A stretch of 32,000 nt of DNA from Desulfobulbus propionicus DSM 2032 (GCF_000186885.1 NC_014972.1:2280001-2312000), one strand, 5' to 3'. Shown: positions 1 through 32,000, numbered from the stretch's first letter. A program made the numbers and translations. The notes: a model not told the origin generated them from the sequence alone.

Positions 1-156
1 AGATCTTTCTCGGCAAGGTCGAGCCGGGCGTGTGGTGAGGGAATAAAGAAGGGGTTAGGGAATCTTTCGTCAGGTTGGCGAAGCGGCCAAGTCCTGACCA
101 GAGGAGAGATCGCAACCGCCGGTCGCAATGCACAACGACCCGCACCAGGAGGCCCG

Positions 157-411
157 ATGTCGGATTCAAACAACACGAAATTCATCGACCTGCCCCGTGA
201 ACAACAGCTGGCCGAAGTGCACAGCCGCTTCCAATATCGAGAAGGATCGGGCTGGTACACCGGCGAGGGCGTCTTTGCCGGCAGGGACGAGGCCGATGTC
301 ATCGCCGCCCTGATCGATCTTGAGGACGCGGAGATCAATGCCGTGGGCGACTGCATGACCGGTTATTGCCCTCTGCAGCCGAAATTGGAGGATTTCGTCC
401 GCAAACCGTGA
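157..411 (+). CDS. small hypothetical protein (84 aa), acidic, with a C-terminal CxxxxC pair
   Basis: ATG at 157 follows a strong SD (ccAGGAGGcccgATG). TGA at 409-411. I recognise no family. Confidence 0.45.
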   Translation: MSDSNNTKFIDLPREQQLAEVHSRFQYREGSGWYTGEGVFAGRDEADVIAALIDLEDAEINAVGDCMTGYCPLQPKLEDFVRKP

Positions 412-720
412 CGGGGATGCGCTGCAAGGCGCGAAGGAGGCCGGTTCATCGCCTGACCTCCTATTCCTAGCAAGAAATCCTTGACGTTACAGAATAGCCG
501 TTTGCTTATTGGCCAAGCTGGTCATAGGGCGAACAGCATGACACGACTTGGGCAGCATCGTATCCCGTGCACACGGAAGGGTGAGCGTCTTTTGACGACG
601 TCTTCTTCAAGAGAAGGATCATTCAAAAATAAAAACAACCTATTAATTGCCTAACTAAGTTGCTTATCAATATTATTGTGTGGTCAATATTCTAAAAATT
701 CGAACAGGCGAAGGGTGATC

Positions 721-1239
721 ATGAAAAAACACAATACGGTTAACATGCTTCTCACGAGTTACCTCCTTTTCCTTTTTCCATGTTGTGTTGTCGCGAGTGA
801 GCATAAACAAAACGAAACCAGGCATTTCGACCCTGTAACCAACGGAATTTTTAAGCAAACCTGCGGAGCATGCCATTTTGCTTATCAGCCAGGCCTGCTT
901 CCTTCAGGGTCATGGGAAAAAATTCTTTCCAATCTGCCCTCTCATTTCGGTGAAGAAATCACTTTAGAGGAAAAATCAAAAAACCTTATCAATGAATATG
1001 TGCGAGCAAACTCTGCTGAATACTCATCGGCTAAAAGAGCAAAAAAAATCTTAAAAAGTCTAGCGGGCCAAACACCGTTACGGATTACAGAAATACCGTA
1101 TATCCGTGAAAAACATCGCGAACTGGATGCAAACATTTTTAGTAAACCATCAATTGGTTCCCGTTCCAATTGCATAGCCTGTCATTCTGCCGCTGAGCAA
1201 GGCAACTACGATGATGATTTCGTGAAAATTCCAAACTAA
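721..1239 (+). CDS. periplasmic diheme cytochrome c (DHC-like family)
   Basis: Two CxxCH haem motifs (CGACH, CIACH). Signal-peptide-like N-terminus MKKHNTVNMLLTSYLLFLFPCCVVA. The context FKQTCGACHFAYQPGLLPSGSWEKI..HFGE resembles the DHC family. I prefer the internal ATG at 721 (SD-like aagggtga upstream) over the track start at 676. The gene is markedly AT-rich compared with its neighbours. Confidence 0.8.
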   Translation: MKKHNTVNMLLTSYLLFLFPCCVVASEHKQNETRHFDPVTNGIFKQTCGACHFAYQPGLLPSGSWEKILSNLPSHFGEEITLEEKSKNLINEYVRANSAEYSSAKRAKKILKSLAGQTPLRITEIPYIREKHRELDANIFSKPSIGSRSNCIACHSAAEQGNYDDDFVKIPN

Positions 1240-1394
1240 TTCTTTTGTTACGATTGTTCCCACGCTTTTGCGTGAGAATACAGCACTGGACGCTCCTGCG
1301 TTCCGTCCCGTTTGGTTGATCGACCGGGTAGGGTGCAGGGGAAGGGGTGATTTCAAGTCCAAACAGGAGCAACTGCTTTTCAACCGAGTTTACC

Positions 1395-2612
1395 ATGGAC
1401 AACACCCGATACATCATCGCAGGCAGTTGCATCGATGGCTGGAGTGGTACGGTGCGCAAAGAAATCGTGCTTGCGCTCAAGGACGGGCGCATCACGGCGA
1501 TGGGCGAGCGCAGCGAATTGCCCCGTGATCCAGGGGCGACCGTCGATGACCTCTCCCATTGCACCATCGTGCCGCCGTTGATCGACTGCAGCGTTGCCCT
1601 GGCGCGGTCGCCCGCGATTGATCCGCGGCTACGGGCAGATATGGAGCAAGCCAACCCCGAACGGCAGGCCGCGTTGGTTAATCGGCACATCGGATATTGC
1701 CTGGCCCACGGTGTGCTGGGCGTGGTCGACAGTAACACCCCCGAGGCGTTGCTTGCCCGGTATCGCGGTACAACAGCGCCGGAACAGGCCCTGTCCATTT
1801 GCTCAGCCGGTTGTATCGGCATCGAGAAGGGCCAAGGTGCGACACCCAGGACGCTTGGCCCTCCTATCCACAGAATCGGATACTCCAACGATATCGAACA
1901 GACCGGAATTTCCGAACCGAACTTGGGCGGCGACGCACTGCGCCACCTGTTGGCACAATCCGGGAGTGGCAGGAAGGTGGTGGTCGCCAATGGGCCTCAG
2001 GCAGTGGCCGAGGCACTGGCCGCCGGCTGCGACGCCATCGAGCAAGGCTATCTGATGAGTGAGGAACATCTCAGGAAGATGGCCGACAACCAGGTGCTGT
2101 GGATACCCAGCGTATTGCGGGCAAAAAATGGCCTGGACAGCTCGGGTTCCGGCGGCGATGTCAGTTGTCGTTTTTCGTTGCGGTATGTCGCGCCGGGAAA
2201 AGCACAGCCTGGGGCGGAAGCCTCCTGGAAGGCGTTGCTCACCGATCAGCTCCGACTGTTGGGCCGGGCACGGGATCTGGGGGTGCCGACAGCCGTGGGT
2301 ACCGGTGCCGGCAGTCCTGGCATCCTCCATGGCGAATCCGTGGTGGAAGAGATCAAACTGTTCATCAAGGCCGGCTATTCCCTGGCCGAGGCCATCGGCT
2401 GCGCCTCGGAACAAGGGGCTCGCTTCTTTGGCCTGGAGCAGATCGGCGCGCTGCGGGTCGGCGGCCCGGCCACCTTTCTGGTTACCCGGGGCACCCCTCA
2501 CCAACTGCCGAGAAAACTGGCCTATCTGGAAGGAATCTACGTCGGCGGTGCCCCCAGCCCCATCTACCGAAAGAATCCGGTGAAGAAGGGACCAGATGCC
2601 CCCATCCTTTGA
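1395..2612 (+). CDS. amidohydrolase-fold protein (imidazolonepropionase/prolidase-like, COG1228-like) with degenerate active site
   Basis: Family-typical blocks: PPLIDCSVAL (position of PGLIDxHxH), AAGCDAIEQG (position of IEHG), AVGTGAGSPG (position of GTDaG) and the C-terminal GALRVGGPATFLVTRG. I chose the start at MDNTRYIIAG (ATG 1395), which is in frame with the track ORF at 1347. Confidence 0.75.
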   Translation: MDNTRYIIAGSCIDGWSGTVRKEIVLALKDGRITAMGERSELPRDPGATVDDLSHCTIVPPLIDCSVALARSPAIDPRLRADMEQANPERQAALVNRHIGYCLAHGVLGVVDSNTPEALLARYRGTTAPEQALSICSAGCIGIEKGQGATPRTLGPPIHRIGYSNDIEQTGISEPNLGGDALRHLLAQSGSGRKVVVANGPQAVAEALAAGCDAIEQGYLMSEEHLRKMADNQVLWIPSVLRAKNGLDSSGSGGDVSCRFSLRYVAPGKAQPGAEASWKALLTDQLRLLGRARDLGVPTAVGTGAGSPGILHGESVVEEIKLFIKAGYSLAEAIGCASEQGARFFGLEQIGALRVGGPATFLVTRGTPHQLPRKLAYLEGIYVGGAPSPIYRKNPVKKGPDAPIL

Positions 2613-2634
2613 TCGGCAAGATCAGGGAACATCG

Positions 2635-2697
2635 CGGGCATGGCCCGCTCCTACATCCCGTAGTGCATGTGGGTGGGGGAGGAGCGGGCCATGCCCG
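2635..2697. repeat. 18-bp perfect inverted repeat (cgggcatggcccgctcct / aggagcgggccatgcccg) with a 27-nt spacer, in a convergent intergenic region
   Basis: Read directly: arm 1 is 2635-2652 and arm 2 is 2680-2697, and they are exact reverse complements. No U-tract follows on either strand. Confidence 0.9.
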
Positions 2698-2698
2698 T

Positions 2699-2750
2699 GA
2701 AAAGCTTGATCTTCCTGCGTTCCCACACTCCAGCGTGGGAACGATCAAGT
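2699..2750 (-). terminator. candidate intrinsic terminator downstream of the malic enzyme gene (nested hairpin)
   Basis: Outer stem CTTGATC (2705-2711) / GATCAAG (2743-2749). Inner stem TTCCCAC (2720-2726) / GTGGGAA (2735-2741). On the minus strand only a short CUUUUC tract follows. Confidence 0.35.
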
Positions 2751-2776
2751 GACTTTGTCGGGAGTGCTCTCCCCCA

Positions 2777-4621
<1,845 letters not shown>

Positions 4622-4763
4622 TCACCGCCCGGCAAAGAACTTTTGCCGTTTGGGTAGACGAAATTACCATTCGGGGAAGCATTACAACCGCTTGGTTGGC
4701 CTGTCAAGATTCTCGGGCCAGCGACGAAGGGGGAGACGACAGCCGCGCGGCAGGCCGGAGAAA

Positions 4764-5705
4764 TCAAAACAGGGGACGCTGGACCCAGCGGCCGGACGCC
4801 GGCTTGCGCTCGGTGATCGTTTCGTTGCCGATAAGCGTGCCGACGAGCAGCGGCGAATGGGGATCATGGGCCGCCCGATTGTGGATGACCGCCTGTTGGC
4901 TGGTGTTGGCATAGCAGTAGCGGCAGCCGTGCGGGCAGGTGTTGTAGGCACCGATATCCACACTGGCGGCGCAGCCGCATGCCGGTCGCTGGCTGCTGTC
5001 TTTGCCTACCCGGAATCCCGGCTGCCCGATCAGCTCGGCCACTAGGCGACCGTCGATACACCGGGCCGCCTCGAAGCCGCACTGCTCCTGGAGCAGGGAG
5101 TCGCAGCAGGCATACAGCCTGATCGCATGACGCTTGGCCAGGGCGGCAAGCCGGGTGGCAAACCGGGTCGCTTCCTCGGGGGCAGGCGGCAGCAGATCGA
5201 TTCCCCGCAGGTTGCGCCTGCATTTGGCATAGAGGCTGAGAAAGCTGACGATGCAGCAGCGGGTGTGGCCGCGCAGGTGCCGCGCCAGCTGATCAAAGGC
5301 CTGCAGATAGTGCTCAGGGGTCAGGGTCGCGGTGAAGACAATCGGGTCAAAACGCCACAGCACCCGGTCCGGGCCGATACGGTCGGCCAGGCGACGGAAC
5401 GTAGCGATCAGACTGGCCTGATCGGGAACCCGCGGTTCCAACTGGAGACCACAGCCGGTGAGGGTAAAGTGGAAGTAATACGGGTAGCCGAGCCGGTCGA
5501 TTTCATCCAGCCGACCGAGCAGCGGCGCCGGATTCTTGGTCCAAAACACTAGGCAATTCACCAGACGCGGATCGAGGAGAACCCGCGAAACCTGCCGGGG
5601 ATTGAAGGGATTGCGGGCCAGTGCGACGCCCGCGTGCAGCCGGTTGAGCAGCCAGTCGCCGTAAAAGGCAGGGATATCGGTCCGCCGGCTGACGCTGACA
5701 ATCAT
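4764..5705 (-). CDS. DUF1848 family protein (Cys-rich C-terminus)
   Basis: N-terminus MIVSVSRRTDIPAFYGDW and the C-terminal cysteine cluster CGCAASVDIGAYNTCPHGCRYCYAN are characteristic of DUF1848, as I recall the family. Confidence 0.7.
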   Translation of the reverse strand: MIVSVSRRTDIPAFYGDWLLNRLHAGVALARNPFNPRQVSRVLLDPRLVNCLVFWTKNPAPLLGRLDEIDRLGYPYYFHFTLTGCGLQLEPRVPDQASLIATFRRLADRIGPDRVLWRFDPIVFTATLTPEHYLQAFDQLARHLRGHTRCCIVSFLSLYAKCRRNLRGIDLLPPAPEEATRFATRLAALAKRHAIRLYACCDSLLQEQCGFEAARCIDGRLVAELIGQPGFRVGKDSSQRPACGCAASVDIGAYNTCPHGCRYCYANTSQQAVIHNRAAHDPHSPLLVGTLIGNETITERKPASGRWVQRPLF

Positions 5706-5777
5706 GGCCGCGCAGGGCCGGAAGGCGCGCTGCCCCTTCGCGGCGCAACGTGCCCGTGGCGGACGAAGGCGGTCTGG

Positions 5778-6773
5778 TTAGAGGTTGTGCACTTCAAGAT
5801 AGACCAGGGTCTGGTTGAGCAACTGGTAGGCAATCTCGCCAAAGGTGATGGGGCCGACAAAGGGATCGGTTCGGTATCCCTGCAACCCGGAGTAGAGATA
5901 GTTGAGAATGCAGTTGCAGGAAAAGACAATGGTGCGGCCGCCGGGGTTGAGCGTGCGCAGCTGCCTGTTGAAGGTGGCTTCATAGTCGGCGACCGCCCTG
6001 GCGTGCCTGTAGTGGATGCCGGCAAACACTGGCGCATAAAATTCGACCTTGCCGTCGGGCTCGACGTTTTGAAAGCTGGTATTGATCAAGGCGCCGTAAT
6101 AATCGGCCACCAACGGCAGTTTGGTGTCGAGTTCGTTGCGAAGGATATACTGAGCGAAATTTTCCCTGACCCCATTGACCAGTACATCGGTGCAGGAAAA
6201 GCCATCGTTGGGAAAGATAAAGGTGTCCCCTTCCCCCTGCTCAAAGATATTGAGGATACCCACGTCCACGGTTTTATCGGCAGGCAGGGTCACATGCATG
6301 ACCACCGCCTCCTGCGCATGGGCCGTGCCCGAGAGGCCGTTGAACACCTTGGGCGTTGCCGTGCCCATCTCAACGAGATGCACGCCCGCCACCCAGCCGA
6401 CCAACGGCCGGCTGCCAAAATCCTGGTAATGGGGGGCGTTGAGGGCAAACGACGCGTGCACGGAGCTGGCTGCCGGCAGAATAATGAAGCTGAAGTCGCG
6501 TCCTTCGTTTTGGGTATAGATCGTGCCGAGCCGGTGCCGGTCATACACTTCGATGGCCGCCGACGCTGCGACCGGGGTCAGGTCGGTGACGAACAGCTGC
6601 TCACGGGAAACGATCCCACCCTGATCCGAGGTGATGAAATAGGGGATCGTACCACCGATCCATCGCCCCTTGGGTAACTGGCGCATCAGCTGCTCCTCGC
6701 CGGCGAGCAGCAGGGTCCGTCCTGCGGTGATCAGCGGTTCGACCTCGGCGACAGTGAACATATTCTGATGCAT
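5778..6773 (-). CDS. uncharacterised protein, FIST-like sensory-domain architecture (tentative)
   Basis: 331 aa and soluble. The C-terminal block FVGPITFGEIAYQLLNQTLVYLEV resembles the FIST_C ending (GEI....hNqT). SD AGGAG lies 7 nt upstream. The upstream small ORF stops 8 nt before this start. Confidence 0.5.
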   Translation of the reverse strand: MHQNMFTVAEVEPLITAGRTLLLAGEEQLMRQLPKGRWIGGTIPYFITSDQGGIVSREQLFVTDLTPVAASAAIEVYDRHRLGTIYTQNEGRDFSFIILPAASSVHASFALNAPHYQDFGSRPLVGWVAGVHLVEMGTATPKVFNGLSGTAHAQEAVVMHVTLPADKTVDVGILNIFEQGEGDTFIFPNDGFSCTDVLVNGVRENFAQYILRNELDTKLPLVADYYGALINTSFQNVEPDGKVEFYAPVFAGIHYRHARAVADYEATFNRQLRTLNPGGRTIVFSCNCILNYLYSGLQGYRTDPFVGPITFGEIAYQLLNQTLVYLEVHNL

Positions 6774-6781
6774 GGCGGCTC

Positions 6782-7021
6782 CTACCCGAAAATGGTTTGA
6801 ATGTCTTCCTGCACGGACGGACTGGTTGCATTCTTTGCATAGATGGCATGCAATTGCTCCACCGCATGCTCGATATTATCCGGAGTAGGCGCCGTGCCGA
6901 CCGACCGCATCAGCCGGCCAAGGAGAATTTTGGCGCCAAGCGATTTGAGGACGAATCGTTTCCGGCCGGTGACAATGTCGGCCCAAAGCGGATTGTTTTT
7001 CGGGGGAACAGGAATACGCAT
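6782..7021 (-). CDS. small hypothetical protein (79 aa), apparently co-operonic with the FIST-like gene
   Basis: Internal ATG at 7021 with GGAGG upstream. The longer track ORF starts with GTG at 7093 and has a poor SD. No family recognised. Confidence 0.4.
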   Translation of the reverse strand: MRIPVPPKNNPLWADIVTGRKRFVLKSLGAKILLGRLMRSVGTAPTPDNIEHAVEQLHAIYAKNATSPSVQEDIQTIFG

Positions 7022-7629
7022 CGTCGATGGCCTCCAGAGCACGATCCAAGGGACCCAGATTACTCCATCACGCTTCGCGGTCAGGCATAACACACCTTAT
7101 ATGGAACACGAATGTACATGGTATTGCCCCTTGGCACAAGATGAAGAAAAAAAGGATGTCACCGGTGACCCGAAACGCTATGAAGTACCTGCCAGATATG
7201 GCACTTTCTTGATAGGATGCAATTGCAGCAAAAGAAGAGTCAATATGCCCCGTACTCGATGAGAATATGGGTCAAAAGAACTCGAACTGATTTTCTTTCT
7301 TGGTTGGTTTTTGGTATCATTGCTTCTGACAGAGTTTTTTCCCTTTGTTATATATTGGGAAAAAAGAGTCATTTATACCCAACGGTTTCTGTTCGCCGTG
7401 CCGTCCGCCCCTCCGACAAAAGGTTATCGGCATGAAAAATGCATTGGATTCCGCAGGTTGCGAGGAACGATGTAAGAACCGTCCACGCTCCCACTGCTTT
7501 CCGGGGAAATCAGTGGTCCCTGAAACCCAAGCCAACCCACGCCCCGACAACAGCCGCCTCAGCAATGGGCTGGGATTCGCCTCACTTTTCAACATCATCG
7601 ATCGCGCGTATTCACGCGGAACTGGATTC

Positions 7630-8778
7630 ATGGATATCACCAAATTTGCCATCCCCGAAATCATCTTTGGCCGGGGAAGTCTCAACTATGCCGGACAATG
7701 TGCCTTGCGCCTCGGCGCCAAAAAAGTGTTCCTGGTCAGCGACGAAGGGATCGAGGAGGTCGGATGGCTGCAACGCCTGATGGACGTTCTGGAAAAGGAG
7801 GGCATCAAGTGGGTGTACTACCCCGGCGTGACCTCGAATCCGCGTGACTTTCAGGTGGAGCAGGGAGCGCAGCTCTATTCCAAGAACGGCACCGATGTGA
7901 TCATCGCCATTGGCGGCGGTAGCGCCATGGACACGGCCAAGGGCATTGCCATCATCGCCAGCAACGGCGGCCGGATACGGGATTACGAGGGCGCCAACCG
8001 GGTGCAGCGGCCGCTGCCGCCGATGATGCTGATCACCACCACGGCCGGCAGCGGCTCGGATATCAGCCAGTTCTGCATCATCACCGACATGAAGCGCGGG
8101 GTCAAAATGTCCATCATCACCCGGACTCTGGTGCCCAACATCTCCATTGTCGATCCGCTGATCCTGCGCACCAAGACCGAATCGCTGATCATCCAGTCGG
8201 CGGTCGATGCGCTGGCCCACGCCATCGAGGCCTACATGTCGCGCATTGCCTCGCCGTTCACCGAAATTCACTCGCTTCGGGCCATTGACCTGATCCTGGC
8301 CAACCTGCAACGCGCGGTGGCCACTCGTTCGCTCGATTCCCTGGAGCAGCTGAGCATTGCCTCGGTGTCCGCTTCCATGGCCTTTTCCAATGCCGGACTC
8401 GGCGCCGAACACGCCCTGGCCCACGCCCTGGGCGGCCATTTCGACATGCGCCACGGCATTGTCCATCCGATCCTGCTGACCAGTGTCATGCGCTTCAACA
8501 TGGGCATCAACCCCCAGCGCATGGCCGATATCGGCCGATTGATCCTCAAGCGCCAGGTCGGATCGGATGAGGATACCGCCTTGGCCGGCATTGAGAAACT
8601 CGAGGAATTTTTTGCCTCGTTCGACGTTGCCCTGCGGCTGAGCCAATTGATTCCGGAAAGTGAACGGCATCATCTTGAACCGCTGTGTAAGATGGCGGTC
8701 CATGATGCCTGCAACCTGACCAACCCCCGGCCTGCCACCTGGGAAGAATTTTACCGAATCTGCGAGGAGGTGTGGTGA
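7630..8778 (+). CDS. iron-containing (group III) alcohol dehydrogenase
   Basis: Fe-ADH blocks: IIFGRGSL, GGGSAMDTAKG, AVDALAHAIEAY, HALAHALGGHFDMRHG. The start at MDITKF (ATG 7630) fits family N-termini. The frame stays open upstream to 7345 (possible GTG at 7513, ATG at 7432), so the start is uncertain. Confidence 0.85.
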   Translation: MDITKFAIPEIIFGRGSLNYAGQCALRLGAKKVFLVSDEGIEEVGWLQRLMDVLEKEGIKWVYYPGVTSNPRDFQVEQGAQLYSKNGTDVIIAIGGGSAMDTAKGIAIIASNGGRIRDYEGANRVQRPLPPMMLITTTAGSGSDISQFCIITDMKRGVKMSIITRTLVPNISIVDPLILRTKTESLIIQSAVDALAHAIEAYMSRIASPFTEIHSLRAIDLILANLQRAVATRSLDSLEQLSIASVSASMAFSNAGLGAEHALAHALGGHFDMRHGIVHPILLTSVMRFNMGINPQRMADIGRLILKRQVGSDEDTALAGIEKLEEFFASFDVALRLSQLIPESERHHLEPLCKMAVHDACNLTNPRPATWEEFYRICEEVW

Positions 8779-10001
8779 TGCCCCACTACACCACCCTTGA
8801 GGACCTGGTCGGCATCGAGCACTGCAAGCTCGGTTTTTACCAGGAATTGCAGCAAAAGGTCGAGCAGCTCAAGGGCTCCAATCTGGAATTGGAGAAAAAA
8901 CGAAAAGAAATTCAGGCGTTGCTTGACGGTATTACCGATTTGATGGTGGTTTTGGCCGAAGACCTCAGCATTCAGCGGGTCAATCATGTGTTCACCGATT
9001 GGTTTCCCGGCATCGACCCCATCGGTCGCTTCTGCTACGAGATCTTTCGCGGCCAGCAAGGCCGGTGCGAGGACTGTCCGGCCTTGCACGCCCTGGACCG
9101 CGATGAAATCGTCAAGGATCTGTGCATCTACAAGGTCAACGACGATTTCAAGCATTACGAAATCATCGCCTCGCCGCTGAAAACCAGCCTCACCGGCGAA
9201 CGTCAGGTGCTGCTGTTCAAGCGGGATGTGACCCTGGAAAAAGAATTCCAGGCCCAGTTTTATCAGGCGGAAAAAATGGCCACCGTGGGAGCACTGGCCG
9301 CCGGCGTGGCCCACGAGATCAACAATCCCCTGACCGCCATCAACGGTTTTGCCCAAGGACTCAAACGTAGAATCAGCCGCTTGCAGGGCAAGATCGACGA
9401 CGACCTGTTCTGCGATTTCAAGGAATACACCGAAACCATCATCAAGGAATGCTTACGCTGTCGCGACATTGTCCAAACCCTGCTGACCTTCAGCCGGCCC
9501 ACGGCTTCCAGTCGCGGCCATGTGAATATCAACCAATGCGTCACCGATACCCTGTTCATTCTCAAGCATCACTTCAAGGAGCAACACGACCTGACGGTCA
9601 AGACCGAGTTGCAGGAAGACCTGCCGGCGATCCTTGGTGACGAATCCCAACTCAAGCAGGTGATCATCAACCTGCTGACCAACGCCCTGGATGCCACCAG
9701 CAACGGCGGCCTCATTCAGATCAAAACCTATAGCGACGAGACCGCCGGGGTGACGCTGGTGATTGAAGATTCCGGCTGCGGCATCCCCCTGGAACTCCAG
9801 GACAAACTGTTTGAGCCGTTTTTCACCACCAAACCGGTGGGCAAGGGCATCGGCATCGGACTCTCCACCTGTTATTCCATTGTCAAAAATCATAACGGCG
9901 AAATCAATGTCACCAGTGTCGTGGGCACCGGGTCGGCATTTCGGGTTTCTCTTCCAGGTATCAACGAAGAATGGACAAAGAAAGATACTCCATCCTGGTA
10001 G
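8778..10001 (+). CDS. cytoplasmic PAS-domain sensor histidine kinase (HisKA + HATPase_c)
   Basis: No TM segments. Coiled-coil and PAS region are followed by the H-box AAGVAHEINNPLTAINGF, the N-box LLTNALDA, the G1 box EDSGCGIP and the G2 box GKGIGIGLS. ATG 8778 overlaps the ADH stop (TGATG) and follows SD GAGGAGG. Confidence 0.9.
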   Translation: MPHYTTLEDLVGIEHCKLGFYQELQQKVEQLKGSNLELEKKRKEIQALLDGITDLMVVLAEDLSIQRVNHVFTDWFPGIDPIGRFCYEIFRGQQGRCEDCPALHALDRDEIVKDLCIYKVNDDFKHYEIIASPLKTSLTGERQVLLFKRDVTLEKEFQAQFYQAEKMATVGALAAGVAHEINNPLTAINGFAQGLKRRISRLQGKIDDDLFCDFKEYTETIIKECLRCRDIVQTLLTFSRPTASSRGHVNINQCVTDTLFILKHHFKEQHDLTVKTELQEDLPAILGDESQLKQVIINLLTNALDATSNGGLIQIKTYSDETAGVTLVIEDSGCGIPLELQDKLFEPFFTTKPVGKGIGIGLSTCYSIVKNHNGEINVTSVVGTGSAFRVSLPGINEEWTKKDTPSW

Positions 10002-11308
10002 TCGACGACGAAGAGTCGATCAGACGGCTGCTGCAGAAGGAATTGGCCAACAGCCGCCGCGAGATCCTGACCGCGGCCGATGGTGCCGAGGCCCTGGCCA
10101 TGATCCGCAACCACTGGTTTGACGTCATCATCATGGACCTATGGCTGCCCGATGTGTCCGATTTGGAGCTGTTGATCAAGATTCGGGAATCGATCCCCCA
10201 CATCGAGGTGATCATGATCACCGGTCACGGCGATGTCGATATCGCGGTGGAGGCGATGAAACTCGGGGCCTGCGATTTCATTCGCAAGCCGTTCAACCTC
10301 GACCGGCTCGATTTGATTGTGGAAAAGGCCCATCAGCGGGTTTTGCTGTCGCGGGAAAACGCTATGCTCCGCCACAGCACCGGCCAGGCACAGAATCAGG
10401 TGCGGTTCATCGGCAATTCCCAGGCCATCCGCGACATCCAGTTTCTGATCGACAAGGTCGCCCCGGCCAAGATTCCGGTACTGATCACCGGTGAATCGGG
10501 TGCCGGCAAGGATGTGGTCGCCCGGCTGATCCACCAGCGGTCCCCCTTGGCCGCCAATCCGATGATCGTCAAGAACTGCGCCACCCTGCAAAAGGAGCTG
10601 GCGCGCAGCGAGCTTTTCGGCCACATCAAGGGGTCGTTCACCGGAGCCAACGAATCGCGGGAGGGGTTGCTCTCCTTTGCCCACGACAGCACCCTGTTTC
10701 TCGATGAAATCGGCGAACTGCCGCTGGAAGTCCAGGCCTCGCTCCTGCGGGTCCTGGAAACCGGCACCTACCGCCGGGTGGGGGAAAAGGAGGAACGCAA
10801 AGTCAACATCCGTTTTCTGTTCGCCACCAACCGCCATCTGGCAGACGAGGTGGAAAAGGAACGGTTCAACGAGGCCTTCTACCACCGCATCAACGCCTTC
10901 AGCATCGAGATCCCCTCGCTCAGGCATCGCAAGGAAGATCTGCCGCTGCTGGTCGACTATTTCCTGACCACCCTCAGCCCGGACAACACCACCTACCATA
11001 TCGTTGAACGGGCCAAGGCCTGCATTCTGCGTTACAACTGGCCGGGGAACATCAGGGAACTGCGCAACGTGATCGAACGGTCGATCATTCTCGCGGAAAA
11101 TGGGATTATCACCGAACGCTGTCTGCCACGCGAACTGGTGGAATCTTCGGAAAGCAGCGGCGCCGCTCTGACCCTGGAGTCGGTGGAGCGGGAGCACATC
11201 CTCAAAATGCTCGATTTCTACGGCGGCAACCGGCAAAAAACCGCCGACACCCTGGGCATCAGTCGCAAAACGCTCTATCGCAAGCTGACCCAGTACGCCA
11301 TCGAGTAA
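9971..11308 (+). CDS. sigma-54-dependent response regulator (NtrC family: REC + AAA+ + Fis-type HTH)
   Basis: REC domain (ILVVDDEES, IIMDLWLPD). Walker A GESGAGKD. GAFTGA-type loop GSFTGA. Walker B FLDEIGEL. The C-terminal HTH matches QKTADTLGISRKTLYRKL. The start overlaps the kinase gene by 31 nt. Confidence 0.92.
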   Translation: MDKERYSILVVDDEESIRRLLQKELANSRREILTAADGAEALAMIRNHWFDVIIMDLWLPDVSDLELLIKIRESIPHIEVIMITGHGDVDIAVEAMKLGACDFIRKPFNLDRLDLIVEKAHQRVLLSRENAMLRHSTGQAQNQVRFIGNSQAIRDIQFLIDKVAPAKIPVLITGESGAGKDVVARLIHQRSPLAANPMIVKNCATLQKELARSELFGHIKGSFTGANESREGLLSFAHDSTLFLDEIGELPLEVQASLLRVLETGTYRRVGEKEERKVNIRFLFATNRHLADEVEKERFNEAFYHRINAFSIEIPSLRHRKEDLPLLVDYFLTTLSPDNTTYHIVERAKACILRYNWPGNIRELRNVIERSIILAENGIITERCLPRELVESSESSGAALTLESVEREHILKMLDFYGGNRQKTADTLGISRKTLYRKLTQYAIE

Positions 11309-11367
11309 CGACAGGATGGCCGGAGAGGAAAACGGGCGGCCGCCGCCGAGAGCGGATCAAGCGGTTT

Positions 11368-12480
11368 TCACGGCCGCACCAGCGCCCTGAAAAGGAAATC
11401 ATTGCCCAGCGGCTGGAGCGCCACATCCGCCAACCTGGGGGCCTGATCGCGCCTTGCAAGACTATAGCCGCTGACAAGTGGCGTTCCCTGATCGCCGACG
11501 ATGAAGGGGGCATAAAAGAGCAGGAGCTCGTCAACCAGCCGCTGGCCATACATGGCGCCGTGGATGCCGGCACCGCCCTCGACCAGCACGGAGGTCAGGT
11601 TCCGCGCCCCGAGCAAGCGAAGCATGGCGGGCAAATCCACTCGGCCATCCGCGCCAAGCGCCAGGCGAAGCACCCGCGCGCCAGCACGGACCAACTGTTC
11701 CTCGCGGTCGCTGGATGCCTCGGAGCCGCACACCACCCAGGTTTCCGCCGTTGACCGTTGGTGCAACATCCTGGCCTGAGGGGGCAGCCGCAAACAGGAA
11801 TCGAGCACGACGCGCACAGGATCACGGGTATCGGCTACACCTTCCAGCCGGGTGGTCAGGCTGGGGTCATCGATGATCGCTGTTTCCACCCCAATTAAAA
11901 TCGCATCGGTCTGATTGCGCAGTCGATGCACAAACCGCCACGATTCCTCGCCGGTCAGCGCCGCGCCTTGTCTGGATCGGAAGGTGATCTTGCCGTCGAG
12001 GCTTAATCCGGCCTTCATCATCACCCACGGCAAACCAGTGGTGCTGTGCTTGATGAAAGGATAATTCAACGCCCGGCAGGGCTGCTCAAGCACTCCGCTC
12101 ACGACCTCAAGGCCGCGCTGCCGCAGATAGGCGGCCCCCCCACCAGCCACCCGGGGGTTGGGATCAGCCATGCCGATGACTACCATGGCTATACCGGCAG
12201 CGAGAATGGCCTCGGTGCAGGGGGGAGTACGACCAGTGTGATTACAGGGCTCCAGGGTGACATAGATGGTTGCGCCTCTCGCTTGGGGACCAGCATCGGC
12301 AAGGGCATGGACTTCGGCGTGCGGCGTGCCGGCTCGATGATGATACCCCCGGCCGACCACTTTCCCGTCCTTGACCACCACCGCTCCTACCGCCGGATTG
12401 GGTGAGGTGCGGCCCAGGCCCTTCCGCGCCTCGGCCAGGGCCAGTTCCATGTACCACTCATGCCCATGCGCCATTGCCAT
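11368..12480 (-). CDS. ribD: bifunctional riboflavin biosynthesis deaminase/reductase RibD
   Basis: Deaminase motifs: PNPAVGAVVV, HAEVHAL, TLEPCNHTGRTPPC. The C-terminal reductase domain is present (LVEGGAGIHGA). Confidence 0.92.
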   Translation of the reverse strand: MAMAHGHEWYMELALAEARKGLGRTSPNPAVGAVVVKDGKVVGRGYHHRAGTPHAEVHALADAGPQARGATIYVTLEPCNHTGRTPPCTEAILAAGIAMVVIGMADPNPRVAGGGAAYLRQRGLEVVSGVLEQPCRALNYPFIKHSTTGLPWVMMKAGLSLDGKITFRSRQGAALTGEESWRFVHRLRNQTDAILIGVETAIIDDPSLTTRLEGVADTRDPVRVVLDSCLRLPPQARMLHQRSTAETWVVCGSEASSDREEQLVRAGARVLRLALGADGRVDLPAMLRLLGARNLTSVLVEGGAGIHGAMYGQRLVDELLLFYAPFIVGDQGTPLVSGYSLARRDQAPRLADVALQPLGNDFLFRALVRP

Positions 12481-12486
12481 GTCCCC

Positions 12487-12951
12487 TCAGTGTTTTCCCC
12501 GCTCGCCGAGAAACAGTTTCAGTTCGTCCATGAATTCGTTGACATCCTTGAACTGACGATAGACCGAGGCAAAACGCACATAGGCTACCTCGTCCAAGGC
12601 GGGCAGCGCCTCCATCACCCACTCGCCGATCTGGCTGGTGGGAATTTCCTTGCCACCGTAATCCTGCAACTTTTGTTCGATATTGTCGACAAAGGCGTCG
12701 ATATCGGTCATGCTGACCGCCAGCTTCTCGCAGGCCTTCTCCAATCCGGCGACGATTTTTCCCCGATCCCATGGCTCGCGTCGCCCGTCTTTTTTGATCA
12801 GCATCGGCAGCATCAACTCAATCCGCTCGTAGGTGGTGAAACGGCGCTGGCAGGCATCGCATTCCCGGCGGCGGCGGGTGATGGTTTTATCCTTACTGAT
12901 GCGGGAATCAATGACCCGACTGTCCAAATGACCGCAATACGGACACTTCAT
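12487..12951 (-). CDS. nrdR: transcriptional repressor NrdR (zinc ribbon + ATP-cone)
   Basis: [17 protein letters not shown]...[17 protein letters not shown] followed by an ATP-cone domain. It lies 6 nt upstream of ribD. Confidence 0.95.
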
Positions 12952-12996
12952 GGTACCCCCACTCTGGATGATGGCAAAAGGCGGAGAATCGGCTGC

Positions 12997-13036
12997 AAAA
13001 AAAAACCGGCAGCCTTGTATTCAAGCCTACCGGTTT
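12997..13036 (-). terminator. intrinsic terminator downstream of rpiB
   Basis: The minus strand reads AACCGG-uagg-CUUG-aaua-CAAG-gcug-CCGGUU followed by a U-tract (9 A's on the plus strand at 12997-13005, the two proximal ones shared with the outer stem). Confidence 0.6.
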
Positions 13037-13063
13037 GTCGAGAACATGCTGACAGAGGAATGC

Positions 13064-13489
13064 TCACCCCATCATGGTGATCCTTCTCAGGTGACGGCCT
13101 CCGGCGAATTCGGTCTCGAGCCAAACCTTGACAATGTCCAGGGCAATGGAACGACCCAAGACCCTGGCCCCCAAACAGAGGACGTTGGCATCGTTGTGTT
13201 CACGGCTGAGTCTCGCGGTGACCGCCTCGTGACAGAGTGCAGCCCGGATATGGCGATGCCGGTTGGCGGCGATCGACATACCAATTCCCGTACCGCAAAT
13301 GAGAATGCCACGGGTGGAGGTTCCTTCCTTGATCGCCGCGCACACTTTGTCGGCAAAAACGGGATAATCCACCGATTCAGGCGAAAAGCAGCCGACATCA
13401 TTGACCGTGTGGCCGGCTTGTTCAAGCAACGAGACAATCTCCTGCTTCAACTCCAATCCGCCATGATCACATCCCAGGACAATATTCAT
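13064..13489 (-). CDS. rpiB: ribose-5-phosphate isomerase B
   Basis: MNIVLGCDHGG, ILICGTGIGMSIAANR, NDANVLCLGARV, and 141 aa in length. Confidence 0.92.
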   Translation of the reverse strand: MNIVLGCDHGGLELKQEIVSLLEQAGHTVNDVGCFSPESVDYPVFADKVCAAIKEGTSTRGILICGTGIGMSIAANRHRHIRAALCHEAVTARLSREHNDANVLCLGARVLGRSIALDIVKVWLETEFAGGRHLRRITMMG

Positions 13490-13512
13490 CAGCTGCCTCC
13501 TGTTCGCCGTTG

Positions 13513-14751
13513 TTAAGCGTAACGCCGAAAGATGACCACGCCGTTGGTACCGCCAAAGCCAAAAGAGTTGGACATGGCGGTTTCAAAGCGGGTTTCCCGT
13601 GCCGTCAATGGCACATAATCGAGATCGCAGTCCGGATCAGGATTGTGCAGGTTGGCGGTCGGGGGAATGATGCCATGGTGCAGGGCGAGGACGGTGAAAG
13701 CCGCCTCGATACCGCCCGCCGCCCCCAGCATGTGGCCGGTCATTGACTTGGTGGAACTGACCGCCAGTTGATGGGCATGGGCTCCAAAAACGGTTTTGAT
13801 GGCCAGGGTCTCGCACTTGTCGTTGAGCGGAGTGGAGGTCCCATGGGCGTTGATATAGTCGATGTCTTCGGGGTTCAGGCGGGCATCCCGCAGGGCAGCT
13901 GCCATGCACCGAGCCGCTCCCTCGCCATTTTCAGGCGGAGCGGCGATGTGATAGGCATCACTGCTCTGGCCATAGCCGATGATCTCGGCATAGATGGTCG
14001 CGCCCCGTCGTTTGGCGGCTTCCAGCTCCTCAAACACCATCATCCCCGCGCCTTCGGAGATGACAAAGCCATCGCGGTCCCGGTCAAAAGGCCGCGAAGC
14101 GGTGGTCGGATCGTCGTTGCGGGTCGACAGGGCCTTCATGGCACTGAATCCGCCAACGGCAAGGGGGCAGATGACCGATTCCGTCCCGCCGGTGATGGCC
14201 ACGTCGCAATCGCCATAGGCAATGTGACGGAAGGCCTCGCCGACCGCATGGGTGCCGGCGGCACAAGCGGTGGTTTGGGTCAGATTGGGCCCCTTGCAGC
14301 CGATGCGCATGGAAATATGCCCGGAAGGCATATTGGGAATGACCCTGGGAATAAAGAACGGAGTGATCTTGCGTGGCCCCTTGTTCATCATAACCCCGTG
14401 GTATTCCTCGATGGTGGGCAGACCGCCCATACCGCAGCCAGTAATCACCCCGACCCGATCGACATTTTCCTCGTTGATCGACAGGCCGCTGTTTTTCCAG
14501 GCAATGTCCGCAGCAGCCACCGCATATTGCACAAAGGCATCGAGATTTTTTGCCTGTTTTTTTTCAAACCACACCTCAGGATCAAAATCCTTGACCTCGG
14601 CGGCTATCTGCGAGGCCTGATCAGAGGCATCGAAGCGGGTGATCGGTCCGATCCCGCTCTGCCCGTTGATCAGCGCGTTCCACGTCTGCTCGGTACCGAT
14701 ACCGAGCGGCGTGATCAAGCCAATTCCTGTTACAACGACCCGTCGTTTCAC
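13513..14751 (-). CDS. fabF: 3-oxoacyl-ACP synthase II
   Basis: KAS II blocks: [15 protein letters not shown], active-site [30 protein letters not shown] chose the GTG start at 14751, preceded by GGAGCGGGAGAG. The track ORF runs to 14847 and would overlap acpP. Confidence 0.92.
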
Positions 14752-14767
14752 GCTCTCCCGCTCCGTA

Positions 14768-15001
14768 TCAGCCTTGAATCTTGGCCACGAAATCGATGGC
14801 ATTCTGCACGGTGACGATCTTCTCGGCCTCTTCGTCGGGGATTTCAACGTCGAATTCCTCTTCCATGGCCATGATCAGTTCGACCAGATCCAGGGAATCG
14901 GCTCCGAGGTCATCGACAAAGGATGCGCCCGGAACAACTTTGTCACGATCAACACTGAGTTGCTCGACGATGATATCAATCATTTTATCTTCAACGGCCA
15001 T
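14768..15001 (-). CDS. acpP: acyl carrier protein
   Basis: [19 protein letters not shown] carries the phosphopantetheine Ser (DSLD). ATG 15001 is preceded by GAGGAG. Confidence 0.95.
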
Positions 15002-15080
15002 TGTTATTCTCCTCAAAATTGTCTTGTTGTTGTTTTGTTAAAAACGATGCTCGAATATGTAGATACTCGGGCATTCCTTG

Positions 15081-15830
15081 TCAATGTCCCATATACATTC
15101 CGCCATTGACATGCAGGGTCTGACCAGTAATGTAGTTACTGTCAGGCGAGGCCAGAAAGCCCACCGAGGCGGCAACATCCTCCGGCGTTCCCAAGGTTCC
15201 CATGGGAATCTGGGCCTTGAGCGCTTCCTGAACATCTTCGGTGAGGCCATCGGTCATGTCGGTGACGATATATCCGGGAGCCACGCAATTGACGGTGATG
15301 TTCCGCCCCGCCAACTCCCTCGCCATGGATTTGGTCAGTCCCGCCAGGCCAGCCTTGGCCGCGCCGTAGTTGACCTGCCCGCTGTTGCCGACAAATCCGA
15401 CCACCGACGACACATTGATGATTCGTCCCCACCGTTTTTTCATCATGGCGCGCATCACTGCCTTACTGCAGAGAAACGCCCCTTTCAGATTGGTATCCAA
15501 CACGCTGTCCCAGTCGTCTTCCTTCATGCGTGCCATCAAGCCATCGCGGGTAATGCCCGCATTGTTGACCAGGATATCGATCTGGCCATGTGTCGCGATA
15601 ATTTCCTTGATTTGTTCCTGAACCGCTTGCGCATCGGCCACATCAAATCGGACGGTAAAGCCCTTGCCGCCCACGGCCTCGACCTGCCGGAGGGTTTCTT
15701 CGGCCGCCGCCGGATTCGCAACGTAATTGATGCCGACCGTGGCCCCCATGGCGGCGAGTTTCAGGCAAATGGCTCGACCGATCCCGCGGCTGCCGCCGGT
15801 CACGAGGGCAATCATCTTTTCCAGTATCAT
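15081..15830 (-). CDS. fabG: 3-oxoacyl-ACP reductase
   Basis: SDR motifs: TGGSRGIGRA, NNAGI, YGAAKAG. Typical FabG C-terminus GQTLHVNGGMYM. The start ATG overlaps the etfA stop (ATGA). Confidence 0.9.
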   Translation of the reverse strand: MILEKMIALVTGGSRGIGRAICLKLAAMGATVGINYVANPAAAEETLRQVEAVGGKGFTVRFDVADAQAVQEQIKEIIATHGQIDILVNNAGITRDGLMARMKEDDWDSVLDTNLKGAFLCSKAVMRAMMKKRWGRIINVSSVVGFVGNSGQVNYGAAKAGLAGLTKSMARELAGRNITVNCVAPGYIVTDMTDGLTEDVQEALKAQIPMGTLGTPEDVAASVGFLASPDSNYITGQTLHVNGGMYMGH

Positions 15831-17017
15831 TTCTTCATCTCCTGCAACCGCTGAATCAAACGCGGCACCACTTCATACAGATCACCGACCACCCCATAGG
15901 TGGCTATATCAAAAATGGGTGCACTCTTGTCTTTGTTGATCGCCACCACGATCTCTGCCGATTGCATGCCCACGGCGTGCTGCACAGCCCCGGAAATACC
16001 GCAGGCAATGTAGAGCTTGGGGCTGACCGTCTTACCAGTCTGCCCCACTTGATGGGGATAGGGGATCCAACCAGCATCCACCGCGGCCCTGGAAGCGGCG
16101 ACGGCGCCTCCCAGTTCGTTCGCCAGTTCACGGATCAGGGCAAAGCCCTTGGCCGAATCGAGTCCGCGTCCGCCAGCCACCAGCGCTTCGACCTCCTGAA
16201 TATTGACCTGATCATCGGTGTTGATCACTGTCTCGAGCACTTCAATCTTCGACTGGAGTAACCGCTCGGGAATTTGCATCACGACCACCTCCCCGCGACG
16301 CGTTGGGTCGGGCTCGGCAGGTGCCATCACCTTGGGCCGCACCGTGGCCATCTGTGGCCGAGTGTGGGGGCACTCAATGGTTGCCATGATATTGCCGCCA
16401 AAGGAGGGCCGGGTCTGCAGCAACATGCCGTCGGATTCCCTGATTTCCAGCCGAGTGCAATCGGCGGTGAGTCCCGCATCGATGGCGTTCGCCACATAGG
16501 GGATGACTGAACGGCCGATGGCGGTCGCTCCGGCGAGCACCACTTCGGGCTTTTGCTCCCGGATCACCTGCTCCAGAATACCGGCGTAAACATCTTCGCG
16601 AAACTGTTCCAACAGCGGATGTTCGGCAAGAAACACCCGGTCTGCGCCGGCAGCTATCAGATCCTGGGCCAGCGAGGCGACCGCGCCTCCGGGAAGCACG
16701 GCACTAAGCGTGGTTCCGCGCTGCTCGGCAAGTTTCCGGCCAATGCCGAGCAACTCATAGCTGACCTGCGCCACTTTGCCATGACGATATTCAGCAAACA
16801 CCAAAATGCCCGAATAGTCGTTGATGTCGGCCCGAACCCGCTTCTCCGCAGTTTCAATCCTCAATGCCCCGACCGGACAGTTTTCAACACAAGCCCCGCA
16901 CAGTGTGCAGGATTCATTGACCACGGCACAGTCGACCTCGACGCTGATCGCTCCAAAGGCGCAACTTGTTTCACAGATGCCGCAGGCAGTGCATTTCTCG
17001 CTATCGATAATCAGCAT
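15827..17017 (-). CDS. etfA: electron transfer flavoprotein alpha subunit with N-terminal 2x[4Fe-4S] ferredoxin domain
   Basis: The N-terminus has two CxxCxxCxxxC(P) motifs (CTACGICETSC, CTLCGACVENCP). The rest is EtfA-like: VAGGRGL, AVDAGW, QVGQTGKTVSPKLYIACGISGAVQH. I chose ATG 17017 because the track ORF to 17206 would overlap etfB. Confidence 0.88.
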   Translation of the reverse strand: MLIIDSEKCTACGICETSCAFGAISVEVDCAVVNESCTLCGACVENCPVGALRIETAEKRVRADINDYSGILVFAEYRHGKVAQVSYELLGIGRKLAEQRGTTLSAVLPGGAVASLAQDLIAAGADRVFLAEHPLLEQFREDVYAGILEQVIREQKPEVVLAGATAIGRSVIPYVANAIDAGLTADCTRLEIRESDGMLLQTRPSFGGNIMATIECPHTRPQMATVRPKVMAPAEPDPTRRGEVVVMQIPERLLQSKIEVLETVINTDDQVNIQEVEALVAGGRGLDSAKGFALIRELANELGGAVAASRAAVDAGWIPYPHQVGQTGKTVSPKLYIACGISGAVQHAVGMQSAEIVVAINKDKSAPIFDIATYGVVGDLYEVVPRLIQRLQEMKK

Positions 17018-17054
17018 GGGAACAATCCGGTTGAAATCACGGGGTGAAAGACGA

Positions 17055-17834
17055 TCACAGATGCGCCTTGAGGCACGCGACCAGTTGGTCGACCTGCTCT
17101 TCAACGCTTCCTGTAAAAATTTTGCGATTGCCCTTGGGCTCCGGCGCGAACACCCGGACCACCTGCGTCGGGGAACCGGCCAGACCGATGCACTGCGGGT
17201 CAGCACCGATATCTGAGGCGGAAAAGCACTTGATTGCCGCTTTTTTCGCTTTCATCTTCCCTTTCAGCGAAGCCACACGCGGCTGGTTGATATCCTTGAC
17301 CACGGTCATCAGGGCCGGCAGAGGCAGGCGGACGACATCAAACCCATCGTCCATCATCCGTTCCACTTCGATAACCCCATCGCCAACCGTACGCGTCTTC
17401 TGAATACAGGTAGCGTACGGCACCTGAAGTCGGTGGGCCAGTCCCGGCCCCACCTGGGCGGTATCGCCGTCGATCGCCTGCTTGCCGCAGAGAACGAGAT
17501 CAAAGGGGCCGATAGCCTCTATGGCCTTGGCCAAGGTGTAAGAGGTCGCCCACGTATCGGCCCCGGCAAAGGCACGGTCTGAAACCAGCACTCCTTCATC
17601 GGCTCCACAGGCGATGGCCTCACGCAACACCGCCTCGGCCTGCGGTGGCCCCATGGTCAAAACGGTTACGGCGCCTCCCAGCTGCTCCTTGATGGCCACC
17701 GCCTCTTCCAGGGCATGGCGATCATAAGGGTTCATGATCGACTCCACTCCCTCCCGGGCCAGGGTGTTGGTTTTCGGATCGAGACGAACGTCCTTGGCGT
17801 CCGGAACCTGTTTGACACAGACGATAATCTTCAT
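17055..17834 (-). CDS. etfB: electron transfer flavoprotein beta subunit
   Basis: MKIIVCVKQVPD, NPYDRHALEEA, CGKQAIDGDTAQVGP. Confidence 0.9.
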   Translation of the reverse strand: MKIIVCVKQVPDAKDVRLDPKTNTLAREGVESIMNPYDRHALEEAVAIKEQLGGAVTVLTMGPPQAEAVLREAIACGADEGVLVSDRAFAGADTWATSYTLAKAIEAIGPFDLVLCGKQAIDGDTAQVGPGLAHRLQVPYATCIQKTRTVGDGVIEVERMMDDGFDVVRLPLPALMTVVKDINQPRVASLKGKMKAKKAAIKCFSASDIGADPQCIGLAGSPTQVVRVFAPEPKGNRKIFTGSVEEQVDQLVACLKAHL

Positions 17835-17848
17835 GCGTTGTCCTGCTC

Positions 17849-18997
17849 TCAGGCGTATTCCTTGTTCAATTCCTGGCCAACGACATTGCGCTGAATCTGG
17901 TTGGTGCCTTCATAAATTTGAAGGATCTTGGCATCGCGCATCATCTTCTCCACCGGATACTCTTTCATGTAGCCGTATCCACCCAACACCTGAACCGCAT
18001 CGGTGGTGACTTTCATGGCCATATCGGTGGCAAAGACCTTGCACATGGACGAGACCTTGGACATATCCTTGGGATGCTTGTCGATGTGCTTTGCCGCCGC
18101 GTAAACCAACGATCGGGCTGCCTCCAGCTGGATGGCCATGTCGGCCAGGATGTGTTGCACGGCCTGAAAGGATATGATCGGTTTGGCGAACTGAACGCGT
18201 TGCTTGGCATAGGTGACCGCTTCATCAAGCGCTGCCTGGGCAAGGCCGACACCTAGGGAGGCGATCCCTGGCCGCGACATGTCCAGGGTCTTCATCACGG
18301 TGATGAACCCGGTTCCCCGCTTGCCTACCAGTCGATCCTTGGGAATACGGCAATCCTTGAGAATCAATTCCCGGGTGGCCGAGGCCCGGATGCCCATCTT
18401 GTCTTCCTTCTTGCCATAGGAAAATCCCGGATCCCCGTCCTCGACCACGAAAATGGAGGCTCCGCGCGCGCCCTTGTTGGGGTCGGTCAAGGCAACAATG
18501 GTGTAGATCTGTGATTCGCCGCCATTGGTGATCCATTGTTTGGTCCCGTTCAGCACCCACTCATCGCCATCCAAAACCGCGGTGGTGCGGATGCCGGAGG
18601 CATCACTGCCGGCATTGGCCTCGGTCAGACCAAAGGCGGCCCAGCGGGATCCGCTGGCGATATCGGGCATGTATTTCTGTTTCTGCTCTTCACTGCCGGC
18701 AATCAGCACCGGAAAGATGCCCAAAGCGCTGGCGGCAAAGCTGGTGGCCACACCAACGCATCCCCGGGCCAATTCTTCCAGGGCCAGGACAACCTCAAAA
18801 CAACCGCCGCCAAACCCGCCATATTCCTCGGGAACAAATATGCTGAACAGATCCGCCTTGGCGATATCCTTTAATATTTCGCGGGGAAACTGGTTTTTTT
18901 CATCAAGTTCGGCCCGAACCGGAATAATCTTTTCATTGGTGATTTCCCGGGCGGTATCAACGATCATCTGCTGCTGTTCAGTGAGAAAATAATCCAC
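17849..18997 (-). CDS. acyl-CoA dehydrogenase (short-chain/butyryl-CoA dehydrogenase-like)
   Basis: ACAD blocks: GLTEANAGSDASG, KQWITNGG, and the catalytic-base region ILQIYEGTNQIQR. GTG start at 18997 is preceded by AAGGAGAG and gives the family-typical N-terminus (V)DYFLTEQQQM. The track ORF to 19078 would overlap fabH. Confidence 0.88.
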   Translation of the reverse strand: MDYFLTEQQQMIVDTAREITNEKIIPVRAELDEKNQFPREILKDIAKADLFSIFVPEEYGGFGGGCFEVVLALEELARGCVGVATSFAASALGIFPVLIAGSEEQKQKYMPDIASGSRWAAFGLTEANAGSDASGIRTTAVLDGDEWVLNGTKQWITNGGESQIYTIVALTDPNKGARGASIFVVEDGDPGFSYGKKEDKMGIRASATRELILKDCRIPKDRLVGKRGTGFITVMKTLDMSRPGIASLGVGLAQAALDEAVTYAKQRVQFAKPIISFQAVQHILADMAIQLEAARSLVYAAAKHIDKHPKDMSKVSSMCKVFATDMAMKVTTDAVQVLGGYGYMKEYPVEKMMRDAKILQIYEGTNQIQRNVVGQELNKEYA

Positions 18998-19016
18998 AAA
19001 GACTCTCCTTGGTGTC

Positions 19017-19994
19017 TTACCAACGCATGAGCAGCGAACCCCAGGTGAGGCCGCCGCCAAAGGTACATAACAACACAATGTCTCCCCGCCTCAGCCGTCC
19101 TTCACGGTGCGCTTCGTCCAGCGCGATCGGGATGCTGGCGGCCGAGGTATTGCCGTACTTGCTTAAATTGATGAACACCTTCTCCTCCGCGATGCCCAAT
19201 CGGTCACGCAAATTGGTCAGGATGCGGATATTGGCCTGATGGGGAATCATGAGGTTGACGTCGTCGATGGTGAGGTCATGCTTACGCAACAGACTGGTAA
19301 CGGCATCCTCCATCATCCGAACAGCATGTTTGAAGATGTCGCTGCCGCTCATACGGATATGAGGCCCGTGCCATATGTCCGGCCGCAGATCCGGATTAAG
19401 GCTTTCCGGGCTGTCCATGCACAACAGGTTCCACAATTTGCCATCTGAATGCAAACTGCTGCCAAAAACTCCTCGACCGTCATGCGAGCCAGAAAGGACC
19501 ACCGCTCCCGCTCCGTCCCCAAAAAGAACACAGGTGTTGCGATCTTCCCAGTCCACCCGAGCGGACAGTGTTTCCGCACCGATCAGCAGGATTTTCATTT
19601 CCGGCCGATTCTGAATGTAATTGCTCGCCAGATCCAGACCATAGGTAAAACCGGCACAGGCGGCGTTGATGTCGTAGGCAAAGGCATTCACCGCCCCCAA
19701 TTCCGCCTGCACGAAACAGGCAGTGGACGGCATGATCATGTGCGGCGAAACGGTCGCGACAATAATCAGATCGAGCTCTTCGGCATCGATCCCGGTCACA
19801 GCGAGCGCCCGTCGTCCCGCCTTGGCGGCCAGCTGATAATTTTGTTCATTCTTTCCAGCAATATGCCGGTTTCGAATACCGGTCCTGGTCGTAATCCATT
19901 CATCGGAAGTATCCACCATCCGCTCAAGCTCGGCATTGGTGAGTTTCCGTTCGGGAAGACAGGAACCGGTTCCCAAGATAACTGCTCTATTCAT
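19017..19994 (-). CDS. fabH: 3-oxoacyl-ACP synthase III
   Basis: Catalytic-triad contexts NAACAGF, PHQANIRI and GNTSAASIP. I chose the start at MNRAVILGTG (ATG 19994). Confidence 0.92.
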   Translation of the reverse strand: MNRAVILGTGSCLPERKLTNAELERMVDTSDEWITTRTGIRNRHIAGKNEQNYQLAAKAGRRALAVTGIDAEELDLIIVATVSPHMIMPSTACFVQAELGAVNAFAYDINAACAGFTYGLDLASNYIQNRPEMKILLIGAETLSARVDWEDRNTCVLFGDGAGAVVLSGSHDGRGVFGSSLHSDGKLWNLLCMDSPESLNPDLRPDIWHGPHIRMSGSDIFKHAVRMMEDAVTSLLRKHDLTIDDVNLMIPHQANIRILTNLRDRLGIAEEKVFINLSKYGNTSAASIPIALDEAHREGRLRRGDIVLLCTFGGGLTWGSLLMRW

Positions 19995-20007
19995 GAAAAA
20001 CCTGCTT

Positions 20008-21021
20008 TCAGGCGGCGAATTCGCCAAGGGCTTCAACGATCGCGTCGTTGATGCGATTGTGGACCATGCTGGCGGCGACTTCAATCGCATTGCGGATGGC
20101 CACGGCATTGGAGGCGCCGTGACAGATGATGCCGGTGCCGTCTATACCGAGCAGTGGCGCGCCGCCATATTCCGCGTAGTCCACCTGTTTTTTAAATCCA
20201 GCGAAAGCCTCGCGGATAAGGAGATACCCAAGTTTGGCACGCCAAGTTTTCATGATTTCCCGCTTCAGCATCTGCATGGCCGCCTCGGCCAGGCCCTCGC
20301 TGATCTTCAGCGAAATATTGCCGACGAACCCATCACATACCACCACATCGACATCGCCGCGATACACGTCGCGTCCCTCGACATTGCCGATGAAGTGCAA
20401 GGGGCTTTTTTTGAGCAATTCATGAGTTTCCTTGACCAGCGCATTCCCTTTTCCGGTTTCCTCGCCATTACTGAGCAACCCGACCCGTGGCCGTTCATGC
20501 TTGAGCAGCAACCGAGAGCAGGATGAGGCCATGACAGCAAATTGATACAAATGCTGCGGTCGACAGTCAACATTCGCACCGATGTCCATCAGCATCACCG
20601 GTTTTTTCAATGTCGGGAAGAAACTGGCAATGCCCGGCCTGGATACACCGGGAAGCCGCCCCAGCTTTCGTACGGCCGCCGCCATGGTCGCGCCGGAATT
20701 GCCGGCGGAAACAAGCGCGTCCGCCTCGCCGTTCTTTACCAGATCGAAACCGACCATAATGGTCGCCTCTTTCTTCTTGCGCACGGCATCAACCGGGGAA
20801 TCATCCATGGTGATCACCTCGGCGGCGTGATGGACACTGATTCGATCCAGTGCATCGCCTTGGCCGCGGGCATGTTCAGCGAGTTGTTGTTCCAAAAGAT
20901 GTTGGGGGCCAACCAAGACGACGCGGAGATCTTTCCTGCCGCCAACGGCGGCGAGTGCCCCTTGAATCGCCATCTCTGACCCCCGGTCGCCACCCATGGC
21001 GTCAAGGGCTATTCTCACCAC
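20008..21021 (-). CDS. plsX: phosphate acyltransferase PlsX
   Basis: MVRIALDAMGGD, SAGNSGA, VVCDGFVGN. Confidence 0.93.
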   Translation of the reverse strand: MVRIALDAMGGDRGSEMAIQGALAAVGGRKDLRVVLVGPQHLLEQQLAEHARGQGDALDRISVHHAAEVITMDDSPVDAVRKKKEATIMVGFDLVKNGEADALVSAGNSGATMAAAVRKLGRLPGVSRPGIASFFPTLKKPVMLMDIGANVDCRPQHLYQFAVMASSCSRLLLKHERPRVGLLSNGEETGKGNALVKETHELLKKSPLHFIGNVEGRDVYRGDVDVVVCDGFVGNISLKISEGLAEAAMQMLKREIMKTWRAKLGYLLIREAFAGFKKQVDYAEYGGAPLLGIDGTGIICHGASNAVAIRNAIEVAASMVHNRINDAIVEALGEFAA

Positions 21022-21029
21022 AGTGCCTA

Positions 21030-21218
21030 TTAGCTTATCTCTTCCTCAAGACGGATCACACTCCGCCCCTTGTACATGCCACAACCGCCGCATAACTGAT
21101 GACGCATCTTCGCTTCGCCACACTCGGGGCATTGCCCGACGCTGGGTTTAGTCAACGCATCGTGCGCCCGGCGCATTCTTGTTCGCGAATGGGAATGTCT
21201 ACGTTTCGGTAAAGCCAT
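21030..21218 (-). CDS. rpmF: 50S ribosomal protein L32
   Basis: MALPKRRHSHSRTRMRRAH plus the zinc ribbon CPECGE...CGGCG. ATG 21218 is preceded by GGAGGA. Confidence 0.93.
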   Translation of the reverse strand: MALPKRRHSHSRTRMRRAHDALTKPSVGQCPECGEAKMRHQLCGGCGMYKGRSVIRLEEEIS

Positions 21219-21299
21219 AATGTCCTCCATTGCGTCCACAAACATTGAACGGTGCCGAATCGCCCATTCTGTCGTCTTTGGACAACTTATTGATAAAAT

Positions 21300-21815
21300 T
21301 TATTTTTTCAACCGAGCAAGTCCCGCAAAAGGAGACCGATTATCCTCGGCGGCACAGCTGCAGTGCATCCCATTCAGGTTAGCGCCGCAACGCGGGCAAA
21401 GCCCCTTACAGGTTTCGGCGCAGAGATTTTTCATCGGGAGCGCCAGATATATCTGCTGTCGAAACACATCGTCAAGGTCAATGACAGGTTCTTCAAGCAC
21501 CTCGATGTCTAAATCTGTTGTTGTACATTCGACTTCCTTCAAACGCCACGAGGCTTCGCTCTCTACCTCGAACAGCAACTGGAAATCGGTATCCACCTGC
21601 ACATCGTAATCTCCAAGGCAGCGATCGCATACCAATGTCACCACGGCTTGAAGATACCCCTGCATGCCAACCTTTGCTTCGCCTTCGCGACGCAGTTCGC
21701 AATGGGCCTGCAGAGGTCCCTTGATGGCAAAATCCCGCTGCGCGACAAGACTTTCTATGACTGTCAACTCGAAACGACTGCCATACGGGGAGATTTCATT
21801 GAACCGGACCTGCAC
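21300..21815 (-). CDS. yceD: YceD/DUF177 family protein (large-subunit rRNA accumulation protein)
   Basis: Position upstream of rpmF. CDRCL...CxxxCKGLCPRCGANLN cysteine motifs typical of DUF177. Confidence 0.85.
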   Translation of the reverse strand: MQVRFNEISPYGSRFELTVIESLVAQRDFAIKGPLQAHCELRREGEAKVGMQGYLQAVVTLVCDRCLGDYDVQVDTDFQLLFEVESEASWRLKEVECTTTDLDIEVLEEPVIDLDDVFRQQIYLALPMKNLCAETCKGLCPRCGANLNGMHCSCAAEDNRSPFAGLARLKK

Positions 21816-21966
21816 CCTGCACCACCTTCAACCGCGCGAAAAAGTTGGTTTTCCGTCGAAACGGAAAAGTATACCTAAAAAAAAAATCTTCGCCAAGCAA
21901 AAAGAGAAGAATTTGAAAAAGAGAGGAGAATCAAGATGAAAGAAGCATTGATTCCTGCGGATGGAA

Positions 21967-22635
21967 TCAGGATTGCTTCTGCTGCTGTTCCAATTGGCTG
22001 ATTTTATTTTCTATCTGTTTAACCAAACCCGGATATCCGTCCTTGAGCAGGATCTCCTTGAACTGCTCCATGTAGTTGCGCACGAGGCTCACCCCTTCGA
22101 CAACCACATCGTAAGCCATCCATTGCGTCCCGCGAAGAATAAGAATATACGAGATGGGAATGGATTTATTCGCATCCACCAGCAACGTCTGCACCTCGGC
22201 GCGATCCCCCTTGATCCGCTGTTGAGTGAACTCGACCTGTTGCCCGGTATACTCGTCGATTTTTCCCACGTAGGCATACTGCAAAAGCTCGGTGAACAAC
22301 TGTTCAAATTGTGCCTGCTCCTGTGTATTGAGCGAACGCCAATGCTGCCCGAGAACCCGCTTGCTCATTTCGCGAAAATCAAAGCGTTCACGTACGACAT
22401 TGATCACTCTTTGACTCTGCTCTTTTTTCGGAACCGTTTTCAGGGTGGGGTCGGCGAGTACATCGGTGACTTTCTGCAGGAAGGGACGAAATTGCTCTGT
22501 AGGATCGGGAGAGCTCGCGGCCGCCGCTTGTCCGAGGAAGGAGCCGAAAATGATTACGACAAGAACAAGCAGGCCGCTGAAAAAAAATTGGGTACCCTGC
22601 CGACGGCATCGTCGATCCAATATCATGAACCACAT
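21967..22635 (-). CDS. mlaC: phospholipid-binding periplasmic protein MlaC (Ttg2D family)
   Basis: Signal peptide. FDFREMSKRVLGQHW, WMAYDVVVEGVSLVRNYMEQF. Confidence 0.85.
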   Translation of the reverse strand: MWFMILDRRCRRQGTQFFFSGLLVLVVIIFGSFLGQAAAASSPDPTEQFRPFLQKVTDVLADPTLKTVPKKEQSQRVINVVRERFDFREMSKRVLGQHWRSLNTQEQAQFEQLFTELLQYAYVGKIDEYTGQQVEFTQQRIKGDRAEVQTLLVDANKSIPISYILILRGTQWMAYDVVVEGVSLVRNYMEQFKEILLKDGYPGLVKQIENKISQLEQQQKQS

Positions 22636-22650
22636 AGCGATAAACTGTTT

Positions 22651-23418
22651 TTATTTTGTCTGAGAATGATTGCGCGTTTTACTTCGCATCTGGAAGTAGC
22701 CGTTGCGAAAAGCTATATAGGGATCAAAGCTCAAGGATTTCAACTGGTCATATTCCCCAAGATGCAGCGAGGTGCGATTCACCGTATTAACGCCGGTAAG
22801 CGTGTACGGGCTCAATTCGTCATCGCTCCACGGATAATAGGAAGCCATGGCCAAGCTGTCAACCACGGTTCCGGTCAAATCGCGCACCGTGGACGGTCCC
22901 AGCAAGGGTGCGACCACATAGAAACCGTCGCCGATGCCCCAGGTGGCGAGCGTTTCCCCGAGCGTGGCGCTGATGGGCGGAATGGCAAATTCATGGGCCG
23001 CGGTATCCGCCAAGCCAAAGACACCGCAGATGGTGTTGAGCGCGAACCGGGATAAGACCAGACCGGAATCGCGAAACCGTCCTTGCAGCAGGCAGTTGAC
23101 GGAGCGCACCGGTTCACCGAGGTTGTAAAAAAAATTGCCGATGCATCCCCGAATATCGGCAGGCAGTACCTTGCTGTATCCTGTGGCCACAGGGTCCAAC
23201 ACCCATATGTAGAACTTGTCGTTCAACGTGAAGATCGCCCTATTCACCGGCTCGATCGGATCGGCAACTTGGGCAGTTTCTCCATTTGCATAGGCGTCAT
23301 CGCTGAGGAAGTCATTGGCGGCCGCATTGCCGCCCCCAATGAGGAAAGACACGCACAGCATAAGACAGCAGCGCAACAGCAACGCGAAGATAGGTTTTGG
23401 TTGCATAACGGGACTCAC
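22651..23418 (-). CDS. mlaA: outer-membrane lipoprotein MlaA/VacJ
   Basis: VacJ blocks: DPIEPVNRAIFTLND, FFYNLGEPV, GLVLSRFALNT, GETLATWG. Start is ambiguous: GTG at 23418 or ATG at 23406. Confidence 0.85.
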   Translation of the reverse strand: MSPVMQPKPIFALLLRCCLMLCVSFLIGGGNAAANDFLSDDAYANGETAQVADPIEPVNRAIFTLNDKFYIWVLDPVATGYSKVLPADIRGCIGNFFYNLGEPVRSVNCLLQGRFRDSGLVLSRFALNTICGVFGLADTAAHEFAIPPISATLGETLATWGIGDGFYVVAPLLGPSTVRDLTGTVVDSLAMASYYPWSDDELSPYTLTGVNTVNRTSLHLGEYDQLKSLSFDPYIAFRNGYFQMRSKTRNHSQTK

Positions 23419-23419
23419 G

Positions 23420-23872
23420 TTATTTTTTCACCTCGCCAAAGGCAAATTTGGAAATGAGCGATTCCAAATCAACCGCCGATTCCGTGTCAACAATGGCTTC
23501 TCCGGGTTTGTAGGCGGTTTCATCGCCTCCCAGGGTAATCTGAATGTATTTATCCCCAATGATACCTTGCGATTTAACGGAGGCGATCGAGTCGACAGGG
23601 ACGACCACCTCGCGGTCGATCTGCATGGTCACAACGGCCTGACGATCTTCATTGAGATGCAATTGGCGCACCTTGCCCACCGTGACACCAGCAATCTGCA
23701 CATCTGCTCCCGGCTTGACCCCGGAAATGTTATTAAACTCGGCATGCAGGAGGTAGGTCTTGGCACCGGTCAACCAGGGGACCTCGCCAAGCTGCAACGC
23801 CAACCACCCCAGGGCCAGAAAACCGACCACCAGAAAAAAACCAACAAATAATTCCACACGCGCATTGGTCAT
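23420..23872 (-). CDS. mlaD: MCE-domain protein MlaD
   Basis: One N-terminal TM helix followed by an MCE domain (FNNISGVKPGADVQIAGVTVGKV). Confidence 0.85.
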   Translation of the reverse strand: MTNARVELFVGFFLVVGFLALGWLALQLGEVPWLTGAKTYLLHAEFNNISGVKPGADVQIAGVTVGKVRQLHLNEDRQAVVTMQIDREVVVPVDSIASVKSQGIIGDKYIQITLGGDETAYKPGEAIVDTESAVDLESLISKFAFGEVKK

Positions 23873-23891
23873 AGCCTTTTCCTTTCCTCAA

Positions 23892-24677
23892 TTATGCCGC
23901 CTGCTGTCCCATGACCGAGCGGGCAAACTCACGGATCTTTGGTTTGGTTGAAAGCGGGATCTGGGCGGGATCTGAAAAAATATCCAGCTCGCCTTTGTTC
24001 AGGAGGATGATCTGGTCGGCAAGGGTAAAAATCTGCGGGATATCATGGCTGACGATAACCGCCGTATATCCAAGACGTTGCTGGGTGCGAACAAACAGTT
24101 CGTAGATTTCCCTGGTCATAACCGGATCAAGACCGGTGGTCGGCTCGTCGAACAAGACGATTTCCGGCTCAAGCTGCAGGGCTCGGGCCAGGCCCACGCG
24201 TTTTTTCATCCCGCCGCTGAGCTGGGCAGGAAATTTTTCCTCATGCCCTGTCAATTCAAGCTGTTCAAGCGTCGCCGCGATACGGCTTCTTATCTCCTGA
24301 TCGCTCAACCGGGTACGCTCCCGCAACGGCAATGCGATGTTTTCAAAGACGGTCAGCGAATCGAACAAGGCTGCCCCTTGAAAAAGCACACCGAACCGCA
24401 TTCGCTGTTCCTGAAGGGCTTTGTAGCCCATGGTGGTGATATCTTTTTCGCCGATCAAGACCTGACCAGAATCAGGACGCAGCAGGCCGAGAATTAGCTT
24501 GAGAATCACGCTTTTCCCCTGACCGCTGCCCCCGGCAATGACCGTGGTCTTGCCCTTGGGCACGGAAAAGCTGACCCGGTCAAGCACCAGATGGCGCCTG
24601 GACCGCTCGCCAAAGGATTTACAGACATCGACAAATTGGATGGCTGTTTCATTGGCCGGGGCGATTGCTGTACTCAT
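23892..24677 (-). CDS. mlaF: ABC transporter ATP-binding protein MlaF
   Basis: Walker A GGSGQGKS, signature LSGGMKKR, Walker B IVLFDEPT. It overlaps mlaE by 4 nt. Confidence 0.9.
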   Translation of the reverse strand: MSTAIAPANETAIQFVDVCKSFGERSRRHLVLDRVSFSVPKGKTTVIAGGSGQGKSVILKLILGLLRPDSGQVLIGEKDITTMGYKALQEQRMRFGVLFQGAALFDSLTVFENIALPLRERTRLSDQEIRSRIAATLEQLELTGHEEKFPAQLSGGMKKRVGLARALQLEPEIVLFDEPTTGLDPVMTREIYELFVRTQQRLGYTAVIVSHDIPQIFTLADQIILLNKGELDIFSDPAQIPLSTKPKIREFARSVMGQQAA

Positions 24678-25492
24678 AGCAACACCGCGGTGAGCAGATA
24701 GTCAAAGATCAAGACCGAAATCGACGACATGACCACTGCTTGAGTGGTGACTTTGCTGACGCTCTCCGCACCAAAACCGGCCCCGCGAATTGTCTGGACA
24801 AAATAACCGCGACCGGTGCAGATCCATGCCACCAGCAAGGCGAAGACAAAGGATTTAATTACCCCCAGGCGCACATCGTGGTTGGTGACGCTTTGCTCCA
24901 TGCCGGAAAAAAAGGCGCCACTGTTCACGCCCATAAGCTTCACCCCGGCCAAATATCCACCGGTGATGCCGATCACATCGAAAAACGCGGTCAACAGGGG
25001 AACCGAGATCAAGGTTGCAAGAAGTTTGGGGGATATGAAATAACGAAAAGGGTCGATGGCCATGCATTCCAAGGCATCGATCTGTTCGGAAATCCGCATG
25101 ATACCGATTTCTGCGCACATCGCCGATCCGGCTCGCCCAGCCACCATCAGGGCGGTAAGCACCGGCCCGAGCTCCATGATCAGGCTGAGGGAGACCGCGG
25201 AACCCAGCATCCCTTCGGCACCAAATTTATGCAGGGAGTAGTACCCTTGCAGCCCCAGAACCATGCCGGTGGAAAGCGCGGTGAAAAAAATCACCGTCAA
25301 CGACCCTGCGCCGATAAATCCGACCTGCTTGATCAATTCACGGAAACGAAAGGGACGTTTGAGAAGGCCCAGCAGGGAAAAAAATAAAAAAATCCCCATC
25401 CTGCCGAGATCGGTCAGGGTGTAGATCGCTTGATCGCCCATTCTGCCGATCAGGCGCAGTAAGGGAAGGGAACTTTTTTCTGTTTCAGTCAT
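24674..25492 (-). CDS. mlaE: ABC transporter permease MlaE
   Basis: Multi-TM protein with MlaE-type blocks: GAGSLTVIF, ELGPVLTALMVAGRAGSAM, EIGIMRISEQIDALE. No obvious SD at 25492, so the start is uncertain. Confidence 0.85.
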   Translation of the reverse strand: MTETEKSSLPLLRLIGRMGDQAIYTLTDLGRMGIFLFFSLLGLLKRPFRFRELIKQVGFIGAGSLTVIFFTALSTGMVLGLQGYYSLHKFGAEGMLGSAVSLSLIMELGPVLTALMVAGRAGSAMCAEIGIMRISEQIDALECMAIDPFRYFISPKLLATLISVPLLTAFFDVIGITGGYLAGVKLMGVNSGAFFSGMEQSVTNHDVRLGVIKSFVFALLVAWICTGRGYFVQTIRGAGFGAESVSKVTTQAVVMSSISVLIFDYLLTAVLL

Positions 25493-25549
25493 GGGAGGTA
25501 CGTCGAATTGTTGCCCCGGTCGCTAAAAATACACGCCGGTGCGCCGATC

Positions 25550-25590
25550 AAAATAAAAGAAGCTCCAGCCAAGGCTCAGGCCAGAACTTC
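25550..25590 (-). terminator. intrinsic terminator 15 nt downstream of the PilZ gene
   Basis: Minus-strand RNA forms GAAGUUCUGGCC-ugagccuu-GGCUGGAGCUUC, a 12-bp stem including 3 G-U pairs, followed by UUUUAUUUU. The G-U pairs would be C-A mismatches on the plus strand, so the hairpin is strand-specific. Confidence 0.65.
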
Positions 25591-25605
25591 TTGCGCATGC
25601 CTCTC

Positions 25606-26013
25606 TCAGCAAATGGACACGGGCGCGGGAGCAAACTCTTCAAGAAAATGTTCGGCTGTCTGAATGGGGTCATCCGAAGAATAGAGAATCATGGTTTGCA
25701 GAAACATGAAGCAGTTCTCTGCCATGCCGGTAAACTTGATGCCGACTCCCCCCGCTTCCTTTCGCAGAATTTTTCCCCGGATCGTATAAATGAAGCTGAT
25801 TCGATTTCCGGTTTCATGCAGCTCCAAGCGGCACTCCTCGCCAACAGGAACATTCACCGCACCCTCGAGAAACACCCCCCCCAGACTAAGGTTGCGCGCT
25901 GCAAACTGACCATGCACCTTATCCTGGATTCGGACCTTCACCGTGCGGGTAAAAGGGACCCGAAAATGGGTGCGTTTATCTGGGGTGAAGACAAGCGGCC
26001 CTGCGGTCATCAT
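25606..26013 (-). CDS. single-domain PilZ protein (predicted c-di-GMP receptor)
   Basis: RxxxR motif (KRTHFRVP) and D/NxSxxG motif (NLSLGG) with the expected spacing. 135 aa. Confidence 0.8.
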   Translation of the reverse strand: MMTAGPLVFTPDKRTHFRVPFTRTVKVRIQDKVHGQFAARNLSLGGVFLEGAVNVPVGEECRLELHETGNRISFIYTIRGKILRKEAGGVGIKFTGMAENCFMFLQTMILYSSDDPIQTAEHFLEEFAPAPVSIC

Positions 26014-26143
26014 CTTCAGTTCCTTGAGAGGGAATTATTAGATGTCAGTTTGTTCTTACTATCGCATTCTCCACGCAATATGGCAAGCAGTTATTCGCTT
26101 TTGTAATTGCCACACCGGGGGCCACCGTTCCGAGCCATGGATG

Positions 26144-26180
26144 AAAAACGCCAGGAGGGCAAGCCCATCCTGGCGTTTTT
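26144..26180 (-). terminator. strong intrinsic terminator (symmetrical, potentially bidirectional) after the split TauE genes
   Basis: AAAAA-CGCCAGGA-gggcaagccca-TCCTGGCG-TTTTT. The stem is a perfect 8 bp and is flanked by an A5 run and a T5 run. Confidence 0.8.
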
Positions 26181-26244
26181 CACTGCATCGCTCCTGCGTG
26201 GTGAGATCAACCAGGGCTCAGAGCCGCTGATTGCACATCAACCA

Positions 26245-26634
26245 TCAATATACGCCCAACAGATTGAGGGCCAGCAGGATCAGGCCGACACAGGCGATCC
26301 GCTTGACCACCAGCGGACTGACCCGCTTGGCGATCTGCGGCGCGATATAGCCGCCGAGGATGGCTGCCGGAAACATGGCCAAAAAGAAGTACAGGTCGAA
26401 GTTGCCGAACTGATAGTGGCGCATGGTGCTGACCGTGGTATTGAAGAAAATGGCCAAGAGCGAGCTGCCCACCACCAGGTACATGGGCAGCCGCAGGGCG
26501 ACGGTCATCAGCGGCACCATGAAGGGGCCGCCGCCAAAGCCGAACATCGACGACATGATGGCAATCAGAAAACCGCCGATGCAGCCCACCACCATGTTCA
26601 CCTGAAATTCCTGTCCCCAAAATTCTATTTTCAT
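26245..26634 (-). CDS. TauE/SafE-family membrane protein, C-terminal half-transporter (129 aa, about 4 TM)
   Basis: Hydrophobic throughout. Repeat signature FGFGGGPFMVPLM. It lies 24 nt downstream of the N-half gene. Confidence 0.75.
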   Translation of the reverse strand: MKIEFWGQEFQVNMVVGCIGGFLIAIMSSMFGFGGGPFMVPLMTVALRLPMYLVVGSSLLAIFFNTTVSTMRHYQFGNFDLYFFLAMFPAAILGGYIAPQIAKRVSPLVVKRIACVGLILLALNLLGVY

Positions 26635-26658
26635 AACGGATTCCTCCTCGAATGATCC

Positions 26659-27894
26659 TTAATTGTTGCCTTTGGCCGCTTGCTCAGCCCGCTTCTTGAA
26701 CTCCTTGAGAATGGACTGTTCCTTCTTGTTTTTGGCCAGGTAGCCGGGGGTGGTCTGCCAGAGCATCAGCGCTGCCAGGATGATGAGGATCCAGCCGAAG
26801 GCAAACTTGAACTGATCCAGGGTGATCATTTCCGTCAATTTCGGGCCGATGAAGCCGCCCAGCAACATGGCGGTGCCGATACCACAACCAAGCTTCCAAT
26901 TGATGAATTTGATCTTCGAGTAGTTATAAATACCGCTGCCCTGGGAAAAGAGCACGGTCGGGGTGACAGTACCGGCGACGATGGTATGGGGCAGGGCCGG
27001 AAACAACGCCAGCAGCAAGGGGTTCATGATGAAACCACCGCCCGCGCCCATGAGCACGCCGAAAATGGCCACCGCCAGGGAGAGGAAGAAGGGGTAGAAA
27101 ATATTGAGACTGGTGCCGGCGTTCTCCAGGTAGACATTGGGGAAGGCAATCTTGTTGTCAAAGGTTGCCACCTCGCTCTTGAGCGATTTGTCGACCACGG
27201 CGACGACCTTGTACTTGCCCGGAGCCAACCCTTCGCGAATCTTGATGTCCGCAGTGTAGGAACCGTCGGGCTTGACATCGATGGCGGCGGCCACCACCTT
27301 GTCAACGCTCTGGAAGCGGGCCTTGACCAGCTGCATGGAGCGTTTTTTATTCTCCTTCTCGTCCATCGTCGGCAACAGATCACCACGACTGCCGACGACG
27401 CTGGCCATGAGCGTCGACTGATAGCGCTCGATCTTGGTCTTGGCCGGAACGGTATAGGCGACATCCGCCCCCAAACTCTTGAGCAGTTCGGAATAACTCC
27501 ATTTCTTTCCTTTTGTCTTGGCCTCGTCGATCTTTGGCTGCAGTTCCTTGGGGGCAAAGATCTTGTAATAGGCCGGCATTTCTTCGGTTATGTAGAAGAT
27601 ATACGGCCGTTTGCCGGTTTCCTTATCGACCTCGCTGTCAAACCGGTTGGCGCGCACGGCATGATCCGCTGCCCAAACCTCGAGAAATACCGGCTTGCCA
27701 GCCGGGGCCTGGCCGCTCACCTTGATGGTGCCGCCATTGTTGACTTCGTTCTTATCGATGGCAATGGTTGGCGCGGCAATCACCGCCTCCGGCTGTGCGG
27801 CGGCGGTCACCTCCTCGCCAATCGCCACATTTCCCCCACAAAGCACCAACAGTGCCGTAAATAGCCATGGTACGAGTTTTGTTCTTTTGTTCAT
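26659..27894 (-). CDS. fusion protein: signal peptide + uncharacterised periplasmic domain of about 250 aa + TauE/SafE N-terminal half (about 4 TM)
   Basis: MNKRTKLVPWLFTALLVLCGGNVAIG signal sequence, then a hydrophilic Lys-rich domain. The TM region carries LMGAGGGFIMNPLLL (the TauE repeat signature). SD GAGGAG lies upstream. Confidence 0.75.
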   Translation of the reverse strand: MNKRTKLVPWLFTALLVLCGGNVAIGEEVTAAAQPEAVIAAPTIAIDKNEVNNGGTIKVSGQAPAGKPVFLEVWAADHAVRANRFDSEVDKETGKRPYIFYITEEMPAYYKIFAPKELQPKIDEAKTKGKKWSYSELLKSLGADVAYTVPAKTKIERYQSTLMASVVGSRGDLLPTMDEKENKKRSMQLVKARFQSVDKVVAAAIDVKPDGSYTADIKIREGLAPGKYKVVAVVDKSLKSEVATFDNKIAFPNVYLENAGTSLNIFYPFFLSLAVAIFGVLMGAGGGFIMNPLLLALFPALPHTIVAGTVTPTVLFSQGSGIYNYSKIKFINWKLGCGIGTAMLLGGFIGPKLTEMITLDQFKFAFGWILIILAALMLWQTTPGYLAKNKKEQSILKEFKKRAEQAAKGNN

Positions 27895-28052
27895 GCGTCA
27901 TCTCCTCAGTTGTATTCATCTCGCACTGCCCGGGCGCGTGAAACAGCATCCGGCAGCACTGCATACCCACTGTTTTTCTTTTTGCCCTTACCCGGTGCTG
28001 GCCGTGTAGCCACGGTCGTTCACCCACCGGACAAGACCTCTTCCCCCTCAAC

Positions 28053-29768
28053 CTATTCCTTCCGCACCTCCTTTGTGCCGTTCGCGGCACTCTCCATATC
28101 GTTTTGTATTAAGGATAAAATCTTACTTTTGCCCACATATTCACGGCTGGTAAAGCCGGTCATGGCGGTCATTTTCTGGGTCAAGTCGCCGATCTGCTTG
28201 AGGTTGCGGATGATCACCGCCAGTTCCTCCTGCGCTTCGGCCGGCAACGCATCCTCGGCGAGCAATTGCGCCGTGCCCAGGGCCGCGAACAACGGGCTGT
28301 TGATCTCATGGGCGACGGTACCGGCCAGCTCAACGATGCCCTGCAACTTGCCGCTCTGGATCTTTTCCGCCTCAAGCATATGCTCGCTGGTGATGTCACG
28401 GATGATCTCAATCACATACGCAACCCGTCCACTGTCGTCATGAATTGGCGAGGCCGTGCGCTCAAACCAGCGCAGCTGATCATCGGAGCGAAATTCCTGA
28501 ACAAAGGGACGCATTTCCTCGCCCTGCAGGATCTGGTCGACCGGGCAAGCTGCTTCGCCTTCGCCGGCTTGACACAGCGCTGTGTAGTGCGTGCCCACCA
28601 CCTCGCGTTCCGTCTTGCCCGCCGCGTCGAGAAACACCCGGTTGGCCAGCACCACCCGGCGGTTGCGATCCAATACCAGCAACTGATGCCGCAAACTGTT
28701 GATGATGTCGCCGAGAAATTTCTCGTGCTCCTTGATCTGCTCCAACAAACGGTTGATCCGCTGATAGTTGCGCGCATTGCGGATGGCCGTGCCGCCGACC
28801 TCGGCCAGGGTGGCGGCAAACCGGACTTCGGCATCGGAAAACACTCGCGGCTCGTCGGTGAGAATCCGCATCACCCCAATCACCTCGCCATTGACCTTCA
28901 CCGGCACCGCCAGCAACGACACAATCCCCTCCTCGATCATCTGCTGGTGATAGTCGATGCGCTGATCATGACTGACGTCGTAGATCGCCACCGGTTCCCC
29001 CGCGAGCACCATCTGAATGTTGCGTTCCTTTTCGATCTCGCCGCGATTGAGATAAGCGCCGGAAACCCCGTGGGAGGCGGCCAGGCGCAGAACACCTGAT
29101 TCGGGATCGACCAGGCGCAGGGTGCAGCCCTTGGCCCGCATGGTGACCGCGGCCCGCTCGGCCAGGGCGCCGAGGATGCCCTCCAGATTCAGGGTCGAAT
29201 TGACCAGGGAAGAAATGCCCTGGATCTCACGGAGAAAGCTCAACTGGGCTTCCATGTTCTTGAACAACCGCCCGTGGGAGATGGCAATCCCCACCTGCTC
29301 GGCCAGGGCCATGGCAAAGGAGATCTCCTCGGAGGAAAAACTGCGGGCCCTCCGGGTCAACAACCGCATGATGCCGATCAGATCTCCCTGAAAAAGAATC
29401 GGCAGGGTCAGCACGCTCTTGATTCCTTCCCGGTGGGCCGCCTCACGAAAAGGCAGAAACGGGTCTTCGTCGACATGGGCGCTGAAAACCGGATATCCGG
29501 AACGGATCATGGCCAGGGTTTCCTCGGCGTCGATCACATCGCGGGAGAGGTATTCCAGCGACACACCGTGCGCCGCTCCAAGCACAAAGGTCCGGGTGGA
29601 GGTGTCGAGCAACCGGATGGTGCAGGCGTCGATGTCCAGCAGGGCCGGCAGGGCGCGCACTATGGTGTCCATCACCTCTTGATGATCAAGGACCACCGAG
29701 GTCAGCCGGGTCACCTGTTGCAAGACCCCTAAAAATTGCTGCTCGCGGGATTGGGAGTTGTTCACCAC
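28053..29768 (-). CDS. GAF-GAF-PAS-HisKA(DHp) signalling protein lacking an HATPase_c catalytic domain
   Basis: Two GAF-like regions (..IDACTIRLLD.. / ..AKGCTLRLVD..), one PAS region, and the H-box AGTVAHEINSPLFAALG. The protein ends about 85 aa after the His with no N/G1/F/G2 boxes. GTG start at 29768. Confidence 0.8.
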   Translation of the reverse strand: MVNNSQSREQQFLGVLQQVTRLTSVVLDHQEVMDTIVRALPALLDIDACTIRLLDTSTRTFVLGAAHGVSLEYLSRDVIDAEETLAMIRSGYPVFSAHVDEDPFLPFREAAHREGIKSVLTLPILFQGDLIGIMRLLTRRARSFSSEEISFAMALAEQVGIAISHGRLFKNMEAQLSFLREIQGISSLVNSTLNLEGILGALAERAAVTMRAKGCTLRLVDPESGVLRLAASHGVSGAYLNRGEIEKERNIQMVLAGEPVAIYDVSHDQRIDYHQQMIEEGIVSLLAVPVKVNGEVIGVMRILTDEPRVFSDAEVRFAATLAEVGGTAIRNARNYQRINRLLEQIKEHEKFLGDIINSLRHQLLVLDRNRRVVLANRVFLDAAGKTEREVVGTHYTALCQAGEGEAACPVDQILQGEEMRPFVQEFRSDDQLRWFERTASPIHDDSGRVAYVIEIIRDITSEHMLEAEKIQSGKLQGIVELAGTVAHEINSPLFAALGTAQLLAEDALPAEAQEELAVIIRNLKQIGDLTQKMTAMTGFTSREYVGKSKILSLIQNDMESAANGTKEVRKE

Positions 29769-29818
29769 CTGCGGCCCCCTGCTCGTTCCCTATTCACCCT
29801 GAGTTCCACCTGACCCAC

Positions 29819-30190
29819 TCAGGCCCTTGGCTTGGCGGCCAGCACCTTGTCCACCTTTTCTTCCAGCTCTGTCCGGTCGATGGGTTTGACGCAGTATTCG
29901 TCCGCCCCAAGACTGATCGCTTCGCGCGCGGTCTCCACCGTCGGATACCCGGTGAGCATGATCGCCCGCATCGAGGGATTGTCCTCCTTCAAAATAGCCA
30001 GCACCTCGATGCCGCTCATCTTTTTGAGCTTGATGTCGAGAATCGCCAGATCCACAGGATGCTGGCGGGCAAAGGCGATAGCCGCGTCCTCTTCGGTGAA
30101 GGTATGGACCACATGTCCCTTTTTCTTGAGAATCTTACCGACCAGCACGGTGGCGTCGAGCACATCGTCCAGGGTGAGAATTTCAGCCAT
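29819..30190 (-). CDS. single-domain response regulator (REC only, CheY-like)
   Basis: LTLDD acidic pocket, phospho-acceptor context LAILDIKL, MLTGY, CVKP. 123 aa. SD AAGGAGG. Confidence 0.88.
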   Translation of the reverse strand: MAEILTLDDVLDATVLVGKILKKKGHVVHTFTEEDAAIAFARQHPVDLAILDIKLKKMSGIEVLAILKEDNPSMRAIMLTGYPTVETAREAISLGADEYCVKPIDRTELEEKVDKVLAAKPRA

Positions 30191-30219
30191 TTGTTCCTCC
30201 TTGCTCTGAATCCAAATGG

Positions 30220-31782
30220 TTATTCTTTTATCGCTGCCGTTTCCTCGGCTTCGGGCAGCGCCAGGCGGAACAGGGTGCCCGGCAGCTGGGTGCCGGCCGG
30301 TCCGGAAACGGGACTTTCAATTTCAATGGTCCCGCCGTGCTCCTGAATAATGCCGTAGGAAACCGAAAGCCCCAAACCGGTCCCCTTCCCCACCGGCTTG
30401 GTGGTGAAAAAGGGGTCGAAAATCCGCGCCTTGATGTGTTCCGGAATACCGTGGCCACTGTCGCGAACCTCGGCAATGACCTTACCGGTCTGGCGGTCGA
30501 AGCGGGTGGCAAGGTGCAACTCGCCGCTGCCCTGCCCTTCCATGGCGTGATGGGCGTTGTTGATCAGATTGACGACCACCTGGCGCAGCTTTTCCGGGTC
30601 GCCGACAATGGGCGGCAGATCGGGGGCCAACGTCAACAGCACCTTGATATGACTGAGGTTGAGACTGTGTTCGGTGATCGCCACGGCATCCTCGATGATC
30701 TCGTTGACATCCACCGTTTCCCGGGCGCTGCCCGATTGGCGCGAATACTTGAGCAGATCGGCCACAATCTTGCGGCTGGCCTTGGTCTGACGCTCGATGA
30801 CTTCAAGGTTCTGGTATGTTTCCGAATCCTTGTCAAAATCATCCATCATCAACTGGGCGTACCCAAGAATGATGCCGAGCGGCGTATTGATCTCGTGGGC
30901 GATACCGGCGGCCATCTGTCCGACCGAGGCCATCTTTTCGCTGGACACCAGCTGCTCCATCATGGTCTTCAGCCGGGTCAAATCCTTGGCAATCCCTTCG
31001 GAGCCGATGATGTTGCCCTGTTCGTCATAGAGGGCGGTGGCCGAAATCAGCACGTAAATGGTCGTGCCGTCCTTTTTCTTGAATTCGGATTCGAGATCAC
31101 GAATATATCCATCCTTTTCCAGCATCACGGCGTAGGTGCGCACATCTCCCTCGTGGCGGAAAATATCGCGCAGAGTCAGCCGGGAGAGCTCATCGGCCGT
31201 GTAGCCCAGCATTTCCGAACCCGAGGCATTCATATCAAGAATTGCGTGACTGCTGTCGGAAAAAAAGACCATGTCCTTGGAGGCGGTGAACAGATGACGA
31301 AATTTCCGCTCCGACTTGGACAGCTCGGCCGTGCGCTCCTCGACCTTGTCTTCCAGGTTGAGGTTCAACTCCTTCAGTTCGTTGGCGGTTTGGGTTAGAC
31401 GAATCTTGGACTGTTTGAGCTTGGCCGCCTCCTGCTCAATGGCCTCGTATGCCTGCACTCCCTTGTGATAAAAAATCATCACTGCGGCCACTGAAATCAT
31501 GCACAGGGTATTGAACCCTCCGGAATAGGGGGCAATGCCCTGCCAAAGTTCCCCCCTGCCGACAATAAAAAGCAGTTCCTTGGCGATGTGGCCAACGGCC
31601 CTGGACACGGCAAAGGCGGTAATCGCCAGGGTGACGTAGAAAAGGCAACCCCAGAGAAAATTCTCCGGCTTGAGCCGGGTGAGACGAAAGGCGTACCACA
31701 GGGACAAAAAGGAAAAAAGGATATTGGCCGCCGAGCCGGCGATGTCGACAATGATGGTCGGCAGCAGGGGCAGGCCGTTCAT
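30220..31782 (-). CDS. membrane-anchored PAS sensor histidine kinase (about 4 TM + coiled coil + PAS + HisKA + HATPase_c)
   Basis: Hydrophobic N-terminus with no large periplasmic loop. H-box [19 protein letters not shown]-box [10 protein letters not shown]1 RDSGHGIP, G2 [12 protein letters not shown] 31782 is preceded by GGGGAG and overlaps the upstream ORF's stop (ATGA). Confidence 0.88.
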
Positions 31783-32000
31783 TTGCCGCTCCCCGCCGAG
31801 GCGGTGACCACCGAACGATAAAACGAACGCAGGCCGAGAAAGAGGCAGAAAAGGGCCGGCACGTACATCAGATGATCGAGCTTGGTGATGAAATAGAGAT
31901 ACTGGTGCAGGGTCAGGGGGCCAACCAGCCGGGTCTGCAGGTAGCAATCGGTCTGCAACAGGGCCTGCGGATCGAGATAGACACCGACAAGATGACCAAT
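31779..32000 (-). CDS. 3-prime end of an upstream gene (partial, runs off the window); hydrophobic C-terminus
   Basis: My own translation of the minus strand from 32000: [73 protein letters not shown]. It is open to the window edge. Its TGA overlaps the kinase ATG. It is absent from the ORF track because it has no start inside the window. Confidence 0.5.
   Translation of the reverse strand: MGHLVGVYLDPQALLQTDCYLQTRLVGPLTLHQYLYFITKLDHLMYVPALFCLFLGLRSFYRSVVTASAGSGK

Follow-up and report, generated by a model that had tools for sequence, protein, structure and literature searches.

The described systems closest to the genes reported here include Bcd-EtfAB and CarCDE, and to our knowledge all characterised complexes with this type of Etf physiologically run toward the reduction of an enoyl thioester. 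Most bacteria have FabI, FabK, FabL or FabV; the genes for these enzymes lie in fab operons in several bacterial groups, although fabI frequently maps apart from the other fab genes. FabX, the decanoyl-ACP dehydrogenase/isomerase of H. pylori, is a flavoenzyme of type II fatty-acid synthesis (FAS-II) that acts on the acyl-ACP/enoyl-ACP couple with an Fe-S relay (PMC8626469). Here we describe an acyl-CoA dehydrogenase (ACAD) that, mostly together with a ferredoxin-linked Etf, is built into the core fab operon of Desulfobulbus propionicus and of many other strict anaerobes, an arrangement suggestive of a hitherto undescribed step of enoyl reduction in lipid synthesis that may conserve energy. 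No comparable system is described in the open-access literature that we searched.

Gene content of the fab operon in Desulfobulbus propionicus

The window, that is, the whole stretch of DNA analysed, comprises 32,000 nucleotides of strain DSM 2032 (NC_014972.1:2280001-2312000). Gene identities were determined from the ORF map, direct reading of the sequence and Pfam and NCBIfam scans, and independent gene calls on four further assemblies of this organism gave identical gene lengths. The minus-strand order given in the initial annotation, yceD-rpmF-plsX-fabH-ACAD-etfB-etfA-fabG-acpP-fabF with a ferredoxin-fused etfA, was borne out by the ORF map and the Pfam and NCBIfam scans. The features, in the order of transcription, are as follows.

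21868-21896, minus strand: promoter-like site preceding yceD, where the operon may start (consensus scan, 9/12 matches)
21300-21815, minus strand: yceD (Pfam YceD, E 3.8e-28)
21030-21245, minus strand: rpmF (ORF as listed; related loci keep rpmF, tblastn)
20008-21021, minus strand: plsX (Pfam FA_synthesis, E 1.6e-108)
19017-19994, minus strand: fabH (NCBIfam beta-ketoacyl-ACP synthase III, 426 bits against a cut-off of 249; gene call of 325 aa)
17849-18997, minus strand: ACAD, acyl-thioester dehydrogenase/reductase of the fab-linked orthogroup (382 aa; three Pfam ACAD domains)
17055-17834, minus strand: etfB, small Etf subunit of the bifurcating type (259 aa; Pfam ETF)
15827-17017, minus strand: etfA, large Etf subunit with an N-terminal 2x[4Fe-4S] ferredoxin domain (396 aa; Pfam Fer4 x2, ETF, ETF_alpha)
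15081-15830, minus strand: fabG (NCBIfam FabG equivalog, 344 bits against a cut-off of 332)
14768-15001, minus strand: acpP (Pfam PP-binding; gene call of 77 aa)
13513-14751, minus strand: fabF (NCBIfam fabF equivalog, 659 bits against a cut-off of 494)

The true start of rpmF is probably the Met at about 21218. The ACAD gene starts with GTG and is preceded by AAGGAG. The spacers of 19, 14 and 37 nt from fabH through etfA, and the overlap of the etfA TGA with the fabG ATG (ATGA), were all reproduced, and a motif scan found no promoter-like or terminator-like site in these four junctions, such sites being as numerous as in shuffled sequences. The spacers, the overlap and the motif-free junctions support, as far as sequence goes, the proposal that the three genes lie within the fab transcription and translation unit. 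Upstream of the cluster, the scan gave a single minus-strand promoter-like site that does not fall within a coding sequence, at 21868-21896; it is a weak candidate for the operon start, the total number of such sites being at chance level. Pfam scans of all large ORFs, together with tblastn, revealed no fabD, fabI, fabK, fabV, fabZ or fabA in the window, in agreement with the earlier observation on fabD, fabI, fabK and fabV.

The dehydrogenase and its Etf partner

The N-terminal, middle and C-terminal ACAD domains of Pfam (PF02771, PF02770 and PF00441) all scored above cut-off, placing the protein in the acyl-CoA dehydrogenase superfamily; its sequence is identical to that of the protein recorded for D. 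propionicus DSM 2032. The catalytic base Glu (position of MCAD Glu376) is present in the motif IYEGT, and this column is invariant across the 81-member alignment of the orthogroup and alignment A1. The initial label 'Bcd/SCAD-type' was only loosely right, since the protein is about equidistant from clostridial Bcd (43% identity) and human MCAD (42.5%) and passes no NCBIfam equivalog cut-off. By sequence, it belongs to a separate, highly conserved orthogroup of fab-linked ACADs, the members of which share at least 57% identity with one another and approximately 43-54% with clostridial Bcd. When Desulfobulbus was compared with a Nitrospirota locus (L040), the ACAD was the best-conserved protein of the operon (66% identity), followed by FabF (65%), AcpP (63%) and FabG, EtfB, EtfA, FabH and PlsX (48-57%). 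Orthology to classical Bcd was rejected, the Bcd of C. acetobutylicum (43% identity) falling outside the orthogroup in a neighbour-joining tree. A butyrate-pathway Bcd was likewise rejected: neither the window nor the sampled flanks of related loci showed a crotonase, a 3-hydroxybutyryl-CoA dehydrogenase or a thiolase.

The top NCBIfam matches of the three proteins were AcrC (the best for the ACAD), AcrB and AcrA of Clostridium propionicum and then cyclohexane-1-carbonyl-CoA dehydrogenase, and one close homologue carries the UniRef name 'Cyclohex-1-ene-1-ca...'. These matches, in an organism that is a propionate former, would fit an AcrABC-like acryloyl-CoA reductase, or a cyclohexane/cyclohexene-carboxyl-CoA dehydrogenase, of propionate or aromatic metabolism that merely adjoins the fab genes. 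Such an assignment is, however, very improbable. The scores lie far under the curated cut-offs, both for the three Acr subunits (440 against 640, 240 against 475 and 346 against 600 bits), whose equivalog membership was rejected, and for the remaining match (390 against 650); the module also occurs in fab operons of unrelated phyla without such metabolism, and propionate in Desulfobulbus arises via methylmalonyl-CoA.

The best PDB match of EtfB was CarD (6FAH_B, E 1e-76), followed by 4KPU_B, 5OL2_B, 7QH2_B and 7KOE_A, whereas non-bifurcating ETF-beta reached 1e-30 at best. In bit scores, EtfB gave 221-261 to CarD and to the Acidaminococcus, C. difficile, LctB and Thermotoga Etf proteins against at most 109 to human and Paracoccus ETF, and its segment KQAIDGDTAQVG matches CarD and Acidaminococcus EtfB. 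EtfA matched CarE best (6FAH_A, E 9e-128, residues 5-394), with 276-430 bits to bifurcating Etfs against at most 170 to human and Paracoccus ETF. The N-terminus of EtfA has two CxxCxxCxxxC motifs (CTACGICETSC and CTLCGACVENC), identifying it as a CarE-type ferredoxin-fused EtfA, and this two-cluster domain was found in 44 of 47 partner EtfAs. Both subunits are thus far nearer to the five bifurcating Etfs of known structure than to non-bifurcating ones. By sequence, EtfBA belongs to the bifurcating type (group 2), closest to CarDE (6FAH), and it may bifurcate electrons.

Gene order in related loci

We compared 160 related loci, 80 from genomes and 80 from metagenomes, and regarded the ACAD as linked when at least two FAS-II genes lay beside it. 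Linkage was found in 88 loci (46/80 genome and 42/80 metagenome) and, where at least 5 kb of flank was available on both sides, in 44 of 62 (25/39 genome and 19/23 metagenome). It was present in all Desulfobulbia loci and also in other Thermodesulfobacteriota, in Nitrospirota, in Margulisiibacteriota and in many unassigned metagenome contigs; synteny across several phyla clearly differs from a sporadic strain-specific insertion, which the initial annotation had named as evidence against its proposal. The 4-nt overlap of etfA with fabG (or fabD) is kept in most Desulfobulbia loci, and that of etfA with fabD recurs in single loci of Nitrospirota and Margulisiibacteriota.

The fab-linked ACADs showed at least five distinct gene orders, spread over several phyla. 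The module is located between fabH and fabD/fabG, downstream of fabF-rnc or ahead of yceD; in some loci the ACAD alone lies between plsX/fabH and fabD/fabG, in one (L103) it is flanked by fabG and acpP while etfBA follows rnc, and some fab operons have the ACAD without Etf genes. Because the linkage is kept despite these rearrangements, function rather than inherited synteny is suggested. The module had been placed in the 'fabD slot', but this does not hold: the order in Nitrospirota and Margulisiibacteriota is fabH-ACAD-etfB-etfA-fabD-fabG. Since fabD directly follows etfA in these relatives, the module is inserted between fabH and fabD, and the Desulfobulbia operon lost its fabD in a separate event. 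In one Nitrospirota subclade the ACAD is unlinked to fab genes. The neighbours of unlinked members are housekeeping genes (among them tRNA synthetase, EF-Tu, pseudouridine synthase and PPIase), and the annotated ORFs around ten of these members included no crotonase, Hbd or thiolase.

In many loci the ACAD lies directly downstream of fabH, which encodes the only CoA-using enzyme of the cycle. This position would suit a CoA-specific short- or medium-chain enoyl-CoA reductase or acyl-CoA dehydrogenase that serves lipid synthesis indirectly, for example through acyl-CoA primers for FabH or acyl-chain recycling, and, although expressed together with the fab genes, does not act on ACP. The ACAD keeps the residues aligned with MCAD Asp253 and Arg256 and a basic residue at the position of Arg324, its close solved relatives in the PDB comparison are all acyl-CoA enzymes, and public annotations call it a butyryl-CoA or acyl-CoA dehydrogenase. 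We nevertheless consider CoA specificity rather unlikely: the linkage holds even in operons without fabH and where the module follows fabF-rnc, the suppliers of enoyl-CoA (thiolase, hydroxyacyl-CoA dehydrogenase and crotonase) are never adjacent in the flanks sampled, and the orthogroup is separate from classical Bcd. ACADs for carrier proteins exist as well, such as MbtN and the prolyl-PCP dehydrogenases, and are found among the NCBIfam and PDB (4IRN) matches of the module's ACAD.

Candidate roles in the elongation cycle and known systems

By tblastn, a canonical FabI, FabK or FabV gene was found in none of the 88 fab-linked operons. The ACAD of a Spirochaetales locus (L078) adjoins a FabK-like protein without the Fe-S motif, and the two would make two reductases there. 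Three operons (L049, L085 and L099) encode, besides the module, an NMO-family protein that among solved structures matches H. pylori FabX best, with Cys residues at the positions of the [4Fe-4S] ligands of FabX (PMC8626469). In these operons the 'backtracking' role for unsaturated fatty acids is apparently filled and the reductase role vacant.

This observation bears on a reading in which the module itself is a FabX-like acyl-ACP dehydrogenase for anaerobic unsaturated fatty-acid synthesis. Medium-chain acyl-ACP would be converted to trans-2-enoyl-ACP, perhaps isomerised to cis-3, and a confurcating Etf would drive the electrons to NAD+ at the expense of reduced ferredoxin. ACADs carry out this chemistry natively and the catalytic Glu is in place, the tight FAS-II linkage fits equally, and monounsaturated fatty acids are abundant among the lipid biomarkers of Desulfobulbus. 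A confurcating Etf would also be among the few cytoplasmic routes for acyl-thioester oxidation in a strict anaerobe, and FabX gives a precedent for a flavoenzyme running FAS backwards (PMC8626469). Against this role, which we judge distinctly unlikely, no isomerase or FabA/FabM-like gene accompanied the module in the 160 loci by tblastn, a FabX-like protein already lies beside it in the three operons, and its position, translationally coupled to fabG/fabD, is more in keeping with a stoichiometric core enzyme than with one at a branch point. The known complexes with this type of Etf, moreover, act reductively.

Our best reading, preferred tentatively and with slightly less than even confidence, is a Bcd/CarCDE-like enoyl-ACP reductase that would use NADH and co-reduce ferredoxin. 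It is favoured because the Etf is of the bifurcating type and because three operons hold a FabX-like protein besides the module, whereas the FabK-like neighbour in L078, the Etf-less operons and the unlinked Nitrospirota subclade count against it, as do the presence of FabI, FabK, FabL or FabV in most bacteria and the deep pocket that a reductase handling C4 to C18 chains would require; comparison of the substrate pocket gave no discrimination. A flavoprotein complex of the Bcd-EtfAB/CarCDE type would have been recruited into FAS-II, and NADH would reduce the bifurcating FAD of EtfB. The downhill electron would pass via the FAD of EtfA to that of the ACAD and then to the trans-2-enoyl thioester made by FabZ, giving the saturated acyl thioester, and the uphill electron would reach ferredoxin by way of the two [4Fe-4S] clusters in the N-terminal domain of EtfA, so that every elongation cycle would regain, as reduced ferredoxin, some of the large free energy that enoyl reduction releases. 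The carrier would most likely be ACP, not CoA, which would make the complex an enoyl-ACP reductase; ACAD-EtfBA would work in the reductive direction and may be a main enoyl reductase of the organisms that carry it.

CarCDE of Acetobacterium woodii (PDB 6FAH) shares with the module the order of ACAD, small Etf subunit and large Etf subunit, and CarE bears the same N-terminal 2x[4Fe-4S] ferredoxin domain; however, CarC matches the module's ACAD no more than moderately (319 bits, rank 22), and CarCDE belongs to a caffeate-respiration operon and has a phenylpropenoyl-CoA as its substrate, whereas the module lies inside FAS-II operons. Bcd-EtfAB (Clostridia and Acidaminococcus; PDB 5OL2, 4L1F/4KPU) also combines an ACAD with a bifurcating Etf, with strong sequence matches, and the chemistry proposed here (NADH, oxidised ferredoxin and enoyl thioester) would be alike. 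The module differs in that its ACAD lies outside the classical Bcd group (43-54% identity to Bcd, compared with 57% or more inside the orthogroup), in having FAS-II and not the butyrate pathway as the partner, with no crt, hbd or thl neighbours, and in the extra ferredoxin domain of EtfA. FabI, FabL and FabV (SDR) and FabK (FMN, NMO family) would have the elongation-cycle role in common with the module, but their fold and cofactors are unrelated, and they transfer hydride directly from NAD(P)H with no energy conserved. FabX parallels the proposed role as a flavoenzyme on the acyl-ACP/enoyl-ACP couple with an Fe-S relay; it has, however, an NMO/TIM-barrel fold and not that of an ACAD, it runs oxidatively, and FabX-like genes accompany the module in L049, L085 and L099 and do not replace it. 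The acyl-ACP dehydrogenase MbtN and the prolyl-PCP dehydrogenases RedW/PigA indicate that the ACAD fold is able to use phosphopantetheinyl-protein substrates, although they are distant (72-254 bits against cut-offs of 500-700) and act oxidatively in secondary metabolism without a bifurcating Etf partner.

Operon organization in the window

The gene order of the initial annotation, in which an acyl-CoA-dehydrogenase-family gene (ACAD), etfB and a ferredoxin-fused etfA form a module between fabH and fabG, was confirmed by Pfam/NCBIfam scans and by the sequence. The gene boundaries come from the sequence and from separate gene predictions on four further assemblies of this organism.

Genes of the fab operon in the window (identified by Pfam/NCBIfam scans, except for rpmF)
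21300-21815, minus strand: yceD
21030-21245, minus strand: rpmF
20008-21021, minus strand: plsX
19017-19994, minus strand: fabH
17849-18997, minus strand: acyl-CoA-dehydrogenase-family gene (ACAD)
17055-17834, minus strand: etfB
15827-17017, minus strand: etfA
15081-15830, minus strand: fabG
14768-15001, minus strand: acpP
13513-14751, minus strand: fabF

In this minus-strand series, rpiB, nrdR and ribD come next after fabF. The spacers read from the sequence had the lengths annotated initially (fabH-ACAD, 19 nt; ACAD-etfB, 14 nt; etfB-etfA, 37 nt), and the TGA of etfA overlaps the ATG of fabG, again as annotated. A consensus scan detected no promoter-like or terminator-like sites at the module junctions, in agreement with the annotated lack of terminator signals, and the sole non-coding minus-strand promoter-like site upstream of the cluster was found 5' of yceD; note that the promoter and terminator counts in the window equalled the shuffled expectation, that is, chance level. 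Pfam and tblastn searches of the 32-kb window also bore out the annotated lack of fabD, fabI, fabK and fabV, and found neither fabZ nor fabA. Rfam matches and tRNA genes were likewise not found in the window.

A complete cluster of Mla phospholipid-transport genes (mlaE, mlaF, mlaD, mlaA and mlaC; 21967-25492, minus strand) is located immediately 5' of yceD in the same orientation, so that genes for lipid transport and lipid synthesis are contiguous. Three long ORFs without a Pfam match (21961-23055, plus strand; 10139-11236 and 7612-8703, minus strand) are antisense to genes with good support (mlaC/mlaA, a sigma-54 response regulator gene and an Fe-ADH gene); most likely they are spurious, as a product of GC-rich sequence. 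Genes for DUF1848 and DUF6976 proteins stand side by side at 4764-6773 (minus strand), adjoining a malic enzyme gene.

Linkage to FAS-II genes in genomes and metagenomes

One genome per species was scanned with ACAD, which gave 80 loci, and the window proteins were mapped onto these loci by tblastn together with FabD, FabI, FabZ and FabA of E. coli, FabK of S. pneumoniae and FabV of V. cholerae (the last six being hand-entered reference sequences). The gene order of the window was found in 20 of 20 loci from Desulfobulbia (L001-L020), as far as the contigs reach, and also in two more distant loci (L021 and L022). In other Thermodesulfobacteriota, including Desulfobacca, the module or a lone ACAD is placed between rpmF/plsX/fabH and fabG, and in Nitrospirota/Thermodesulfovibrionia and one Margulisiibacteriota MAG the order is fabH-ACAD-etfB-etfA-fabD-fabG-acpP-fabF. 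Metagenome contigs, scanned independently with a profile from 14 non-Desulfobulbia members, again showed FAS-II genes beside ACAD and contributed further gene orders, with the module behind fabF-rnc at the operon end, the module ahead of yceD, or ACAD alone within the operon. One locus (L103:4247-11939) has the unusual order rpmF-plsX-fabG-ACAD-acpP-fabF-rnc-etfB-etfA; here ACAD separates fabG from acpP, and the Etf genes stand apart from it, behind rnc.

When loci with at least two FAS-II genes beside ACAD were counted as fab-linked, the linkage was present in 46 of the 80 genome loci and 42 of the 80 metagenome loci (25/39 and 19/23, respectively, among loci with at least 5 kb of flank on each side). 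By chance, a given gene would be expected no farther than 8 kb from this one operon in well under 1% of genomes. The overlap of etfA with the next gene (fabG or fabD), by 4 or 1 nt, recurs in most Desulfobulbia and in single Nitrospirota and Margulisiibacteriota loci. A strain-specific insertion, which the initial annotation had named as evidence against its hypothesis, is ruled out by the linkage across genome and metagenome loci, and the conserved linkage of the module to FAS-II over several phyla is solid. One Nitrospirota subclade has lost the linkage, and some operons have ACAD without Etf genes. Unlinked members of the fab-linked ACAD family (the orthogroup) lie among housekeeping genes (tRNA synthetase, SpoIIR, pseudouridine synthase, EF-Tu, PPIase and TldD), and no crotonase, hydroxyacyl-CoA dehydrogenase or thiolase was present among their annotated neighbours.

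The initial placement of the module in the slot of fabD did not stand. Wherever fabD is in the operon it directly follows etfA, so the module does not functionally occupy that slot; its role as a replacement for fabD was rejected because Nitrospirota and Margulisiibacteriota carry fabD right after etfA. That the Desulfobulbia operon lacks fabD reflects a relocation of its own; a Desulfobulbaceae MAG (L020) has a FabD-like gene at a distance of 2.3 kb upstream of rpmF.

At four loci the module is split by ORFs (L004:12039-13182, L047:12017-12457, L044:11258-12602 and L024:11165-14126), whose annotation as PIN toxin, DUF559 endonuclease, RNase H, and SEC-C or coiled-coil proteins, that is, selfish or unrelated, ruled out FabZ-like or other partners; the module kept its fab-operon location upon these insertions. 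An ORF of 251-282 aa between fabF and ACAD (L062, L066, L067 and L076), considered as FabI or crotonase, proved to be RNase III. In L076 (3096-3947), ACAD, itself behind fabF-rnc, is followed by a gene for a lipoate/octanoyl protein ligase of the LplA/LipB family, whose enzymes use octanoyl-ACP. Genes for a radical SAM/SPASM protein, an SDR with 28% identity to FabG and a GHMP kinase lie downstream of the fab operon and ACAD in L100 (11179-14510) and likewise in L113.

Relationships of the ACAD and Etf proteins

The window ACAD contains three of the three ACAD domains in Pfam and keeps the catalytic Glu of the YEGT motif, which upholds the initial assignment to the ACAD family; the label 'Bcd/SCAD-type' was too specific, since the protein passed no cut-off of the NCBIfam equivalogs and lies outside Bcd. 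Its sequence matches a protein of Desulfobulbus propionicus DSM 2032 at 100% identity. Pairwise identity within the orthogroup (81 sequences) is at least 57%, and identity to it is at most 54% for clostridial Bcd and about 42-46% for human MCAD, both of which were hand-entered reference sequences and fell outside the orthogroup in a neighbour-joining tree. These comparisons indicate that ACAD is a family of its own, apart from clostridial Bcd and human MCAD. Between Desulfobulbus and a Nitrospirota locus (L040), ACAD is the most conserved operon protein (66% identical), followed by FabF (65%) and AcpP (63%), with FabG, EtfB, EtfA, FabH and PlsX at 48-57%.

Existing annotations of ACAD conflict (acyl-CoA dehydrogenase in NCBI, butyryl-CoA dehydrogenase in JGI), and the UniRef name of a close homologue begins 'Cyclohex-1-ene-1-ca...'. 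The best NCBIfam scores were those of acryloyl-CoA reductase AcrC (440 bits against a cut-off of 640) and cyclohexane-1-carbonyl-CoA dehydrogenase (390 bits against 650). A misplaced acryloyl- or cyclohexenecarboxyl-CoA enzyme, to which the names of these models correspond, is highly improbable, both scores being below their cut-offs.

The close solved relatives of ACAD in the PDB are all acyl-CoA enzymes, which would be in line with an accessory role of the module at the CoA level; we consider such a role unlikely. The residues aligned with MCAD Gln95/Glu99 and with other pocket-lining positions are small (Ala/Gly/Ser), as they are in the Bcd reference. Lysines at residues 303, 310 and 314 (about 18056-18091, minus strand) are kept in 95-100% of the orthogroup and are missing in the Bcd and 8I4P references, and in MCAD just one of these sites holds an Arg. 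The three lysines could be a candidate docking patch, for ACP or for Etf.

Among solved structures, EtfB was closest to CarD (E 1e-76) and EtfA to CarE (E 9e-128) of the Acetobacterium woodii caffeyl-CoA reductase-Etf complex CarCDE (6FAH). The other four solved bifurcating Etfs were the next-best matches, and respiratory non-bifurcating ETFs scored far lower. Like CarE, the etfA product has an N-terminal domain with two CxxCxxCxxxC motifs, and this two-cluster ferredoxin domain is kept in 44 of the 47 full-length partner EtfAs. By homology, then, the module is a predicted CarCDE/Bcd-EtfAB-type complex.

Predicted role in fatty-acid synthesis

Enoyl reduction, for which four families of enzymes have been described, pulls each elongation cycle of bacterial fatty-acid synthesis and is a drug target (triclosan, isoniazid and FabK inhibitors). 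ACADs interconvert acyl and trans-2-enoyl thioesters, so that in FAS-II this couple corresponds to the enoyl-ACP reductase step or its reverse. To our knowledge, in every studied complex with this Etf type (Bcd-EtfAB, CarCDE) NADH reduces the enoyl thioester and the second electron passes to ferredoxin. Canonical FabI, FabK and FabV were absent from 88 of 88 fab-linked loci in the tblastn searches. We predict that the module is an enoyl-ACP reductase working in the reductive direction, at a likelihood just short of even. Both role and direction are favoured by the bifurcating-type Etf with its ferredoxin domain, by the operon position and translational coupling with fabG/fabD, which fit a core stoichiometric enzyme, and by three operons that additionally encode a FabX-like protein.

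FabX serves unsaturated fatty-acid synthesis through backtracking dehydrogenation and isomerisation. In the three module-containing operons (L049:15197-16171, L085:15051-16013 and L099:15183-16169), acpP and fabF flank an NMO-family gene whose product had Helicobacter pylori FabX (7E1Q, E 9e-41) as its best solved match. The conserved CxxCxxxCxxxxC of all three proteins aligns with the [4Fe-4S] ligands of FabX (C300, C304, C308 and C320; PMC8626469). The L049 protein was considered as FabK, which would count against the reductase role; its score of 180 bits in the FabK model, where the cut-off is 453, speaks otherwise, and it is FabX-like instead. These genes suggest that FabX-type synthesis of unsaturated fatty acids may extend beyond Campylobacterota. 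If the NMO protein does the job of FabX, the reductase job in these operons is left to the ACAD-Etf module. That the module itself acts as a FabX-like dehydrogenase, which the reverse of the ACAD reaction would allow, is quite doubtful. In a Spirochaetales MAG (L078:9998-12220), a FabK-like NMO protein that lacks the Fe-S motif (256 bits, with the same cut-off) is encoded 18 nt behind ACAD; this pair lies outside any fab operon, with no Etf genes nearby.

Somewhat more tentatively than the reductase role itself, we propose that ACAD-EtfB-(ferredoxin)EtfA may constitute a fifth class of enoyl-ACP reductase, working by flavin-based electron bifurcation. On this proposal, every elongation cycle of FAS-II in Desulfobulbia, Thermodesulfovibrionia, Margulisiibacteriota and numerous further strict anaerobes would oxidise 2 NADH and gain reduced ferredoxin. 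If so, membrane-lipid synthesis would be partly energy-conserving, with strict anaerobes recovering energy from an anabolic pathway, and electron bifurcation, so far confined to a short list of enzymes, would reach a housekeeping process. A mechanistically different, Bcd/CarCDE-like family would be added to the enoyl reductases, and its carriers would not depend on enzymes of the FabI/FabK type, nor would inhibitors of those enzymes affect them. An acyl-ACP dehydrogenase would instead bear on how many anaerobes make unsaturated fatty acids. In both cases, a protein that carries the annotation 'butyryl-CoA dehydrogenase' across thousands of genomes and metagenomes would have to be renamed, and metabolic reconstructions that take this ACAD as a sign of butyrate or beta-oxidation capacity would be mistaken.

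The open-access full texts searched yielded no account of ACAD/Etf genes within fab operons, of an enoyl-ACP reductase that bifurcates electrons, or of an acyl-ACP dehydrogenase of the ACAD type in unsaturated fatty-acid synthesis or housekeeping fatty-acid synthesis. The function of the module in FAS-II is a well-motivated hypothesis. The complex type is itself known from CarCDE and Bcd-EtfAB, and what we class as new is the proposed recruitment of such a complex to FAS-II.

Follow-up and report, generated by a model that had tools for sequence, protein, structure and literature searches.

The core fatty acid synthesis (fab) operon of Desulfobulbus propionicus DSM 2032 contains, in the midst of biosynthetic genes, an acyl-CoA dehydrogenase (ACAD) gene followed by the two genes of an electron-transfer flavoprotein (Etf). 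What would such a module do there? The window analysed, a stretch of 32,000 nucleotides (NC_014972.1, 2280001-2312000), was compared with related genomes and with known enoyl-thioester reductases. The explanation that we favour, at about even chances on the comparative sequence evidence, is that the module is an Etf-dependent, probably ferredoxin-reducing enoyl-ACP reductase.

An acyl-CoA dehydrogenase module inside the fatty acid synthesis operon

The first-pass annotation of this DNA had described the minus-strand gene order yceD-rpmF-plsX-fabH-ACAD-etfB-etfA-fabG-acpP-fabF, and the ORF listing, Pfam matches and a reading of the sequence bear it out (Table 1). The spacers of 19, 14 and 37 nt around ACAD, etfB and etfA are exactly those described, with the etfA stop and fabG start codons overlapping in ATGA. 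ACAD starts with GTG, with AAGGAG 7 nt upstream, and the fabG ATG has AGGAG 8 nt upstream. The three genes are thus embedded in the operon and tightly packed, as had been claimed, and the etfA-fabG junction measures -2 to +14 nt in 17 of 18 Desulfobulbales loci. In a consensus scan, whose site counts over the whole region were at chance level, all four junctions were free of sites resembling promoters or terminators, in agreement with the earlier remark that no hairpin or U-tract was seen in the spacers; the scan gave a weak promoter-like site upstream of yceD (21868-21896). The junctions are bridged by RNA-library contigs, which lends weak support to the co-transcription with the fab genes that had been claimed and that we infer.

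Table 1. Features of the fab operon of D. propionicus, in window coordinates.
Feature	Position	Strand	Remarks
yceD	21300..21815	-	First gene of cluster; Pfam YceD, 98 bits
rpmF (ribosomal protein L32)	21030..21245	-	Pfam Ribosomal_L32p, 82.8 bits
plsX	20008..21021	-	Pfam FA_synthesis, 363 bits
fabH (KAS III)	19017..19994	-	Pfam ACP_syn_III and ACP_syn_III_C; TAA stop at 19017-19019
ACAD, Bcd/CarC-type, 382 aa; candidate enoyl-thioester reductase subunit	17849..18997	-	Three ACAD Pfam domains
etfB, bifurcating type	17055..17834	-	Pfam ETF
etfA with N-terminal 2x[4Fe-4S] ferredoxin domain (~16823-17017)	15827..17017	-	Pfam Fer4, ETF and ETF_alpha
ATGA overlap, etfA stop/fabG start	15827..15830	-	Read from sequence
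fabG	15081..15830	-	Passes NCBIfam FabG equivalogs (344 vs 332, 342 vs 298)
acpP	14768..15001	-	Pfam PP-binding; DSL motif kept in 30/30 aligned sequences
fabF	13513..14751	-	Pfam ketoacyl-synt N-terminal and C-terminal domains

Similarity to electron-bifurcating reductases

Pfam scores (PF02771, 114 bits; PF02770, 92 bits; PF00441, 180 bits) place the ACAD protein in the ACAD superfamily. The catalytic Glu motif IYEGT noted at first pass is present near the C terminus (LQIYEGTNQIQ), with E363, G364 and T365 unchanged throughout 30 sequences. In Pfam and NCBIfam its matches are restricted to ACAD families, with no homology to SDR, NMO or FabV folds; it could function like an enoyl-ACP reductase but, judging from these matches, stands outside the FabI, FabL, FabK and FabV families. 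Its best PDB sequence matches are ACADs at ~400 bits, including the Clostridium difficile Bcd (5OL2_C, 397 bits). It falls under every NCBIfam equivalog cut-off, the best being AcrC (440 vs 640), and the module also remains below those for AcrB (240 vs 475) and AcrA (346 vs 600).

The best PDB match of EtfB is CarD (6FAH_B, 261 bits); the next four are likewise bifurcating Etfs (220-236 bits), whereas canonical Etfs reach ~109 bits. EtfA matches CarE over its full length (6FAH_A, 430 bits; alignment from residue 5). For each subunit the top five PDB matches are all bifurcating Etfs (276-430 bits for EtfA, 220-261 for EtfB), against 63-170 bits for canonical Etfs. By overall sequence similarity, both subunits thus probably belong to the bifurcating and not to the canonical group. 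The ferredoxin fusion of EtfA had also been correctly recognised: its N terminus carries two CarE-type [4Fe-4S] motifs of the form CxxCxxCxxxC (C9xxC12xxC15xxxC19 and C37xxC40xxC43xxxC47) with Pfam Fer4 matches.

Among the closest known systems is the caffeyl-CoA reductase-Etf complex CarCDE of Acetobacterium woodii (PDB 6FAH), likewise encoded by three genes for an ACAD, EtfB and an EtfA with the same N-terminal 2x[4Fe-4S] ferredoxin domain. By contrast, CarCDE acts on a CoA thioester in caffeate respiration, the module lies in a housekeeping fab operon, and CarC ranks 22nd among the PDB matches of the ACAD (319 bits). Bifurcating Bcds share with the module an ACAD with the IYEGT catalytic Glu (matches of 348-397 bits) and an Etf pair of the same group. 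Both Bcd-EtfAB and CarCDE operate in the reductive direction. Bcd genes accompany those for thiolase, hbd and crt in the context of butyrate or glutamate fermentation, whereas the module is embedded among FAS-II genes in a host that is no butyrate fermenter; hbd, crotonase or thiolase genes were not found beside ACAD in any examined locus, unlinked relatives included.

These similarities raise a first alternative, namely that the module is a true short-chain enoyl-CoA reductase of the Bcd/EtfAB or acryloyl-CoA-reductase type, making butyryl-CoA or propionyl-CoA, for instance as a primer for FabH. It would then be regulated together with FAS-II and yet not act on ACP thioesters. The top NCBIfam and PDB matches of the ACAD (AcrC, Bcd 5OL2_C and CarC) are indeed CoA-dependent, and the odd-chain fatty acids of Desulfobulbus derive from a C3 primer. 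Nevertheless, the curated equivalog cut-offs are all missed widely, and no locus has the nearby enzymes that would supply crotonyl-CoA. We consider this alternative unlikely, also in view of the genome comparisons below.

fabD and enoyl-ACP reductases elsewhere in the genome

The claim that the window holds neither fabD nor an enoyl-ACP reductase is correct, since all genome-wide matches fall outside 2280001-2312000. However, to describe the module as occupying the fabD slot is misleading. The fabD of D. propionicus (TIGR00128, above cut-off) is a relocated housekeeping gene, found in an ileS-lspA-fabD-ffh arrangement. The loci of Nitrospirota and Margulisiibacteriota contain both, with the module placed after fabH and before fabD; it does not replace fabD.

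Contrary to what had been implied, this genome does not lack a conventional reductase either. Its FabL equivalog scores 347.7 bits (cut-off 328), a secondary lipid cluster contains a divergent FabI-like gene and, at 3.205 Mb, there is a separate gene for a FabX-like FMN/4Fe-4S protein. The first-pass annotation had held that a conventional reductase together with strict CoA specificity of the complex would refute its hypothesis, and FabL supplies the reductase half of that pair. The module is therefore not needed as sole reductase in D. propionicus, where it would act beside FabL.

Conservation of the module in the fatty acid synthesis operon

The synteny comparison proposed at first pass revealed a conserved association and not a sporadic, strain-specific insertion. 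ACAD occurs in 40 of 41 Desulfobulbales genomes, and the order plsX-fabH-ACAD-etfB-etfA is kept in 30/30 loci from the genus and order. Among 151 phylum genomes, each at least 90% complete, it is present in 70, as a single copy and all-or-none by family, counts to be read bearing in mind that related genomes are non-independent and MAGs incomplete. All 60 non-Desulfobulbales loci fetched from this phylum-wide draw have ACAD inside the fab operon, and further fab-embedded loci comprise 22 of Desulfobulbales type and others from Nitrospirota, Margulisiibacteriota, Saganbacteria and Desulfobacca. With 30/30 relatives' loci and 60/60 phylum loci, the arrangement is well above chance expectation. 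In 28 of the 60, the embedded ACAD lacks adjacent etf genes, and Etf paralogues occur elsewhere in those genomes. Whatever its function, a single-copy ACAD fixed in the core fab operon of several phyla demands explanation.

The protein itself is conserved to the same degree as AcpP. Within Desulfobulbales, ACAD identity is 75-93%, with a mean of 81.5%, as compared with 80.9% for AcpP, 71.4% for FabF, 69.6% for FabG and 64.2% for FabH. Unlinked relatives from Clostridia, Actinomycetota and other phyla show 60-68% identity. No alignment position separates 103 operon-linked from 21 unlinked ACADs at an 85%/15% threshold, nor do the positions that discriminate best show any gain of basic surface residues. 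This missing signature speaks against the favoured explanation and for the short-chain CoA reductase alternative; on the other hand, fabH is absent from the operon in many lineages that retain ACAD there, which speaks against that alternative.

The same data bear on a second alternative, a catabolic beta-oxidation enzyme or general redox module incidentally placed in the operon and with no role in fatty acid synthesis. Such genes are routinely annotated as acyl-CoA dehydrogenases, and in the D. autotrophicum genome paper ‘Bcd, FabGH’ appear under beta-oxidation, although its authors also note ACAD sets of this kind in sulfate reducers without fatty acid degradation (PMC2702500). A position kept across several phyla and in every sampled locus, together with AcpP-like conservation, makes this very improbable. 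In addition, D. propionicus encodes another, separate ACAD at 810-815 kb, 49% identical and accompanied by an etfBA pair of canonical type.

Distribution relative to known enoyl-ACP reductases

In the phylum draw, genuine FabI was found in 21 ACAD-minus genomes and in one ACAD-plus genome, so that the two are almost mutually exclusive. The sole Desulfobulbales genome without the module (G040) combines an uninterrupted plsX-fabH-fabG-acpP-fabF operon with a FabI of 285 bits encoded elsewhere. Conversely, three genomes with the module (G113, 100% complete; G105, 97%; G032, 96%) have no match to the FabI/FabL models, FabV or the NMO family, a pattern repeated in the MAGs G043, G046, G055 and G057. 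The short-chain CoA reductase alternative leaves both the near-exclusion of FabI and these reductase-less genomes unexplained.

The complementarity has its exceptions. ACAD co-occurs with FabL and with FabK-like genes in some genomes, and 25 ACAD-plus genomes of the phylum draw have FabK-model matches of ~200-380 bits. Furthermore, 16 of 81 ACAD-minus genomes, with standard fab operons, also lack any FabI/L/K/V match; some of them have a FabX-like protein alone and one (G081) has nothing. This implies at least one more undetected reductase in the phylum, which could serve ACAD-plus genomes too.

A third alternative is the oxidative one already suggested at first pass: an acyl-ACP dehydrogenase converting saturated acyl-ACP to trans-2-enoyl-ACP (and on to cis-3) for anaerobic unsaturated fatty acid synthesis, as a FabX analogue or the partner of a FabX-like protein. 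Dehydrogenation is the native chemistry of ACADs, D. propionicus has FabZ and no FabA, and some genomes have ACAD without a FabX-like protein while others show the reverse. Running a bifurcating NADH/ferredoxin-type Etf in reverse would be strongly endergonic, ~+44 kJ/mol for crotonyl-CoA/butyryl-CoA. Helicobacter pylori FabX is a flavoenzyme that acts on the acyl-ACP C2-C3 bond and passes electrons via an FeS cluster (PMC8626469), but it differs from the module in fold and gene. Most Desulfobulbales have both a FabX-like gene and ACAD, in one shared operon in locus L091, so the unsaturated fatty acid step already has a candidate. Because of this gene and of the bifurcating, reductive type of the Etf, acyl-ACP dehydrogenation seems to us quite unlikely; it would not predict the FabI anticorrelation and also leaves the reductase-less genomes unexplained.

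A candidate Etf-dependent enoyl-ACP reductase

Another first-pass suggestion, that FAS-II is served by an enoyl reductase based on flavin and Etf and possibly coupled to ferredoxin, is the best fit to the comparative data: gene content, order and packing, protein families, the CarCDE-like Etf pair, genome distribution and FabI complementarity. In such an enzyme, the bifurcating FAD of EtfB would take up electrons from NADH and pass them on in two branches. One would lead via the FAD of EtfA to that of the ACAD, where trans-2-enoyl-ACP would be reduced to acyl-ACP; the second would flow through the two EtfA [4Fe-4S] clusters to ferredoxin. ACP instead of CoA thioesters as substrates, the chain-length range, the direction of reaction and the reduction of ferredoxin are predicted properties.

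If this explanation is correct, FabK would be the functional analogue of the module. Firmicutes fabK sits between fabH (or acpP) and fabD-fabG, and the module takes this same place between fabH and fabD where fabD remains in the operon. FabK is likewise a flavoprotein, using FMN, and its gene is non-SDR. Published work places fabK within the fatty acid synthesis operon (PMC9671860). By contrast, the two lack homology (NMO/TIM barrel vs ACAD), and FabK works as one subunit with NAD(P)H as direct donor, whereas the module comprises three proteins with two predicted FeS clusters and, if it resembles Bcd-EtfAB, three FAD. MbtN acyl-ACP dehydrogenase and the prolyl-PCP dehydrogenases RedW and PigA demonstrate that the ACAD fold can take carrier-protein-bound substrates; they are, however, oxidative enzymes of secondary metabolism, and the module ACAD scores far under their cut-offs (72 vs 700, 254 vs 650 and 231 vs 500, respectively).

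More tentatively, and with somewhat less than even confidence, we propose a further class of bacterial enoyl-ACP reductase, in which an ACAD is fed by a bifurcating ferredoxin-fused EtfAB, each elongation cycle oxidising 2 NADH and delivering reduced ferredoxin. It might be the housekeeping reductase in about half of Thermodesulfobacteriota, in Thermodesulfovibrionia-type Nitrospirota and in Margulisiibacteriota, and possibly, as unlinked relatives, in other anaerobes. We found no prior description of such a module in the literature, and a 2022 review of enoyl-ACP reductases does not mention ACAD, Etf or ferredoxin.

Were the enoyl-ACP reductase reading true, a mechanistically distinct class would join FabI, FabL, FabK and FabV, and the gap at the reductase step would be closed in many genomes. 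From the very exergonic enoyl reduction, energy-limited anaerobes would regain electrons of low potential and make reduced ferredoxin while building lipids; this would shift the energy and redox balance of the pathway and possibly also the hydrogen-isotope signatures of the lipids. Fatty acid or butyrate oxidation could then be wrongly inferred when the metabolism of sulfate reducers, cable bacteria and Nitrospirota MAGs is reconstructed, because present annotations call these genes acyl-CoA dehydrogenase and Etf.

Organization of the locus

The acyl-CoA dehydrogenase gene (ACAD, of the Bcd/CarC type), etfB and etfA are embedded as a module in the core FAS-II (fab) operon of Desulfobulbus propionicus, whose genome is a single contig of 3,851,869 bp (the window being G000:C1:2280001-2312000). 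The first-pass annotation had read the locus correctly in this respect, including the gene order, the spacers of 19, 14 and 37 nt and the ATGA overlap between the etfA stop and the fabG start. Direct reading of the sequence shows a GTG start codon with AAGGAG ahead of it and the IYEGT motif in the ACAD, as well as two CxxCxxCxxxC motifs at the N-terminus of EtfA.

Genes of the fab operon and its embedded module (window positions; all from ORF listing, Pfam and sequence)
Gene	Position	Strand	Length (aa)
yceD	21300-21815	-	
rpmF	21030-21245	-	
plsX	20008-21021	-	
fabH	19017-19994	-	
ACAD	17849-18997	-	382
etfB	17055-17834	-	
etfA	15827-17017	-	396
fabG	15081-15830	-	
acpP	14768-15001	-	
fabF	13513-14751	-	

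Gene packing and bridging contigs from RNA libraries hint weakly at co-transcription of the module with the fab genes. Metatranscriptome contigs from four studies cover the locus, and in three of them one contig bridges all junctions, which is only a weak hint because contigs cannot prove a transcript and DNA may have been carried over. A consensus promoter and terminator scan, which found no site in the junctions, was uninformative, region-wide site counts being at chance level. At window position 16405, within etfA, all four RNA-library runs (four separate studies) differ from the window, with C in place of its A, a difference due either to variation in the population or to a reference error. 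Lipid transport genes (mlaE, mlaF, mlaD and mlaA; 22651-25492, minus strand) immediately precede yceD on its strand, and rpiB, nrdR and ribD (11368-13489, minus strand) lie downstream of fabF.

Affinity of the encoded complex

In a search of PDB sequences, the ACAD proved Bcd-like, with ~400 bits against solved ACADs, Clostridium difficile Bcd among them; against NCBIfam equivalogs it stayed below every cut-off. EtfA matched CarE of the caffeyl-CoA reductase-Etf complex (CarCDE) over its full length, ferredoxin domain included (430 bits), and EtfB matched CarD (261 bits); CarE, like EtfA here, has this ferredoxin domain at its N-terminus. Ranks 2-5 for each subunit were also electron-bifurcating Etfs, canonical Etfs scoring far lower. 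Because the Etf subunits match CarE, CarD and other bifurcating Etfs, the module is predicted from sequence to encode a complex of the CarCDE/Bcd-EtfAB type. In enzymes of this type, NADH jointly reduces an enoyl thioester and ferredoxin.

Conservation and synteny

The insertion is not sporadic. The ACAD occurs in 40 of 41 Desulfobulbales genomes (identity 88-93% in the genus, 75-82% across 15 other families), with the order plsX-fabH-ACAD-etfB-etfA in 30/30 loci fetched from them. Averaged over another 20 Desulfobulbales loci, identity to the window was 81.5% for ACAD, 80.9% for AcpP, 74.4% for EtfB, 71.4% for FabF, 69.6% for FabG, 68.0% for PlsX, 64.2% for FabH and 63.8% for EtfA, and 17 of 18 loci keep the etfA-fabG junction between -2 and +14 nt. 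Among 151 genomes drawn from the phylum, each at least 90% complete, exactly one ACAD ortholog (at least 61% identity) was found in 70, all-or-none by family. In all 60 of these loci that were fetched, including two cut contigs that still start yceD-rpmF-(plsX)-ACAD-etfB, the ACAD lies within yceD-rpmF-plsX-(fabH)-ACAD-(etfBA)-(fabD)-fabG-acpP-fabF. The etf genes directly follow it in 32 (at least etfB on cut contigs) and not in 28, and genomes without etf beside the ACAD have Etf paralogues elsewhere. A Desulfobacca locus reads rpmF-ACAD-etfBA-fabG, and other Thermodesulfobacteriota show plsX-ACAD-fabD-fabG with no adjoining etf. In other phyla, Thermodesulfovibrionia-type Nitrospirota (L072, L076, L082, L083) and a member of the Margulisiibacteriota (L091) have plsX-fabH-ACAD-etfB-etfA-fabD-fabG-acpP-fabF.

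The proposal that the module occupies the slot of fabD and replaces it must be rejected: fabD exists outside the window, in the context ileS-lspA-fabD-ffh-rpsP (269.9 bits, above the TIGR00128 cut-off of 260.9), and the Nitrospirota and Margulisiibacteriota keep fabD after the module. The constant feature of the arrangement is an ACAD placed after fabH and before fabD-fabG; in Desulfobulbales, fabD has left the operon.

Several loci vary in detail. Many phylum operons (L173, L174, L177, L179, L182 and others) lack fabH, reading plsX-ACAD-fabD-fabG-acpP-fabF, with the ACAD at the usual fabH place. The cable bacterium Ca. Electrothrix marina has ~1.2 kb of extra DNA from etfB to etfA (L046:9006-10225), and a Nitrospirota locus has ~3 kb between ACAD and etfB (L066:8147-11273). 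Genome G138 holds at the same place (rpmF-ACAD-fabG-acpP-fabF; L237:5899-7026) an ACAD only 38% identical to that of the window, which points either to a deep split or to the fab operon having recruited an ACAD a second time. The fab-embedded ACAD of genome G095 (L201) appears as two separate matches (68% and 69% identity) and may be frameshifted or interrupted.

Operon-linked and unlinked ACADs

In the tree, operon-linked ACADs cluster (8 changes versus 27.6 in shuffles), but their monophyly is not supported, as unlinked sequences, from Nitrospirota and others, branch among them. A comparison of the operon-linked ACADs (103) with the unlinked ones (21) gave no alignment column that separates the two sets at 85%/15%; the most discriminating ones (L359 versus T, I275 versus S, A264 versus S) are conservative, with no basic residues gained. 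There are two options: a single function common to the entire clade, or a clade in which no member has departed from a CoA enzyme. We consider a CoA-specific reductase, primer-forming or other, unlikely; no beta-oxidation or butyrate-pathway genes stand beside the ACAD in any locus examined, unlinked relatives included. Those relatives, in Nitrospiraceae, Clostridiaceae and Actinomycetota, lie among housekeeping genes. A module with no link to fatty-acid synthesis is highly improbable, given the fab context of all 60 phylum loci. A complex prediction for the ACAD dimer with AcpP (30-row alignments each), run with no controls, scored 0.00, gave no answer and is evidence neither way.

A putative enoyl-ACP reductase

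Of the readings initially offered (a flavin/Etf enoyl reductase, an acyl-ACP dehydrogenase, or a redox link between fatty-acid synthesis and degradation), the first is the best supported: we give about even chances to the module being an Etf-dependent, probably ferredoxin-reducing enoyl-ACP reductase, and part of the remaining probability is assigned to no reading. An Etf of the bifurcating kind, which works reductively, argues for this role, and the ACAD stands where fabK does in Firmicutes operons. The absence of accompanying beta-oxidation or butyrate genes points the same way. So does distribution, since FabI and the ACAD nearly exclude each other: of the 151 phylum genomes, 22 encode a genuine FabI (at least 237 bits), just one of these has the ACAD as well, and the two sets of families share one family. 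G040, the one member of the Desulfobulbales in which the module is missing, has a clean plsX-fabH-fabG-acpP-fabF operon and FabI elsewhere (285 bits). FabL is patchy (above cut-off in 23/41 genomes, with 24 matching, and absent from Desulfobulbus genomes assembled as one contig), in contrast to the nearly universal ACAD. Finally, three module-bearing genomes (G113, 100% complete; G105, 97%; G032, 96%) and four MAGs have no match to FabI or FabL models, FabV or the NMO family.

We regard an oxidative acyl-ACP dehydrogenase serving unsaturated fatty acids as improbable, because that step already has a candidate co-existing with the module. This is a 325-aa NMO-family protein (3205063-3206040, minus strand; L002:1477-2454:-), present in 38/41 Desulfobulbales genomes. 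The FabK model gives it 185 bits against a cut-off of 453; over the C-terminal half, the match to Helicobacter pylori FabX exceeds that to FabK (82 versus 58 bits), and all four cysteines of its CxxxCxxxCxxxxC motif align with the FabX [4Fe-4S] ligands C300, C304, C308 and C320. Since the genome-wide search found FabZ and no FabA, this FabX-like protein is the likely route to unsaturated fatty acids under anaerobiosis. In the Margulisiibacteriota locus, its gene (L091:12197-13159) lies between acpP and fabF, in one operon with the module.

Other observations limit the enoyl-ACP reductase reading, in addition to the lack of a single linked clade and of distinguishing positions. Despite the initial framing of a missing reductase, the organism does not lack a conventional one: besides the FabX-like protein, it has a FabL equivalog (a stand-alone SDR, 347.7 bits; cut-off 328) and a divergent FabI-like SDR (168 bits, under all FabI cut-offs). 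The FabV model, which gives a match in G201, found none in this genome. FabK-model matches of ~200-380 bits occur in 25 ACAD-plus phylum genomes. No FabI/L/K/V match was found in 27/70 ACAD-plus and 16/81 ACAD-minus genomes (odds ratio 2.6, related genomes not being independent); those 16 imply some undetected reductase in the phylum. Many of these genomes, with or without the ACAD, have FabX-like NMO proteins missed by the FabK model at E 1e-35. Both facts weaken the argument from missing reductases to the ACAD. FabX-like proteins are the sole enoyl reductase candidate in some genomes and may themselves reduce enoyl-ACP.

The fab operons of ACAD-minus genomes are standard. Three complete or near-complete ones, G081, G093 and G130 (L239, L243, L245), have no FabI/L/K/V; G093 and G130 hold a FabX-like protein only, and G081 no NMO-family protein whatever.

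Previous records

In the full-text literature searched, nothing tied an ACAD/Etf module to FAS-II, although an earlier mention may exist elsewhere. A 2022 review of enoyl reductases mentions neither ACAD, Etf nor ferredoxin. The only prior hint found is the 2009 genome paper of D. autotrophicum (PMC2702500), which places "Bcd, FabGH" in beta-oxidation and remarks that sulfate reducers with no fatty-acid degradation have such ACAD sets too. Enzymes of this kind are already known; what appears to be new is that one is fixed within the core FAS-II operon in several phyla, together with the role that this implies.

Additional lipid genes

The divergent FabI-like SDR belongs to a second, self-contained FAS-like cluster at ~3.055-3.067 Mb (L127:4766-16856), which comprises KAS, ACP, two amine-oxidase-type FAD proteins, DUF6946, a FabG-like protein, a FabA/ApeI-like dehydratase, the FabI-like protein, DUF1232, KAS III, a hydrolase, an AMP-ligase and an NAD-dependent reductase. 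A second ACAD, 49% identical to that of the window, lies at 810-815 kb with its own etfBA (30% identity). An SDR of 287 aa (2858642-2859505, plus strand; L011:1432-2295:+) is conserved (L134, L136, L139) and has no NCBIfam assignment, its best match being FabG-like (133 bits); it occurs also in Desulfobulbales genomes without FabI and FabL and is a candidate alternative reductase.

Follow-up and report, generated by a model that had tools for sequence, protein, structure and literature searches.

CarCDE, the caffeyl-CoA reductase-Etf complex, reduces enoyl-CoA with NADH by flavin-based electron bifurcation. The Acetobacterium woodii complex (6FAH) combines an acyl-CoA dehydrogenase (ACAD) with EtfB and an EtfA-type subunit that carries a two-[4Fe-4S] domain, and the gene module of Desulfobulbus described here encodes the same three components. 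Bcd-EtfAB of Clostridioides difficile (5OL2) likewise pairs a Bcd-type ACAD having a catalytic glutamate with a bifurcating-type Etf, and it converts a trans-2-enoyl thioester to the saturated acyl thioester, the chemistry proposed for the module. AcrABC of Anaerotignum/Clostridium propionicum is also an ACAD with EtfAB and carries out NADH-dependent enoyl-CoA reduction. These complexes act on caffeyl-CoA in an acetogen (CarCDE), on crotonyl-CoA in fermentation (Bcd) and on acryloyl-CoA in propionate fermentation (AcrABC), whereas the module lies in the fatty acid synthesis (fab) operon of a sulfate-reducing Desulfobulbus, where it would replace the enoyl-ACP reductase (ER) with enoyl-ACP as the proposed substrate. 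FabI, FabK, FabL and FabV catalyze the step proposed for the module, but their folds are unrelated to it: FabI, FabL and FabV are SDRs or related proteins and FabK is an FMN TIM barrel, whereas the module consists of an FAD acyl-CoA dehydrogenase and an Etf relay. FabX of Helicobacter pylori is another unusual FAS-II redox enzyme and acts on acyl-ACP, but it is a nitronate-monooxygenase (NMO)-family dehydrogenase/isomerase for unsaturated fatty acids whose fold is unrelated to ACAD (PMC8626469).

The window is the whole stretch of DNA that was analyzed, 32,000 nt in length. A sequence check gave the minus-strand order yceD-rpmF-plsX-fabH, ACAD, etfB, ferredoxin-fused etfA, then fabG-acpP-fabF, with the following features.

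21300-21815, minus strand: yceD (ORF).
21030-21245, minus strand: rpmF (ORF).
20008-21021, minus strand: plsX, in the upstream part of this cluster (ORF; synteny).
19017-20042, minus strand: fabH, beta-ketoacyl-ACP synthase III (TIGR00747, 402 bits; PRK09352); start codon uncertain, ORF open to 20108.
17849-18997, minus strand: fab-ACAD, Bcd/SCAD-type (ORF P0004; Pfam ACAD N/M/C); GTG start at 18997.
17055-17834, minus strand: etfB, Etf small subunit (ORF P0001; Pfam ETF).
15827-17017, minus strand: etfA, Etf large subunit (ORF P0005; Pfam ETF, ETF_alpha and two Fer4); ATG start at 17017.
15081-15830, minus strand: fabG, 3-oxoacyl-ACP reductase (ORF P0003; sequence and TIGR01830 equivalog, over cutoff).
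14768-15016, minus strand: acpP, acyl carrier protein (ORF and translation; homologue in relatives' clusters).
13513-14847, minus strand: fabF, beta-ketoacyl-ACP synthase II (ORF; matches FabF in relatives' clusters).

The junction with the module begins at the fabH stop codon (TAA, 19019-19017). An AAGGAG motif (19010-19005) precedes the GTG start of the ACAD. A TTG farther upstream (19078) was rejected as the start because the reading frame would run into fabH. GTG 17206 was rejected as the etfA start in favor of ATG 17017. The spacers are 19 nt between fabH and ACAD, 14 nt between ACAD and etfB, and 37 nt between etfB and etfA, and the etfA stop (TGA) and fabG start (ATG) overlap as ATGA. 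The gene order, spacers and overlap given in the original prediction were thus each borne out in the sequence.

That prediction also held the module to be very probably co-transcribed with the fab genes. No terminator stood out at the module junctions, and the whole scan returned 10 terminator-like sites compared to ~9 expected in shuffled sequences, making the scan uninformative either way. Metatranscriptome contigs from four studies span the whole operon, including both module junctions; RNA-library contigs may include DNA, and a contig over two genes does not prove a single transcript. The short spacers, the translational overlap and the junction-spanning contigs suggest co-transcription and make it plausible.

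Bcd enzymes act reductively in anaerobes. The ACAD of the module has the Pfam Acyl-CoA_dh N, M and C domains and, near its C terminus, the IYEGT catalytic glutamate, placed on the C-terminal helix as in Bcd-type acyl-CoA dehydrogenases. Its best PDB matches are the Bcd-type structures 5ol2, 8i4p and 7w0j at ~400 bits, and the lower score of CarC (6fah_C, 319 bits) places the subunit nearer to Bcd than to CarC. Pfam assigned only ACAD domains to it, neither the SDR type with a Tyr-Lys active site (FabI, FabL, FabV) nor the FMN-binding NMO TIM barrel of FabK. The best NCBIfam equivalogs for the three subunits are AcrC, AcrB and AcrA, all with scores below the curated cutoffs (437 versus 640, 240 versus 475 and 346 versus 600, respectively). 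The model for the acyl-ACP dehydrogenase MbtN gave 71.8 bits with the ACAD, below equivalog level (cutoff 700).

EtfB matched CarD best (6fah_B), followed by the bifurcating Etfs 4kpu_B, 5ol2_B and 7qh2_B, and human ETF scored far lower. The best PDB match of EtfA is CarE (6fah_A), across residues 5-394. Like the CarCDE subunit, the protein carries at its N terminus a ferredoxin domain for two [4Fe-4S] clusters (residues ~3-61, ~16835-17017 in the window; Fer4 motif CxxCxxCxxxC present twice), a domain that the C. difficile EtfA lacks. By sequence closeness, EtfA and EtfB appear closest to the bifurcating Car/Bcd type (group 2), in which EtfB would bind FAD instead of AMP.

The ACAD is conserved in the fab cluster across ~15 families of Desulfobacterota. 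The ACAD ortholog lay inside the plsX-fabH-...-fabG-acpP-fabF cluster at every full-identity ortholog locus examined, a sample that covered all 24 Desulfobulbus relatives, six other Desulfobulbales families and ~10 further Desulfobacterota families. The cluster takes the forms fabH-ACAD-etfB-etfA-fabG and fabH-ACAD-fabD-fabG, or has the ACAD directly after plsX, as plsX-ACAD-etfB-etfA-(fabD)-fabG-acpP-fabF with fabH elsewhere and plsX-ACAD-fabD-fabG-acpP-fabF. The same slot (fabH-X-fabD) is occupied by FabI in family f22 (fabH-fabI-fabD-fabG; L072, L105) and by FabK in G066 (fabH-fabK-fabD-fabG; L054). In the phylogeny, the fab-ACADs group together with high support (100/99), separate from the other ACADs of the genome, and their tree follows taxonomy, which points to a single ancient recruitment of the ACAD to the fab cluster.

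A survey of 121 genomes across Desulfobacterota was used to compare the distribution of the ACAD with that of FabI and FabK. ACAD orthologs were called at >=61% identity, with a gap to the next matches at <=55%, and were found in 55 genomes. A strong FabI match (14 genomes) or a FabK with >=60% identity to the in-cluster FabK (5 genomes) was found in 19. None of the 121 genomes had the ACAD together with FabI or FabK (0 of the 19), compared to 8.6 expected by chance (hypergeometric P = 2.5e-6, a value that treats related genomes as independent; family-level overlap is likewise zero). The Desulfobulbus genome itself, placed in that genus by its ACAD, fits this pattern, and a genome-wide search detected no orthologues of FabI, FabK or FabV (best tblastn matches 32% for FabI and 37%, partial, for FabK). 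Two candidate SDR reductases are encoded in it, one FabL-like and one FabI-like; their sporadic occurrence in the phylum (5/121 and 10/121 genomes, respectively) led us to reject both as the phylum-wide ER. Neither an ER nor fabD is found in the window. The absence of fabD given in the original prediction applies to the window alone; the genome carries the gene at 2.75 Mb, ~450 kb away and adjoining ffh (TIGR00128 over cutoff).

The gene order, the position in the ER slot, the exclusion of FabI and FabK and the closeness to bifurcating Etf/ACAD complexes are the observed basis for reading the module as an ER, and from these we infer its substrate (enoyl-ACP, toward which the fab context points), its electron donor and bifurcation. 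The carrier genomes lack FabI and FabK and the module sits in the slot of these enzymes, so it very probably performs the last reduction in each round of elongation, by a route that to our knowledge has not been described before. We estimate a probability of about 65% that the ACAD, EtfB and the ferredoxin-fused EtfA constitute a dedicated FAS-II ER that replaces FabI/FabK in Desulfobulbus and many other Desulfobacterota. The original prediction had offered a flavin/Etf-based, possibly ferredoxin-coupled enoyl-thioester reductase serving FAS-II as its first reading, and this reading fits all of the comparative evidence (slot, exclusion in 121 genomes, Car-type Etf). Counting against it, a FAS-II ER needs to handle C4-C16 enoyl-ACPs, and Bcd-family enzymes are mostly short-chain (C3-C6).

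In the proposed mechanism, FabG and FabZ would act first in each elongation cycle, and the FAD of the ACAD would then reduce trans-2-enoyl-ACP to acyl-ACP. The ACAD would be re-reduced through the Etf, with NADH donating a hydride to the EtfB flavin and electrons moving on via the EtfA domain-II flavin to the ACAD. As in Bcd-EtfAB and CarCDE, bifurcation probably takes place at the EtfB flavin, and one extra electron pair per enoyl reduced would go to ferredoxin, possibly via the [4Fe-4S] domain of EtfA. That a bifurcating enoyl-ACP reductase of this kind (ACAD plus Car-type EtfAB) carries out the ER step in a large part of Desulfobacterota, reducing ferredoxin in each round, is a tentative proposal that we consider a realistic possibility.

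If the ER reading is true, the module would add an unrelated fifth class to the enoyl-ACP reductases FabI, FabK, FabL and FabV, and it would link flavin-based electron bifurcation to fatty acid synthesis for the first time. This would concern a large anaerobic phylum whose sulfate reducers are globally important in sulfur and carbon cycling, and these organisms would be insensitive to inhibitors of FabI or FabK. Cable bacteria also belong to the Desulfobulbaceae. If bifurcation also holds, ferredoxin would be reduced from NADH in each lengthening round, coupling membrane lipid synthesis to the supply of low-potential electrons. The proposal bears on how anaerobes balance NADH and ferredoxin in lipid synthesis, on the lack of a recognizable ER in many Desulfobacterota and on what determines the hydrogen-isotope ratios of lipids in sulfate reducers. 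Much of the hydrogen in lipids comes from enoyl reduction, and for Desulfovibrio the hydride source of this step has been considered as a factor controlling lipid 2H/1H (bioRxiv 10.1101/039792).

Of the 121 genomes, ~47 have none of the identified ERs, so an ER that has gone unrecognized may exist in Desulfobacterota and could be present in ACAD genomes too. The module might then be a CoA-specific redox enzyme (beta-oxidation, reverse beta-oxidation or energy metabolism) whose only tie to the fab genes is shared regulation, and the real ER would be an unrecognized enzyme, as it must be in those ~47 genomes; the characterized Bcd and Car complexes are CoA enzymes. We consider this unlikely; a co-regulated side enzyme would leave unaccounted for both the lack of any overlap with FabI/FabK among the 121 genomes and the steady occupation of the ER slot. 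An ER without bifurcation, working either as a plain NADH-dependent, Acr-like reductase or with reduced ferredoxin feeding in through the EtfA [4Fe-4S] domain, is quite unlikely: the similarity to AcrABC favors it and the ferredoxin domain could be an electron entry point, but by sequence similarity both Etf subunits come nearest to CarDE and the Bcd Etfs, which bifurcate.

There is a slim chance that the module is instead a desaturase-like acyl-ACP dehydrogenase that introduces trans-2 double bonds when unsaturated fatty acids are made anaerobically, the second of the original readings. Desulfobulbus makes monounsaturated fatty acids, and the ACAD family includes acyl-ACP dehydrogenases such as MbtN and PigA; the NCBIfam matches are weak. 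The module occupies the ER slot and not that of FabA, it excludes FabI/FabK and not FabA, and Bcd-type ACADs with a bifurcating Etf work reductively. The genome also encodes a FabX-like NMO-family protein at 3.205 Mb that could be the maker of its unsaturated fatty acids, the job that FabX does in H. pylori (PMC8626469). This protein has a C-terminal CxxxCxxxCxxxxC [4Fe-4S] motif that is absent from the in-cluster FabK of G066. The replacement of an ER rather than FabA, together with this FabX-like protein, disfavors the dehydrogenase reading, and the third original reading, a redox link between fatty acid synthesis and degradation, found no specific support.

Production of a short acyl-CoA primer for FabH (propionyl-CoA from acryloyl-CoA or butyryl-CoA from crotonyl-CoA) for odd-chain or other starts is most improbable, since the below-cutoff AcrC/AcrB/AcrA equivalogs and the adjacency of the ACAD to fabH in many genomes are set against primers that normally come from central metabolism, an ACAD that remains in the cluster where fabH is elsewhere (G057, G086, G041, G093, G051) and a FabI/FabK exclusion that primer supply leaves unexplained.

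Where the adjacent Etf is missing, a full-length ferredoxin-EtfA is encoded elsewhere in four of the five genomes concerned.

The window covers G000:C1:2280001-2312000 of a single-contig genome. The fab cluster on the minus strand of the window runs yceD, rpmF, plsX, fabH, ACAD, etfB, etfA, fabG, acpP, fabF according to the ORFs and their translations. Gene order, spacers, overlap and domains confirm the original prediction of a three-gene module inside this cluster, consisting of a Bcd-type acyl-CoA dehydrogenase (ACAD), EtfB and a ferredoxin-domain EtfA. The fabH stop lies 19 nt from the GTG start of the ACAD gene, which is preceded by an AAGGAG motif; the ACAD-etfB and etfB-etfA spacers are 14 nt and 37 nt; and the TGA stop of etfA overlaps the ATG start of fabG as ATGA. 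The longest ORFs begin at TTG 19078, inside fabH, for ACAD and at GTG 17206 for etfA, and the real starts are GTG 18997 and ATG 17017, in agreement with relatives. ACAD contains the complete set of three ACAD domains and has its catalytic Glu in an IYEGT motif. Profile searches identified EtfB as an ETF protein and located ETF and ETF_alpha domains in EtfA together with an N-terminal two-[4Fe-4S] ferredoxin domain. Curated equivalog cutoffs are exceeded by fabH and fabG. The best database matches to ACAD are Desulfobulbus proteins with 92-95% identity (D. propionicus, D. oligotrophicus, D. elongatus and D. rhabdoformis).

In four independent studies, on activated sludge, freshwater sediment and bioreactor sludge, metatranscriptome contigs cover fabH to fabG including both junctions. 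The contigs in runs X1, X2, X3 and X5 are near-identical copies of the Desulfobulbus operon and span the whole module. They lend weak support to co-transcription of the module with the fab genes, because RNA libraries can carry DNA and contigs cannot show a single transcript. A promoter and terminator scan of the window yielded terminators at about the rate expected from shuffled sequence.

For 121 sampled Desulfobacterota genomes the fabH neighborhoods were retrieved, and the position of the module is conserved across Desulfobulbus, Desulfobulbales and further families of the phylum. ACAD and etfB directly follow fabH in each of the 24 Desulfobulbus relatives, as well as in six other Desulfobulbales families, and the order fabH-ACAD-etfB-etfA-fabG recurs in about 10 more Desulfobacterota families. 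Two genomes (G075 and G077) have fabH-ACAD-fabD-fabG. ACAD stays in the cluster even where fabH lies outside it, as plsX-ACAD-etfB-etfA-fabG-acpP-fabF in G057, plsX-ACAD-etfB-etfA-fabD-fabG-acpP-fabF in G086, and plsX-ACAD-fabD-fabG-acpP-fabF in G041, G093 and G051. Where the Etf genes do not adjoin ACAD, a full-length ferredoxin-EtfA is encoded elsewhere in four of the five genomes. The slot between fabH and fabD is held by FabI in family f22 (G045 and G089) and by FabK in G066, and the junction is empty in other genomes.

ACAD orthologs were defined by at least 61% identity, which leaves a clear gap to paralogs at 55% or less, and occur in 55 of the 121 genomes. A strong FabI (PRK06079 > 250 bits) is present in 14/121 and a FabK with at least 60% identity to the in-cluster enzyme in 5/121. 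ACAD never coincides with FabI or FabK, compared to an expected overlap of 8.6 genomes (hypergeometric P = 2.5e-6, a value that overstates significance because related genomes are not independent), and the overlap is also zero at the level of families. In the gene tree all fab-cluster ACADs form one clade (100/99) that is separate from the other ACADs of the genome and tracks taxonomy. This well-supported clade points to a single ancient recruitment followed by reshuffling of gene order.

The D. propionicus genome was searched for other enoyl-ACP reductases (ER). It contains no FabI ortholog, the best two tblastn matches to true Desulfobacterota FabI being SDRs with 31-32% identity; no FabK ortholog, the best match being 37% identical over a partial length; and no detectable FabV (PF12241), for which control genomes likewise gave no signal. 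The following loci were considered:

G000:C1:1050854-1051603 (L067:7854-8606:+), FabL-like SDR scoring above the NCBIfam PRK08063 (FabL) cutoff, flanked by a DUF362 protein and metK
G000:C1:3050001-3070000 (L066), secondary lipid cluster with a FabI-like SDR, beside ATP synthase genes and alaS
G000:C1:3205087-3206001 (L068:7063-8040:-), NMO-family FabK-like protein with a C-terminal CxxxCxxxCxxxxC motif

The FabL-like SDR at 1.05 Mb was rejected as a general ER; it occurs in only 5/121 genomes and is missing from most that carry ACAD, even the Desulfobulbus genome G056. The FabI-like SDR at 3.06 Mb, found in 10/121 genomes, has 31% identity to true FabI and was also rejected. With 185 bits, the NMO protein at 3.2 Mb stays far below the FabK cutoff of 453, and it has no 1e-40 match to true in-cluster FabK. 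Its cysteine motif is absent from the in-cluster FabK of G066 and resembles the [4Fe-4S] subdomain possessed by Helicobacter pylori FabX (PMC8626469). For the NMO protein, a FabX-type activity is more likely than that of an ER.

Very probably, the role of FAS-II ER in these Desulfobacterota is filled by the ACAD-EtfB-EtfA module, because it shares its slot with FabI and FabK, excludes both, and has no phylum-wide competitor. Of the roles originally proposed, an enoyl reductase serving FAS-II thus gains strong comparative-genomic backing, and a redox link between fatty acid synthesis and degradation is disfavored. Also disfavored is the desaturation of acyl-ACP to make unsaturated fatty acids, which leaves slot sharing and the exclusion pattern unexplained; the NMO protein, a candidate FabX-type acyl-ACP dehydrogenase/isomerase, may hold that role instead of the module. 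Omega-6 monoenes are Desulfobulbus markers and could derive from this candidate by the FabX mechanism. A primer-supplying acyl-CoA reductase and a CoA enzyme that only shares its regulation with the fab genes both fail to account for slot sharing or exclusion. An objection to the ER assignment is that Bcd-family pockets are usually short-chain.

Searches of the Protein Data Bank place EtfA nearest to CarE and EtfB nearest to CarD of Acetobacterium woodii CarCDE. This caffeyl-CoA reductase is electron-bifurcating, and its EtfA-type subunit bears two [4Fe-4S] motifs (PMC6085437). Other bifurcating Etfs, including those of Clostridioides difficile Bcd-Etf and A. woodii lactate dehydrogenase, rank next, and the non-bifurcating human ETF scores far below them. 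The nearest matches to ACAD are Bcd-type butyryl-CoA dehydrogenases (5OL2 and others), with CarC ranked lower. Models for Acr (acryloyl-CoA reductase) are the top NCBIfam matches for all three subunits, each under its curated cutoff. By analogy to Bcd-EtfAB and CarCDE, NADH would reduce the EtfB flavin, and one of the two electrons would then travel by way of the EtfA flavin to the FAD of ACAD for reduction of trans-2-enoyl-ACP. The other electron of the pair would probably reach ferredoxin, perhaps via the EtfA [4Fe-4S] domain. The module's anatomy, its operon slot and the exclusion pattern are observed directly; its ACP substrate, chain-length range and bifurcation are what we infer. If correct, a known reaction would be assigned to an enzyme family not previously associated with it, probably with electron bifurcation. 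A literature search returned no prior report of an ACAD/Etf or electron-bifurcating ER, or of such an arrangement or role in Desulfobacterota, and a DvH fitness paper lists the ER for biotin synthesis as unknown.

About 47 of the 121 genomes have no identified ER (for example G058, G061, G067, G076 and G050) and no extra gene at the fabH-fabD junction; the phylum may therefore contain a further ER that has escaped recognition.

The predicted lack of fabD holds for the window but not for the genome, where the gene was found at 2.75 Mb next to ffh:

G000:C1:2748839-2749783 (L069:7836-8783:-), fabD, relocated to a site outside the fab operon, adjoining ffh and near rimM/trmD-like genes

The L066 lipid cluster encodes a 3beta-HSD-type epimerase, an AMP-binding ligase, the FabI-like SDR, FabZ-like and FabG-like proteins, DUF6946, a CrtI-like amine oxidase and a ketosynthase, and possibly specifies a polyene, aryl-polyene or special-lipid pathway. 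Other genes in the window are:

2777-12480 and 26659-31947, malic enzyme, DUF1848, sigma-54-dependent response regulator, RibD, TauE exporter and two PAS/GAF histidine kinases
21967-23418 (-), mlaC and mlaA (outer-membrane lipid asymmetry), adjoining yceD just past the fab cluster
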